This document shows positions 1 through 64,000 of a DNA stretch of 64,000 bases, piece after piece. The translations under genes and the position numbers were made by a program. Under the pieces are notes generated by a model. That model was not told the DNA's origin, ran no database searches, and was given only the letters and a program-made list of their open reading frames with translations. Position 1 is the stretch's first letter. The number at the start of each line of letters is the position of its first letter. Source of the stretch: Barthelona sp. PCE. Taxonomy: Eukaryota. The DNA lies in assembly GCA_040285745.1 (NCBI GenBank), contig JAUFOR010000002.1, forward strand, positions 1 to 64,000. The letters are read 5' to 3'.

Positions 1-3000
1 CATTCGATCATTATGCCCCGCACACGGGCCCAAGCTGTCCCCCCACGACACTGTGTTATCATTATATGCATGCCACGACGCTATTTTCATGGTTTCGTGC
101 GTTTTGCAACTGTGTCGTGTTCTGTCGCTAAAACTGACAAGTAGTGTGGTAGAATATCTCTACCGACAGTCACAGCTCAACCTTGTGACCCTTTCTCTTC
201 ACAATACATTATCAGATACATTTTCAGATACTGTAGACTCACCTCCCCCCACTTCCAGAGTGGACTTATGATGATGATTATTATTTGTATGAAGAGCAAG
301 AAGTATCTAGGACTCCTCCTGCAGCTTATGTAAACTGATCCAGAAATAGAGAGGGTATATGAGGAACTCGAAACAATGTTAGCCAATCCAAGTGATACTA
401 CGCCACATAGTCCTTTGCAAACAATTATGTATTTTAAGGAAGATGTCAAGTACCAACTAACAGAGTTCGGTGAGCAGATGTTGTCAATAATTCAAAGGAC
501 GAAAGTTTCTTCAAACAACAGGAGAGCCCCGTCCATAGAAATAATTCGACAAAATGTTCATGATCAGTGGAGTGGCTTGTGCACTGACGCAGATTGGTTG
601 TCTTTACGCAGTATTGAAGGTGAGAAGATGGAAACCGTTGGTGTACGTCTTTCAAGCCCAGGTACACGAGGACAACTCGTTATTGCACATGCTATCCTGA
701 AAGTATGCAGCACTGGTGTTGATGCAAACGAGATTGTACATGCTATCAATGAGAAGTTTGGAGACGAGAGATTCACACATTTGGATGACACTATAAGGAG
801 TGTCGCTTCTGAGGAAAAGGAAGATGAGCGTTGCAGGATTTTACATCCGGCAGCAATCAATTTCGTTAGAAGTGTGTCTTGTATGAAATTCAGAATGGAC
901 TCGCGTGGCCAGAATGTTTATCATTGGCAGAATGTAGAACCGTTCACGGATAATTTCTATTTCGTGATGTTTGCGTTTATCAAGGCCTGTTTGGAATTCA
1001 ATGGAAGTAGAAAATTAAAATTGTCTCTTCCCATGTTTTAGTAGTAGAATGATTCCTCTACTCAGTCATATTTTTTAAGGTGGAAAGTGATCCAGAATCG
1101 CATGATCCTGTCTTCCAAGAAGTTGGAGCGCCAGCATTGGTTAACCGGAACCAGTCACAGTCACATACATTGGATGTTGACCCGGTAGATACTAACCCGA
1201 CGCCTTCAATTCCTGTTACGAGCAGTGTTACCAACCAAGCTCCTCCTATTATGAGCAATGTTACATACCCAGTTTCAAGTTCTCGTATGGAATACACTTT
1301 CCCCATTTTACTGTACGACCCGCTGGTCCGATTCAATCGACTTTGTGCAACTGACGGTAATAGCGAAATTGCTGAGAGAAGAGTTGCTGAAGATTTCTTT
1401 TGGAGAACTTCTGGGCGCTTATTGCGCTAATCCACCGCGATTGCCTCAGTGGCAGAGCGGTAATATTGAAACACTTGTGAGAATCAAGGAGTTTGTCAAC
1501 AAATTGTCCGGGGTCCTGGCTCTACATTCTTTACGACCAGACCTAGACAAAGACGATGCTCTAGAAGTTTTTTAATGAGTTTGTTTTTCAGAAAGTTATC
1601 GAGAACCAAGATAATTTAATTGGTGATAAGAAATCAAGAAAGCTATATTTCTGTGTCCTGAAGATTGGTTTGTTAATACGGAATACTCCATTACGTGAGT
1701 CTCAACGATGTATAGGCGAGGCTCTAATAGTTGCAGCTTCTGCGCTATGTTTTGGTAAGACGCCGAGGCAACGTTCCAATCAGCCATCCGTTGAGTCTAG
1801 GGAGTCTGTAAGCCTTCGTATGAAGAAGTACGCAGACGCCAACCAACCAGGAAAGGCCATAAGGCTAGCAAAGAGTCAAGGTACCATGCCTTTATCAGAT
1901 ACTAACGTGCTGGAACAGATGCAATCAAAGCATCCAGTCAGTGCACCAGTTTCTGATGCGATTCTGCGCGAAACCATGAGTTCTTTCAAGAGAGGTGAGT
2001 GGGACCCTGAGGAATTCATAATATCGAAAGATATGGTGTATGAGACCACCAAAAAAGTCAAAAAGTACATTTCTGCCGGTGCCGATGGAGTGATGCCATA
2101 TTTACTTAAGTTATTTGTGGCTGAAATCTATCGTAACGATCGCTACATGGATGCTTTTACTCAAGTTATCAATGATTATGCGTTCGGATCGCGCCCGTGG
2201 GCCCTTTGGAATATCCGACTAATTGCTCTTAACAAAAAAAGCATGTGGAGGAGCTTCAAGAGGGTGAGCATATGCCTGTACGCCCCATCGCAGTTGCCTC
2301 TGCACTCGGTGGTATCGCTGATAAGATCATCGCGAGTCAAGATCTGAAGTTTCAGTCTGAACGTGTCAAAAAAGTACTTGTTTAAACACAAACAATTCGG
2401 TGCTGGGATGCGGGATGCTACTGCTCTGGTCGCAAACCTCGTGGATGTTAATCTAAAGCGAAGTGATCGTAATGTTGCTCTTGTTATTGACATTGCTAAC
2501 GCCTTCAACAGCGTTCGTCGTGACAAGCTGCTGCATATTGTCGCTGCACATGCTCCTTGGTGCTTCCAAGCATATCATCAGATGTGCAAAAGGCCAATTC
2601 CGATTTGGTCGAATGGAGAGCGCCTTCCTTTTGATAGTTGTATGGGCGTGTTACAGGGTAACGCAACGTCTCCGTTGTTGTTTGCTCTTCTTATTGCTGA
2701 AGTTTTGAAGGATACGAAAGCCGTAGCCCCAGATTCAGTCAATATGTACGCGTATGCTGACGATATTTATATTGTTGGTGAACCATCAACTGTCATGTCA
2801 ACCTTTGATGTAATCAAGGGTAAGCTCGAGTTCTATAACCTGAAAGTGAACGCTGAGAAGTGTGAGCTGGTGGGGTATGGAGCCGGGAGTATTGCTTTCG
2901 CTTCAAGGATATTTCCAAGAGGTGAAGAGCAAGAGAACATCGCTACCCACAACTTAAGCTTAGCTTTTTATCAATTGTTAGGTACTCAGATTGGCGACTT

Positions 3001-4700
3001 TAATGTTAGTCATGCATGCGCAAGATTTAGCAATGGCGTCAAACAACTTCTCGAGTATATAAGTCCAGGGACAGCTTTGTTCAAGTATCTTGCTTCTATG
3101 TCGATTGATCAGATGCTCATTCATCACGTACGCTCGGTGACTCTCACTGAAGATGCAGTTGATGATATGGAAAGGACCATCAAACAGAATTTACTTCTTG
3201 AGATGATTCCTGGAGCCGATGAGTTATCGATCGATGAAGCTCCAACTCTCCGTTATCCTTTGTCTCTTGGTGGGACTGGTTGTCTAGACTTTGTGTTTCT
3301 CCACAAAATAGCTGACTTGGCAAGTACCGCTTCGGTAAGTAGCTCAATCAAGCGTTTCAATTTGATTGAGTGGTCGGATTTCACTAGGCTTAGCCCACGT
3401 TATTTGGCCGCAGCTAGATTCAACTATGACAAAGATAACAAACCCTACTTTATGCCGGATGCTCATTACCAAGATGAGGATTGCCAACACAAACTTGTGG
3501 AAGCAGTTTCTCTTAACAGTGAAACAAAGCATGAATTTGCTTCAAATTTACTGTGGCTTGCCGTAAACTATGGGCAGCACACTCAGATGGAGTCGTACGA
3601 TGTTGAGATCAGTATGGCTACTAATATTGTGCGTCAAAAAGCAAACTACAAAACATTCTCACAAAACGTTTTTTCGAATTGTTTGATTATGCGATCAAAC
3701 ATTGTCGTTTCCATCCAGAATCATTTATATCCCGAGACGCCTTGATGTCTCAGCGTTCTGTTGCCTGGTCACTCGATGCTACCGTCGCCACATGGCCCCA
3801 AAGGTCAGTTGCCAATATTCATTCAATGTTTGATGAGCGTTACATGTTTGGTTATGCTTTTAGCCGGTATATACCAATTGTTGTTCCCTGAACTTCGCGA
3901 AATGTACGCCTCTGGGCGGTGCAACTTCTGTGGAGAGAAGGTTTTGGACAGAAGAAGTCATCATTATTCTTGTTCAAAAAATCACGGTCTTGTCGTCAAA
4001 CTGCACAACAACATTCTTGAGAAAACAGTTGATACTGTTCGAAAATCAGGAAATGCTCATATTTTCAACTTGGATAAGCCAATTCCTAAAAGAAAGTTTG
4101 AGGAGTACAGTGACATACATCGTGTACAATTGGGTTGGACACATGAACGGTACGAAAGTGGTGAGTCGTGCCCCAATCGGAAAGAACGTAAGCGACCAGA
4201 TTTTGCAATACTGGAAGCAAGCGGACCCAAGGTTGTGGTGGATGTTATGACTACATCGCCGTTCACGAGCAAAGATCGAGGTCACGTACGTGCAGCCTAT
4301 TTTTACAAGAAGCTAAATAAGTACAAAACTTTGATGACCCGCCGGTCAAGATTATGGCCGTTGCGCACGGAGGAGCCATTTGGGATCCGATGTTAGGGAA
4401 CCGACGTCGAAGGCACGCGAGAAATACAATTTCGAGCTAGCTTACACGTCGTGGGAACAGGTGCTCGAGTCGTTGAACGAGAGATCAACGTCGCAATCAA
4501 TTAAGACCAGTGGAACGAAACTTAAAAAAGGTCTTAGCTACCATCTATTTGCTTTTCACGCTTATGCTATGAAGAACATTATGAGGGCAGCAAGGAGCAG
4601 GCGTAGAGTCTGATACTAACAGTTAGCAGAAGACCAAGGAACAGTACATACGAGAATCCGGGACAGCTTGCTCGAAAACTAATAAACTATTTACTACAAA
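1..4700 (+). mobile_element. Non-LTR retrotransposon, CRE-like clade (single ORF: RT, CCHC zinc knuckle, restriction-like endonuclease); 5' end may lie outside window
   Basis: RT motifs in order: SAGADG, RLIALNK, RPIAV (in an unlisted frame, ~2281-2295), QFGAG, DIANAFNSV, GVLQGNATSPLLF, YADD, VNAEKCE, LLG, PLSLGG. Then CNFC..HHYSC, LHNNI, RPD..VVVDV, KLNKY. ORF pieces join at homopolymer runs. Stop at 4613; AATAAA at 4681. Confidence 0.9.
376..4613 (+). CDS. Retrotransposon polyprotein, reconstructed across ~10 single-base homopolymer indels (listed ORFs 376-1041, 1080-1430, 1258-1575, 1670-2347, 2363-3745, 3679-3891, 3761-4396, 4380-4613)
   Basis: Changing one base in T4 1036-39, T6 1071-76, T4 1398-1401, T6 1568-73, A7 2234-40, A6 2368-73, T6 3669-74, T4 3858-61, A4 4325-28 and G3 4382-84 gives one continuous frame with the expected motifs. 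Confidence 0.75.
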
Positions 4701-4769
4701 ATGAAAAAATAGACCAAGATTTTTGGTCTAGGCGCGTTTCGGCGGAGTTTGATTTGTTTTGACCATCTC

Positions 4770-5240
4770 AAAAATATTAGTAATAAAAATGTTAGTAAAC
4801 GGAGATTTCTCGCCAATTATTCATTTTCTCCCTAATATAATTCATTAGCGCCTAATAAAAAAATTCGCTCGTGCTCACTTTCAGCGAATTGCTAATAATG
4901 ATATTAGTGAATACCAAAAGTTGCGTATCACAAAAAAATCTTAACAATAGTGATGCGAACTCAAAAAGTTCACTAACACAAATATTAGCAAATACTAAAT
5001 TCCACGTGAGTATTAGAAAGAATTGCTAATATATTATATTAGCGAAATCAGAATAAGGTTCATTCCTGATAAAATCATATATTACAGTTTGCATTTGATA
5101 ATGTCAATTATATATATCACATCTAGGGTTTATCGTGTCAATGGTTTACAAAACTCAACTCACACTAAATACTAATAAAAATATCAGCAAACCCAAATTT
5201 CCACGGTAGCATTTCTCTCATTTTATTAGCAGACTTATTA
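4770..5240. repeat. AT-rich tract dense in CTAATA/TATTAG motifs, palindromes and degenerate direct repeats
   Basis: GCTAATATA-T-TATATTAGC 5025-5043; GCTAATAATGATATTAGT 4891-4908; GAATTGCTAATA at 4886 and 5020; similar 26-mers at 4981 and 5180. Confidence 0.6.
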
Positions 5241-5809
5241 GGGGTAACTTTCTAGTTGAGAATTTCTAAGAGCTCATTTCTCCTCTTAAGAATTCGCGCT
5301 CTCAATCAAAATTGGTCTCCACGCATAAGAAGCACATATACTAACACTAAACTTGATTGAAATGAGAAAATAGCCACGCAGCGCCGAGAAAAAACGTATC
5401 TTTTTTTCCATTAAGATTCCACTCGCAGTCCTGCTACACGCTGCAATACATATCAATGTATATCAACCCCATCACGACGTAAATATGCACAGAGCATTAC
5501 AGGTGCGTGCAACATTTTTTTCTTTCTTTGAGCTCAAATTTATTGCTATACCAGAGCTGCACCACTTATAAGTACATACAGACCAATTGCACAACACATT
5601 AAAATAGCCAGAGATGCCGCATGCATGAACCTGCAACTGTATCTCTGTATGCACCGAGCTATGCCAGGCTTACAACGGATAAACGCATACACAACACGGT
5701 AATATGCTCACTCAAAAAAAATTCAAAATGCTGCTCCAACCAGTCACGACAAAAGAATACTTTCATTTCTGTTTTCAAAAAAGTTTAAACTTAATATTCA
5801 CGCATTTAT

Positions 5810-6445
5810 TATCGATATAAGACAACGCTGGGGTCACGCTGTACCAACTTGACGGTCTCAGCAAACTTTGATTCCACTGCTGCAGTGCATATTCATAATT
5901 GCCATCAAGTTATTCTCACTATTCACTGTCCATGATGATGCAAATCAATGATGAGAGACATTGTGTCACTGGGATACTGCAAAAACATATGAAATATCTC
6001 AATATCCCGATTCCACATAAAGAAATAGAAAACATTAAAACACAACATTCTCTGAGTGATACTCTCTGAGTGATTAAATACAAATCTGAAAATTAGTGAT
6101 TTGTAAGCATATGCAGTTGTACAATATTCTTATGAAGCATCCATATCGTACATCCATTTGAAACGATACCTTGGATAAAAAATAGAATTTCGATTCTCCC
6201 TCTTATTATTCAATTTTTAAACCTTCGTCTCTTTCAACAAACATACATCAGTCGAACATCCTGTCAGCAACCGGATCTCTTCCTATATGTCACCAAAATT
6301 GGTATCTTTGGCGACAAGATTGGCATCATGACTTTCGTAATGCCACCAAAAGAGTTGTATCTGGATAATTCAAGTCCAGCACACACTCAAAAGGCGTTTG
6401 GACGTCGATATCATCGTCCTCACGTTCGCGATTTACGGTTGGCAT
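5810..6445 (-). pseudogene. Possible degraded intron-containing gene
   Basis: MPTVNREREDDD.. start at ~6445, frame breaks and stops, GTATGT donor-like site at 6246, coding-like tail ..AAVESKFAETVKLVQRDPSVVLYR* near 5810-5885. No family recognised. Confidence 0.25.
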
Positions 6446-6866
6446 CGTGTGAATCAGGAAAATCTGATGAGAATTAGGCTGAAAATTTGGAAACAGAAGT
6501 TTTGGCGAGGTCCAGCGGCCAGCGGCGCATGCAGCGGTGTTTACTGAATGCTTATGCATGTGCAATGAAGCACGTCCCAAAAGGCGGCTGCTGCGAGCCG
6601 TACCCACAACGCAGCAAAAAAGTGCCCCACAATCAAAACAATGCCCGAAAGCGTCCAAAATCTTACGTGCTACGCGCTACAAGAGCCCTGCAAACCACAT
6701 CAACAAAACTGTGAGCGGATAGAAATGCGAATGCAGTTCTGTTTCATATTCTCGCTTTCTGTTTTCGCTTCACGTGTATTATATCATCTATATATGCCAC
6801 TTACAAGCACTAATATTTAATATATATATGCTATCTCAATATTCACCTACATCATCACGGCTATAT

Positions 6867-8975
6867 ATGCCTAGGGTTCGAAAATTCGAGGACGACCTTA
6901 TCATCAATGCTTATCCTGAGGGGCAGATGATATTTGAGGGAAAGGGCGTAGTATTGCTTCAATCAAGAGAAAACATCAGCCTCATTGAAAGCGCCATTGA
7001 AGGCAAGTACTTTGTTGGATATGTGGAGGATACGCGTAAGCCTCTTAAGTACACATCCAAATTAAAAGCTGGAGAATCTTACATGATCATCAAACAGCTA
7101 CTTGGTGACCATAATATTGTAACCCATCTTGATATCTTATTATTTGATCATATCATGAGTGATGAACATACAAGAAGGAGAATACCCTTCCCATTTGAGA
7201 TGAACAACTTTATGAGGCAATGCAGCAGAATATTTCCGATGGATGAAAACCACTTACTATTCACCATTAGTGATACCGTTAATAACAGGCAAGTGAGGCA
7301 GTGCTACATATTAAATGTGCTAACCGAGGAATATAGATGTCTTGAAGAGTATGGCTCTCAACCAACCATTAATTCAAACTACAATTTGTTAGAGAAATGC
7401 CAAGATAATTCCATATGGCATTACAATTTTTCTGTTGATGACATGGACGAGGCACATGAACCTGATATTGAGCAGTTGGATGGTATTGATTCAAGATGCA
7501 TCATGTGGTGTTACAACTCGGATTGCACTTGTTTTGTTAGCTTTGACGGATATAAAGTTGATGAACTAATAATATTTGATGCTCAGAGGAACCAAGTTAA
7601 CTTGACAGAAAGGTTTCCACAGCTTAAAGGATTGTGTATTAACAGAAACTCAAATTTTGCATTATTGACGCTCACTCAAGATGTTTTGTCAATGGTATTT
7701 ATTGGATCAAGTTTTACGGTGATTCATATCGAAAACGGTGAATTGAAGATGTCAGAGGGTAAACTGAATTTTAAGAATGTACTCTGCGATGGCTGGAAGC
7801 ATATAGACTTGAACGATAATTACTTTCGTGATGAAGATTGTGTTTTTTATGGTGTTGATGAAATAACAGGACGTTATGGCCCAATCAAATTTAGAGAGGC
7901 TAGTAAGGAGGTGTTTCGTTTGAACAGTCTTCACCCAAAGAAAATGTTTTTTGATGGAATAGCGGAAGTGTATGATAATAACGCTTCAATAAGATGTTAC
8001 TTTTTTTTCAAAGAAAGGAAGCTTATTGTGCTGCGTGGGTGTAGGAAACCGTTTTCACATACGAGCTGCGAGATCCAATCAGTTCAACCAAATGAAGCAG
8101 GTGATTTTATTGTAATAGAAGAAGTGATACGTAGTGAAGTAGTAACTACATATGTCAAATTATGCTGGAACGGCTCAGAATCCAAGCCAATCACAACCAT
8201 TTTGCCTCATTGTGGCTCTGAAAACCGTGATTTCATTCAAGGGTTGCCATTAAATGTTGACCGTGGTCTGGTATATTTGGGAGAAAAGATGATTTTGGAA
8301 TTTCCACCGAATATTCATGTTGAAAGTGTTCATTGTTCACATTTTGATAATTCAGCGTGCATTGTATTTTTTGAAGCAATCCATTTTTTTCAGCTCAATG
8401 TCAACGGGTATGTTGTGGAGGTTCAAAAGCACATTGTTTTTGAACCTGGATATGTTGAACATGTTTTCTTTAACCCTCGTCCATTGGCTGAAACACCTGA
8501 TCATCAGCTGTTTGTTGTACATGAAGATGATGAAGGTTTTGAAACGCAACATTTACACTGTCTTGATTGGTCAACAGGAAGCTTCTTAGAGCCTGTTCAC
8601 CTTTGGAAGGGATCATATGATGATGGAACGGAGGAAGGCCACAGTTTCCTTAATTTCGTGGGTGATTCATACATACAGGTGAGGGGTGGTATCATTAAAG
8701 TATACGTTGAAGATGATGCAATTGAAACACATTTTTTCACAAACAATAATTTCCCTTATGTGAATATAAGCCAAAATCATAATCTGCCTAATAACACTGT
8801 TCAGGAAGTTATTTACGAAGGAGAGACCAAGACAATGGTGCTGAAAACTTACAATATTGAGGAAGACCCGGAATCGATCAATCCCACAGTGGAATCGTTC
8901 CACCTTCCATCGTTCCTGGCTGAAGCGTCCATCGTTGAGTACCGCATGCCCGATTATCATGAGCACAACGTATAG
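6867..8975 (+). CDS. Hypothetical lineage-specific protein (~702 aa, beta-rich), likely paralogue of 9919-11803
   Basis: Long intact ORF; likely start MPRVRK at 6867 (upstream ATG possible); AATAAA after stop. Confidence 0.8.
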   Translation: MPRVRKFEDDLIINAYPEGQMIFEGKGVVLLQSRENISLIESAIEGKYFVGYVEDTRKPLKYTSKLKAGESYMIIKQLLGDHNIVTHLDILLFDHIMSDEHTRRRIPFPFEMNNFMRQCSRIFPMDENHLLFTISDTVNNRQVRQCYILNVLTEEYRCLEEYGSQPTINSNYNLLEKCQDNSIWHYNFSVDDMDEAHEPDIEQLDGIDSRCIMWCYNSDCTCFVSFDGYKVDELIIFDAQRNQVNLTERFPQLKGLCINRNSNFALLTLTQDVLSMVFIGSSFTVIHIENGELKMSEGKLNFKNVLCDGWKHIDLNDNYFRDEDCVFYGVDEITGRYGPIKFREASKEVFRLNSLHPKKMFFDGIAEVYDNNASIRCYFFFKERKLIVLRGCRKPFSHTSCEIQSVQPNEAGDFIVIEEVIRSEVVTTYVKLCWNGSESKPITTILPHCGSENRDFIQGLPLNVDRGLVYLGEKMILEFPPNIHVESVHCSHFDNSACIVFFEAIHFFQLNVNGYVVEVQKHIVFEPGYVEHVFFNPRPLAETPDHQLFVVHEDDEGFETQHLHCLDWSTGSFLEPVHLWKGSYDDGTEEGHSFLNFVGDSYIQVRGGIIKVYVEDDAIETHFFTNNNFPYVNISQNHNLPNNTVQEVIYEGETKTMVLKTYNIEEDPESINPTVESFHLPSFLAEASIVEYRMPDYHEHNV

Positions 8976-9064
8976 TTCACATGGTCAATAAATGCATGGA
9001 AATTATCCTTTAATTCAATTTTACTGAGAAGAAATTCTTTTCTGAAGAATGTCAAATTTCATAT

Positions 9065-9328
9065 TTACAGGGTTGGAATGTGGATAAAACCATCTAACTT
9101 ACTAACTTGATGTGGTTCATCACATGCATTTGGAGCTGAAGGTTCCAAATCCACCTTCACAACAGCAGTTTGTTGATTCAGTTGAGCTTGTAGTTCAATA
9201 ATTTGTGCTTGCATTGCTTTAAGAGTAGCATCATTCTTTAATTTCTCACTTTCATTTGTGTACACTTCATCTTCTGTTGTATCCGGCTCATAATCAGAAG
9301 GTGGGTTGTATCTGTATGGTTTCTCCAT
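9065..9328 (-). CDS. Short acidic/coiled-coil hypothetical ORF or gene fragment
   Basis: MEKPYRYNPPSDYEPDTTEDE..LKAMQAQIIELQAQL; protein-like composition, no family recognised. Confidence 0.3.
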   Translation of the reverse strand: MEKPYRYNPPSDYEPDTTEDEVYTNESEKLKNDATLKAMQAQIIELQAQLNQQTAVVKVDLEPSAPNACDEPHQVSKLDGFIHIPTL

Positions 9329-9369
9329 CAAAACACTATATTCTGAAGAAGAAGAATTAATCAGTTTAC

Positions 9370-9668
9370 CCACGGAATGTTCTTGTTTTCGACAGTGACG
9401 GAAATCCTGCGAGCTATAGGTACTGACGTTGAAGCCGCACAGTTTGAGAACTGGCCCTGGGTACGTCAGTGGTGGGGACGGACGGCTACAGGTCGGGTGG
9501 TTGCTGAGTGACATGAGCACACGCTCTAGAGTGACGTTTTTTCGCTGGGAAGAACAATTGCGTTCATTTACGCCCTGGACAGAACAGACATTTCAAAGCT
9601 CGATGTGCTTATGGACTGCGCGCACTCTGCAATTATCAGCGCTGCCAAGCACACGACGTCCATCTGAG
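9370..9668 (+). pseudogene. Protein kinase pseudogene remnant (subdomains VIb-IX)
   Basis: PRNVLV at 9370, SVVGTDGY at ~9466 and SDVFSLG at 9530, in kinase order and spacing, with stops and frameshifts. Confidence 0.55.
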
Positions 9669-9918
9669 GCCGTCGGTGTACGAGCTTATATCCCACGAGT
9701 GGTTCGCGGTGTAGTAATCATGTAAATAGTAATCGACATTGCTGAAAATTTGAGTGAATACCTTACATACAGAATGACTACGCATATTCACTTTACAACA
9801 AACTTTTAACTCACAATATTTACCAAGGTGCATGGTGGCCCATGTGGGCTTGACAAAACCGATTTAATACATCAAACAACGCCAATTTAATCATTTTCCT
9901 ATTTTCCTCTTTCTTAAC

Positions 9919-11803
9919 ATGCCTCGAATTAAGGGCAATATAACCTCTGACAATGGGACAATTCGCAGTTTTTCCAATGGGTCATTTTTGTTTGAACCCA
10001 ATAAAGGTTCATTTTTGAGAAGTAGGCATCATTTATGCACTAATGTGAACAAGAAAGTGGAGATACCATTCCCTTCTTCATCGTTTTATAAGTGTCATGG
10101 GTCAAAATTGTTTGCTTCAGTTCAAAAGCTTAATGAAAATAATGAAATTGTATTCTATTCACTAAATGATGAGATAGTCGAAGAGGTGGGCCGATATACA
10201 CTGCCGATTTCGTTTGATATCAATGATTTGCAGTGCGTCTGTGCTGATAGATTTTTACTGTATTGTGATAGAAATAGTAGAGATACACATTACTTCAACC
10301 TAATGACTTCAGAGTCCTTTAATCTTGGTCGCATTGGTACGCCTGTCAATGATAGATCTGCTCCTTTTTTTTTGGACTGCAAATAGCACTGTCTATGTTC
10401 GATTTGATATTCAAAATAATATACACTTGGAGCGAACAGGGCACACTGATTTGGAAAATTTGTATTACGTAATGAACTCGGGTACCTATCATGTGATTGA
10501 GCTGGGTGATCAACACATTCACATGTATGGAATTGATAAACATGGTTGTTTCGGCAAGTTAGCAACGTACCCTCCTCTTAAGCTCCCCAACAGACTAATT
10601 CAGTGTTGTTTTCAGTATGAAAATCATATTTTTATTCAAATCTCTTCTCCAAAATTTGATTCCATTGCTTTCTCTCTAGACCCAAGCACAGATGATCTCA
10701 CCATTGGCATTGGAACTTGTCTACTGAGGCAAATAGTTGGTATAGATGGAAAGTTGTACAACGTAAGCAACCGTTGCTTTACTCCAATCGATATTGAAAG
10801 GAGTACTAGTGGAGTGTTTGGTTTGTCAGCATCAGGTATGTTACAGGACAGAATAGTAAGTATGAGGATGATGCCTTTGCTTTATAACAGCAATTGCATT
10901 TTTTCTGTCGACATTTTGAATGAAACTCCAAAAAATTTTTTACTGATGTTCAATGACATAGATGCGCCAGAACTAGTCTTTTTCAAACAGATTTATTCCG
11001 CAAAATACGGTAGAGTTGTTACGTATCACGCTGAAAAACACAAGGATAATTCGATATCATATTACGTAGATAACGAATGGTGCAAAACAAGCAATGTTCT
11101 ATACTCTGCGTGGTCTGATGATGTTTATGTTCAGAGGAACGAGAGAATATTGTACATTAACGATGAGATGGTGACTCTGGAAGAATACGGCATCGTCCAC
11201 GTTTACGATGAAACAATTTGGGTACATATGCATCATTTCATTGGAGTAGGTGCTGCTATTGAGGGGAAATTGCACTTTTTTTTTATCTATGCGCCATGTA
11301 CCACGATGAAACTGTACATCAATCCTTTCAATCCTCTTTTTGCTATTACAAGAACTGCCAACAGTGTTCAGTTGTGGTGGTTTGACAAGGAGACGCTTAG
11401 ACTTGTGCCAATCACAATTTTTACTGGTCATATATCAGTTGGGAGGAATTCTTTGTTAAGAGATGTCCAGTTCATCAGTATGAATCTTTTTATTGTTCAG
11501 AGTGTTGTATATCGCTTTTCTGATGGAGAAGCATCTGTTATCGGTAGTATTCCTGTGATAAACGGTAAGGAGATTAGTGATTTGGAGCTGTTTCCTTCAA
11601 AACCTTTTTTACTGTCAGCAATCTGTCCTTCTCTTGATGGATTGGACATAGTTAAGCACGAAATGATCTTTGATGAAGTGGGAACTCCAACTACGGTGCA
11701 CAAAAGATATAGTGTGAGAGATGCTCTTGTTAATTGCGAATGTCTTGTCTTCAGTTCAAATAACATCGAGGATTCTTACATTACTTATAATCCCATATCT
11801 TAG
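9919..11803 (+). CDS. Hypothetical lineage-specific protein (~627 aa), split by one homopolymer indel
   Basis: ORFs 9919-10386 and 10325-11803 join by removing one T of T9 at 10365-73. N-terminus MPRIKG..FLFE..KG resembles the 6867 gene. Confidence 0.75.
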
Positions 11804-11813
11804 AGTTTATTTT

Positions 11814-13361
11814 TTATATTAATAAAATTATTACTATGAGTAAGAGAAAAAAAGCAAACAATAAAATCAACTTTGAATAAATACTGTTCAATTTGTATGA
11901 TAACTTCTCCAAACATCCCATATTAATATCCCCCCTCTCTTGTTCTTCTTGTTCTGATGTGATTACAGAAAAGCAATCATCTGTGAAAGTAATTCTTGAA
12001 TCGCCAATTTCAACAAAATCTGAGTCAAAACCTTCTTCTCAACTAAAAGTATCCAATTTCTTAAAGGTATAAACTCTGCACAATTATCAATATTAGCATG
12101 TACAAGCCTCTTAATACTCACAAATTCTCCACTGCTATCTATCACTCCATGAAAAAATCGTCCATCAAGAGAAACTGCCACAATGTTATCATTAAATATT
12201 ATTGATTTTGGATAATCTACAAACGTTTCTCTGCAAATAACAACTTCCTTTTCCATATTAATCAAAATTATGGTATTTTCAGTTGTATCTGTAACACATA
12301 ATACCAAATACTTACAATTTCCTGACATCTTATAGCTATTAGCATGGTTAAGAAAAATTCCAAGAGAAATTGCACATTCTTCACTCTTAATAAAAAGAGC
12401 GCAATCTTTTTTTGGATCAGAAATCAATTTAAAATTTAAATACTCATCTATAATGTTCATAACTCCGCTATTCTCAAAATCCTCATCCGAGTCCTTGGAA
12501 AGCGGTAAAAATAGGTATATTTGTTCCAACTTCATTATCAATCTCCTCAGCCATTACATTCAATGAAGAGTTTCTTTCTTGTAAGCCATAATTCTGTGCC
12601 GTGCTGATAGTATACAAATCAGTGCTTGGAAAAGAGATGGTGACAATAAGATCTTCGTCATTATGCATAGTATTACGCACATTAAACGTATAAACATTGT
12701 CTAATGAGTTGAACGAATCGATACTTTCTGAAATTACAAATGGCAAAACCGTTTGCTCCTTTGAGGAGAGTTTAATAAGGCCCATCACGCAATCACTGCA
12801 ATTCGTTTGCTTTGTAGTAACAATCCAACTGTGTGGACATAATAAGAAGCTTGTGATTGGAAATGGAAGATTGTGTTGACTTTTTTCAATTAAAGATCCA
12901 CTTTTTAAGATCATGTATGTTGTTAAAACCTGTTTGTTAGTCCAAAGAGCGCCCAAAATTTGGTCAAACACACCTACAAATGTGTGGGTTCCTTCTAAAA
13001 CAACCTGTCCAAGAATTTGAAGGATACCTTCATTTTTATCGTATTTGAACGTACGGTAATGTGTTTTTGGAACTTCACCTTCTTCATCAACTACTCCAAC
13101 AGCGCCGTACATGCTACCACATGTAATAGAACAATTATTATTGTTGAGCATTGAACAGAACTCATTATCGAGTGATGAATTAATGATTGAACCAAAGTTC
13201 TTCAAGAAGAGAGTTAATTTCCATGAATTATCATAAGCAGAGTGAATTAACAATATCCTTGAAGTCATGAAGGTGCAACTACAGACACAGTCAGGTGCTT
13301 CAGCACCCATAACAGGTATTATACTAACATTTTTGCGAGATTCATATGTTTTGCAAGTCAT
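11814..13361 (-). CDS. Hypothetical ~515-aa protein with C-terminal TM (tail-anchored-like), split by two homopolymer indels
   Basis: ORFs 12483-13361 and 11963-12541 join at the run 12507-11. A second correction at 12027-30 opens ..KVFDSDFVEIG..KLILLFAFFLLLIVIILLI* ending at 11814. Confidence 0.65.
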
Positions 13362-13571
13362 AAAGAATACAAAAATAAAAACATTTACAATCCATTTGTA
13401 CCACTATTATAGATGACTTCACAGGGGCTGAGTTCTCTCGGATACATGCATGTTTACTGACAGATATCTAGTTGGATGGCGTGAATAAGTTCCTAAGCTC
13501 GAGGTCGGGTAATTGAGTTCCCACCCCATAAAAAATAGTAAAAAAAAAAGAGAAATCCGGAATGTACGATA

Positions 13572-13776
13572 AAGGACGTAATTCGGACAGCACATTCATG
13601 AGTCACAGATTCACTCTGCCATGAGTTCCGTCAACCACATGCTTCCATCATTCAACAAGGACGTAATTCGGACAGCACATTCATGAGTCACAGATTCACT
13701 CTGCCATGAGTTCCGTCAACCACATGCTTCCATCATTCAACAGAGTTCCGTCAACCACATGCTTCCATCATTCAAC
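13572..13776. repeat. 85-bp tandem duplication (2 exact copies) plus a 34-bp third partial copy
   Basis: AAGGACGTAATTCGG...CATCATTCAAC at 13572-13656 and 13657-13741; GAGTTCCG...TTCAAC again at 13743-13776. Confidence 0.95.
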
Positions 13777-13817
13777 AAACAAACAAAATCCAAACGTTCA
13801 AAAATTTGATGCAAAAA

Positions 13818-13889
13818 TACTCCCGACGAGACTTGAACTCGCGACCTTTGCCTCATAAGAGCAACATTCTACCACTAAATTACGGGAGT
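13818..13889 (-). tRNA. tRNA-Ile (anticodon UAU), intronless
   Basis: Minus strand: ACTCCCG/CGGGAGT acceptor stem, D loop AGTGGT, TTGCT-CTTATGA-GGCAA anticodon arm, GCGAG-TTCAAGT-CTCGT T arm, discriminator A, then T5 terminator. Confidence 0.93.
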
Positions 13890-14359
13890 AACAATGCATC
13901 ATATGCATCATAAAACGGAAATGACTGAGTAAAAAAAATTAGATTACATCAGAATTACGATCATAATAATAAAACAGTGGTATAGGACAAAAAGAAGCTT
14001 GTTTTCCGGAGTTTCACAGAACATCATTCTCAAAAAATCGGATTAAATTGGTCTATGATTCTTTTTTGTAGAAATAATTTTTTTCTTCAATTTTACAATA
14101 TATTCATATTTAAAGTAATAGATAGATGAATACAATTAATTATGAATTGATAACAGGACTGATAAGGCAAATGAAATGCAATACCATATTGTTTTTTTCG
14201 CAGTTTTTTTTTGCAAAGGTTTTCTATTGCTATTAATTATTTTAAGTTGTTAAAAAAGAATATATGTACATATTTATTCTGCTGAAAAACTGCAACACTT
14301 AAAGAAATGTTTAGAAATGGTAATAAAAACAAAAACAAAATGACGGTATTTACAAAAGG

Positions 14360-15496
14360 TTACATTGGTGGGGCAACTGTCGCTTGATTTATACGTTGTA
14401 AGATGGCTCGCAAAATCTCAGATTCATCCATAGAAGAATTTCTGATGCTGTTAAGCAAAAATTTCTCTAGGTCGCTCCTCTGAGCTAAAATATATTGTGA
14501 AAGAACACGAAGCTTCTTCAACTTTTGGTTCTTCATGACAACAAGCTTTCGTAACGCCTGAATTTCCAACGCTTGTTCTTCCAATAAACCTCTTAAATCA
14601 TCGCGCTGTTGCTGTAGTGAGTTTTTATGTCGACTACGAAGCTCTGTGTACTTTTTCTCGATCTCTTGCAACCTTTCCTGCAGCCCTGCAATCTTTTTAT
14701 CCTTTCCAATGGCCATATTTAACTGTTCACTAATCATATCCTTCTCCAACGCTCTTCCAAGTCCTACACGCTCCAACTGAGCCTTGAGCCCTACATTCTC
14801 TTCACGCAGCTTCTTATTATCGGCTACGATCCAACGCATTTCCTCATCAAGTGTCTTTAGCTTAACCACTACATCTTTGTTACGCTTGAACACCTCCTTA
14901 GAAACTTGTTCCTTAATATGCTCATTCATATTACCACGGATGTCTTCCTGACGTTTGAGCAACCTCTGACGCTCAAGAGAGTGAACTTCCTGCAAACGTT
15001 GATATTTTGACTCCCAGTTTTGGTTAAGCTCAGCCAGTTGTCCTTCAAGCCCTTCATGCAGCTTATCATACTTCTGCTTGTTCTCTCTGAACTCATTGAG
15101 TACATCAAGCTCGTCTTTGAGGTTATCAATAGTTTTTTGTGAAATACTTAACTCTTCATGATGTTGTTGCTCATTCTTTTCAAGTCTCTCCTCTGTGCCT
15201 ATCTCAATTTGCTCAACAACAAGAATTTGTCGCTCTAAATCCTTTTCAAGCGTAAAAATTCGTCTCGTTTTATCATCTAGTTCATTTTGTAGACGCATGG
15301 TAATGGAACTATGCTCCCTCATTTCCCTTTCCTTCTCTTTTGAAAGGTTTTTATAGGATTCACGTAAATCGTAAAGTTCTTTCAAAACAAGCTCATATCT
15401 TTGGTTTTCAAGTTTTTCATGTGCTAAGTTTGCCTTCTCATGTAATAAAAACTGAGATACAGCTGGGGGAAGATCCTTCTCTTTTGTTCTGCTCAT
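14360..15496 (-). CDS. BBOF1: Basal body-orientation factor 1 (CCDC176)-like coiled-coil protein
   Basis: Coiled coil with C-terminal MKNQKLKKLRVLSQYILAQRSDLEKFLLNSI, matching BBOF1-family ILxxRxEVExFFLxAL; likely start MSRTKEK. Confidence 0.7.
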   Translation of the reverse strand: MSRTKEKDLPPAVSQFLLHEKANLAHEKLENQRYELVLKELYDLRESYKNLSKEKEREMREHSSITMRLQNELDDKTRRIFTLEKDLERQILVVEQIEIGTEERLEKNEQQHHEELSISQKTIDNLKDELDVLNEFRENKQKYDKLHEGLEGQLAELNQNWESKYQRLQEVHSLERQRLLKRQEDIRGNMNEHIKEQVSKEVFKRNKDVVVKLKTLDEEMRWIVADNKKLREENVGLKAQLERVGLGRALEKDMISEQLNMAIGKDKKIAGLQERLQEIEKKYTELRSRHKNSLQQQRDDLRGLLEEQALEIQALRKLVVMKNQKLKKLRVLSQYILAQRSDLEKFLLNSIRNSSMDESEILRAILQRINQATVAPPM

Positions 15497-15548
15497 GATA
15501 GGGAAAAAAAAAAATCTCACACGTTTTATTGTACGGGTTTGTATAAAT

Positions 15549-16331
15549 TTACCATTCAAATCCGTTTCTTTCATAAACACGACCCTCACTTTGAAAGTAA
15601 AGAGTAAAGGAATCGTTTGCTAGCTCAAGTCTTATATCTGCCATATCTTTGATAGTATTGTGGGTATCTCCTTCGATAAAGAGCATGAAACAGTTCCAAT
15701 GGTGTGCAAGATCGGCAATATGTCTATGTATTCGCAAAGCACACTCCTTGGGAGCTGTTTCTAATAATAGGTCAATTCTGTTAAAGATTGAAATCATAAA
15801 ATGTGTACCATTTGACGATATACAGTGCTGCACTGCATCATTGAACTCATTAAAGCTGTGGACGTCCATAAAAGTACAAAAATTTTTTTGTGACTCAGTT
15901 AGAGTGCGTAAAATAGTACCTATTGGATCACACACAAGAATTCTATTCTCAGAACTCAACGAGGGCCGTTTAAAAAAAGATTTAACAAATCGATTGATAC
16001 AAATATGGTCCTTACCTGTCAAAGAAACAACTTTCTTTGTTCTTGACACGGGAGTGGACCCATTAGCCAAAACAAATGCATCTATTGCTGGAATATTAAA
16101 CGGTATAGGGACAGAAAGCTCAACATTACGTACCATTTCATCCAGTGATGTTTCAACTATATAGTGCCTTGAAATAGAATCAAAAATTTCCATACGTTCA
16201 TTGTCCTGCAGGATCTTTAGCTTATTGGTTCCAGAAAGAATTTTGTCAACAGTTGTAAGTCTTAATCGCTCTAATTCGTTTTGTAAATGATCACAAAGCC
16301 CCAACTGGTCAAATCTAATATTCTCAGCCAT
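15549..16331 (-). CDS. Divergent RecA/Rad51-paralogue-like protein, Walker A degenerate
   Basis: N-terminal helical region (LERLRLTTVDKIL); IPFNIPAIDAFVLANG..VVSLTG resembles IPTGxxxLDxxLGGG..ELxG; ISIFNRID Walker-B-like strand. Confidence 0.45.
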   Translation of the reverse strand: MAENIRFDQLGLCDHLQNELERLRLTTVDKILSGTNKLKILQDNERMEIFDSISRHYIVETSLDEMVRNVELSVPIPFNIPAIDAFVLANGSTPVSRTKKVVSLTGKDHICINRFVKSFFKRPSLSSENRILVCDPIGTILRTLTESQKNFCTFMDVHSFNEFNDAVQHCISSNGTHFMISIFNRIDLLLETAPKECALRIHRHIADLAHHWNCFMLFIEGDTHNTIKDMADIRLELANDSFTLYFQSEGRVYERNGFEW

Positions 16332-16367
16332 GAGAAGAGTTAAAAAAAAGCAAAACAACACTAATAT

Positions 16368-17978
16368 TTACATTGGGATAGAGCTCTTCCACAGTGCAAC
16401 AACACCTGCACGTGATGTAGAAGCAAGCACAGCCTTCGTTCTGCTTATCTGGACGTCATATATCGTGTTCAAATTGGCTTCATGTTGACATAAATCATAA
16501 AGATCTTTTTTAAGGCCAGTATTTACGTCATAACACCCAAGACCATCTGATTGGCTGCCGCAGTACACAATCTTGTCCTTGTTCCCGAAACAGCAGCGCA
16601 CAAAATTCTCAGAGGTGTTGTGGATGCCTTTTATGGATTTGAACAATTTTTGCATGCGTAAATCCCACAATCTTAACGTGTGGTCCTTACCAACGCTCGC
16701 AAGCATCATACTGTCAGAACTGAGGGCGATCGAAGAAACTTCATGCAAATGAGCATTATGTTGATGAACGCAAGCTCCACTCAGCACATCCCATACTTTG
16801 ATAGAGCGGTCCTTCGACGAGGAGTACAGGAGGGAGCCATAGTGCGGGATGGCGAGATCTGTGACAGAGTTGCTATGACCTTTGAAGCATGTAACTTCAG
16901 TGCCTGTCACACTATCAACCATTGATATCTCAGCTGAAAAACCCGCTGCAAAAATAAAGTCACGGAACGGGTGCATCACGATTGAATATATGTCATTATC
17001 AAGTCTTGTGTGGCTTAGCATTTCCAATGTTCTTGGCTCGAAAAAATGTATATCACCCTGTGAGCAGCCAACAACTGCAAGATTCTCATTAGCTGCAACG
17101 TCCCACACACGTTTCGTCAGAGATATCTCTCTCTCCTTATTGAATACCGTTCCATACTCGTCACCCACAAAAAGAGCAACATCACCCACAGAGTTTGCAC
17201 TAATCAGAGATGTGGGACTTATCCACGCGCATGCTTTAACAGCGCTTACGCGGTTTTCCATCTCTAGAACGGAGTGTAAGTGGTCAGGAATGACTGTCGG
17301 TTCGTGATCGGAAAAAAAGGTGTCAACCTGCGCTTCCTCATGCGGTACCTGCGCCAGCTGATGCTGTAATGCCTGTCCTAGCAGCGTAGTCAACCGACCA
17401 TGTGGTGGAGATACGTCTGAAAGCATCTCATCAACATTGTTCTGAGTTAAAATATTAAAAAGATCAACAAGCTCAGTACGATCCACTGTGCTCCAATTTT
17501 TGAGACTGTCCACATCATCAACGCGTTTGCACGTCAGCAGGTAACACAATGTATGGAAATCGCCCTTCTTATGCTCATTACGCTCAAGACGCTTTAAAAA
17601 CCGCATCAAGACAATCTGTGCAGTTGAGTACTCCTCTTTATGCATAAGTTCAAGGAAATGTTGCCTGTACATGCGATAAAGAAACTGTTTCTTCCCGCGG
17701 AAATCCACTTCATGTAATAAATCTTCAACTGTATGGAAATCTCCCTCTACGAGACTGGACACGACACGCTGTGAAACATACATGTTGATAGATCCTTTTG
17801 ATCGTACCAGAGATGCTTCATCGTTTAGAATTCTTGCAGATTGAATCAAGTTTTGTTCTTTCAGGTATTCTGAAATTAAGATAAGAATCTCCTGGCGGCC
17901 CGCGTCCGAGTTGAGAAGATGTTGTGGTTCTTCTTCAGTCATCGGTTGTGAAATGGTAAGAAATTGAGCTACATTCAT
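16368..17978 (-). CDS. LisH/CTLH + WD40 repeat protein (SMU1-like)
   Basis: LisH LISEYLKEQNL..SARIL, PPHGRLTTLLGQAL, several GH..WD repeats. Confidence 0.8.
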   Translation of the reverse strand: MNVAQFLTISQPMTEEEPQHLLNSDAGRQEILILISEYLKEQNLIQSARILNDEASLVRSKGSINMYVSQRVVSSLVEGDFHTVEDLLHEVDFRGKKQFLYRMYRQHFLELMHKEEYSTAQIVLMRFLKRLERNEHKKGDFHTLCYLLTCKRVDDVDSLKNWSTVDRTELVDLFNILTQNNVDEMLSDVSPPHGRLTTLLGQALQHQLAQVPHEEAQVDTFFSDHEPTVIPDHLHSVLEMENRVSAVKACAWISPTSLISANSVGDVALFVGDEYGTVFNKEREISLTKRVWDVAANENLAVVGCSQGDIHFFEPRTLEMLSHTRLDNDIYSIVMHPFRDFIFAAGFSAEISMVDSVTGTEVTCFKGHSNSVTDLAIPHYGSLLYSSSKDRSIKVWDVLSGACVHQHNAHLHEVSSIALSSDSMMLASVGKDHTLRLWDLRMQKLFKSIKGIHNTSENFVRCCFGNKDKIVYCGSQSDGLGCYDVNTGLKKDLYDLCQHEANLNTIYDVQISRTKAVLASTSRAGVVALWKSSIPM

Positions 17979-18308
17979 TACTCTATTTAAATACTATTAA
18001 CATGCTTTTTTACTTGTTTTTATACAGGATGAAACCTTTAAATAGACTTAATACAATTTTGCGTACACCTGCACATTTTTATGTTTCAATTTTTTGCTCA
18101 TTTTCGATTACTACCTGAAAAATTCATTTCTATATGTCAGAGTGCCATATTGCAGAAGAGTGCACAAAAAAAGAATTGGTTTTTGGTCAATTTCTTTCAA
18201 CATTATTTAACATATAGTTGTGAGGTATTTGTTCATATTTCTCAGTGTAAGAGTTAACAAGAAACGTTCGAAAAGTTGTTTTCAGAAAATTATTTCATTT
18301 CAAGTTAG

Positions 18309-19661
18309 ATGCGCTTTTTTTCGCGTATTATAGATGGTTTTAGGGGAGCTATGCAGAAGAAGGACCCAAAAATCCACTCAAATATTAGTAATTTTCAAAG
18401 ACCAAGTCCAAACAGACCGAAGCGTACTGTTCGAAATGAAACAGCTAAATTCGTAAGTAAGTACGGGGACAACCTCTTTTATTCTCCCGCTTATAAAGGT
18501 CAAAGAATAAGTGAAGTCAAAGCAAAACATGTTAATCAATCATCCGTTTCCCCATTACGGTTTTCAATGTTAGAGACACCTGCTGCAGTTCATAGGAAGT
18601 CTCCAGCAGGGATAACAACCGATCGATTCAATTTCATTACTGAAACTCCGAAACGGACCCCAAATTCATCTTACAAGCACAGGCGGCGACGTAAACAGAT
18701 TGATGATGTGCTCATGTCGTCTAGCCTCGTCCTTTCACAAATGCGCGATATACGTGAGCGCAGTCGGAAGACCAGAACAATGTATAGTCTACCCTCAGAG
18801 TTTGATAGCATTGACACGAGTCAGCTGCTCAATCTGAACGATAGATGTCCACTTGGCAGGGTCGCTGGGCAAGCTGTATTTGGTAAGACCCTTAAATCTT
18901 TGCTTTCTGGTGGATGGTTGGATGATAGTGCTATGAACGTTTGTATGAGTATGATTGGCGAATTTGCAACAGAAAATGTTGTCGTTCTCAGCACTTTTCT
19001 TTCTGCAGCGCTCAGTGCGGCCAACTATGATACAGCGCATCGTCTATGTCGTAAGCAACCGCTTTTTTGCTCATCGCAGACGGTGTTGATTCCGTTTCAT
19101 GTAGACGGTAACCACTGGATCATGATTGCGATTTGCTTTCGCTCAAGGTGCGTTTATCTGTATGATTCGCTTGCAAAGTATCCTGGGAGCACAGAGAAGG
19201 TATCTTTGGCAGATAGGAACCAGTTAAAGACGATTTCTAGCAAAACCATAACACTACTATCCTTACTATTCCGATTTTTAAAGAGCGAGGCTCAGCACAG
19301 GAGGAAGATATTTGAGCCACAACTGTTTAACGTGTGCCTTCCCGGAAAACTGGCTCCCCAACAGAACAATCTTGATGATTGTGGTGTCTTTGCGTTGATG
19401 ATTGCAGAGTTTCATTCAAAATCATCACAGCGCTTTCCTTTTGTATCATTTCCGTTCACATATTCGCACATCCCAGATGTACGGAAGAGATATGCTCTTC
19501 AGATAGTCTCAAAGAAAGAATTGCTTTCAGGGATTAGTTTTACACCTTTTTTCTCAATAGATTTTGCTTCTATTCATATCAGAAACCATGAATACATACA
19601 GTCCTTGTACAGGCAAGATGATAGTAGTGATGATGACATAATAATTGTTCGCAAAGTGTGA
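18309..19661 (+). CDS. Ulp1/SENP SUMO protease (peptidase C48)
   Basis: WLDD, HW..YDSL and QQNNLDDCGVF catalytic motifs. Confidence 0.9.
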   Translation: MRFFSRIIDGFRGAMQKKDPKIHSNISNFQRPSPNRPKRTVRNETAKFVSKYGDNLFYSPAYKGQRISEVKAKHVNQSSVSPLRFSMLETPAAVHRKSPAGITTDRFNFITETPKRTPNSSYKHRRRRKQIDDVLMSSSLVLSQMRDIRERSRKTRTMYSLPSEFDSIDTSQLLNLNDRCPLGRVAGQAVFGKTLKSLLSGGWLDDSAMNVCMSMIGEFATENVVVLSTFLSAALSAANYDTAHRLCRKQPLFCSSQTVLIPFHVDGNHWIMIAICFRSRCVYLYDSLAKYPGSTEKVSLADRNQLKTISSKTITLLSLLFRFLKSEAQHRRKIFEPQLFNVCLPGKLAPQQNNLDDCGVFALMIAEFHSKSSQRFPFVSFPFTYSHIPDVRKRYALQIVSKKELLSGISFTPFFSIDFASIHIRNHEYIQSLYRQDDSSDDDIIIVRKV

Positions 19662-19906
19662 AATGTTGTAAATATTTCTATTTTCTAGGATTTTTGTGGT
19701 AACTGTTCGCTCAATCGGGGGGCTCTTTATGTCAAAAAATTTATAATCAAGCGAAACAGTTGCATTTTGTCAGCGATTCTATATGTTTTCTTTGACTATA
19801 TTTTAGAATAAAACAGTACTCTTTCTGCAGATGAATTGGTATAGTATTGTTTGTCATCGTGAAAATATTTGTATTCATACATAACTCCTTTTCCAAAACC
19901 GGATGC

Positions 19907-21847
19907 ATGCAGTTTCTTGAAACAGACGGTTTCTATAGTTGCACAGCGCATTTTGCAGATGCAAGTGAAGACCAGCCTCAATGGATGAGTCTAGGGGAGG
20001 GTATGCTGAGTATTTATGATGGTAACCTCGAGTTTAAACCTTATAGTGACAGTGACGGATTCAACATCCCACTGTCCTTAGGGTTTGAGTATGCAGGAGG
20101 CACTACTATTAGCTACCGATCATTTGGAGCACAAGAAGATTATTATTGCTTTGTAATGAGCTCCTATTCACATGCCTGCGGTTTACTAAATGCGATATAT
20201 AAGGATCTTGATGAATATGTTGAGTTTCCAGAGCCCACAGTGGAAAATATTGATGTCCTCACAGCTCGTTTGGAAGGTCTCTCAGCTGAGGGTAAATACG
20301 TGGTTATTCCACCGGCAATCCTTCGCGACAGCTTTGTTTTACTAACTAATTTGGCTGAACTGTTGCAGGATAATGTCGACGATGAATCTTTAAAGCGAAA
20401 GGTCATGAATTTCTTATTTAACGCGCTTGGATGCGTTCCAACGGACGTCTTTAACTTTATTGCGGCAGATGACGCATTATTCGAGTCGCTGGCGTTTCTG
20501 TGCAGCCATGACGCTGACATCCCACAACACCACCGAGTTTCATGGCTTGAGTATCTCACCGACCACGCCCCCTCCACGCCGTTCATTCTCTCGCATGAAC
20601 TTCACGCCCTTGCGGTTAGGGCGTACAGATTGAATATGATGAAAGACTCATTGCTAACGCGCTTCATGGACAGACTGACGCTTCCGCTCCAGGCCTTCAC
20701 AAGCGACACGTTCTCCGTCTCCCTCGCGCTGGCTGAGATATACGCTGCTGTTCTTGTGCACTCAGACTTCATCAACGACAAAAACGCCGACGAGCTGGCA
20801 GTTGCCCTCAAGACACATAACAGTGAGTTCATATCGCGCTTCTTCGCTGCTCTGTGCAACATGTTGATGAAGAGCTCGTGCGATCTGAGACCATTTTTCG
20901 ACAACTGCAGGAGACATGGCTTCTTTGACAGATTGGTGGACTATCTTCTTTCGTTTGAGAAAACGGCATCGAACCCGTCAACAGAAACGCTGTGCGCGAT
21001 CCTGAGCGTTGTTTCGTTTGTCGATCAGACATCAAAGAACATAGAGCAGTCTTTGAAGGAGTCGCTTAGTCATGCGCTGCTCCACATAGCAATTGTTTTC
21101 GACGATGTTGGTTTAGTGTCGACGGCTCTCGATGCTATGAGACAGATTGTCGAGCTTGAATCCTTCGGGTCAGTTGTCCAAGCGATTGCAGCAGCTATGC
21201 CACAGGTTTCAAAGACGTGTCTTAGCTACATACTGCGTTTCGTCCTTTCCTTCGTCAATGATAACGTATCAATGGCTGTGCGGTCCAGTGTATGTGTTTT
21301 CTCGTCCGCACACTTGTTTCCCTTTGTCGTAAACGGGATTGATAGTTGTTCAGAAAATCTTTCCCTCATGGTGACTTTAAATCGCATGTTTTCATTTCAC
21401 ATCCAGTGTTTCTACATGTTATTCACGAACAAAGATGTCGAGGATCTCAAGAAAGTATATGCAACTCTCGAATCTGTTGGCGAGAAAAAAAATAACACCG
21501 TACTGCTAGGTTCTTACACAACGATGCGTGATACGTTTAAAAACTTCTTGGAGGTACTAGAGGCCCAACAAAACGCAAAGAAGGTACCTGTCCAGATACA
21601 GTCGCTTGAAGACGACGATTGGTTGATGGCTTCAAGTCCCTCTGTGGATAAGGCAACCCCGGTTGAGGATTTTGATGACCCAGACTTTACAGACATCAAC
21701 TCCGAGGAACAGGATGATGATTTGGATGAAGAGGATAAAGAGGAGCTTATTAGTCCCATGCAGTTTAAGAGGCAGGCGTCGTCTCGCGCTGCCGATGCAT
21801 TTCTTATTGGTACACCTCCTCCAAAGGCACAGCGTACCTTTATCTAA
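19907..21847 (+). CDS. PPP4R3: PP4 regulatory subunit 3 (SMEK/Psy2)
   Basis: EVH1-like N-terminus (QWMSLGEG), FPEPTVENI, YRLNMMKDSLLTRFMD (family YRxQYLKDVxL), acidic tail. Confidence 0.7.
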   Translation: MQFLETDGFYSCTAHFADASEDQPQWMSLGEGMLSIYDGNLEFKPYSDSDGFNIPLSLGFEYAGGTTISYRSFGAQEDYYCFVMSSYSHACGLLNAIYKDLDEYVEFPEPTVENIDVLTARLEGLSAEGKYVVIPPAILRDSFVLLTNLAELLQDNVDDESLKRKVMNFLFNALGCVPTDVFNFIAADDALFESLAFLCSHDADIPQHHRVSWLEYLTDHAPSTPFILSHELHALAVRAYRLNMMKDSLLTRFMDRLTLPLQAFTSDTFSVSLALAEIYAAVLVHSDFINDKNADELAVALKTHNSEFISRFFAALCNMLMKSSCDLRPFFDNCRRHGFFDRLVDYLLSFEKTASNPSTETLCAILSVVSFVDQTSKNIEQSLKESLSHALLHIAIVFDDVGLVSTALDAMRQIVELESFGSVVQAIAAAMPQVSKTCLSYILRFVLSFVNDNVSMAVRSSVCVFSSAHLFPFVVNGIDSCSENLSLMVTLNRMFSFHIQCFYMLFTNKDVEDLKKVYATLESVGEKKNNTVLLGSYTTMRDTFKNFLEVLEAQQNAKKVPVQIQSLEDDDWLMASSPSVDKATPVEDFDDPDFTDINSEEQDDDLDEEDKEELISPMQFKRQASSRAADAFLIGTPPPKAQRTFI

Positions 21848-21927
21848 CGCGTTATCAACACATAGCACCAGTTTAATAAATACATAGCACCAATGAATAG
21901 AACTGTTAACAATATAATTCCATGAAG

Positions 21928-23160
21928 CTAAAACTCAACAAGATCAGCCAGTGCCATGCCCACAGATGTTCCAAGACGCTGATACGTTGCGGGAGTGTAC
22001 GGTTCGATACGGTTGGCCTCCCTCATACCAAAGAAGCTGACCTCCAACGTGTAGCAGTTGGACTGGAGCTCCTGGCCCATTACATATCGCCCCGTGCCCA
22101 TTTTGTTGGCATCGTTGACATATTTGCTGTTTGCGCTCGAGAAATCAAGCGCATACCGTGACAGAAGGCGGGGAAACATGAGAGCGTACTCCGATGGTCG
22201 GGATCCCGTGCTGTTTCCGTAGACGAATGAGTTGAACACGGTGGAGTGCGCATGTATATCCACAAAAAGACGCAGACTCAACCCTGGATCGTTGTCCAAT
22301 TCAAGAAGGAATTTCTTCATGGCACTGATTGTGGGGCACAGCGTCTCTGATGCGTCGTTCCAGCACCTGTTCAGATCTTGGCCATAGCTGTCGCTGCGGT
22401 AGTTGCCCAGAAAAACGCCGTCGGGGTTGAGCATCGGCACGAGGAAAACAATAGAGTTATTGCGAATGTACTGGGCCCTTGGGTGGTTTGAAAGTAGAAA
22501 CTTAAGCAGTCCGTGCATGATGAAACTTGACGGTGTCTCTCCTGGGTGGACACGTGCTGAAAAAACAAAAACGGGAGGCTGGAAGGCTTTGCAAAAATTA
22601 TCAATTCGGATAAGATCAACACGCCTGTTAAAGACTGTGCGACATAGCAACGTGCGTGTGACAAACGGGTAGTCCTGTTGTTCAATGTGAAAAAGAGATC
22701 TTTGGAGCTGTGTGTAGGAAAAAGGGAAAGTGTATGCGAAGAAATAGGAGTCCGCTGGATCTGCGAATTTAAAGAGAAATGACATTGTGTTTTCGTCATT
22801 ATAATGATAATAGAATACATAAGGGGCTGGCAATCGACGCCATTCAAGATAAGTACTTGACCGCACTACTGGAGACATGCCATGTCGATAGAGACTACGT
22901 GTCTTACAGAATCCCTTAACATGAAAGAGAACAGTCTGATTGCGTTCGGCACCGAAAACCTGGAAATAAAACCATAGTTTCTGCCGTCTGTTGCCCGTGT
23001 CCGGCCGTATGGTTAACGAATACTCGTTGTTGTTCACACGAGTGACGGTATCTAGATTACCAGAGTCGAAATGGCAACTGAAATTTAGTGGAGGACTCAA
23101 AGAGATGAAACCTGGAGCATTCTTTACGTCTGTGCAGACTACCTCTCGTTTACGTCGCAT
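21928..23160 (-). CDS. Cytosolic carboxypeptidase (tubulin deglutamylase, CCP/AGBL, CCP6-like)
   Basis: FDSGNL, WFYF, ARVHPGE, NPDGV, DLNR, DIHAH, YTLE. Confidence 0.92.
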   Translation of the reverse strand: MRRKREVVCTDVKNAPGFISLSPPLNFSCHFDSGNLDTVTRVNNNEYSLTIRPDTGNRRQKLWFYFQVFGAERNQTVLFHVKGFCKTRSLYRHGMSPVVRSSTYLEWRRLPAPYVFYYHYNDENTMSFLFKFADPADSYFFAYTFPFSYTQLQRSLFHIEQQDYPFVTRTLLCRTVFNRRVDLIRIDNFCKAFQPPVFVFSARVHPGETPSSFIMHGLLKFLLSNHPRAQYIRNNSIVFLVPMLNPDGVFLGNYRSDSYGQDLNRCWNDASETLCPTISAMKKFLLELDNDPGLSLRLFVDIHAHSTVFNSFVYGNSTGSRPSEYALMFPRLLSRYALDFSSANSKYVNDANKMGTGRYVMGQELQSNCYTLEVSFFGMREANRIEPYTPATYQRLGTSVGMALADLVEF

Positions 23161-23259
23161 TCAGTCGATGAGTGAAGCGCAAATAAGGTAATATGTTTGT
23201 TTACATGTTGACTGTTTCTCTTCCTTTTTCATTTTATTTTCACACTCGAAACACACACA

Positions 23260-24540
23260 ATGGGGATATCAGAATTCAACCGTGCATGCGATGCATTTAT
23301 TGATGGTGATCTTAATGAGATGGTCACACTTTTGGACTGCCTTCGGGATATGAGTATATATGAGGAGGTTTACACACGCCTACCCCTTGTTTTGGAGCGT
23401 GGGCTGCGTGATTTCTTTGATGAACTTGAACCTGTGATGTTAACACAACGCGAGGCCATTACAAGTGAGGTTCTAGGTCATATTGTTGATGGTTTCCATG
23501 ACATCATGGTCATATTATCAGAGGTTTTCGTTACAACTGAGGATGTTCCGGTTGCAGTGAATGTTTTTGTTTGTTTTCATGCTTGTATCAATCTTTATTC
23601 CAAGATAGCAGGCTCATCTGTTTTCCCATTCAAGTATTTCCGTGCTTTCTTTGGTAATTTTGTCGTACTAGATCCATATGATGAGAGTTGTCAAATCCAG
23701 TACCAACAACTAAAAGGTATTGCCAAGATCAACGGTGATGTTGCGTACTATCTTGTTGAGCTCATTAATGAGATGCCAGACCTCCGCGTGCTCATCCCAG
23801 TACTTCCAAACGATATTGATGATGCGGGTCGCCTTGTTGAGGTGAGGAGTGTTCCCAGCTACACAAAATACGCAAGTGCATTTGTCAGATGTGTCGTTCA
23901 GTTCCTTGGAGACCCTCCAAAATGGCTGCTGGACGATCTGGAGCAGAGGGTATCGACCTTGAGGAATGCTGAAATCATTTACCCAGCCCTTCTTGACTTG
24001 TTTAAGCGCAGCGAAGACTTTGAGCTCCTACCTCTCCTGCTTCTGTTCATCTTGGGCCACAATCTTGACGTTGAGAGCCTATTTGACATTCTTCTGCATC
24101 GGCTCACCCCTCCACTTGAATACGTTTTACCAGAGGCACTCTTCATTGTCCTCAAGTCAGAAACGCTGTCTGTGGCGCAGGTAAGCGACTTTGTTACTAA
24201 CCTGTTTGAGCTGTGCCTCGAGGCAGAACCTCACGTTGTGCTGCGGGTTCTAACATTTTTCAACTCCATTTTACTTAAACACGAACGTCTTGTAACGCTG
24301 ATTAACCAAAAACGTGAATCAAAGGACGAGCCAGACCATACGCTACAGCAGTTACCAGCATTTCTCAGACATCCGCTGTGGCTCGTGCGACACGTCGCAG
24401 GTCGGTTCAAGGACTACATTGAGCACAGACCGGAGTTGATCTTAACTGCAAAAGAAATGGTCGAGGTTGAGGCTAAGAAAAAAGCTGTGCCTGATATCAA
24501 GTACACAAATGCAATGCCAGATATTTTCGCTTGGGAATAG
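23260..24540 (+). CDS. NOC4: Nucleolar complex protein 4 (CBF/Mak21 family)
   Basis: LKSETLSVAQVSDFVTNLFELCLEAEP..ILLKH and LQQLPAFLRHPLWLV align with the Noc4 CBF domain pattern. Confidence 0.65.
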   Translation: MGISEFNRACDAFIDGDLNEMVTLLDCLRDMSIYEEVYTRLPLVLERGLRDFFDELEPVMLTQREAITSEVLGHIVDGFHDIMVILSEVFVTTEDVPVAVNVFVCFHACINLYSKIAGSSVFPFKYFRAFFGNFVVLDPYDESCQIQYQQLKGIAKINGDVAYYLVELINEMPDLRVLIPVLPNDIDDAGRLVEVRSVPSYTKYASAFVRCVVQFLGDPPKWLLDDLEQRVSTLRNAEIIYPALLDLFKRSEDFELLPLLLLFILGHNLDVESLFDILLHRLTPPLEYVLPEALFIVLKSETLSVAQVSDFVTNLFELCLEAEPHVVLRVLTFFNSILLKHERLVTLINQKRESKDEPDHTLQQLPAFLRHPLWLVRHVAGRFKDYIEHRPELILTAKEMVEVEAKKKAVPDIKYTNAMPDIFAWE

Positions 24541-24552
24541 AAAGTAAATTAC

Positions 24553-25908
24553 CTAACGTCTACGCTTCTTCTTCTTTTTTTTCCCACCTTCCTCAACATG
24601 AAGTGCATGTCCTAATTCACGTACATGTTCAAACAGTGCATTACGTGTTGTAAACACTTCGCCACAAACATTACATGCGAAGGAGCCAGCACCGGCGGCC
24701 TTCTTTGCCTTTCTCTTCTCCTTTCTCTTCTGTCTCTTCTCATTACGGCGTTGCTGCTGCTGTTCCTCATCATCACTGTCAATCATTGGGTTTCCTAAAG
24801 CGTCCAGTTTCACATTCTTTTCGGTCTTGGTCCTGCGGGGCTCTTCCTCAGCAGAACGCTTCTTTGCCTTACGCGCCTTTTTGTTTTTTTTTTGAGTACG
24901 CTGCTCCACCATGCGTAGATGTTGTCCACTTTGCATATGAGCTTCGTAGTGTACTTCATCAGTGAAGCGCACATTACAAACGAGACAGTTGAAGCTCTTG
25001 TTACCACCATTTTTCTTTCCTTTCTTATTCTTCTTGTTGCGCTTTTCTGTGGGGTTGAAGAGCTCCTCAGCCTTTGTCAGGTATTCATCCATTCCATTGC
25101 TAATGCCCTGGCGCTCCCTTTCGGTCTCAATTCGCGCCTGCTGCTCCTCCCACTTCTTCTGTTCAAGCGCTTGTTCAATGAGTCTCTCCTCAGCTTGCTG
25201 CTGCATCCGTATCTCCCTTTGCATCTCATCCGTCTGCCTGCGCTCCTCTTCTGCAGCAACAAGATCGTGCCAACGCGGGTCTCTGCGCTGAACAAACAAG
25301 ATGAGCTCGCGAACCAACTGGTTAAACTTCTTTCGCTCTTCTTTCCTTGCTTTGTTGTTCTCTTTCTCGATCCAGCGGCGCTCATAGCGGTTGTTGCCAT
25401 CGCGAGTGTCCCAGACATCGACCCACGAGAACGTTTGGCTTGAACTGAACTGACCCCAACGTGTGTAGAAGGTTTTGACATTTGAGAGATTACTGCCTGC
25501 TCTTCCAAAGGCAGGCAGATCACTGCCCTCCTCGCGGTTGATCGTATTAAAGACAAAATTGTAAACACCAAAGAAACCCTCCTCATCATCTTCAAAACCT
25601 TTATAACAAGCACTGGTGAAATACTTGTTGAGGTTAAGGCTTGAAGCCTCATGATTCGCGTTAGGGTTCAGAATCTCCTCCTTGTGCTGATCATACCAAG
25701 CCCGTTCATGAGGATCTGAAAGAATTTCATACGCATTTTGCATTGCTGCATACATCTCCTGGGCAACTTCCTTATTATCCCGGTTTCGATCCGGATGGAG
25801 CTCCATGCACAGTCTTCTATATGCCTTCTTCAATGCTTTCGCATCACAGTTCTCTAACACCCCCATTATTTCATAGTAGCATCTTTTGCGCTCATTGGTC
25901 CCGGACAT
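24553..25908 (-). CDS. DNAJC21: DnaJ homolog C21/Jjj1 (J domain + two C2H2 fingers)
   Basis: HPD J-domain, ERAWYD, KENNKAR, FVQRRDPR, two CxxC..H..H fingers; start MSGTNERKR. Confidence 0.92.
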   Translation of the reverse strand: MSGTNERKRCYYEIMGVLENCDAKALKKAYRRLCMELHPDRNRDNKEVAQEMYAAMQNAYEILSDPHERAWYDQHKEEILNPNANHEASSLNLNKYFTSACYKGFEDDEEGFFGVYNFVFNTINREEGSDLPAFGRAGSNLSNVKTFYTRWGQFSSSQTFSWVDVWDTRDGNNRYERRWIEKENNKARKEERKKFNQLVRELILFVQRRDPRWHDLVAAEEERRQTDEMQREIRMQQQAEERLIEQALEQKKWEEQQARIETERERQGISNGMDEYLTKAEELFNPTEKRNKKNKKGKKNGGNKSFNCLVCNVRFTDEVHYEAHMQSGQHLRMVEQRTQKKNKKARKAKKRSAEEEPRRTKTEKNVKLDALGNPMIDSDDEEQQQQRRNEKRQKRKEKRKAKKAAGAGSFACNVCGEVFTTRNALFEHVRELGHALHVEEGGKKKKKKRRR

Positions 25909-26034
25909 TTCTGCTTTTAAGTCTCTATGTGACCACTGAAAAGGAATGAATAATAAATTGTGAATTCGCAAATCCAGAAAAGTTATTTTTCACTCCTTTC
26001 TAACACTGAACTTTATGTGTACCCCACTATAACT

Positions 26035-27501
26035 ATGACATTAACAGCAGAAGAGCACTCTCAGACAACTACATTAACCGCTGAGGTACAATCACAGAAT
26101 TTCAAGGCACAAGGAAACCAGTATTTTAAGGCTGGTCAGCTTGACGAGGCTATTAGTGCCTATACTCAAGGAATTGGTCTTTTTGAGACAGCCATTCTTT
26201 ATGCAAACAGAGCCGCCGTTCACCTCAAAAAAGGCTCATTCCGTCTGGCATTCCTTGACGCTGAAAAAGCCATTCTTTTTGACCCCGAATATACCAAGGC
26301 ATTTTACAGACGTGGATGTGCTTATTTGGGCATGCTCGAATTCGAGAATGGTCTTAAGGATTTTAAGATGGTCGTAGCAAGTCATCCAAGCGATCCCTTT
26401 GCTCGAAAGAAGCTCACTCAATGTCGTTCTTTACTCAAGAAGCTACGTATGCGTGAAATGCTCGTACACGATAGTAACCCTTTCCTTGAGAAAGAGGCAT
26501 TCTTTACAGAAAGTATTCCGAAGGGTTACGACCGCTACGTGCTCCCCACAATCACAGAGATCCCTAACATGACATGGGAGGACGTGATGGAGATGGTTGA
26601 CGCGTTTGAGAATCCTTCTAATAAGCTGCACTGGTCCCAGCTCAGACCCCTTCTCCGTGCGTGTTATAACATCTTAAAGGAGGAGAACACCGTTGTTAGG
26701 GTTAGCTGCGACGAGGCTGTTGTTTTTGGCGACACACACGGACAATTTTTTGACCTTGCTGCTGTTCTCAGACGCGGTGAAGAGTGTACTCCAGAGCGTC
26801 CCTTCATCTTCCTGGGCGACTATGTCGACCGTGGAGACCACAGCACAGAAATTCTGGCAGTTCTTATGGTTTTGAAGGTGCGCAATCCCAGTTCCATTAT
26901 TATTCTCAGAGGAAACCACGAATCTTCACAACTCTCTTCCATGTTTGGGTTCCAGGGAGAAGTGGAGGCTAAATACAGCGATAGCCTCATCCCTCTGTTC
27001 ACACACCTTTTCTTTGCCATGCCACTGTGTGCCGTAGTTAACGACACATATTTCTGCGTTCACGGTGGGTTGCCTGTTACCACGACTGATATGTCGGATC
27101 TCGAATCCATTGATAGATTCCATGAGGTCCCTTCTGACGGACCCTTTGCACAGCTCATGTGGGCAGACCCTTCTAAGACCGTTGAGCGTGGCCCCAGTGA
27201 GCGTGGCCCAGGCTTTAGTGTGTTTGGCAAGGGTATTATTGATAGTTTCTTAGCAGATAACGATTTGGAATATGTCATCCGTGCTCATCAAGTCTTCCAG
27301 GAGGGCCACGAGTGGTTCCACGATAAGCTCTTGAGTATATTCAGTGCTCCAAATTATATGGGATCGCAAAACAACGCAGCTTGTGTTGCAATAGTTTCTA
27401 AGGGGCGTCCAGTCATTGAAACCTTTTCTTCCATTAACCATCCTAAGTCATCGCATCTCTCATACGTTAATAACTTCTCGCAGGGCTTTATGGGTCGTTA
27501 A
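26035..27501 (+). CDS. PPP5C: Ser/Thr protein phosphatase 5 (TPR + PPP)
   Basis: Three TPRs, GDTHGQ, GDYVDRG, RGNHE, SAPNY. Confidence 0.93.
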   Translation: MTLTAEEHSQTTTLTAEVQSQNFKAQGNQYFKAGQLDEAISAYTQGIGLFETAILYANRAAVHLKKGSFRLAFLDAEKAILFDPEYTKAFYRRGCAYLGMLEFENGLKDFKMVVASHPSDPFARKKLTQCRSLLKKLRMREMLVHDSNPFLEKEAFFTESIPKGYDRYVLPTITEIPNMTWEDVMEMVDAFENPSNKLHWSQLRPLLRACYNILKEENTVVRVSCDEAVVFGDTHGQFFDLAAVLRRGEECTPERPFIFLGDYVDRGDHSTEILAVLMVLKVRNPSSIIILRGNHESSQLSSMFGFQGEVEAKYSDSLIPLFTHLFFAMPLCAVVNDTYFCVHGGLPVTTTDMSDLESIDRFHEVPSDGPFAQLMWADPSKTVERGPSERGPGFSVFGKGIIDSFLADNDLEYVIRAHQVFQEGHEWFHDKLLSIFSAPNYMGSQNNAACVAIVSKGRPVIETFSSINHPKSSHLSYVNNFSQGFMGR

Positions 27502-27642
27502 TATTCAATAAATTACTCAGGCTTTTTGCTTTTTCTTATACATTCATTTAGTGCTAATAAAATACTTTGTATAGCATTAAAAGTGGTATTCAAGGTAAGA
27601 TAAAATGATTTTTCGTTAAAAGAGTGTTGCTTTATTGTTTTA

Positions 27643-30600
27643 ATGGGTTTTCAAACGTTTTTGTTTCATTTTCTTTTTTTAGGGGCATTTGTTCAAGTTT
27701 TAGGAGCTCATTATCAGGAAAATTTTGTGTTCCAAGCAGAACCTGACAGTAATTTGGTAATCGTCATCAAAGTGGGTGAGAACAATGTGTTCAATTTGAG
27801 GGATACAGATGTCATACTGATGTGGGAACATCCCACACCAGCTTCTTCCATCTATATAAATAATTGTACTGGTGTAACTTTTCATATTAATAACACATTT
27901 ATGGTTCATGATCTCGTAAATTTCATCATAGAAGGATCAGATATCTCGGTGATACCCATTGAATCGAGAACAGAGCTTTCTATTTCAACGATTCTGCTTG
28001 AGATCTTCCGTTCAACTGTTCGGCAACCATTAGGCGGAATCTTCAGCGGAACAAAAGCCACAGTGTGGGGGTCAACTTTTGACAGCTTATCCTTACATTA
28101 CACAAATATCGATATAGCCGATACTCACTTGACCAAGTTTCTCGACGTTAATTGCAGAGAGCATATAATGCTCTCCGGTGTGCAGTTCGCAGAAGGGATG
28201 ATGAAAGTATTCATTACAGCCAATACAACATCGCTTAACAGGATTGGGGGTTTGCAATTCATGAATATTAAATCAAACGCTGTTTCATTTAATTGTTCAT
28301 CCGGGAACACGCTCACATTGAGTCTTTGGAGGAAGGACAGCACTGTGCATATCCATAACGCAACATTCAAGAGTATCATATTCACACACGGAGAAGATGG
28401 GTCGTTAAGCGTTGATGCCTTGAGCTTTGCGCAAATTGATATTGCAACAATCACAATAGAGGATATGGATATTGCCAACATTAAGATTACTAATATTGAG
28501 GTGAAAGTGTGGAGATCTAGGCCTGGTTGGTCTTTTATACGTTCCCTGGTTAGCCGTGTTGAGCTGACTGACAGTACCTTTAACAATGCATTTATAGCCT
28601 GGTTTCTCGTCACACAGAGCGAAATACGAAAGTTTGTTGTATTGAATACCACATTTTCAAATGTTTACTGTGATTTCAACAATATTAGCTTCTCTCCAAT
28701 TGGAGTACAGCGATTATCTTTAGTCGATGTGCATTTCAGCAATGTAAGAAGCATCGAGCCGTTGATCAAGAGTAATAATGTCCAACAAGCAGCGTTTGAC
28801 TCGGTTACGTTTGATCGTTCAGATATCCCAATCATCGCAAACGATTTCAGTCTGAACTCGGTAGTATTCAACTATGTTTCGTTCGGTGTTTCAATGCATG
28901 TGTCGATAATGGAGAACGTGTCGCTGACGAATTGCCATTCAAAGAGTGGCCTTCCCCTATTCACGTTCAAGGTTTTATTTGTGATGGATGTGAACATATC
29001 TTCATCAGTGCTTGAGCGTGTACTGTTCATGAGCCTCGAATTGTCAACGCATCAAATAGTATTCAACAGGTTAAACATCTATAATAGCTCAGTTGACACA
29101 TTCTTGATGAAGACTACAGGCACAGCAGTTAACGGTATTGTGGTGCAGAACGTAAACGTGACGGACACCACAATGAGTAGTTTTATCGATTTCAGCGAGA
29201 GGAGCAAGGTTTCCTTTTTCCTGTTAGAGTCTGTTACCTTTGATTTTTTCCGCTGTGGCGGTGTTATTCTGTTTAAAGCCTCATCACACGAGTTTATGCA
29301 GCAGAAAATCAACATACTAGACGTGCGTGTACGATCGTCGGTTTTTTCATATTTCCTTTTTGATGGAGGGGAAACAAAAAAGATCAGCATGGAAAATAGC
29401 AACATTGAGCTCTATGAGAATAGTGTAGGTTTCATTCTTTCTTCGACATCTCGGTCATTTTTTTTAGTCAACTCTTCACAGGTGTATGTTCATCAAAGGT
29501 CGCTTTTTGCCGCGCACATCTCATTTACAGAAGCAATATTCCACCTGTACGACTCTGTCTTCACCGTTGGAGAGTTAGAAGATATCCCATACATTTTTTA
29601 TGTGTTTAATGGGGATTTCATTTCAGATGACAACGTTACCATCATAGGGGGTCGAAGCTTGGTCAATAAGGTAAGAATGAGGGACGGATACACAATTTCG
29701 CGTATTGGCATCAACCGCATCACAGAATCATCTGTTGAGCTCGTGATTTCCTCTCACAACTTAATGTCTCACATGATAATTTTCTTTACGAGCAGTCCCT
29801 TTAGATGGGGATTTGTACACCTTGATGGGAGTGTGGCCTTACCTATCGAGCAGACCCAGGTACTTCAGGAGGGGTTATCAGTTACAGCTTTTGATGTCGA
29901 CGGAACTCTGCTATTTGTCGGTAACCCGCGACCAGTCGCGTGCCGTGGAGGCTTTGGTTGGTCAAATACTACACAAGCGTGCATTCCATGTTCTACTGGT
30001 TACCAGCAAATGCGGGTAACGAACAAACCACAGTGCCACATTGACGAACAGCTTCTTGGATTGGATTATATGGAGATTGATGCAGTAAGCGGCGCGTCAT
30101 ATCGTGTGAAACCTGGCTACTTTGTTAAAGAAATCAACCAGACCAGCGTTGCTCTCATTGATTGCATGAGTGAGTTCTGTACAGGTGGACAGGTTATCCC
30201 CGGACTCAGTGGCAAGCTTTCAGGATACTTTTTTTGGAGCGCTGATGAGCAGGTTGCTGTTGATCTAGTCTACAAGCACAACAATATTTCATACTCTGAG
30301 TTTACAGGATGTGCTCGAGGACATGAGGGTGTTGCATGCACACAGTGTACTGACGAACTTGCAATCAATGGTGTTGAGTTTATAGGATATCGTGCCATTA
30401 ATGGATGTATACTTGTGAAAAAAAGTGTCCTATGGGTTGTAACTCCTGTTCTCTGGTTGCAGTGTATTATTTTGTACCTATCCGTGCGGAATTTCCACAA
30501 GCTGGGTATGATTCCATGGACAAAGCTGCTGGGTGAGGATTTTGAAAGTGTGACGGACTACGAGGTCTTCCGTGTCCTTTCAACGGTCAAGGACTTTCTC

Positions 30601-31632
30601 CTGGTGGTCTACCCACTTGTCTTTTCGTCCACAGACGATGCATATTATGATTCTAATGCTTTTTGGTGTGCATTACAGCTCTTCATAAGTCCACTGAAAA
30701 CTTTAGCTATAGCATTTCACAACGATATTTGGAATCTTTACTTGTACTATGCCGGTGTTACGCTCCTTTCTCTCATCTTTCCACGCAGACAGCTTGATTT
30801 CTGGCAGATAATTGTGATGTACTCAGTAGCAATGAGGGTTTGCAGAATATGGTATCTTGATTACATTTTTATTATTGTTCTGGTTCCAGTATTCTTTTTC
30901 ATTCTTTTGAGGAGAGTTATGTTCGGATTTTTCGCCCTCGTTCTGCTGTTCTACTATAAAACCAGTCAAGAAGCAGCACTTTGGGTTATTTTGTTGGTTT
31001 ATTTTTCGCTTTCAAAAAGAAAGAAAGGAATGAACGATAAAGCAGATGTGATTAAGTCGAGGAATAATCTTTTTTCTTCCGCTTTCCTTGTGCTTCCATT
31101 TGTAACAAATCTAGCCATCTCAGACCTACTTCCCATCTACGTAAAGGATGTGCACGGACTGTATCCCGGATCATGGCACACATTAGATAATTTCAGTGCA
31201 GAATACAGCATATTGCAGCTGTTCATGTTGGTCCCATTTATTGTCATCTATACAGTACTTTTTGTCCAGATAAAGAAGACTGATAAGGACAGCGATCGTG
31301 GCTATCGTGTACACCTGTATGGTATTTTGGTTGGGAGGACATTATACACGTTTCTATCTATCCTTTCTCACAGTCATTTGCCGAGCTACGTTTTCTTGCT
31401 CGTAATCATGGTTTACATCATGTTTTCAGAGCCGTTCAATAATCTAAACAGTGGTATTTTGCGAATTCAAACCGTTTTATTCATGTTATGCTTTTTGGTT
31501 GATTCGATCAGCAAAGATTCTGTCGTTATGATTCTTTCCACGTGCGTCCCAGCTGTAACAGTGCTCATTCTCTCATTTGTTACGACCAAAAGGCACACCG
31601 TTCCCCAATCTTTGTATTTTGAAGTCTTGTAA
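27643..31632 (+). CDS. Large surface membrane protein: signal peptide, beta-helix-like ectodomain, Cys-rich stalk, multi-TM C-terminus
   Basis: Hydrophobic N-terminus; N/S/T/F-rich repeats; CxxC..C..GHEGVACTQC; many hydrophobic segments in the last ~400 aa. Confidence 0.8.
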   Translation: MGFQTFLFHFLFLGAFVQVLGAHYQENFVFQAEPDSNLVIVIKVGENNVFNLRDTDVILMWEHPTPASSIYINNCTGVTFHINNTFMVHDLVNFIIEGSDISVIPIESRTELSISTILLEIFRSTVRQPLGGIFSGTKATVWGSTFDSLSLHYTNIDIADTHLTKFLDVNCREHIMLSGVQFAEGMMKVFITANTTSLNRIGGLQFMNIKSNAVSFNCSSGNTLTLSLWRKDSTVHIHNATFKSIIFTHGEDGSLSVDALSFAQIDIATITIEDMDIANIKITNIEVKVWRSRPGWSFIRSLVSRVELTDSTFNNAFIAWFLVTQSEIRKFVVLNTTFSNVYCDFNNISFSPIGVQRLSLVDVHFSNVRSIEPLIKSNNVQQAAFDSVTFDRSDIPIIANDFSLNSVVFNYVSFGVSMHVSIMENVSLTNCHSKSGLPLFTFKVLFVMDVNISSSVLERVLFMSLELSTHQIVFNRLNIYNSSVDTFLMKTTGTAVNGIVVQNVNVTDTTMSSFIDFSERSKVSFFLLESVTFDFFRCGGVILFKASSHEFMQQKINILDVRVRSSVFSYFLFDGGETKKISMENSNIELYENSVGFILSSTSRSFFLVNSSQVYVHQRSLFAAHISFTEAIFHLYDSVFTVGELEDIPYIFYVFNGDFISDDNVTIIGGRSLVNKVRMRDGYTISRIGINRITESSVELVISSHNLMSHMIIFFTSSPFRWGFVHLDGSVALPIEQTQVLQEGLSVTAFDVDGTLLFVGNPRPVACRGGFGWSNTTQACIPCSTGYQQMRVTNKPQCHIDEQLLGLDYMEIDAVSGASYRVKPGYFVKEINQTSVALIDCMSEFCTGGQVIPGLSGKLSGYFFWSADEQVAVDLVYKHNNISYSEFTGCARGHEGVACTQCTDELAINGVEFIGYRAINGCILVKKSVLWVVTPVLWLQCIILYLSVRNFHKLGMIPWTKLLGEDFESVTDYEVFRVLSTVKDFLLVVYPLVFSSTDDAYYDSNAFWCALQLFISPLKTLAIAFHNDIWNLYLYYAGVTLLSLIFPRRQLDFWQIIVMYSVAMRVCRIWYLDYIFIIVLVPVFFFILLRRVMFGFFALVLLFYYKTSQEAALWVILLVYFSLSKRKKGMNDKADVIKSRNNLFSSAFLVLPFVTNLAISDLLPIYVKDVHGLYPGSWHTLDNFSAEYSILQLFMLVPFIVIYTVLFVQIKKTDKDSDRGYRVHLYGILVGRTLYTFLSILSHSHLPSYVFLLVIMVYIMFSEPFNNLNSGILRIQTVLFMLCFLVDSISKDSVVMILSTCVPAVTVLILSFVTTKRHTVPQSLYFEVL

Positions 31633-31660
31633 ATATAGTTTTTTTGATTTTTTAGATTTT

Positions 31661-33088
31661 TTACTCAAAGAACACATGTAGGTAACCGCGCAACTTGTCG
31701 GAACTCTCGATTGCGTACTCTAGCAATCTCTCTTCATGTGTCTGAGGCTTGATCGACATAATTCCACGTTCAAGCCACCCCACAATTGAAGCATGATCAA
31801 AGCGAGCTGTCGGAAAAATGGAGAGATATGCGCTTGCGGCAGCCTCCCTGTCAGGTTGCACAAGATCAACAAGCAACTGGAAATGATCAAACACAGAGTT
31901 GATCGGTCTAATCATCTGCTCCCTCTGTCTAAGTAAGCTGCTGGCGAACTGGATACACTGAAGACCAGACCAGTAGCACTTGTCGTTAAGCATGGCCAAG
32001 AATCGCGTATCCATTATGTCCAGCTTCATCCTGCCAATCATTGCAGTTGCATCACGGTAACAGTCATTTGTCAGAAATTTACGTATGATGTCAACGCCGA
32101 CAGTATACATATCGAGGTTTTCGGGCTTTGGGTTATCCACATCCAGTACCATGAACTGCTGCCTCATCTCATGGGGTAGTAGATTTACCAGCCGAGCCAA
32201 TCTGCGAGGCGCTATCACCTTCTCAGCTTGCATGCACTCCAGGAGTGCATCAGTGGCTGCCATTCCGCGAGCAGCTGCCCAGTATGCTATCTCTGTCGCC
32301 ACAGCTGGGCCAGTCTCATTGGAAGGGATAGGAACGCTTAGTGGATTAGGGGAGACTTTTACGATGTGTAAATGCTCAGAAAGGGTCTTGGGTTCACCAA
32401 AGTAGCGAGAAAAGATCTCAGCATCAGTTATGTCATCCTTAAACATATGGAAAAGAGTGCTACGCAGGTGTATTTCAATCTCTGAAGTGTCAATCTTGAG
32501 ACTCTTGATTGCTGAAACGTTCCCTTCAAACATACACAGCATAAGCATTTCCTCGTCTGTCAGATCACCAGTGAAGTACTTTGAAACGAAGCGCTTCAGC
32601 ATCCGTTCACTTGTGTAGAATAGTGCATACATTTGTAATACAAGTGCGGTCTTATGCAGCTCATCAGTCTTATCAGCATGGGCACGGAAAAACTTCATGG
32701 TGAGTTTTGATGCAGCTTTCGTTTCATTAGCGATTATGAGGTAAAAAACTACTGTAGTCAGTTGCTCTACATCATCGATAGGGAACGTCTGTCCCAGTTG
32801 TTCTGCAAGCTTAGATACGTGTCCCTTCAGCCCGTGAGCAATCAAAACCCTCAGAGCATCAGAATGGTACTGCGGATCATTAGTCTCAGCAAGTAAACGT
32901 CCCACTTCCTCTGCTTCGCTGCAGTTTTTGATCCTCCGCAGGCAAATAGCCTTGTATCTGACAAAAAAAGGATCATTATTGGTTATTGTGCATAATTGTC
33001 CGGCTGTTTGCAGAGCTTTCTTGAATTGCCCATCGTAAAATGACTTCCTAAACTTCTCTGAAAGCTTGTCTACCTGTTTCCGACTCAT
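31661..33088 (-). CDS. TPR-like protein, possibly NatB auxiliary subunit (NAA25/MDM20-like), shortened
   Basis: N-terminus FYDGQFKKALQTAGQL..YKAICLRR..EA resembles the NAA25 N-terminal TPR. Confidence 0.45.
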   Translation of the reverse strand: MSRKQVDKLSEKFRKSFYDGQFKKALQTAGQLCTITNNDPFFVRYKAICLRRIKNCSEAEEVGRLLAETNDPQYHSDALRVLIAHGLKGHVSKLAEQLGQTFPIDDVEQLTTVVFYLIIANETKAASKLTMKFFRAHADKTDELHKTALVLQMYALFYTSERMLKRFVSKYFTGDLTDEEMLMLCMFEGNVSAIKSLKIDTSEIEIHLRSTLFHMFKDDITDAEIFSRYFGEPKTLSEHLHIVKVSPNPLSVPIPSNETGPAVATEIAYWAAARGMAATDALLECMQAEKVIAPRRLARLVNLLPHEMRQQFMVLDVDNPKPENLDMYTVGVDIIRKFLTNDCYRDATAMIGRMKLDIMDTRFLAMLNDKCYWSGLQCIQFASSLLRQREQMIRPINSVFDHFQLLVDLVQPDREAAASAYLSIFPTARFDHASIVGWLERGIMSIKPQTHEERLLEYAIESSDKLRGYLHVFFE

Positions 33089-33131
33089 TTACTAGATCGC
33101 AAAAGGAGAAAAGGGATGAAAAAAATTTACA

Positions 33132-34955
33132 CTACTGGAAAGACCACATACAAATTGCACCGTCCAAACCGACTGAAACCCACTTGTTCTGACCTAAGCT
33201 CACGATTCCAGTGATACGATGGCCATGTCCAGTACCATAAGAAGTTAGTTCAGCGGTTGTGAACGAGAAAACTCTGATACGCCCGTCTGAACAACCAACT
33301 ATGTACTTACTGTTGTCCTCATGCAGCTTAATGGCAGTGGGAAGCACTCCAGCTTCCAACTCAATCGCATCAATCATGCCTGTCTTGGTGATGTCCCAGT
33401 AACCAATTCGACCATCGCCTGACGCCGTGAGAATCGTTTTCTGGTCTCTGCACAGTTCAAGGCCGTAGATAGCACCCTGTGGTATACTGTGAATTGAGAT
33501 GCGGCGGTATGCCTCGAGATCCCACAATATAAATTGGGCATCCGAGCTGCTCGTGAGGGCGTACTTTTTGTCTGCAAACAGAGAAATGCTTGTGATTGGC
33601 ATGGTGTGCTCGTGGATGCTCGCCAGCATTCTTTGTTGTCGAACATCCCATACGCGGAACGTGCCGCTGGCATCACCACTAAGAAGGTGGCGCTTATCCA
33701 TGACTAGAAGGGCAGTAACCGGGCTTGTGTGCGCCTTATCTATGACCCAAATATGCTCTCCGGTGAGGGTGTCGTGCCCGCGAATAGATCCATCAGTGCA
33801 GCCAACAAATGCCACGGTTTGTCCAAGAGCGACGCAATGGCCCTCAGCCTGGAGGTATCCGCAGGAAAGCATTCTCATGGCGTCGTCCCAGACACGCACA
33901 GTCCCATCTTTGGAGACGGTGGCGAAGTTATTACCCATAGAGGACACATCGTAGATTTCATCGGAGTGGTTGTGTGAGAGAACGCTCACAGGGAACTGTG
34001 ACGCTGTAGTGGGGGACACATCGACGTATACGACCTCACCTGTGCTCGTCGTCGCCAACATCTGACACGTACCGAGGATGTCGCATGAACAGATGGGGTT
34101 CCCTAGCTGCTGGACAGACACCTCAAAGAACTGCACACCGTCACCAGACCAGAAGCGGATGGTACCGTCAACACTACCAACATAAAATCCTGCTGATGTA
34201 ATGTCTTTGTCTTCACCTGGCAGGACTGACTGGATGAGGGTGCTCGAGACCTGCAGTGTCTGGGACACCCTGCGGCTGGGAATATCGATCACATACACGT
34301 CGCCGGAAGAAGTACCGGCGTATATACGAAGACAATCGAGTGAGATACAACCTGCTGTGAAATCTCGACCGCGCATGATGGAGTGATCAATGTCAACGTC
34401 CAGTGAGCCCTCCTGTGGATCAAATGTAAGGAATACAAACTGCACACCAAGTAGCGCGATTAAAAATTGGTTTGTGGGACGTCTCTTAAGGTCACGGACG
34501 CGATCTACCCATAGGATATCGTTAATCTGCAAACGGTCGAAACGGCGATGCGCTACGATGGTTCCGTTGCTGATATTCCATACAATAAGGTGAGAATCGT
34601 CACTAACACCGTAACTGATAAGAAAAGGCCCTTCTGATGAAAATGTAAGCGCACTGATGCCGAAATCATGTTCCTCGAAGCGATACATCATCTGATTGGT
34701 GACTAAATCCCACACAATAACATCAGAGTTCTGACCAATTTGGCCAGTCGCGCAATAACGACCCGATGGATCCACCGCAATGCAGCTGATGGGTCCGTCG
34801 TGCCCCCTGAAGAAGATTTTATCGCTAGAATCATTGATATTACTCATCACGAGACTATTACCCAAACTATACACGTAATGCAAACCGTCTGGGAGAAGTT
34901 TGATTGTGTCGCTGTACACTCCCGAGCAGCCAACAACGTTCTGAAGTGAAATCAT
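33132..34955 (-). CDS. CFAP52: Cilia- and flagella-associated WD40 protein CFAP52/WDR16-like
   Basis: LQNVVG..VYSLG..FFRGHD..ATGQ..DVIVWD; TVSKDGTVRVWD; GHGHRIT..VSVGLDGAICMW; likely start MISLQ. Confidence 0.8.
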   Translation of the reverse strand: MISLQNVVGCSGVYSDTIKLLPDGLHYVYSLGNSLVMSNINDSSDKIFFRGHDGPISCIAVDPSGRYCATGQIGQNSDVIVWDLVTNQMMYRFEEHDFGISALTFSSEGPFLISYGVSDDSHLIVWNISNGTIVAHRRFDRLQINDILWVDRVRDLKRRPTNQFLIALLGVQFVFLTFDPQEGSLDVDIDHSIMRGRDFTAGCISLDCLRIYAGTSSGDVYVIDIPSRRVSQTLQVSSTLIQSVLPGEDKDITSAGFYVGSVDGTIRFWSGDGVQFFEVSVQQLGNPICSCDILGTCQMLATTSTGEVVYVDVSPTTASQFPVSVLSHNHSDEIYDVSSMGNNFATVSKDGTVRVWDDAMRMLSCGYLQAEGHCVALGQTVAFVGCTDGSIRGHDTLTGEHIWVIDKAHTSPVTALLVMDKRHLLSGDASGTFRVWDVRQQRMLASIHEHTMPITSISLFADKKYALTSSSDAQFILWDLEAYRRISIHSIPQGAIYGLELCRDQKTILTASGDGRIGYWDITKTGMIDAIELEAGVLPTAIKLHEDNSKYIVGCSDGRIRVFSFTTAELTSYGTGHGHRITGIVSLGQNKWVSVGLDGAICMWSFQ

Positions 34956-35159
34956 TTGAAATAGGGGATACAAAACAAAAGCGCTCAAAAATGATGAAAG
35001 TATCTTTTTATTATCGTTTAGGGGTGTGTTAATGGGTAAAAATGTCAGCAATCCTATTAAAAACAGTTGAAAAACAGTATATGTTAAGCTGAAATCATTG
35101 ATTGAACAGGTTGGTGCGTTCATTGATTGTGTGATTAATTGATGTAGATTAGGATGCTA

Positions 35160-36230
35160 TTATTGTCTGAAAGCGCATCCATTAATTACTATAACTGCAT
35201 GATCGTCTAATTGTTCAACTTGGACTTCTACATTAGGAAGAAACGCTTCTACAGTTAATATTGCTGTTCTGATATGGTTAGTAATGCGCACGACACTGAA
35301 GCGCGTCGTGCCTGCAGCTAGAGCAGCGTACATTATTATATTATCTGCTGTATTGACATCAAGAAAGCCATCATTAGCAGCCGCATCAAATTCATCAAAC
35401 AATGCAGGAATGCACTCTGGGGAGACGCCCAGCGCTGCTTTGTACGCTGGACCACTGATCTCTAGACAGACGGTCGGCTTCTTCCGATCGATGCGTTTTG
35501 GGTTTCTTACAATATTATCTTGTATTTGTAATTCAGCCTCCCAACCTCTGTTTTCAATTTCAGCTCGCACAGCCTCCACAATTGCCGTGTCGGAGGCAAG
35601 GGAGAAGTATAAATTAACATTTTTAGTTATTTGCTTATTAAAAATGTGAAAATCAAATCCTTTTAGTTTTTCTGCAGTTTCAACACTGAACGATGCCCGA
35701 GCACCACCACGTGGATAGAAACCATGGCGATGCAACGTGCTTTTAACTGTAACATCTTCTAAAAACATTTTTAAAACTGAATTGATGAAAAAATCTGAAA
35801 AAAAACTAAATGGAGGTGAAAAAGATACTATTGATCCTCCCTGAAGTTCCAATGTGGGCGGATTCTCCACAAAAACCATAAAAGGAAGGAAACTCTGGAT
35901 CATCAACGCAATACTAGAAGCAGAATTTGACTTGAGATCACAACGATCAGGTACAGAGTATTCACCTTCAGCAGGCTCAAAAACAAGAGTCTTAGAACCA
36001 ACTGCTATGTTATCACCTTCAATAGTACTTGCAGTAGCCCTAAAAGTTCTGGTAAATGTGTTCACTACCGTTAAATGTTGTTTTGCAAGTCCCTGATTCG
36101 GTCTTGTCTTACGGATATCGGTCATGACGAATGGTGTTCCAGTCAAAATGCTTAGAACAACTGAATTTCTTAGAATTTGTCCCCCACCTTCTCCACCATC
36201 TATTTTAACGTATCCTTCGTTTGCTTCCAT
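35160..36230 (-). CDS. RTCA: RNA 3'-terminal phosphate cyclase
   Basis: IDGGEGGGQILR, IRxxRPNxGLAxQHL, HGFYPRGG; catalytic His retained in TNHIRT (argues against Rcl1). Confidence 0.9.
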   Translation of the reverse strand: MEANEGYVKIDGGEGGGQILRNSVVLSILTGTPFVMTDIRKTRPNQGLAKQHLTVVNTFTRTFRATASTIEGDNIAVGSKTLVFEPAEGEYSVPDRCDLKSNSASSIALMIQSFLPFMVFVENPPTLELQGGSIVSFSPPFSFFSDFFINSVLKMFLEDVTVKSTLHRHGFYPRGGARASFSVETAEKLKGFDFHIFNKQITKNVNLYFSLASDTAIVEAVRAEIENRGWEAELQIQDNIVRNPKRIDRKKPTVCLEISGPAYKAALGVSPECIPALFDEFDAAANDGFLDVNTADNIIMYAALAAGTTRFSVVRITNHIRTAILTVEAFLPNVEVQVEQLDDHAVIVINGCAFRQ

Positions 36231-36382
36231 CGAATTTAAATGTCAAAAAAATTAAAAACCTGAATGAAAGAGCGGGAATATAAGTAATTGAGGTTTGTTC
36301 CTTTGATCCTTTTTTGATGTCTTAAAAAGACTTTTCAGAAAATGTTCTGATGGATTAAAGTATTATTTCACAAACATTTACA

Positions 36383-36873
36383 TTAATCAAAGGTCATAAG
36401 CTGAACTTCAACACCCTTAATACGGTTTAACTTAGAGAAGGCCTTGGCAATGAGACTCTGCTTGGTATCATCAAGAGAGAGTAAGATAACACCACTGGGG
36501 CTGCAAGCACCATCCTCGTTAGAGTGAAGACCAACTCTGGTGTTAATAGCACAACCAGACTTGCTCAAAACTTCGTTAACAGCAGGAACAGACTTCTTGC
36601 GGTCAGCAATGTGGATACCCATGATGGTAGAGGGAATATTACGATAGACGTCCCTGAATATTAGCTTAATAAAAAAAGAATTTGCATTAATATGAATCAG
36701 TGCTGACCAAGCATTTTAAAAGTATAAATTTAACACTGATCCTCTGTGAATACAAATATATCATTCAATCTATGAAAAAGAAAAACAAACATTTCTAGCT
36801 ACAGCAGTAAAGCTCTAGCTCAAAATATATATGTTATTCAAGAAAGATTGTAGATGTTTAACCAAACATACAT
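36383..36873 (-). CDS. TM1266-like ('iron-only hydrogenase system regulator'-like) small ACT/ferredoxin-fold protein, 90 aa; exon 1 coding part is only 'AT' (36873-36872), exon 2 is 36653-36383
   Basis: IMGIHIADR..VNEVLSKSGCAINTRVGLH..CSPSGVILL..KLNRIKGVEVQLMTF matches a bacterial family from anaerobes. Splicing 36871-36654 creates AT^G GAC GTC.. in frame. Confidence 0.75.
36654..36871 (-). other. Spliceosomal intron, 218 nt, splitting the start codon
   Basis: GTATGT donor; GCTAATATTCAG fused branch point/acceptor. Confidence 0.75.
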
Positions 36874-37111
36874 GTTTAAAGATATGAATGAAGGTTTAAT
36901 ATAGAATATGAGTTTTTTTCCTTCAGTTTCCTTCTCTGTTTATATCTGTCGATTGAATGGATGCTTTGCTACGACTTCAAGCCTGTAGTACAAAACGTAT
37001 CTCCACAATATCATGCTATATCAATTTTATTGCTTGTTATTGTAAATCTAGAATTATTTTGCTTTTTAAGTATAAAGAGAAATGTACAGAAGGCGAAATT
37101 CGATTACAGTC

Positions 37112-37450
37112 TCAGTCAAATGCGAACATCTCTTCTTCATCATTATCCTCTGGTTGTTGGATATCAAATGAACTAGGTTCAGGGTTATTTGCCCTCTGTG
37201 TGTCGGTGAAATGGGTTGAACTATTGATTAATGAACCTGAATCTACATAAGAGTCAGGAATCGTTGTGGGATTCTGAGGTCTGGTCATATTAGTGTTGCT
37301 ATCCCATTGATTGTATCCAGGAAATTGGACATTGTGTATATCTTCGATTAATGATCCGATTGGAATGCTCCCTGAACCAGTCATAGAGTTAGAATTATGT
37401 GTTGAAGCACTCATCGAAAACACATCTGTGGTGGGCCATACGCGTGACAT
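37112..37450 (-). CDS. Small low-complexity hypothetical protein (~112 aa)
   Basis: Likely start MSRVWP; S/N/T-rich; ends DNDEEEMFAFD. Confidence 0.55.
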   Translation of the reverse strand: MSRVWPTTDVFSMSASTHNSNSMTGSGSIPIGSLIEDIHNVQFPGYNQWDSNTNMTRPQNPTTIPDSYVDSGSLINSSTHFTDTQRANNPEPSSFDIQQPEDNDEEEMFAFD

Positions 37451-37686
37451 TGTGTGATTTGTGTCGAAGTAAAGACAGTAATAAGTCAAAAATCGTGTAA
37501 TGGTACTTATTTGGGAAAACAGTTTTAAACTCCCAGTAAAACACATTATCTGCATGTAAAAAGATTTAAAAAGGAGCATAAAACGCACAAATGATATTCT
37601 TATAGCTTTAATCGGAAGGATTTATTGTTTTCGAAATCACTCCCTTTTCCAAGCACCCAACGGTTGTTTACACACCTAAAACAGCT

Positions 37687-38718
37687 ATGAGTGTACTTTA
37701 TAGGCCTTCAGAATCAGCTAAGGATTTGATTCCATACTCGGGAAATTTTTTATTTGATAAAAACAGTGTAACATTCGCCTATGGTAAAAGATGCAGCATC
37801 AGACTACTTGAGCTACTCTTGAATGAAAGGCTCAGTGTTGAAACTCGTCACGATGCTGCAATACTCTTAAGTTCCGAAATTATGCATCAAGAAACTAAGT
37901 TCCAGATTATCCAAGCCAATGGGCTTGAGAGCTTGATCGACATACTGCATAAACCGTTGGGCTTTTTGCTGAAAACGCGAATATTTGAAATTTTGGCACA
38001 GCTCGTACTTTTACCTCAGGGTGTCACACATCTCGATGAAAGTGGTCGTTTGTTGGATCTGTTTGAGTTTGTCAAGATGGAAGGTGATAACATAGATCTT
38101 GCAGTAACGGCTGCATCGTTTTTTTCCAGTTTGGCAGTCACAATGCGAGGCCATGAGCTCATTTTATCAGCACAGATAGTACGCTATGCAGTGCCCTTTA
38201 TACACGCGGATGCAAACGTTACGGGACCAATTCTTCGTATGATCATAGAACTGAGTCACTACAAAGAAACCCAGGAGCAGCTTTTGCGCTCCAAGTTTGT
38301 AACTCGTGTTATCGATATGATTGACTACCCGCACTACGCTGTGTGGTGTCTGAGATGTCTGGCGAACGTATGTCATACTCAAGAGGGAAGACTGCAGTGT
38401 TTGTACGGTGACATACTTGATGAGTCCATGAAGTTGGTGAACACAAACAGTGCCGAGGTTCGATTCGCACTATGTGAGTTTTTCTCACAGTTTTTTATAG
38501 AGTTAAGGGTGAAACAGAAGCTACACTCTTTCAAGGACGAATTGCTTTTACTGTATTTTGAGTTTGCAGAGCCTATCAAGACTTTGGCACGTTTGAGCTT
38601 GCAACATGCCCTTGAAGTAACAGAGATAAGGGAATTTTTCAGGCAATCCATCCCATTTGATGATTGGAAGGATCTATGTGCCAAATATCTGTCAGAAAAT
38701 TCTTTCGAGGAAGAATGA
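37687..38718 (+). CDS. RSPH14: Radial spoke head 14 (ARM repeat)
   Basis: DKNSVTFAYGKR..RLLELL (family TxAYGxRAxPKL) followed by ARM repeats. Confidence 0.7.
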   Translation: MSVLYRPSESAKDLIPYSGNFLFDKNSVTFAYGKRCSIRLLELLLNERLSVETRHDAAILLSSEIMHQETKFQIIQANGLESLIDILHKPLGFLLKTRIFEILAQLVLLPQGVTHLDESGRLLDLFEFVKMEGDNIDLAVTAASFFSSLAVTMRGHELILSAQIVRYAVPFIHADANVTGPILRMIIELSHYKETQEQLLRSKFVTRVIDMIDYPHYAVWCLRCLANVCHTQEGRLQCLYGDILDESMKLVNTNSAEVRFALCEFFSQFFIELRVKQKLHSFKDELLLLYFEFAEPIKTLARLSLQHALEVTEIREFFRQSIPFDDWKDLCAKYLSENSFEEE

Positions 38719-38742
38719 TGTAAATTAACAATAGATTATTGA

Positions 38743-39729
38743 TTATGATACCTTTTCAGGCTCAACAATGGATGAAACAACAGTCATTTCGGTTGGTTTT
38801 ATCGCTGACCTCTCATTCTTGTTTCTTTGCAGATGATTCCCATACGCTACAATTACAACACCTACACATGTTCCAATGGCGAGATATATTTTGTACGCTG
38901 GAACGTTTATGTCCCTAATGATCTTTCCGAAAGCTAGTGCAAAGATTGGTTGCAGAATAACGGTGCTTCCCAAGAAGACTGGATGACATTTCGAGTTAAT
39001 GTAGGCCATGAGTGAATAGCTGATGAGCGTTGACAGAATACTCGCGTAGAGGATGGCGACAATAGCCGAAGAGTCCCTGAAATGCTCAACTCTGAATCCA
39101 TGCCCGAAAGCATACTGAGCAGCAATGAGTATTGGTACTGCTGACATGAACGTTGATGTGCTCAGGGGGAGCGGTAATGCCTCCACTTCACCCTCTTTCT
39201 CTGTCATGAATTTCTTCTGCAACACAAAAAATAGAGATACGCTGGCAGTTTGCGCCATGAAAACAACAACAGGGATAATATCTTCGTTCAAGGAAGTCAG
39301 GCGTTTGTAGTCGAAGAAAAGAGCGCAAGTGAACACAACAAAGACACCAACAACCAACTGGATGTTTGGTCGCGACTTGTTGGCACAAATTGAAAAGAAA
39401 AATGTAAAAACAGGAATCATTGACTGCATAACAGTGCTTAACCGGCTATCCGACTGAGAAAGGCCAATGAAAACCAAGCTTTGATTCAAAACAACACTGA
39501 AAATCATCAGGTGAATCGTACGAAGGGCAAATTTGACTTTGTAGCGTGCCCCGTATTTAATTTTTGTTGTAATGTAAAGGAGAATTGTCGCCAATAGAGT
39601 TCTGTATGCAACAAAGTCATATGATGTGAGCGTTTTGTTGATAGAAATTGGTTCCTCTGAAACAACGTGCAAACCTCCAAATTGAAGTTGAACAATGATT
39701 GCTAGAATATAAGGGTAGTACTTTTTCAT
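38743..39729 (-). CDS. EamA/DMT family transporter
   Basis: About 10 TM segments in two EamA halves; AYRTLLA, PVFTF, LQPIFA. Confidence 0.85.
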   Translation of the reverse strand: MKKYYPYILAIIVQLQFGGLHVVSEEPISINKTLTSYDFVAYRTLLATILLYITTKIKYGARYKVKFALRTIHLMIFSVVLNQSLVFIGLSQSDSRLSTVMQSMIPVFTFFFSICANKSRPNIQLVVGVFVVFTCALFFDYKRLTSLNEDIIPVVVFMAQTASVSLFFVLQKKFMTEKEGEVEALPLPLSTSTFMSAVPILIAAQYAFGHGFRVEHFRDSSAIVAILYASILSTLISYSLMAYINSKCHPVFLGSTVILQPIFALAFGKIIRDINVPAYKIYLAIGTCVGVVIVAYGNHLQRNKNERSAIKPTEMTVVSSIVEPEKVS

Positions 39730-39955
39730 TATGAACAAATGTAAAAAGGCCCGATAAAAGAGTGTTTCAGAAAACAAGGAACTTTGTTGTCAATGTGTTT
39801 CTTAACCACATGTTTAGAACGCTATGATGTATATTAGAGATTGGTACATACTCATAATAGGTACTCAATGTGGTATTACCAATTTTTACCTCATTCATAC
39901 ACTTTGCTTTTAAATAGCACTTTTATTTTTTGTATAGAAACACTCACATAACAAA

Positions 39956-41068
39956 ATGGGCAAGAAAAATGGAGGTGGCAAGCCAAAGAAAATGAACTCT
40001 AAAGACCAGAAAAAACAAGTTGAAGAAAGACTGTTAGCACAGTTTGGAAAGAAGAAGAACAGTCGTAAGGCTCGTATGGCACGTGAACAGATAACTAGAG
40101 AAGTAGCAGCTAAATCGCGAGGAATGACTAGTGGTTCACTAGATTTAGAAGCTGAAAAGGCAAGAAAGCGTGCTGAAAAGGAGAGGCAAAAGCGCGAGAG
40201 AGCATTTGCACGTATTAATGAGCTCATTGAGCAACCAAAAGTACCAGAGGGACAGGATGCGCAGGATTTCTTGTGTGCCTACATAGCAAAGGGTAAGACA
40301 TGTCCTCAGGGGAGCAAGTGTCACTATTCACATGATGTTGAGAAATTCCGCGCGGCCAAGAAGGAGAAGAGCTCATCACACGTCAAGGTCAATCTTTCAG
40401 TCGATATTCGTACACAACGAATGGAGGAGCTAAAGGCCCAGCTAAACAACGCAGAGAAGACCAGCAGTCAACACTGGGACAGGGACACCCTTGAGCAGGT
40501 CATCGAGCAGCAGTATTCCCGCAGAAATCAATATTTGAGGAGCAAGAAGGTTTGTCCTTGCTTTTTGGACGCAGTGAAAAAGAACCAGTTCGGATGGTTC
40601 TGGGAGTGTGTGCGTGGAAACGACTGCCCTTATTTGCATGCTTTCCCCCCTGGCTATGATATGCCAGGCCAGAAGAAGCAAGAAGAGAAGGTGGAGATCC
40701 CACTAGAAGAAATTATCGAGGCTGAGCGAGAGAAAATTGTAGACGGTACTCCAATGACGCAAGAGGTGTTTTCACAATGGAAAGAGCAGCGTGTTGCTGA
40801 GAAGCGTGCCCGAACAGAACGTGAAGTCAAAAAAGAGGTCAAGAAGGCCAAGAGGGGAAAGGAATACAAAATTAGTGGAAGGCTGCAGTGGTTCCTTCAG
40901 ATCTCAGACAGATCAATAGGCAGTACAGGAGTAAGCAAGGAGGAGCTCGAGGAGAATCTCAAGGCTGAAATGGCAGCACAGGAACAACTAGTTGCTCCAG
41001 CTGTTGCACCCGTTGTTGAGCCCGTTGTTGAATCAGTTGCGGAAGATTCCAAAGCCGAGGCCGAATAA
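39956..41068 (+). CDS. ZC3H15: CCCH zinc finger protein 15 / Tma46 / DFRP1
   Basis: Two CCCH fingers, VCxxFLDAV..GWFWEC..CxYxHAxPPG, IPLEEIIEAER, SGR. Confidence 0.92.
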   Translation: MGKKNGGGKPKKMNSKDQKKQVEERLLAQFGKKKNSRKARMAREQITREVAAKSRGMTSGSLDLEAEKARKRAEKERQKRERAFARINELIEQPKVPEGQDAQDFLCAYIAKGKTCPQGSKCHYSHDVEKFRAAKKEKSSSHVKVNLSVDIRTQRMEELKAQLNNAEKTSSQHWDRDTLEQVIEQQYSRRNQYLRSKKVCPCFLDAVKKNQFGWFWECVRGNDCPYLHAFPPGYDMPGQKKQEEKVEIPLEEIIEAEREKIVDGTPMTQEVFSQWKEQRVAEKRARTEREVKKEVKKAKRGKEYKISGRLQWFLQISDRSIGSTGVSKEELEENLKAEMAAQEQLVAPAVAPVVEPVVESVAEDSKAEAE

Positions 41069-41085
41069 ACAGTTCAATGGTTGGT

Positions 41086-43164
41086 TTACTTCAACGGCTG
41101 CGGTAGGGACGTGTATGTTTGACCCGTAGGGGTCTCTAATGTCTGGAAAGAATTTGTTCGTTTCAGATTGGCTGCCCCTAATGTTGAAATCGTCGGTGTC
41201 GTCAATATTGTGTCATCCAGTCGCGGTGTTTCCTCATCCTCACTCGTCTCCACGTTCTCCTCAAGATCCTTTTCGATTATCTTCTCCAGTGAAGTCTTAG
41301 AAAAATCAATTCCGCTCCGATGGGCCTTTAACTGAGCCTTGACAAAGGAATACTGCGCTGTTCTAGCTGTGACCTCTGACATCGTATCACTCTCTATTGA
41401 TGCGATCTTGTCCTCGCTCACAGGCTGCCATCTGTTACCGAGCTTCATAATTGATACACCTAGCGCCACAAGATCAGAGTCAATACCCAACAGCTTCGCT
41501 CCCTTCTCACTTGTGATTTTGCGGACGCTTCTGTTGAAGTCCAGCTCAGTGTGGTTCATCACATGAAACGCCGATCCATGGGACACGCCCAAACTCGCTA
41601 GACTTGTCTCCAGAGAGCCTATAGCAACTTCCAAATCTGAGGCTCGGAAAATCATTCCGTCCAGGCCACTGCTCAACGTTTTATGAGAGTTCTTCAACTT
41701 ATAGGACGTTGCAGTGTGTTCTCGGACCAGTATCTGCTGAGCCTTGGTCTTGGATGTTAGATCCTTGATCTTCCCCTGTTCAGACTTCAAAGTACTGTTG
41801 TAGTTGTCCGCCATTGTTTGGTATTTTGTTTGAAATTCGTCAAATAACTCAAACATGTCCTTTAGCTGAAAGCTTATTGTGTTTCTCGCATCCGTCGTGG
41901 TTTGCTGCGTGAAATCAATGGCATGCTGGATGCTGCGCATGCCTGTGTTAGCTAGATGCTTGATTTGGCCTGAGACAGAGTTCTGGGCCAGCTGGATGTC
42001 GCTGATCGAGTTACTAATGAATGCAGACAGCTGCTTCACTCTCCGCTCCATATCTGCCGTATCAGCCTTCACGGTGTCGACGCTGAGGTCCTGTAGTGAA
42101 TCGATGATCGCCCTCTCCTTTGACGCAACGTCTGTGTTAATAACATCTGTGACGGCAGTCATACGTTCGTCCAGTTGTTTAACACGCTCTCCTAGTCGAC
42201 TATTTGCAGTTTCTGTCTCGTCAACAAGATTCTTGAGCAGTCGTGCCCTTTGCGTGTTAGTATTTTCCAGACTTTCGAATAAAGCGTCGCTCTTCCTATC
42301 CAAAACACTAGTGTACTCTTCGAAGGAAGGCAGCTGGGCCTTAATATCAATTGCAAGCTGCTGCAGCTCGGCGATTCGATCATCATGATCTGTCAGATGA
42401 TTTGAGTTTTTGGCAACCTGTCCGAATCGGTGCAAAGTTTCAAATTTCATTTTTATGAGTGCGTTTATAAGTTTAGTCAGCCGGGCGCTCAATGATACAA
42501 TGGCCTCTCCCCTCTTCAAATGCATATTAGGTAGCGGATAGCTCATTTTGGATAACTTCTCCTCGACTTCTTCATCTTTTTTCGTCACCTCCGGTTGAAA
42601 CAAGGACTCTTTTAATTTGAACCTAAACTTTGAGCTGCCCCGAGGGGTGGGTGCTCTGGCACCGAACGTCAAACTCTCATCATCAGGTAGATCAACAACG
42701 TCATACTCCATTGCGGATCTATGATCATCGAGTTGTTTCACAAACTCTGAGGGAGAAATAAAGCTCTGTGGGAAGTCACCGACATACAGATCCTTCATGG
42801 CCTCACTTTGGTCCTTTAGAATCGAACATAAATCATCAACGTTCGAAATTTTTTGGATATTATTCAAAAGCGATAAAAATGAAATTTTGCACTCGTCAGC
42901 CTTGGAATTAATGTTAGAAGACATCTTCACGGTGAAATCATCCACGGTGCCAAGGATCTGATTGCACAATTGATGTACTGACTGCACCTCCGGATCTTCC
43001 GCCATATGCCCATAGATTTTGTTGTCGAAGAAGTCGGTTATCGTGTTTAGCGAGTGAGCAAGGATCATCAAATCGTTAACAACACCCGTAGGAGTCACAG
43101 AAAAGGCCCTATCGTTTTCGTTAACCTCAATATGTGCAGTTCTGAATAAATGCCCAACGTCCAT
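41086..43164 (-). CDS. Hypothetical coiled-coil protein
   Basis: 692-aa intact ORF, heptad-rich. Confidence 0.8.
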   Translation of the reverse strand: MDVGHLFRTAHIEVNENDRAFSVTPTGVVNDLMILAHSLNTITDFFDNKIYGHMAEDPEVQSVHQLCNQILGTVDDFTVKMSSNINSKADECKISFLSLLNNIQKISNVDDLCSILKDQSEAMKDLYVGDFPQSFISPSEFVKQLDDHRSAMEYDVVDLPDDESLTFGARAPTPRGSSKFRFKLKESLFQPEVTKKDEEVEEKLSKMSYPLPNMHLKRGEAIVSLSARLTKLINALIKMKFETLHRFGQVAKNSNHLTDHDDRIAELQQLAIDIKAQLPSFEEYTSVLDRKSDALFESLENTNTQRARLLKNLVDETETANSRLGERVKQLDERMTAVTDVINTDVASKERAIIDSLQDLSVDTVKADTADMERRVKQLSAFISNSISDIQLAQNSVSGQIKHLANTGMRSIQHAIDFTQQTTTDARNTISFQLKDMFELFDEFQTKYQTMADNYNSTLKSEQGKIKDLTSKTKAQQILVREHTATSYKLKNSHKTLSSGLDGMIFRASDLEVAIGSLETSLASLGVSHGSAFHVMNHTELDFNRSVRKITSEKGAKLLGIDSDLVALGVSIMKLGNRWQPVSEDKIASIESDTMSEVTARTAQYSFVKAQLKAHRSGIDFSKTSLEKIIEKDLEENVETSEDEETPRLDDTILTTPTISTLGAANLKRTNSFQTLETPTGQTYTSLPQPLK

Positions 43165-43267
43165 CTCACATAGCCAGGTTACGCGCTGCGCTATAGAATA
43201 TACAACGACTAAAGAGAAGAATTTGGAATAGCAGGTGTTTCACATTTTCTCATCCATTTCAATACTA

Positions 43268-44525
43268 ATGAAGGGTATTTTTGTACTTTTGGTTGCTTTC
43301 GCGATGGTATTTGTATGTGATTAATTTATTGAAAATGTTTGTTCCTAACATTTAGGCCTTAGAGGCTGTTGTACCCGAAAAGGAGCCTATCTTCTTCGAT
43401 AACTTCGACAATCTCGACAAGTGGGTCGTTTCCACCAAACCCGGTTTCACTGGAAAGTGGGAGAACGTTGTCCCCCAAGCACCTGCTGGTTACCCTAATG
43501 ATAAGGGACTTATGGTTGCTTCACCCGCAAGAAAGCACGCCATTATTGCCGGTTTCCCTACTTATAATATTGATTTGAACAAGGATTCACTCATTGTTCA
43601 GTATGAAGTTCGTTTCCAAAAGTCTCACCAATGCGGTGGTGCGTATCTCAAAATCACTCGTGAAGACATTGGTGCCAACTTTGAGGATAAGACTCCTTAT
43701 GGTATCATGTTTGGCCCCGATTATTGTGGTGGAAACAACAAGGTTCACTTGATTCTGCAATATCCCGTCGCTTCGGGTGGATATCAGGAGAAGCATCTGA
43801 CCAATCCCCCAAGAATCAAGCATGATGAGATCTCCCATCTCTACACTCTTGTTCTTTCTAAAAACCATTACAAGGTTATTATTGATGGTTCTGTTGCCAA
43901 GGAGGGCAAGCTCTCCACCGACTTCGATCCCGCCATCGAACTTCCCAAGACCATTGAAGATCCCACCGACAAGAAACCCGCTACATGGGACGACCGTAAG
44001 CAGATTCCCGACCCCGAGAAGGCAGATGCCCCAGAGGACTGGCCAGTTGAGTTCATTGCCGACGATACCGAGATCCCTGAATACTGGGATGAGGAGGAAG
44101 ACGGTGAGTGGGAGGCACCCATGATGCCCAACCCAGAGTTCGTTCCGTACACAGCTCCTTTGATTGATAATCCTGACTATATGGGCGAGTATATTGTCCA
44201 GAAGATCGAGAACCCAGAGTATGTTGAGGTCGATAGCGCTGTTGTTGGTCCAATTTCGGGTGTTGGTATTGACATCTGGACCATGCAAGACAAGATTTTG
44301 TTTGATAACGTTCTCATCACTACACACGATAGCGATCGTCTCTTGCTCGAGGACTACTGGAAGGGTAAATTCGACATCGAGTCTGCCGCCAAGCGTGAGA
44401 AGGAGGAGGCCGATCGAAAGATTGCCGAAGAAGAACGCAAGCAGCGTGAAGCTGAAGAAGCTCTCCAAAAGGAAATTGAGGAAGAGGAGGTTGAGATCGA
44501 TTACGATTTCGCTGAAGACCTTTAA
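43268..44525 (+). CDS. Calnexin/calreticulin-family ER lectin chaperone, soluble, ending AEDL; exons 43268-43312 and 43356-44525
   Basis: Signal peptide MKGIFVLLVAFAMVF^ALEA; CGGAYLK, IMFGPDYCG, P-domain DP..KP..WD / GEWEAPMMPNP; no TM; acidic tail. Confidence 0.92.
43313..43355 (+). other. Spliceosomal intron, 43 nt
   Basis: GTATGT...CCTAACATTTAG; removal joins the signal peptide in frame to the 43512 ORF. Confidence 0.9.
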
Positions 44526-44678
44526 GTAGTAAATTGTTGAGTTGATGAAAGAACAGGCTAACATATGTTTTAGATTAAAGTAAATATTTATCTTCAACGA
44601 TAGTTTTTATCGCTCAAAGACCCAATATGCCCTATAAAATAACGATAACACTGTTTTCGTTATTTTACCATATCTCGC

Positions 44679-47600
44679 ATGTTAGATCTTAAGGGATTTA
44701 GTAAACGGACGCAGCAATTCATAGAGAATCTTGCGTCTCAGTGCGAAGATACCCAAAGTCAGCGTGAGTTAATGATATTTGTGGAAGAAATTTTGCTTTT
44801 GTCAAAAACCAAAGATGAACTGCAATCACAGATCGAGGACAACCGTGCACGAGAAAAGGGCCTTGCTTTACAGAAGAAGAGCGTTGACGATGCAAACAAT
44901 GAGATTGCTCGATTGCGTTCTTTAAATGAAGAGGCTGTTAGCAATTTTTCGTCTCTTAAAGCGGAGCACGACAACCTTAACGACGTTGCAAGCAAAATGG
45001 AGGGTGTTATTATGGATTATAGAAGTCAAATAACTCAGTTATCTTCGGAAAACGAAGCGTTGGGTTCGCGAGTTGAAAAGCTCATGGATGATCTGGACAG
45101 AACTCCCACAGCATCCGAGGAAGGCGACGTTGCTGAATTACAAGAGCGTATGAATGCTTTACAGGAAGAAATCATTGCTCTTCGACTTGATATGTCAACA
45201 AAGGATGAGGAGCTGCATTTGATGCGCCAGTCATACGTGTCGTCAACAGTTGCAACAGATGATGCCAGCATTGGGTTGGAAAAGGAGCTTGAGAGGGCAA
45301 ATCTGACGATTGAACTTCTTAACAGACAGGTTGAACAGGGAAGCGCTGCTGATGAGGACATGGCAACCAATCTTGCGCTGTTTGCGACCGAAAACAGGAT
45401 GTTGGAAGAGAGGCTCGAGGGCTACGAAGAGCTGAAACAGGAGAACGAGAATCTCCAAGAGCAGCTGAGTCTCGCCAACGAGCTGCTCGTTGCGCACAGT
45501 CTTGATGACCACATAACGGACGGAGAAGGCGATCTAGTACAGCAACTCTCACACACGGTGTCCGTAAACAACTCAACAATAGCTTCCTTGCGAGCGGAGC
45601 TTGACGAGCGCGAAACGCACATTTCTACTTTGAAGCACAGATGCCAAGAGCTCGACGACATGGACGTGAAGGTTGCTTCTCTGCAGACGCGACTCGACGC
45701 AAAGACAGAGCTGGCGGCAGACTACAAGAAGCAGATGAGTGCGATGCAGGATGAACTAGATGGCATCCCTGATATTCTAAAAGGAACAGCTACACTCGAG
45801 GCATCTATTGAGGCGCTCAACGCAGAAATATTCTCACTACGTGAAGCTAACGAGGCTCAGATGATGGAATTAAGGGTGCTGAATGAGAAGTATACACGAG
45901 AGAAGGAGGAGAATAGCAGAATGTCTTTGGAGAGCGTGAGCGTTGAGCGTATTCTATCTGACTTTGAGATGACAACGAACAAACTCAGGGAACAGCATCA
46001 GGTTGAGGTTTTGAGGTTGGAGAAGCAGTTGAATGATGTACGTGCTGAGTGTGTTGTTCAGGCCACACAACTCAAGTCTGTTGACGGGGAGCGCATAGAA
46101 AAGCTCGAAACAGATCTCAAGATGAAGGAGAAACTCGTAAACACACTGTCTTCATCGCTCAGTGACTATCAAGAAATTGGAACTGTTGACGAGTGCAATT
46201 ACTACGCACAGCTTGCCGCAGAGCACGCACAACTTGATGCAGAGCATGCAGATCTCGTGTTAGAGCATGATCGTGTCAGTAAGGCCGCAGCCGCATCAGA
46301 AGATCGAGTCACTGAGCTAGAGACCGAATTTGGAAGAGCTCAGCGAGATCAGTTTATGTCCAACGAGGCTCGTGATGCCGCCGTTCGTGAGGCAGTATTG
46401 CTCAAGGAGGAGTTGATTTTGAAGACGGAAGAACTCGAGTACAGCTGTATGAAGCTGAAGAAGGTTGACGAAGCACTCACCAAGGCGCTTGCGGCAGAGA
46501 GCGAGATGAAGCAGGCGCTGGAGAGGCGTAACTTCGAGCTTGGCAGACAGTCGACGATTGTCACAGAGTTGCGCACAGAGTTATCAAGTTCACAAAGCGT
46601 GGAGAGCATCACTGAGCTCGACCGTCTGCGCAAGCGTATTGATCAGCTCAAACGTGCAAACGCAAAAGCCATCAAAGAAAATGTCGTTCTTGCACGTCGC
46701 ATCGTTGGTCTCAAGCACATTCCCGAGGATGACGACGTTGCAGCGCGTGCACAGGAGCTGGTGGAGATGAGCAATGCGCTCGATGATGTCACAAAGGAAA
46801 GAGATGCGCTCGAGAAGCAGTTTACCGCCCTCAAGGAACAACACGCATCTTTTGTAGCCCGTAACACGTTTGACGTGGAGCGCATGAAGCAGCTGGCATG
46901 GCTGCAGGACTCGAACAAATACCTCCGATCTGAGCTTGAAGGAGAGCGTGAGAAGCAAACACTGGCGGAGGAGCTCAAGACAGAATGCGATAAACTGCAG
47001 GAGGCCAACATAGAGCTGGAACATAAACTTGACACAGAGCTTGGCGCGGTGACAGAGAAGCACGAGGCGCTGCAGATAAGATATGAGGACGCTCTATCGA
47101 AAAACGCAAAGTGTTTGAATCAGCTCAAGGTTCTCACAAAACAGACAGCTCATCAAAAGATTATTATTGCGAACCAGAAGCAGGCTGCACAGGCAATGCA
47201 GCAGGAGCTAACACAAGCACAAGAAAGAGCAGGAAAAGCCGTTGCAATTGATAAGGATGCCCGATTGGTTGCGTTGCTGCAGAGATCTGCATCCATGCTT
47301 CGCACAGCGTACGAGGATGGAGATGATATCTCTGTCAGAGAGCCCAAAAAAGAGCAAGCGGCAAAGCCCAAAAAAGAATCCAAGCCCAAAAAGGAATCCA
47401 AGCCCAAAAAGGAATCAAAGACTAGTAAGAATAGTAAGGATGATATTAAAGAGGTTATAGATGTCGTTGAACCCAAGCGCACTGCCTCAAACAGCGTGAA
47501 CGTACAGGAACAGAGCACGGAGCCTGCAATTAAGAAACAGAAAGTGAGTGACGTACCATCACCTGATGAAATCGAACCACTACCGCACGCTGAGGTCTTC

Positions 47601-48545
47601 CAGTTTCTGAACTCATTTGTCGAGCGATTTAACGAGCGTCTTTCCGCTGAACCCCCAATTGCAATCATGTCTGTGCTTCGAAAAATGGGCTTGAAGCCAA
47701 ATACACCAGTTGAGCAGTTTCTGGAGGTTACATACAGTAAGATTTTGTCACAAACAGACTTCACTAGGGATAGGAACGTGTATGATATGCACCGTTACCT
47801 TTCAAAAACGCTTGATGAGTTAGTGTCGTTTGGTCAGGAAATTTTGTGTAATGATGAGATTCTCTGGGCAATTGTTGTACAGTACGGTAAGGTCGATCCC
47901 AATTCTACGAGGGTGGAGATGCTATGCGGAGCCCTGCTTTCACTTTTCGAGAAATACTTTTCCGATTCTGTTGCAATTGCAGAAGAAGTTGAAGAGGATA
48001 TTGTTGAGCCCACTACTCAAGAGGAAGAGCCTACTATTCAAGAGGATATTGTTGAGCCCACTACCCAAGAGGAAGATCCTACAGTTGAAGAGGAAACCGA
48101 TGAAGTGATGGAGGATGTAGAGGAGCTTGAATCTGAGGAACTTCAAATGGAAGAGGAGCCTGCTGAGGAGACTGAGATAGTCTATGATTCACCCACAGAA
48201 AATCTTGAAGATCCTCAGGAAAGCATTGATGAAAGCATTGAAGACATGGAGGAGGCTGTTGAAGAGACTGTTGAGGAAGATGAAGAAGAAGATGAGTATG
48301 AGGAAACACGTGCTAGGCTACGAGAGATATATGCTGAGGAACTTGAGCTCCCCACTGACGTTGAAGAGATGGAAGAGGAAGAAGAAGCGGTTGAAAGTCC
48401 TGAACCTGAACCTGAGCAAGAACCTGAACAAGAACTTGAAGATGAAGAAGAAGAACTAGAAGAAGAAGAAATACATGAAGAAATCATAGATGACGAAGTA
48501 GAACTCTCAGACGATGATTTTGATGTAAGTGACATTGAGATGTAG
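44679..48545 (+). CDS. Large coiled-coil protein with very acidic C-terminal tail
   Basis: 1288-aa ORF, ~870 aa of heptads, KPKKES x3, E/D-rich tail. Confidence 0.85.
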   Translation: MLDLKGFSKRTQQFIENLASQCEDTQSQRELMIFVEEILLLSKTKDELQSQIEDNRAREKGLALQKKSVDDANNEIARLRSLNEEAVSNFSSLKAEHDNLNDVASKMEGVIMDYRSQITQLSSENEALGSRVEKLMDDLDRTPTASEEGDVAELQERMNALQEEIIALRLDMSTKDEELHLMRQSYVSSTVATDDASIGLEKELERANLTIELLNRQVEQGSAADEDMATNLALFATENRMLEERLEGYEELKQENENLQEQLSLANELLVAHSLDDHITDGEGDLVQQLSHTVSVNNSTIASLRAELDERETHISTLKHRCQELDDMDVKVASLQTRLDAKTELAADYKKQMSAMQDELDGIPDILKGTATLEASIEALNAEIFSLREANEAQMMELRVLNEKYTREKEENSRMSLESVSVERILSDFEMTTNKLREQHQVEVLRLEKQLNDVRAECVVQATQLKSVDGERIEKLETDLKMKEKLVNTLSSSLSDYQEIGTVDECNYYAQLAAEHAQLDAEHADLVLEHDRVSKAAAASEDRVTELETEFGRAQRDQFMSNEARDAAVREAVLLKEELILKTEELEYSCMKLKKVDEALTKALAAESEMKQALERRNFELGRQSTIVTELRTELSSSQSVESITELDRLRKRIDQLKRANAKAIKENVVLARRIVGLKHIPEDDDVAARAQELVEMSNALDDVTKERDALEKQFTALKEQHASFVARNTFDVERMKQLAWLQDSNKYLRSELEGEREKQTLAEELKTECDKLQEANIELEHKLDTELGAVTEKHEALQIRYEDALSKNAKCLNQLKVLTKQTAHQKIIIANQKQAAQAMQQELTQAQERAGKAVAIDKDARLVALLQRSASMLRTAYEDGDDISVREPKKEQAAKPKKESKPKKESKPKKESKTSKNSKDDIKEVIDVVEPKRTASNSVNVQEQSTEPAIKKQKVSDVPSPDEIEPLPHAEVFQFLNSFVERFNERLSAEPPIAIMSVLRKMGLKPNTPVEQFLEVTYSKILSQTDFTRDRNVYDMHRYLSKTLDELVSFGQEILCNDEILWAIVVQYGKVDPNSTRVEMLCGALLSLFEKYFSDSVAIAEEVEEDIVEPTTQEEEPTIQEDIVEPTTQEEDPTVEEETDEVMEDVEELESEELQMEEEPAEETEIVYDSPTENLEDPQESIDESIEDMEEAVEETVEEDEEEDEYEETRARLREIYAEELELPTDVEEMEEEEEAVESPEPEPEQEPEQELEDEEEELEEEEIHEEIIDDEVELSDDDFDVSDIEM
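47364..47417 (+). repeat. Coding 18-bp tandem repeat x3 (KPKKES)
   Basis: AAGCCCAAAAARGAATC[C/A] x3. Confidence 0.9.
47992..48083 (+). repeat. Coding 48-bp duplication (EDIVEPTTQEE x2)
   Basis: AAGAGGATATTGTTGAGCCCACTAC at 47992 and 48040. Confidence 0.85.
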
Positions 48546-48595
48546 TCAATAAACATTAGTCAATATTGAAAAAAATTTTTATTAAAAAAGTCAAA

Positions 48596-50110
48596 TTACA
48601 CAACTGTATCTGTGATCTCAGCAACAATCTCAAGCAGCACAGGGCTGAGTGTCTTGAGATATTCACGGGTCTGCTCCATCGCAAAGCCAACTGGTACGTT
48701 CGCTAGAAGCTCCTCCCAGTTTATGTGATATGCGTTAAAAGCATCTTTGAGATCGTCAACTAACGTATGAGGCTTGCCGAGCTTTAAGTTCTTCGATGCA
48801 GCCCAGGTGAGCTGCCTAATAACCTCGTGTAACTCCTGTCTGTCGCCGCCTTGTTGAACAGCAATCATCAGTATGTTTTCAGTGATTAAAAAAGGCATCC
48901 ATTTGCTGACATTAGCTGCGATAACATCGTTGTTAACACGAAGACCGCCGTTGGCAAAGTAGGAGTGGAGCACATTCATAATGGAGTCGGCTGTCAGCAT
49001 TCCCTCGGCTAGGGTCACACGATTGGTAGAGCTATCGTCGAGTGTGCGCTCCATCCACTGTTCTGCTGCGGTATCATTGACAATAGGAGCAAACCCAAGA
49101 AGCACACGTGCAAGGCCACCGATACGCTCGGAGCGCATTGGGTTTGCCTTGAAGGGCATTGCAGAGGAGCCAACCTGCGTCTTCTTCTGCGGTTCTTCGA
49201 TCTCAAACATATGTGAGAGTAGTCTCAGATCAGTAGACATCTTCTTTGCAGCCTGAGCGAGAGCCGCAAGCGCAGAAAACACACCGCTATTGACAATACG
49301 AGGGTAAACTTGCCCGCAAACGGGAAAAGACCCCATATTAGGTCTGTTGAGTAACCGCCCAATGTCGAGCGATACGTGATCCTCAAGCTGCTTGACGGTG
49401 CAGTAGCCTCCGAAGAGCTCCTCAAAGGATGCCTGTGTGCCCGTAGCACCCTTTATGGAGCGTAAACGCATTTGATGCATGTTGAACGTGATTGCAGACA
49501 GGGCATACTCGAAGTCTTGGAGCCATAGCGAAGCGCGCTTGCCGACGGTAGTGGGCATGGCAACCTGCAGATGGGTGAATCCTACACATGGGGTGGCGGA
49601 GTGCTCATAGCAGAAAGAGCTGAGATGCTTCATGAATTTCAGCAACTTTGTCCTAATTAGTGTGAGGCTCTCATACAGTCGTGTGATGTCTGTATTGCAT
49701 TTCACATACTGAGAAGTAGCACCAGCATGAATTATAGGGGCAGCAGCAGGATACTTGGCACCTACGGCGTGGATTGCAGCCATAACGTCGTGTCTGAGTC
49801 TATCCTCGAAAACTGCCACCTCCTCCATTGTGGGAGGTTCGTTGACAGCGGACTCCAGCGCAGATATCGCGTCATCGGCGATGTCCATTCCGAATTTCTT
49901 CTGGTTACGAGCCAGGATAAGCCACAGTTGAATCCACCACTTTAGCTGGTGCTGGTTCGACCAAATATGAGACATCTCATTTGATGCGTATCTACAGAGA
50001 GGGCTGCGGAACGAGCCGTGCGTGGGGTGTGGATTGTTCAACTCTAGAAGAGTTTCGTTAAGATGGGAGGGCAAAGAGTGCATGCCCTTAAACATTTCCA
50101 TGGTTGTCAT
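48596..50110 (-). CDS. ADSL: Adenylosuccinate lyase
   Basis: RSPLCRYAS, RHDVMA, HAGATS, GFTHLQ, KGATGTQASF, GSSAMPFKANP, ERTLDDS; exact start uncertain. Confidence 0.95.
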   Translation of the reverse strand: MTTMEMFKGMHSLPSHLNETLLELNNPHPTHGSFRSPLCRYASNEMSHIWSNQHQLKWWIQLWLILARNQKKFGMDIADDAISALESAVNEPPTMEEVAVFEDRLRHDVMAAIHAVGAKYPAAAPIIHAGATSQYVKCNTDITRLYESLTLIRTKLLKFMKHLSSFCYEHSATPCVGFTHLQVAMPTTVGKRASLWLQDFEYALSAITFNMHQMRLRSIKGATGTQASFEELFGGYCTVKQLEDHVSLDIGRLLNRPNMGSFPVCGQVYPRIVNSGVFSALAALAQAAKKMSTDLRLLSHMFEIEEPQKKTQVGSSAMPFKANPMRSERIGGLARVLLGFAPIVNDTAAEQWMERTLDDSSTNRVTLAEGMLTADSIMNVLHSYFANGGLRVNNDVIAANVSKWMPFLITENILMIAVQQGGDRQELHEVIRQLTWAASKNLKLGKPHTLVDDLKDAFNAYHINWEELLANVPVGFAMEQTREYLKTLSPVLLEIVAEITDTVV

Positions 50111-50446
50111 GATGAAAGGTACTTGGATTATGGGAAAAAAAGAAAAAGCAACCGAAAAGTAAACAAGCCCATTCCTTGCGTTGGACCCATTCATGGTTGC
50201 CCAAATTTTGTGAGTTTGTGATGTTTGGATATTCAAAAAAGTAACACAATTCATGGGCTTCCTAAATCTACCCATATCTGTGTGATTGCTTTAATATCTG
50301 GCCCATTTAGTGCCTGGATTAGGTTCGCATCTGCAAGCTGTGCACGAAACAGCACAAAAATCGACTATAAATGATGAAAGAGGTAAGAAAAAGTCTATTA
50401 CCCAGAAAGTGCTTTCGCATTATTCTTCCTTTATTACATTTTTGAA

Positions 50447-52498
50447 ATGGGTATTTCTTTGGTAATTGAGGATCCTAAGCAGTGGTGCGATGATTTTGTG
50501 AAACAATATCGTGAAATGGAGCGTATTTATGTTGAAGCGCATCAAGTGCTTCCTGAGAAACTATTATATGTCAAAACCAATCCTGTTCGTCAGCCTCTAT
50601 GTTGGTATTTGGGTCATACAGCTTCATTCGCAATGAACAAAATGCGTATTTCTGGATTAATCTCCCATTACGTAGATAAGGAGCTAGAATCGTTGTTTGC
50701 AGTTGGAGTCGACGAGATGAACTGGGACAGCCTATTACCAGACCATGATGAGCGGTTGAGCATTGAAAAGATTTATGCATTCCGCACTGCAGTATTTGAT
50801 GTGGTTGAGGAGGTTGTGCGTCGTACAATAACATCACCCATGTGTATTGAGTACCATAGCCGTGAGTACGTTTTCCCAATGATTGTTGCCCACACAGCTA
50901 TCCACTTTGAGACGAGTGTTGCTAACATGATATACCTTGACCCGAGAACTGATCTGACGCCCATGGACATGTTCGAGCCCAGGCTGAGATGCACTAGGAT
51001 TGAGGATAATGGGTTTGCTCATGTAAGTGCAGGTACAGTTTGTATAGAGAACTCAGCCGCTGTCGATCTCAGGTTTATGTGGGACAATGAAACTGGTCGA
51101 TTCACGGACGACGTACCAGCTTTCGAAATAGCAAGATGTCTCATCAGTAATGCAGAGTACCTCCCTTTTGTCGAGGAAGGGTGTTATTCGAAGAAAGAAT
51201 ATTGGACAGATGAAGGGTGGGAGATGATTAAAGCCACAAAACTATCAAAACCTGTGACATGGCTGGAGCGAAATGGCGATGGATACATGATTAAGTTGGT
51301 TGATCGTGTTGTGGAGTGGGCACCGGATCTTCCCACGGTCGTCACCAATCACGAGGCCACCGCATTTGCCAAATACATGGCCTGTAAGACGGGCAAAAAG
51401 TATGCATTACCGACTGAAGGACAGTATTATCGAGTGCTTGACTTGTGCGACGATTTATCAAAGGCAAATCACGGATTGCGCCACGGGTGTTCGATGTGCG
51501 CTGTAGATGTGTTCAAGCACAGGATCGGAGATGACTACATGTTTGATCTTGTTGGCAATTTGTGGTATCACGCTTCAACAACAATATTCCCGTTCCAAGG
51601 ATCACAAGTGCAGCCGTACTACATCGATTTTTCATTGCCAACTTACGGAGATGATCACACAATGTTGTTGGGCAGTAGTTTCTTGTCCACAAAGAACGAG
51701 GCACATCCGTACTCACGCTACGCTTTTAGACCGCATTTCCCCCAGTACGCTGCGATCCGACTGGTGATCAACGGAGAAGAGCCTAACACTCAATATTCTT
51801 CACCAAGATTCACAGATAAAGAAGTAGTCCACATGCTTGAACTAGAATATGCTCATAACAATAATGTCTCACATGCGTCTATTGCTCAACAACTCGCAAG
51901 ATACGTGTCCGGTAATGTGCTCCACATTGGCGCTCGCACTGGACGTGTTTGCTTCGAGATGGCACAGTTGGAAAGTGTTAAGAGTGTCATCGCAATTGAG
52001 CAATGGGCGCATTATTTAGCTGCAGCTGATCAGATAAGGCAGAGAGGCCAGTGCTTCTACGTTATGGACCTGGACCTTGATGGTGCAGAGCTAATGAGAG
52101 AGGCTAACTTTGTTCAGACTGAGCACTGTGCGAGGAAAGTTGAGTTTGTTCAGTGCGATGCCATCAATCCTGCCCCGTACTTCGAAGCTCGAGAGAGCTT
52201 CGATACAGCATTGTTTACGTTTGTTGATAGGTGCCCAACAATGGAGGAGCATCTGAGAATTTTGTACAGGCACGTTAAGGGTCGTGTTATCATTTTTGGT
52301 GACTATAGACCAGTTCAAGGCCGTCGTTTTGATGCAATAGTTGACGGAGAATATGTTTCGCGTGAAGCGGGATTCCAGAAATTGATCGAAGATGCAGGTT
52401 TTACTGTTGTTGATCTGCAGGCGCTTCCATATCTTGAACAACTTTCACAGCATGCTGTGGCTATTTCCAGCGGAACTATCTTTGTATGTGAACACTAA
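50447..52498 (+). CDS. ovoA: OvoA-like 5-histidylcysteine sulfoxide synthase/methyltransferase (ovothiol biosynthesis)
   Basis: DinB-like RQPLCWYLGHTA, FAVGVDEMNWD, HxxxHxE (HTAIHFETS); FGE-like domain with WDNE, YIDFSLPT, RYAFRPHF; C-terminal SAM-MTase domain. Confidence 0.9.
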   Translation: MGISLVIEDPKQWCDDFVKQYREMERIYVEAHQVLPEKLLYVKTNPVRQPLCWYLGHTASFAMNKMRISGLISHYVDKELESLFAVGVDEMNWDSLLPDHDERLSIEKIYAFRTAVFDVVEEVVRRTITSPMCIEYHSREYVFPMIVAHTAIHFETSVANMIYLDPRTDLTPMDMFEPRLRCTRIEDNGFAHVSAGTVCIENSAAVDLRFMWDNETGRFTDDVPAFEIARCLISNAEYLPFVEEGCYSKKEYWTDEGWEMIKATKLSKPVTWLERNGDGYMIKLVDRVVEWAPDLPTVVTNHEATAFAKYMACKTGKKYALPTEGQYYRVLDLCDDLSKANHGLRHGCSMCAVDVFKHRIGDDYMFDLVGNLWYHASTTIFPFQGSQVQPYYIDFSLPTYGDDHTMLLGSSFLSTKNEAHPYSRYAFRPHFPQYAAIRLVINGEEPNTQYSSPRFTDKEVVHMLELEYAHNNNVSHASIAQQLARYVSGNVLHIGARTGRVCFEMAQLESVKSVIAIEQWAHYLAAADQIRQRGQCFYVMDLDLDGAELMREANFVQTEHCARKVEFVQCDAINPAPYFEARESFDTALFTFVDRCPTMEEHLRILYRHVKGRVIIFGDYRPVQGRRFDAIVDGEYVSREAGFQKLIEDAGFTVVDLQALPYLEQLSQHAVAISSGTIFVCEH

Positions 52499-52687
52499 AA
52501 CACTGTGTAAACAATTTTTGTAAGCAGGTTGAGTTGTGTATTTAGTGTGAACACTTATGAGCATTTTGTTGTATTTTAAACGTTGTATATTCTAATAGAA
52601 GCTCTCGTATAAGATGAAAATATGTGTTAATGATTCAATTGATGTTTTTTACATTTTCCGCTATTTTTACAACTGGAATATTGTTTT

Positions 52688-53182
52688 ATGCATTCTAAAG
52701 TCTGTTTATTGATCGCCATGATTCTGTTGGGTCAGGTTCTTGCATATCCCTCAGATTACGATAGTAATTCATATTATGGCGACTATGAATTGCAAAGCAA
52801 TGATGTAGCAGCCCGTTTATGCGAAGATGTCATGTATCCCATCCCTGGCTGCCTATTTGAGTATTCAGCTCCTTCAATTAAAGCAACACTTTCACTTCGT
52901 GCATTCAAGAGCTCGTTCAAGAAGAGCGGCTGGAGTCTGTTTGGTCTCATTGGCCACTCTAAAGGTAGTGGAAGCTCAACATATTCTCCGCTTGATTTCG
53001 ACTTTGGTTATGTCGAAGAGGGGTCAGTTTGCGTCAGAGGACTTTTTTGTAGTTCTTCAGGTGACGTTATTTGCCCACAGAAGAGTGTTGTTGATGAGTT
53101 ATTGGGTCTTCTCGCTGCCGCTAAAGACATTGAAAAGGCTGTACTCGATGAGGTTTCTTGGACAAAATTCAAGCTCCGTTAA
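52688..53182 (+). CDS. Small secreted Cys-containing hypothetical protein
   Basis: Signal peptide MHSKVCLLIAMILLGQVLA; AATAAA downstream. Confidence 0.75.
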   Translation: MHSKVCLLIAMILLGQVLAYPSDYDSNSYYGDYELQSNDVAARLCEDVMYPIPGCLFEYSAPSIKATLSLRAFKSSFKKSGWSLFGLIGHSKGSGSSTYSPLDFDFGYVEEGSVCVRGLFCSSSGDVICPQKSVVDELLGLLAAAKDIEKAVLDEVSWTKFKLR

Positions 53183-53421
53183 ACACTTAAATCAATGAAT
53201 AAAGTAATTTGCATATGTGAGATATACCAGTATCTTTAGTTTAGTGAAGATAAAGTGATTTGGCAGAGAATGCTATTATATGGGCATTTGCTCTGCTACA
53301 TCCACAAAAATATGAATGTCACCCAAATATGGATAAGTAAATGACAGAGCATAAATATGCAAAGAGTTATACAAAAAACAGGGTGTTTTGCTGAAATGTA
53401 TTCGTTTATTGAACGCTACAA

Positions 53422-53682
53422 CTACTCAGTTTCGGCGATCTTTCTGGAATAGATGTTCTTGCTAACCTGACGGATGGAACCAGCAAGGTGGAGTTCCTTA
53501 AGCACCTTTCTAGCGATTGTGACGGTGACTCTGTAGCTCTCAGCAACGACAGCAGGAGTAATGACAGTTCTCTTGGGGAGTTCTTGCTTCATCTTGGCGT
53601 AATCGCTGGGAGTGAAACCAGGAGCTCTATCACGCTTATCGCTGTTGTAACCACCACTTTTGTTCTTACCACCACCGGACAT
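53422..53682 (-). CDS. RPS25: 40S ribosomal protein eS25
   Basis: YAKMKQELPK..ITPAVVAE..VTVTIARKVLKEL..G.I..IYSR; strong codon bias. Confidence 0.9.
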   Translation of the reverse strand: MSGGGKNKSGGYNSDKRDRAPGFTPSDYAKMKQELPKRTVITPAVVAESYRVTVTIARKVLKELHLAGSIRQVSKNIYSRKIAETE

Positions 53683-54763
53683 TGTTCAATATAGATCGAC
53701 TGAGTCGGAAAATAAAATAAACAAGTTAAAAAACTTAAAGGAGTTCCTACCACCTTTTTTACTTCATCAGAGACATTAACAAGGTGTTGTTCATAGAATG
53801 GATCTCCTTATGTACTTATATTTATTATATTTCTGTCAAAAAAAAAGCTAAAACTGTAAGAAATTCTTTATATTGATAATAAACAGTATTTATGCGATGA
53901 GTAATGAATAACACTCAATTGGCACTCATTTTAAAAACGAGAAAGGACATATTTGTCATAGCACTTTTATACCGTTGATACATGTATCGAGTATTGTTTT
54001 CTTGTATTCATCTCGCCAATGGCCGTTGATATGATATAAAACATCCTTGAAAATAGAAACTTTGGTGAGTATTTGAGTTAGTTGCAATATGTCGGTGTTA
54101 TGGTGCGATCCTAAACTGTATGTGGTTTACATGCATAAATATATTTCTCATGCCAGCAGCCCAGTCATAGGTTTTGCCAGCAGAACTCCTTGAATTGTTA
54201 TATTCATTTCAACGGCGTTAGGTGTGCTTTATTGTGCCAAACAGTCCACGAAACCCAAGCAGAAAAGTTGTAATTGGGTTAGATGTGTAGTCTTCTGTTT
54301 TTCTTTTTACAAGCTTTCAACAGTTATTTAAAATTTACAAGAGTGAGCAAAAAACATTACAACAGCGTGCAGGAAGTACCAATTAATATAAAGGGTGTCC
54401 TAATTCCTTGCATTTTTTTAAATGATCTTTAACGCTTTTTATTTCTGATATTAAAACAGAGACTGATTAGCGACTATTCAGGATTTATGAATTAGTTATT
54501 AGGTTGCAAAACCACCCTTTAGACGTAATTTTTTTGTTGAACATGTTTTTTTTGTATCAACAGCTGTTTCAATGTTTGTAAAGCCTTTAGCAGGACGGAA
54601 TCTTATGGTTTTTGTATAGATTTAGTGTTCGTCAATGGATTTTTTTTTTCCAAACGAAATATTCGAACATCTGTCTAACTCAATGGACTGTCATATTGTT
54701 TAAACTTCACTAGAAATAAAATGAACAACTATAACAACGTTATATCACAGATTACCTTTTACA

Positions 54764-56998
54764 ATGCTGAGTATCTGCCCTGCACAGATCAGTAATACCA
54801 TCGAACAGGGCCTTGCGGAATCACCCTTTGTGAGGACCGAGCAGCCACAGGTCTTTAGCCACATGAGCGAAAAATTTTGTGAAGTTGTGGGGGAAGAATT
54901 CTCTGTTATAAGGCCAGGGCCCGCACCATTCGTGTCATACATTGACAGTTCACGGGACAAGATCGTCCATCTCGATGTAGATCATTTCCAATCGATGACA
55001 TTTCCATCTCTTCATGTGAAGAACTGTTTTGCCTTAATCTGGACCCCCTGTGCGAGGTTCCTCTTCGCACTTACCACAGATAACATGATATATGTCTATA
55101 ATTTCTTTAACTGGCGGTTTAGTTTTTGTTGTAGCACAGATTTTGAGTTTACTGATTTTGAAACCTTCCCCACCCTCTTAGACGATGACAGATACGTGGT
55201 TATTATGCAAGGAGAGATGCAAAAGCTGTTTGTACGTCGGTTGTTTTCTAACAACAGTATCACAGCCTTTTTTGACGGTGAGCGTTCGCTGTGTGTTTCC
55301 AGAACGGAGGGCATGCCCCCGCCGCCCCTCTCCCATCTGCTGATCCCGATCGGCAACGTGAGAACGATATGCCTTGATGGTGATAGCGTGCGCGTTGAGA
55401 AGGACGATGGTGTCACAGTTTTCACAATCGATACAGATAGCATGAAGTTCTCGGTGTCAAAGGAGCCGCAGGCTGTATCCCTGGTTGATGTTGAGCTGCC
55501 TTTCCTCCCTGACGAAAATATCACATCGCTGGCACATCATGAGGGGATCACACTATACACCCGTCAATCCATGAATGAGCACGGCGTCACGAACACTGAG
55601 TTTGTGATCCGTGATGGAGAGACCGATGAGCTGTTGCACACAAGGCGCATGGATGAGAACGCAAGGATTTTTCATGTTTTTTCATCAACCCCACGCGTTG
55701 GTATCCATGTCGACAGAGGTAACGTCGAGTACATATACCCACACACCCTTGTCGAGCGTCACCTCAGAAGGATAGCTGCATTGGATATGTCTCGAATGAT
55801 GGTTGAGGCAGAGCGATATCGATATGAACCGAAAGGACTCTTTGCCTTCTTCGAATCAGACGAGTCCTTTGTCGAAGCCATCATCGATAACGAATGGCCG
55901 TTGGACTCTTTGGCGGAGTTCTTCCTTCAGTTGTCGAAGGAGATGCAAACGTTAGCTGTCCTTGTCCCCCCACCAGATTTAGAAACGTTCGGCAAAGATG
56001 AGAGTGTATCTCGACTGTGCCTGAAGCTACTTTTCATCTGGTACAACAACAGCACTTTTCACACACTACCCGAGTACCTTTCTCATGTTTCAAGAGCCCA
56101 GCTAGCTGAGGTATGTGATTTTTTGATTTTAAGTTTCATATCAGCAGAGTGTCTTGTATTCATATGCAATGTTTTCCACAGCAAGGCGCTTTCTCGTCGC
56201 GTATCGTCGCTTGTTCGACTAGATCAGCGAGTTTTTAGACGAATAACTGAGTCCGATAAAGTCAGCACAGCTATGCGTCTCCTACCACCACGTGTCGCCG
56301 TTGTGCTGCGTTTTGTCGTCAATGAGAGAAAAGGGGCACCAACAAACATTGCGCTCGCCGATCTTCCACTGCTGTTAGGCCTGTTAAAAACGCAACAGTT
56401 GTTTGAGTCAGATGACAAGTTCACTCAGTTTCGACCGTGGTTGGAGCGATTAGATGCTTGGGTACCACTGGATAAGGCTCTCAGGAATGTCGTAGTGGAG
56501 GAAGTGAACGAAGAACCAATTGAATTTGAATACACTCATATTGTCAAGGAGTTGAAGGCGATTTCTACACTCCTCAAGAAGGGCCCAGGCTTTATAATTC
56601 GCATAACTCGTCTTGAAAAGATGTACGATACTTACTTCAAGGGCATGAACGAAGGAATCTCGGAAGCAAAGCTGAACAGTATGCGGAAGCGTTTACAAGG
56701 GGAAGCAAATAGTTTTCATGAAGCTTTCAGTATCTATAAGGACATGGAGGAGCGTCTTGAAAGGGCACCACAACTTGTTCTAGCCCTGTGTTTGTCAGAT
56801 GTTGATGTAGCTTGTGCATATGCAGAAGAAATCATTACACGATTAACAACAGTTTTAAAAAAGGATGAATCACGTCTTCTGTTCAAGAAAAAGTTTGATC
56901 CAATCGATTATACACTGTACAAACATGTTTTCCTCGTTGTGGATAGTTGTATTGTGCCAGGTCCGACAAAGAGTCCCCTGCAGTATTTTCTTCATTAG
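54764..56998 (+). CDS. ELP1: Elongator subunit 1 (Elp1/IKI3)-like, strongly reduced
   Basis: VGIHVDRGNVEYIYPHTLV..LRR matches the Elp1 signature LQMPRGNLExIYPRxLV. Confidence 0.6.
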   Translation: MLSICPAQISNTIEQGLAESPFVRTEQPQVFSHMSEKFCEVVGEEFSVIRPGPAPFVSYIDSSRDKIVHLDVDHFQSMTFPSLHVKNCFALIWTPCARFLFALTTDNMIYVYNFFNWRFSFCCSTDFEFTDFETFPTLLDDDRYVVIMQGEMQKLFVRRLFSNNSITAFFDGERSLCVSRTEGMPPPPLSHLLIPIGNVRTICLDGDSVRVEKDDGVTVFTIDTDSMKFSVSKEPQAVSLVDVELPFLPDENITSLAHHEGITLYTRQSMNEHGVTNTEFVIRDGETDELLHTRRMDENARIFHVFSSTPRVGIHVDRGNVEYIYPHTLVERHLRRIAALDMSRMMVEAERYRYEPKGLFAFFESDESFVEAIIDNEWPLDSLAEFFLQLSKEMQTLAVLVPPPDLETFGKDESVSRLCLKLLFIWYNNSTFHTLPEYLSHVSRAQLAEVCDFLILSFISAECLVFICNVFHSKALSRRVSSLVRLDQRVFRRITESDKVSTAMRLLPPRVAVVLRFVVNERKGAPTNIALADLPLLLGLLKTQQLFESDDKFTQFRPWLERLDAWVPLDKALRNVVVEEVNEEPIEFEYTHIVKELKAISTLLKKGPGFIIRITRLEKMYDTYFKGMNEGISEAKLNSMRKRLQGEANSFHEAFSIYKDMEERLERAPQLVLALCLSDVDVACAYAEEIITRLTTVLKKDESRLLFKKKFDPIDYTLYKHVFLVVDSCIVPGPTKSPLQYFLH

Positions 56999-57127
56999 TA
57001 AATAGTAATTATATTAGTCTACAAAGTTATATCTGGGTAAAAGTATGCTTTTTTGCTGTAATAATACCTAATCAATCTTGAAATCAGGCTGTTTCATTTT
57101 TTCGTACCCTTTCAAAGTAACCACCGA

Positions 57128-58134
57128 ATGCAAGCTATCAGAAATCTGTGGACGTCGTTTACAAACCCTGCGGATATCCAGATTGAGTTTGCTGATGAAG
57201 ATAAGCAACCTACTGATAATGATGGTCTTCCCATCTATAATCACACAGACGGACTCTCAGGAAAGATTAACATTGCTCCCAACACAGAGATTGAGCATAC
57301 AGGAGTCTCAATAGAACTCATTGGTGAGTTAGGTATGATTTTCTACATTCTGAATTCTTCCATGGTTGGTACAAGGACCACTGGGAGGAAAATAGACAGT
57401 TTAAGCAGTTTATCTTACGTTTAGTAGTTTTTGAGCACCCTGCGGCTGACACAAAATTCCTCACTCTTAAACAAAGTTTCGATATTGAATCACCATGGAC
57501 TGAGCCAAAAGAACTTGATTTCTGGTTCAATTCAGCAGAAAAGCCTTACGAAAGTTTTTCTGGAGTTCATGCTCGCATTAAGTATTATGTTAAGGTTAGC
57601 ATCACCCGAGCTGGACGCCCAGACATCACAGAAACCAAGGACTTCATTGTTCACATGCATAAAAAGGCTCCAATGATTGAAACACCAATCAAGTTAGAGG
57701 TAGGTCTGGAGAATCGTTTACACATTGAATTTGAATATGATAAGGATACCTACTCATTTAATGACGTGATCCTGGGCAAGATATACTTCTTATTAGTTCG
57801 AGTTCCCATTAAAACGATGGAAGTTTCTTTACTTCGTAGGGAAACAGTATTTGTTGGTGAGACAAAACGTTTGAATATCAAGACACTGGGCAAGTGGGAG
57901 CTCATGGATGGGTCTCCTGTAAGAGGCACTTGTATACCTATTCGTATTTTCATGAATAACGACAATATGGGTCAAACTCAGGAGATTTCTGAGAAAATTT
58001 CTGTTCAATATTGTTTAAATCTTGTTATTGTGAACGAGGAGTCAAATGATCGTTATTTCAGACAGCATGAAATCAAGTTATACCGATCAAAGGAAGAAAG
58101 CAAGAGGAGTCTTTTAACTGAGGCCTTAGAATAA
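57128..58134 (+). CDS. VPS26: Retromer subunit Vps26; exons 57128-57332 and 57425-58134
   Basis: EHTGVSIELIG ^ EKPYESFSG..IKYYVKV, IKLEVGLENRLHIEFEY, GKIYFLLVR, ELMDGSPVRG, RYFRQHEI. Confidence 0.95.
57333..57424 (+). other. Spliceosomal intron, 92 nt, with internal hairpin
   Basis: GTATGA...TCTTACGTTTAG; removal restores the Vps26 frame. Confidence 0.88.
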
Positions 58135-58232
58135 AAAATTGTGAAAATTGGATAATGATTTGTAGAATTCTGCTGTGGAAGAATGTTGCTATAAGTTTTT
58201 TCACATTCTTTTATCGAAATTAGGGACCAAAA

Positions 58233-58586
58233 ATGATTGCTGCACAGATCAGAAACCACATAAAGGAGCAAGAGAAGGAAGAAGTAAGGCTGGAGGAAGT
58301 CCGAAGTGATTGTTATTCAAAAGCAGGAAAATTCACCAGGATGGCGCTTAACCAGGTAAATCAGCCCGCCGCAGTTGTCTTTAATAACCAAAAGACAATA
58401 CAAGCAAACCTTAAGAAGCTTGAAGGAAATCTGGGCGAGTTCACAACCACAGTTACAGAATTAGCCCAGGCTGTGAGTGGTTTCAATGCCGCTATTAAGT
58501 CTCTTGAGCACATTGACACATGGGCACTTTCTATTCAAACAGATATGAGAGACGTAGCTGAGGTGTTGGAACAAATTAATACTTAA
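58233..58586 (+). CDS. BLOC1S1: BLOC-1 subunit 1 (BLOS1/GCN5L1)
   Basis: VFNNQKTI..FNAAIKSLEHIDTWALSIQTDMRDVAEVLE. Confidence 0.88.
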   Translation: MIAAQIRNHIKEQEKEEVRLEEVRSDCYSKAGKFTRMALNQVNQPAAVVFNNQKTIQANLKKLEGNLGEFTTTVTELAQAVSGFNAAIKSLEHIDTWALSIQTDMRDVAEVLEQINT

Positions 58587-58688
58587 TGAAAATTTTTATT
58601 AATATTGTGCAATTGTTACTTCTTTGTTATATAGAAACACATATGGGAAAAAGATTAAGGAAATGCAGTAGAAGTAACATGGAATAAA

Positions 58689-60743
58689 TCAGAATGTAGG
58701 TTTTGGGAGTTGATACGCCCGACATAAAAGCTTGGATAGAAAATTCCACATGGGGACGAGCTGTGCAATGAGAGTATCAATACGAACACCACTACCATGA
58801 ATGTTCTGATATTCAATTGCGTTATTTAAAGGGAGTAACTTTGCTTTAACATGTTGGAAATCATTAATGAACAGGAAGCTTCCGCAGCGTTGGAAAAAAT
58901 TGATAATGTGGTCCAGGTTTTGGAACCTAAAATACTCAAGCTTGAAATCTTTAAAACGCTCAAGCACTTGCAGTTTCTCAAACATTCTGTAGAATTTGAT
59001 GATGAATATTGGCATGTGGAAAAAGAGGACGACATCATTCACATTCGGCATGTGATAGTACACAATACCGAACTCATGACACGAAATATTATTGAGCAAG
59101 TCAGACACTCTGTAACCCTTGAGCACGACCGCCCTCCTTTGATCATAACCATTGTTAATAATATCAATATTCAGCACACTAGAGAAGTGTACAGCAGGCT
59201 TCGACATCAGATCAAGCTGAACCGGATTGTCGATGATACACTCTTCGTATGTCTTTTCTCTGTCCATGCACTTCGCAATGGTGGGGTACATGACGTGCAT
59301 TCCGATTGGTTGCAGGTATTCCTGCCCGCTTTCTGTCGTGTATTTGTTGTAGACGTTGTACCTGATAAGATCGCTTTTGAGATATCGCTTTATGTTACGT
59401 GCCTGCTTGAGTCGGAATCCACCACTGACACTACTGTGGATTTTAAGCTGCTTTCCATTAAAACAAGCCTTACTGAACGCTTTTAGTGCGAATGCTGCGT
59501 TCCTACTATCGTAAAACTCGATAAAACGTTGAGATTTTCGGCGTGGGGCACGCCTGATCTCCCGCAGGTCACCGTACTCAGCGAAAGAATTAATAAGCAC
59601 AATATCTGTAGACGCGGCTTTGAGGTTGAACAGCACGAGCGTACCGTTGTTGTATCTTTTGTTGATGAACGGGTTCTCCACCATCACAGTAAAAGTGGGG
59701 CTGAAGCAGCTCAGTGATGGCTCGTGCTGTGCGCGCTCTATTAGACCCATCGCACCTCTGATATCAAAGTACGAGACAAGAGCCCACGTGAGCTGCCCAC
59801 CCTTGTTGCGTCGGAGATGTTCAGCCATAGTTAGCGTCTTAGGAATGAAGTTCGGGTTGACCTGGATTTGGCACCGGTTCTGCAACCCCAGAAGCTCCTT
59901 AGAGCTCATACGGACAAGTGGGGGGTATACCACGGTCCCTCTGTGCAGCTCTTCGACAACATCACCCATGTACGTGCCCTGTGCAGGTGTTTCCTCGTTT
60001 TCTTCATCGCTCTCCAACTTCTGTGTATCAACGTCAAATGTATGCACAGTCTTCACGCTCTGCGAAATCTCCCGCGGGGAGTCCTGCGCCTTAATGCTTT
60101 CGAAGAACAGTGCAGTCCTGGACTCGTGCTTGAATCCGTTTGCGCTTCGTTCTGTCTCCAGATCAATGTTCTCTATATCGTTTGGCCTTGCACATCTTAT
60201 GTACCCGAACGGGCTCATGTACAGGAAACGAATCGTGCCAAATTCGCTCAGCTTGTTGTGTAGGACCTGGAGAGAGGTGCATCTTGTGTCGATGTGGTTT
60301 AGCAAAATCGTGCGGGACGGATCCTTTTGATGCAGTGATCTGAAGAATTCGCCGCTATCGATCGTCTCTACGCGATCTAACTCATCCATTGTGTACGGAA
60401 TATCATTATCATGTGGCGTATTATCTTTCTCTCTCAATTGATCAAGTTCAGGAAGCGATGTATTTCGCGGTATTTGTATAGAGCTTGAGTGCATCGTCAA
60501 CTGTGGAAGTGAACTACCCTGTAATGAATTGTAATGAGAATTATGGTGTTCACGTGGTGTGTTCGGATCACTGACTGGTGTTGAAATCGCACTTTGTGGG
60601 TTTTCAGATCCCGAGTAGAACTCCAGATCCAAATCAACCGGGCTTTCAAAGCTGGAACTGTCCTTGAAACAGTATTCATCATTATTTTCATTCGGTGTGA
60701 ATTCAAGCATCATACCAGTAGACATGCCTAATTGATCTGTCAT
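58689..60743 (-). CDS. Mei2-like RRM protein
   Basis: PSRTILL (RRM1), VSYFDIRGA, NNGTLVLFNL..YGDLREIR..RFIEFYDSRNA (RRM2), IDIINNGYDQRRAVVLK (divergent RRM3); likely start MTDQLG. Confidence 0.85.
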   Translation of the reverse strand: MTDQLGMSTGMMLEFTPNENNDEYCFKDSSSFESPVDLDLEFYSGSENPQSAISTPVSDPNTPREHHNSHYNSLQGSSLPQLTMHSSSIQIPRNTSLPELDQLREKDNTPHDNDIPYTMDELDRVETIDSGEFFRSLHQKDPSRTILLNHIDTRCTSLQVLHNKLSEFGTIRFLYMSPFGYIRCARPNDIENIDLETERSANGFKHESRTALFFESIKAQDSPREISQSVKTVHTFDVDTQKLESDEENEETPAQGTYMGDVVEELHRGTVVYPPLVRMSSKELLGLQNRCQIQVNPNFIPKTLTMAEHLRRNKGGQLTWALVSYFDIRGAMGLIERAQHEPSLSCFSPTFTVMVENPFINKRYNNGTLVLFNLKAASTDIVLINSFAEYGDLREIRRAPRRKSQRFIEFYDSRNAAFALKAFSKACFNGKQLKIHSSVSGGFRLKQARNIKRYLKSDLIRYNVYNKYTTESGQEYLQPIGMHVMYPTIAKCMDREKTYEECIIDNPVQLDLMSKPAVHFSSVLNIDIINNGYDQRRAVVLKGYRVSDLLNNISCHEFGIVYYHMPNVNDVVLFFHMPIFIIKFYRMFEKLQVLERFKDFKLEYFRFQNLDHIINFFQRCGSFLFINDFQHVKAKLLPLNNAIEYQNIHGSGVRIDTLIAQLVPMWNFLSKLLCRAYQLPKPTF

Positions 60744-61462
60744 ATTAGGTTTCACTATGAAAATAAATAGCTTTGTAAAATGTAAAATAAAAGGAAAAGG
60801 AAAAAAATTCAATAACAGTACAATTGCTCTCCACGCTTGCTAGATAATGTTTGTTCGGTTGAATGTATGCATGATTTCAAGAATATTTTACACTTACTAG
60901 GTACTTTTTGATTTGAGATTTGGAATTTTTTCATGTGGCATGAATTTCAAATTGTGTGGAGGCTGTATGCGTTTTTGGCATAGTTTACAGTAGATAAAGG
61001 CCAAACTTTAGCAGTACATCGTGAACTAAGGTTTGCAGTCTTAAACACTTTTTAAGGTTTTTTATTACTGAAACTGATCTCCAAAGTTTATGTTTAATTT
61101 ATTTTCAGGATAAAGTATGGATTAACTCAATTGGAAACTTGCTTTTTGCTGTTTCACCATATTAACACACTCGGTCTTTACTCTACATGAATTTGGGACT
61201 GGGGAAATTCCTCTTGGCACATTAGGTGAAAGACCGATGCAGTAGATGCAATGGTTGTGTTTAAGTTTCTGCTGAGATGTTCTTCCTTGTGAAGAAAGGA
61301 GCGCATAGAGCTTATACCGGCCATTACCAGTATTACACAGTTATCGTGAAGTATCTAAGCGATACAACACAAAGAGGGTCATTTGGTTGAAACTTTTTTA
61401 TTCTTAATTTTACTATATTACCATCTGATTGCAATCAAATAATTAATAAAAAAATGTACATT

Positions 61463-62227
61463 TTATCGCCTTCTATTGATTTTGAAATAGTTGAAACGAG
61501 GGGTTGAAGATTTAAAAACCGATGTTGTTGATCTGGTTCGATTAGCTAACACCCTGTTGTTCACATTGTACGATCCTGGGCCGATGTGTTGACTTGTACC
61601 AATACCACGTGTGGGATCTTTGAAACGTTTTGAGGAACCAAGCGTGGAGATTTGTCTACGTGGTTTCGTCTTCTTCAGCCCCGTATCATAGCTCCCGGGT
61701 GCCGGTGCTTGGTTTTTTGGTGAATAGAAACGTGGTGTAGTAGAAAATTCAGCTGAATTTATATATCCCGAAGCAGCTCTCTTTTTCTTCTTAAATGAAC
61801 GTGGTGACTTTGTGTCCTTTGTGTTGTTGTACGCACCTGGCGGAGGTGCTAATGTATTTGAACTTTTGAACCTATTTTCTCTGCCAAAATCTAGATTCTT
61901 TCGCGGTGATGTCTTTTTAACCCATTCAGGACCTTTGACAACCACATCAGGAGCTGCAGGCTTTGTTTGTAATAATTTTGGTTGCTTACTTAGAAATGGA
62001 GCAGTACCCAATGTTTTCTTCTGGCTGGCAGAAAGATTCACATTTTCATAAGCTCCAGGTCCGGGAGCAATGGTATGGTCCTTTCCGAAACGTTCTTGTT
62101 TTTCAATGTAATGTGTGCCCTTTTTATAATTTGAGTAAATATCGTCAACATTGCATGATTCATAGTCACCAGGCCCAAGATCTGTGAGTTCGGCCGGAGC
62201 TGAGCTGAATAGCTTCTCACTTGCCAT
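61463..62227 (-). CDS. Sperm-tail PG-rich (STPG/SHIPPO) repeat axonemal protein
   Basis: Repeated PGPGxY-type motifs with preceding F..xxRF. Confidence 0.85.
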   Translation of the reverse strand: MASEKLFSSAPAELTDLGPGDYESCNVDDIYSNYKKGTHYIEKQERFGKDHTIAPGPGAYENVNLSASQKKTLGTAPFLSKQPKLLQTKPAAPDVVVKGPEWVKKTSPRKNLDFGRENRFKSSNTLAPPPGAYNNTKDTKSPRSFKKKKRAASGYINSAEFSTTPRFYSPKNQAPAPGSYDTGLKKTKPRRQISTLGSSKRFKDPTRGIGTSQHIGPGSYNVNNRVLANRTRSTTSVFKSSTPRFNYFKINRRR

Positions 62228-62505
62228 TGTTGTGTAGTTGTAAAAGGGTTGAAAATTTAAACCACGAATATGACTTGTTTATTGCTTTAGATTTAGCAAA
62301 GTGTTTAACATGCTCTTCTTTATATGTGTTAGGTGTAAAGAATTGTTTGACTGACCTTTTGAATTCCGAAAATGGATAAGACCTGAGTGTTTTTGATCAT
62401 CTCTGAATGGCTTGGTGCATGTGCTAACCACATATTTTCATTCCGCATGTTTCTCACTGACAATAAAATTCGAATTAGACTCAAAAACAAGAAAAAATTC
62501 TTTAC

Positions 62506-63342
62506 TTAAATCTGTTGATTATCTGAAACAACAAGCAATGGCTTTTCTGAATCTTCACGAGTAGTAGCAAGGGAACCCTTCATGATGACGTCATAGAAGA
62601 GCAGTTGGAAGAAGATAATCATCTGGAAAACAAAACTGGACAAGAAGCTTACCCAAACACTGAACGGCTCACGGTTCATTACAGCGAGCCAGTACAACTG
62701 GATACCAGCACCAGGTCCGGTCAGTGCGAAGAGGAAGATGCTGAGAGACTTACCTTCCTTCAATTTGAATACCAAAACGGTTTGAGTGACCCACTGGATG
62801 AGGTTGAGGATCGACATCTCACCGTAGGTGTCAGCAACCCACTCAATAACACTGGTGCACGCACCCTTGCCGAAGATACCAGCGTAGAAGAGGACCCATA
62901 AGATAGAGAGAGACATAAAAACAGTTAATGCAGTTACCATCATTTTTGAACGCTTGAAATCTGCATGGGACTCCTCTGTGTCCTTGCGTGGGTGGTATGC
63001 AATGTACATGTAACTGATAGGGAGGTATATGAGGAACATAATGAGTGCTTGCCAGAAAGTAGCTGTGGCATCATAAAACTGCCAAAAACTGTATTTGCTC
63101 ACATTAACAATGACAGGTAACTTCAAGATCAAGAGATCGAACATGACACAGAACTGGTTGAAAGAAGCAATGGCAAAACTAAAACAGCTTAATCCTGCAC
63201 TGCTTTTTGTTTTTCTTAATCTCAGCAATTGAGGCAAAACAGCAATGACGATGCCCAAAGTAAGAACTACACCGATAATTCTTGACAAAATGGTCTGATC
63301 ATCGAATACTCGTCGACATTCCCAAACTGATGAATGTACCAT
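62506..63342 (-). CDS. PQ-loop 7-TM membrane protein
   Basis: LPQLLRLRKTKSSAGLS; second loop VTQ..KLKEGKSLS; C-terminal EKPLL dileucine-like signal. Confidence 0.85.
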   Translation of the reverse strand: MVHSSVWECRRVFDDQTILSRIIGVVLTLGIVIAVLPQLLRLRKTKSSAGLSCFSFAIASFNQFCVMFDLLILKLPVIVNVSKYSFWQFYDATATFWQALIMFLIYLPISYMYIAYHPRKDTEESHADFKRSKMMVTALTVFMSLSILWVLFYAGIFGKGACTSVIEWVADTYGEMSILNLIQWVTQTVLVFKLKEGKSLSIFLFALTGPGAGIQLYWLAVMNREPFSVWVSFLSSFVFQMIIFFQLLFYDVIMKGSLATTREDSEKPLLVVSDNQQI

Positions 63343-63809
63343 TATATTATAACAATTTTAGTAATGTGTAAAGTGTATTATGTTTGATACGGATAGGGTT
63401 ATACAATCTAATAACTCCAAATCTGAAAAAAGGAGTTGAAATGGAATGAATTAATGAAACCACAAATTTGACATGATTTTCTGAGTCAATCGGTGCTAAA
63501 TGCATCATATCCACCCAACTATGAGGCTTCTCTAAGATCAAGAATCCACGTATTTTATTCGGTAAGTTTACTACAAAGGTTCTTTGGATAATTTTGCGTT
63601 GCTATTGGCACCAATGGGCATTGCAGGGTGGTTTTTAAAAAGTTACAAATCCCAAAACTGTAAGGGTGATGTAAAAAATTGTTATAAAGCCGAAATGTTT
63701 ATTTTCCTCTAAAATAGAAATAAATCACACCAAAACTTCCATATAAAGCAAGATTACTTAAAAAAATTACCGATAAAATAAGAACATGCGATATCAAAGA
63801 TTTTCTTTT

Positions 63810-64000
63810 TTACATACAATACGTGGGTGTTAAATTCGTTTGTTGGAGCTGCATGTAGTTATACAGCACATGCCTATATGTAATATCAAACAAATCAGGT
63901 ACTGACCTTTTTGTCCATTTTTCATTAATACGCTCATTAATGGAGAATAATGTGTAATGGCAAAACTTCAATAGATGATGTATCTCTCCAGACACAATGG
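63810..64000 (-). CDS. Possible 3' end of a gene entering from beyond the window
   Basis: Frame open from the window edge to TAA at 63810. Confidence 0.35.
   Translation of the reverse strand, partial: IVSGEIHHLLKFCHYTLFSINERINEKWTKRSVPDLFDITYRHVLYNYMQLQQTNLTPTYCM

Follow-up and report, generated by a model that had tools for sequence, protein, structure and literature searches.

A laterally acquired CPF_0552-type protein of the TM1266-like superfamily, encoded in a eukaryotic chromosome and plausibly connected with [FeFe]-hydrogenase maturation

Genes for proteins of the TM1266 and CPF_0552 types are, to our knowledge, some of the few companions of the [FeFe]-hydrogenase maturase genes that still await an explanation. 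TM1266 itself presumably adjoins hydG in Thermotoga, and the CPF_0552 family (NF052672), an uncharacterised one, takes its name from a locus tag of Clostridium perfringens. ACT domains and the C-terminal domain of NikR are small modules with binding sites for amino acids or metals where subunits meet. How maturase-less eukaryotes such as Giardia come by an active H-cluster is an old question. A literature search by family identifiers returned no paper mentioning the TM1266/CPF_0552 family. An earlier note on the 64-kb stretch of DNA analysed here, called the window below, had proposed that it encodes a bacterial protein of the hydrogenase-operon type. We find that the gene is genuine: it reached this eukaryote by lateral transfer and belongs to a family that is known but uncharacterised.

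The gene is intact, occupies positions 36383-36873 on the minus strand and gives a 90-aa protein; a putative intron of 218 nt interrupts its start ATG. Its features are given here one per line, with what each assignment rests on.

36872..36873, minus strand: proposed exon 1, the start-codon bases AT; GTATGT follows directly, and this start codon is the first in-frame ATG past the stop at 36942-36940.
36654..36871, minus strand: putative spliceosomal intron of 218 nt, phase 2, within the start codon (motif, frame, homology).
36871-36866, minus strand: canonical 5' splice site GTATGT, directly after the AT at 36873-36872.
36664-36660, minus strand: branch-like CTAAT, then four bases and AG (motif).
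36386..36653, minus strand: exon 2, the G completing the ATG plus 89 codons, DVYRN...LMTFD (translation P0001, family matches, structure model).
36620..36622, minus strand: internal ATG, Met11 of P0001 and Met12 of the 90-aa protein; start of the intron-less 79-aa model (P0002).
36551-36553, minus strand: codon of C34, which covaries with C50.
36524..36541, minus strand: codons T38-R39-V40-G41-L42-H43 in P0001 numbering, the most conserved block of the family (homologue alignment).
36491..36505, minus strand: codons C50-S51-P52-S53-G54 in P0001 numbering (homologue alignment).
36383..36385, minus strand: stop codon TAA (translation).

The borders of the putative intron read AT/GTATGT...CTAATATTCAG/G, its 3' end being gCTAATATTCAG/G at 36664-36654, and joining AT to G yields an ATG in frame with the open reading frame. 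Upstream of 36873, the window reads through to a stop at 36942-36940 with no in-frame ATG in between. In a second gene of the window, encoding calreticulin, the signal peptide and the mature part are connected only if a 43-nt intron at 43313-43355 is spliced out, and this intron (GTATGT...CTAACATTTAG) matches the design of the one at 36654-36871, including the arrangement CTAAY-N4-AG. If the intron at 36654-36871 were unreal, the gene would consist of a single exon running from the ATG at 36622-36620 and encoding 79 aa. This is exactly the form in the public protein collection, where the gene call at this locus starts from the internal Met (P0002), and pairs of strict splice motifs are not rarer in the window than by chance (4, compared with a mean of 2.2 over 50 shuffled sequences). 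However, the alignments of bacterial homologues begin 2-3 residues before the internal Met (query positions 8-9), the STIMGI of the window protein aligns to TTIMGI and KVIMGF, and at the position of the Met itself homologues have L, M or I, a hydrophobic strand residue. Strand 1 is likewise predicted to span residues 9-15 and thus to start two residues before the internal Met. With AT and G joining exactly in frame and with GTATGT and CTAAY-N4-AG placed as in the calreticulin intron, we consider the single-exon model rather unlikely and the spliceosomal intron of the earlier note likely, on motif, frame and homology. A scan of 36200-37100 against Rfam for an intron-borne RNA returned only a chance-level match to SNORD75 (16.7 bits against 50).

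The gene has eukaryotic neighbours on both sides within the 64-kb window, as had been claimed. They include RtcA, WD40 proteins, a Tma46-like protein, calreticulin, PP5, zuotin, Vps26 and Ulp1, as well as a cytosolic carboxypeptidase and a SHIPPO-repeat protein. Searches with RtcA and PP5 returned relatives at no more than 32-36% identity, none from a close named taxon, and one with calreticulin led no further than Eukaryota. The strong codon bias of the RPS25 kind described before is also there: Lys is encoded by AAG in 7/7 cases and Asn by AAC in 4/5, the lone AAT being in the N-terminal tail and outside the core. Similar usage is seen in RPS25 (Lys AAG 9/10, Asn AAC 3/3) and calreticulin (Lys AAG 26/31), unlike the neighbouring RtcA gene (Lys AAG 6/15, Asn AAC 6/20). 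Bacterial contamination or an assembly chimera might be suspected of a family that is otherwise almost wholly prokaryotic, but its probability is negligible with eukaryotic genes flanking the locus in one 64-kb stretch, on a contig of 2,128,580 bases according to the public protein collection. Moreover, the highest identity to a bacterial protein is only 48%, the codons fit those of host RPS25 and calreticulin, and the full domain would have no in-frame ATG at all without splicing. The flanks, the likely intron and the host-like codons thus bear out a bacterial-type protein in a eukaryotic chromosome. An alternative genetic code was considered for abutting ORFs at 1565-4396 joined by TGA and was rejected; they belong to a reverse-transcriptase element, most simply a decayed copy, and the standard code was kept.

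Profile searches with TIGR03959 and its relatives, as suggested in the earlier note, placed the window protein in the TM1266 superfamily and assigned it, along with its nearest homologues, to the CPF_0552 type. The window protein matched Pfam PF21699 (TM1266-like) with 28.7 bits against a gathering cut-off of 27 (E 1.3e-6, profile positions 4-72 of 74). With NCBIfam NF052672 (CPF_0552 family) it scored 85.6 bits against a curated cut-off of 85, a margin of 0.6 bits (E 1.5e-24, positions 2-80 of 80), and 105/105 aligned homologues match the same model. The NCBIfam equivalog TIGR03959 (hyd_TM1266) gave 32.3 bits, below its cut-off of 60.8. The protein is therefore a member of the CPF_0552 subfamily, sister to the TM1266 equivalog, within the TM1266-like superfamily. 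The TM1266-like identity proposed before stands for the superfamily, as judged by PF21699 and the fold, and falls for the hyd-linked equivalog.

The motifs on which that proposal was based, TRVGLH, CSPSG and ILL..KLNRIKGVEVQ, are present in the protein, which keeps the family core of R18, G33-C34, T38-R39-x-G41-L42-H43 and C50-S-P-x-G54. R39 and G41 show no variation, and 98/104 homologues have H43. Cys34 and Cys50 are both present in 78 of the 104 homologues and both absent from 18, with just one of them in 8. Such a Cys pair, together with the nearly invariant His, suggests a redox or metal site in the CPF_0552 subfamily. Among the twelve residues of the NF052672 core set (R18, Q26, G33, C34, I36, R39, G41, H43, C50, G54, L58, L75), the window protein has 11; position 26 is Asn, compared with Gln in 104/104 homologues. 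At position 59 it has Ser, where most homologues have Glu or Gln.

The AlphaFold2 model of the window protein (pLDDT 92.5, pTM 0.82) has an ACT-like beta-alpha-beta-beta-alpha-beta arrangement, which DSSP resolves into E9-15, H18-31, E36-42, E54-60, H62-76 and E81-87, a ferredoxin-like topology. Foldseek returned TM1266 (2nzc) as the closest match in the PDB (E 8.6e-7, TM 0.73/0.78), ahead of ACT domains, NikR and PII-like proteins. The predicted fold and these matches agree with the earlier description of the protein as ACT/NikR-C-like. A structure prediction with two copies (score 0.03, mark 0.32) bears neither way on a dimer.

A full HMMER scan gave 231 matches at E<=1e-3, and its best non-self match is 48% identical; a word-index protein search returned the window protein alone. 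The top cluster carries the name 'CPF_0552 family protein' and comes from metagenome-assembled genomes of Planctomycetota and Deltaproteobacteria; the nearest relatives, at <=48% identity, belong to anaerobic bacteria known from such assemblies. Among the 150 matches listed, the sole eukaryote-type homologues are Kipferlia bialata GIQ82522.1, Eukaryota sp. TZLM3-RCL KAL0220707.1 and P0030, which share only about 32-44% identity with the window protein. All four belong to the same subfamily, and 0/4 have the usual Glu at position 59. No paper describing a eukaryotic member of the family was found in the literature searched, in line with the earlier statement that no characterised one was known; uncharacterised ones are already in the databases, in the form of GIQ82522.1 and KAL0220707.1. 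GIQ82522.1, KAL0220707.1 and P0030 each have about 20 extra N-terminal residues that resemble an organelle presequence and are absent from the window protein. The window protein has only a tail of 9-10 residues before strand 1, as expected if, as stated before, it has no obvious organellar presequence, and is probably cytosolic because it lacks the extension of the other three. All named carriers among the homologues examined, prokaryote or eukaryote, are anaerobe-type organisms.

In a quick tree of 149 rows the window protein was sister to the TZLM3-RCL protein (SH-aLRT 89). This pair was not recovered in a careful tree of 58 rows, which has long branches and only about 90 columns. An AU test on the 58-row set did not reject a single clade of the four eukaryote-type sequences (p-AU 0.571), and this arrangement beat the free tree by 2.31 log-likelihood units. 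Eukaryotic flanks, host codon usage and prokaryotic nearest relatives, along with an intron recognised by motif, frame and homology, are what is seen of lateral acquisition and domestication at this locus, and the nearest relatives in particular uphold the claim that the gene came from bacteria. EamA genes recur close to bacterial homologues of the window protein. Co-transfer of the EamA transporter gene near the locus (38743-39789) was considered and rejected, this transporter being unlike the EamA proteins in the neighbourhood of the bacterial homologues.

We then analysed the bacterial and archaeal loci, retrieved by matching DNA to a degenerate pattern for GC.IKTRLGLH (119 loci from at least 120 matches, 97/119 with two or more ORFs upstream in the available DNA). 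The sample is biased toward members with the exact block because the pattern demands it. Among the matches listed, a HydG cluster is found within +/-3 genes at 28/119 loci, mostly directly upstream and on the same strand, and the identity of the neighbours was checked by profile scores (HydG 499.7 bits, HydF 561.7 bits). In two Hydrogenedentota loci the gene lies in an operon of the order hydG-CPF-aspA-like-hydF-hydE (HydE 302.9 bits, AspA-like 629.9). At the genome level, HydG is above cut-off in 9/10 whole genomes carrying the family gene. In a sample of 150 Clostridia genomes there was no enrichment, with HydG in 20/26 carriers versus 77/124 non-carriers (Fisher p 0.18) and not found in the other 6/26 carriers; the genes next to hydG in Clostridia are weak TM1266-type matches rather than CPF_0552-type. 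The 91/119 loci among the matches listed that have no HydG within three genes have heterogeneous neighbours, such as nucleoside phosphorylase, UDP-galactopyranose mutase, L,D-transpeptidase, transporters and sensor kinases. The CPF_0552 subfamily is genuinely, but only in part, linked to hydG/E/F: the hyd-operon character claimed for the protein applies to the 28/119 hydG-linked loci and is not matched by significant co-occurrence in Clostridia. Because hydG, aspA-like, hydF and hydE are the only recurrent context in bacteria, the protein most likely began as a regulator of HydG-dependent H-cluster synthesis or an accessory to it.

Used as tblastn queries, bacterial HydG, HydE and HydF had no match in the 64-kb window at E<0.05; operon-type hyd linkage is unexpected in a eukaryote. 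In the Kipferlia genome a hydrogenase and HydE/F/G were identified, according to the genome paper (PMC5874029). For barthelonids and skoliomonads, TZLM3-RCL among them, HydA is reported throughout and HydE/F/G in none (PMC11316075). The reported presence of HydA without HydE/F/G argues against a simple role as maturase accessory in the TZLM3-RCL lineage. The reported loss of the maturases from a lineage with a homologue, and the replacement of an otherwise invariant Gln in the window protein, would also fit a functionless relic decaying after an old transfer. We consider this very improbable, given that the reading frame is intact, that all remaining core residues are kept (R18, G33, C34, I36, T38, R39, G41, L42, H43, C50, G54, L58, L75), that the structure is confidently modelled and that the codons are as strongly biased as in RPS25.

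On balance, we favour a domesticated, functional nuclear gene derived from anaerobic bacteria, whose product would be a ligand- or metal-binding ACT-like protein, ancestrally accessory or regulatory to HydG-dependent H-cluster synthesis and probably cytosolic. The host would be a very divergent, flagellated and probably anaerobic eukaryote that acquired the gene from anaerobic bacteria and then domesticated it; its features point to the fornicate or barthelonid-skoliomonad part of Metamonada. The product, a single-domain ACT-like protein of 90 aa (or of 79 aa should the intron be unreal), may bind a small ligand or metal by analogy with other ACT/NikR-C-type modules, and the candidate site comprises the covarying Cys34/Cys50, the nearly invariant His43 and Arg18/Arg39. 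The protein could in that way report to a partner or hand something to it. It may since have moved on to another role, for example with cytosolic HydA or in the handling of Fe/S/cysteine, and a role of the window protein in hydrogenase maturation is plausible.

Alternatively, the function in the host could be unrelated to hydrogenase, with the protein acting as a generic ACT-like sensor of small molecules or metals or as a chaperone, and with hydG adjacency being one use among several. The 91/119 loci among the matches listed with varied neighbours and no link to hydG, the absence of HydG enrichment in Clostridia carriers and the separation of the CPF_0552 family from the hyd equivalog by NCBIfam all point this way. 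So do the lack of HydE/F/G reported for the TZLM3-RCL lineage (PMC11316075) and the changes Q26N and E/Q59S at two otherwise conserved positions of the window protein. Yet the hyd maturase genes are the sole recurrent functional neighbours, the gene lies within hydG-X-aspA-hydF-hydE operons, HydG is present in 9/10 whole genomes and 20/26 Clostridia carriers, and every named carrier examined is of the anaerobe type. We regard a function unrelated to hydrogenase as a possibility of some substance, though doubtful. A quite improbable further reading is that metamonads with [FeFe]-hydrogenase and reportedly without HydE/F/G retained a cytosolic CPF_0552-type protein that takes part in making or controlling active hydrogenase independently of maturases, for example by carrying or sensing an iron- or cysteine-derived precursor via Cys34/Cys50/His43.

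The subfamily is of interest for several reasons. The CPF_0552 proteins, kept apart from TM1266 by NCBI, are newly seen to occur inside hydG-aspA-hydF-hydE operons in several phyla, to have a covarying Cys pair and a nearly invariant His and to have entered anaerobic eukaryotes. The subfamily is kept in Kipferlia, where maturases are present according to PMC5874029, in a form with a presequence-like N-terminal extension. It is also kept in a lineage that is reported to be without all three maturases (PMC11316075), which makes for a natural experiment. If HydG were all that the protein serves, it should have vanished when HydG did; that it persists, and in the window shows strong codon bias, indicates that it does more. 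If the maturase-independent role were true, it would give a handle on how maturase-less eukaryotes such as Giardia get an active H-cluster. The window protein is small and easily expressed, with clear residues for mutation.

Overall, the window protein is closest in sequence to the CPF_0552 family, with which it shares a single domain of about 80-90 aa and the signature DR...Q..L(T/S)..GC.I.TR.GLH......CSP.G.(I/L).L....L..I.GV.V. It differs from the family in being eukaryotic, with a probable intron and host codons, and in having Asn at position 26 and Ser at 59. TM1266 of Thermotoga maritima (2nzc) has the same fold as the window protein model and is its top structural match (TM 0.73-0.79), and both belong to Pfam family PF21699. 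Sequence similarity between the two is marginal (E 0.14), and TM1266 lacks the GC...GLH...CSP.G residues of the window protein in the 2nzc alignment. The window protein also stays below the cut-off of the equivalog named for TM1266, TIGR03959 'TM1266 family iron-only hydrogenase system putative regulator'. In some bacteria, CPF_0552-type genes stand next to hydG, a place comparable to that of TM1266. ACT domains, including those of phosphoglycerate dehydrogenase and RelA/Rel, and the NikR C-terminal domain have the same ferredoxin-like fold (Foldseek E about 1e-4) at only 10-20% identity; unlike them, the window protein stands alone, with no DNA-binding or enzymatic domain attached.

Our analysis shows that the small gene at 36383-36873 (minus strand) is real, intact and adapted to its host, a divergent eukaryote; it encodes an ACT-like protein of the CPF_0552 type with bacterial ancestry. 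Its product exceeded the cut-offs of the profiles PF21699 (Pfam, TM1266-like; 28.7 bits, cut-off 27) and NF052672 (NCBIfam, CPF_0552 family; 85.6 bits, cut-off 85), but scored 32.3 bits with TIGR03959 (NCBIfam, hyd_TM1266 equivalog; cut-off 60.8). The protein therefore belongs to the TM1266-like superfamily and the CPF_0552 subfamily, outside the hyd-linked TM1266 equivalog, and the family named in the earlier note holds at the level of the superfamily only. NF052672 was matched by all 105 aligned homologues. An AlphaFold model built on these 105 sequences (pLDDT 92.5) has beta-alpha-beta-beta-alpha-beta topology. The top Foldseek match of the model was TM1266 (2nzc; E 8.6e-7, TM 0.73-0.79), which by sequence alone was marginal (E 0.14), followed by ACT domains, NikR and PII-like proteins, in agreement with the ACT/NikR-C-like fold proposed earlier. 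Among 104 homologues, R39, G41 and Q26 are invariant and R18, G33, I36, H43, G54, L58 and L75 nearly so. The covariation of two cysteines (both in 78 sequences, neither in 18, just one in 8) points to a redox or metal site formed by the two. In the window protein, the cysteine pair and all conserved residues are retained except Q26, which is asparagine, and position 59 has serine instead of the usual glutamate or glutamine. The protein probably binds a small ligand or metal via a site of the cysteine pair, histidine and arginine.

We examined the gene model using the following features.
36383-36715, minus strand: stop-to-stop frame, translated as ...IFRDVYRNIPSTIMGIHIADRKK...GVEVQLMTFD and a stop
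36873-36866, minus strand: putative 5' splice site, aaacAT/GTATGTttgg
AG end at 36654, minus strand: putative 3' splice site, ttaagCTAATATTCAG/GGACGTC, directly 5' of DVYRN
43270-44525, plus strand: calreticulin gene, with a 43-nt intron between the codons for its signal peptide and those for the mature part
43313-43355, plus strand: the calreticulin intron, GTATGT...CTAACATTTAG, whose removal links MKGIFVLLVAFAMVF, the signal peptide, with the mature protein

The stop-to-stop frame has no ATG ahead of an internal methionine codon (36622-36620), and on the minus strand there is no other in-frame ATG between the upstream stop (36942-36940) and the split ATG. Excision of 36871-36654 (218 nt) would bring AT next to G, creating ATG GAC GTC in perfect register with the frame and a product of 90 aa, so the coordinates, length and motifs (TRVGLH, CSPSG, ILL, KLNRIKGVEVQ) in the earlier note are right; our protein analyses used the 89-aa exon-2 translation (P0001) rather than the joined form. 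Besides this restoration of the frame, the calreticulin gene needs an intron of like design, and both introns end in CTAAY, four further bases and AG. As the calreticulin gene shows, short introns occur in this genome whose branch box precedes the AG by four bases; such fused branch-point/3'-splice-site motifs resemble known introns of Giardia and Trichomonas. Moreover, alignments with bacterial homologues start two or three residues before the internal methionine, which is residue 11 and lies within modelled strand 1 (residues 9-15). Against splicing, the public protein collection has only a 79-aa intron-less form, and strict splice-motif pairs were not rarer than expected (4 versus a mean of 2.2 in shuffled sequence). 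On this balance of sequence features, the gene is probably spliced, as had been proposed, with a 218-nt intron inside the start codon.

The window is gene-dense, with about 42% G+C, and its genes are eukaryotic, encoding WD40 proteins, a Tma46-like protein, calreticulin, protein phosphatase 5 (PP5), zuotin, Ulp1, Vps26 and adenylosuccinate lyase; two more, coding for a cytosolic carboxypeptidase and a SHIPPO-repeat protein, relate to the flagellum. An RtcA-type RNA cyclase gene lies directly downstream of the small gene.
35160-36242, minus strand: RtcA-type RNA 3'-phosphate cyclase, ending in a double stop, TAA TAG
33132-35156, minus strand: WD40 protein, 674 aa, following the cyclase in the same frame without spacer
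25957-27501, plus strand: PP5, sharing about 36% identity with its best match among other PP5 proteins
53422-53685: RPS25
27604-31632, 44649-48545, 6723-8975, 54725-56998 and 41086-43239: examples of long ORFs without a Pfam match
1565-4396, plus strand: three abutting same-frame ORFs joined by in-frame TGA at 2345-2347 and 3743-3745

The codons of the small gene (Lys AAG 7/7, Asn AAC 4/5, His CAC 2/2, Gln CAG 2/2) resemble those of RPS25 and calreticulin, unlike average neighbours, bearing out the strong bias noticed before. This codon usage and the eukaryotic neighbours exclude bacterial contamination for practical purposes, as the earlier note had held. The best relatives found for PP5 and RtcA share just 32-36% identity with them, which marks the organism as very divergent; such a low value is unusual for an enzyme as conserved as PP5 and indicates a lineage that evolves very fast or branches deeply. 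Many long ORFs (700-1340 aa) had no Pfam match at E<=1e-5. For the cyclase, the closest relatives come from prokaryotes, at an identity of only about 32%. The ORFs at 1565-4396, the middle one with a reverse-transcriptase domain (RVT_1, 69.4 bits), are probably a decayed retroelement or one using TGA read-through.

Among 1.84 billion representatives, a full HMMER scan matched 231 proteins (E<=1e-3), of which the closest apart from the protein itself shares 48% identity. The closest cluster consists of Planctomycetota and Deltaproteobacteria proteins from metagenome-assembled genomes, named 'CPF_0552 family protein' at NCBI. Looking up the listed matches with N-terminal extensions gave eukaryote-type relatives from Eukaryota sp. 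TZLM3-RCL (P0013, KAL0220707.1) and Kipferlia bialata (P0071, GIQ82522.1), and, also among the matches listed, P0030 with a Kipferlia-like extension. The window protein came out as sister to the TZLM3-RCL protein in a quick tree of 149 rows (SH-aLRT 89), a pair not recovered in a careful 58-row tree, where the window protein grouped with P0030 and an unnamed match. When all four eukaryote-type proteins were held together, the tree exceeded that of the free search by 2.31 log-likelihood units (p-AU 0.571). Given long branches and about 90 columns, these trees show no more than compatibility with one ancient acquisition by eukaryotes. In view of the eukaryote-type relatives, the fused splice motif, the flagellum-related genes and the extreme divergence, the host is likely to be a metamonad from the fornicate/barthelonid-skoliomonad region.

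We next consider the link to hydrogenase maturation. A degenerate pattern for GC.IKTRLGLH located at least 120 prokaryotic loci in many anaerobic phyla, a sample biased by that pattern, and the small ORF was present in 119 of the 120 sampled. Clustering of all neighbouring ORFs at the 119 loci gave no other large recurrent groups than the following. HydG (TIGR03955, 499.7 bits) lay at most three genes away at 28 loci, in most cases as the next gene upstream in the same orientation; a second TM1266-like paralogue occurred at 16, carbamate kinase at 11, EamA transporters at 9 and HydF (561.7 bits) at 6. In two Hydrogenedentota loci, the small gene lies between hydG and an aspartate-ammonia-lyase-like gene, with hydF and hydE next in line, and nine of ten whole genomes carrying a CPF_0552-type gene encode HydG above cut-off. 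The neighbourhood claimed earlier thus exists, but at 91 of the 119 loci HydG was not found within three genes and the neighbours were heterogeneous, and among 150 Clostridia genomes HydG was present in 20 of 26 carriers versus 77 of 124 non-carriers (Fisher p 0.18). Hence, the link of the CPF_0552-type gene to HydG in prokaryotes is not tight. The ancestral job of the protein was probably regulatory or accessory to HydG-dependent H-cluster synthesis; that the module instead has another role, or several, with hyd adjacency as just one use, is a possibility to which we give appreciable, though smaller, weight. In Clostridia, hydG is adjoined by weak TM1266-type matches, such that the two subfamilies differ in linkage within the class. 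Five genomes (G003, G019, G036, G042, G044) have such NF052672 matches of 21-34 bits a few kb from hydG, and G003 has a strong CPF_0552-type copy 4.5 Mb away from it.

Several loci showed further arrangements. Four Bacteroidales loci (L013, L021, L009, L017) share the order EamA transporter, hydG, TM1266-like paralogue, sensor histidine kinase and CPF_0552-type gene, with a carbamate kinase gene next to it in divergent orientation. Among the first 60 matches listed of the 231, six are bacterial tandem two-domain fusions of 165-182 aa (P0009, P0016, P0028, P0031, P0044, P0047), with domain 1 like the Bacteroidales paralogue (AH..R.GFHE...CSR) and domain 2 CPF_0552-type. In a Myxococcota locus (L090), a 940-aa protein (2552-5371, minus strand), whose C-terminal half is HydG (518.9 bits) preceded by an N-terminal half of some 470 residues, is encoded directly upstream of the small gene. 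In a Bathyarchaeia record from an archaeal metagenome bin (L027), hydG, the small gene, a 447-aa gene and a hydE-like gene are consecutive.

In eukaryotes, a tblastn search of the 64-kb window with bacterial HydG, HydE and HydF found no maturase genes (E <0.05). The Kipferlia genome has hydrogenase, HydE, HydF and HydG tabulated as identified (PMC5874029). For barthelonids and skoliomonads, TZLM3-RCL included, PMC11316075 reports [FeFe]-hydrogenase in every member, and HydE, HydF and HydG as missing; it also infers that skoliomonads produce H2 in the cytosol. At least one eukaryote for which all maturases are reported missing has thus kept a CPF_0552-type gene, and the interest of the small gene lies mainly in the phyletic pattern thus exposed. 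The boldest reading, to which we give a low probability, is that the protein is part of a HydE/F/G-independent path to active hydrogenase in maturase-less metamonads. A literature search at the level of search listings found no account of a eukaryotic TM1266/CPF_0552-type member or of the family's function, consistent with the earlier note, and the two named eukaryotic homologues are annotated just as hypothetical proteins; the gene adds to a known but uncharacterised family.

The protein is probably cytosolic in this eukaryote. Unlike P0013, P0071 and P0030, which each have about 20 additional, organelle-presequence-like N-terminal residues, the window protein has only MDVYRNIPS ahead of strand 1, in keeping with the lack of an organellar presequence noted before.
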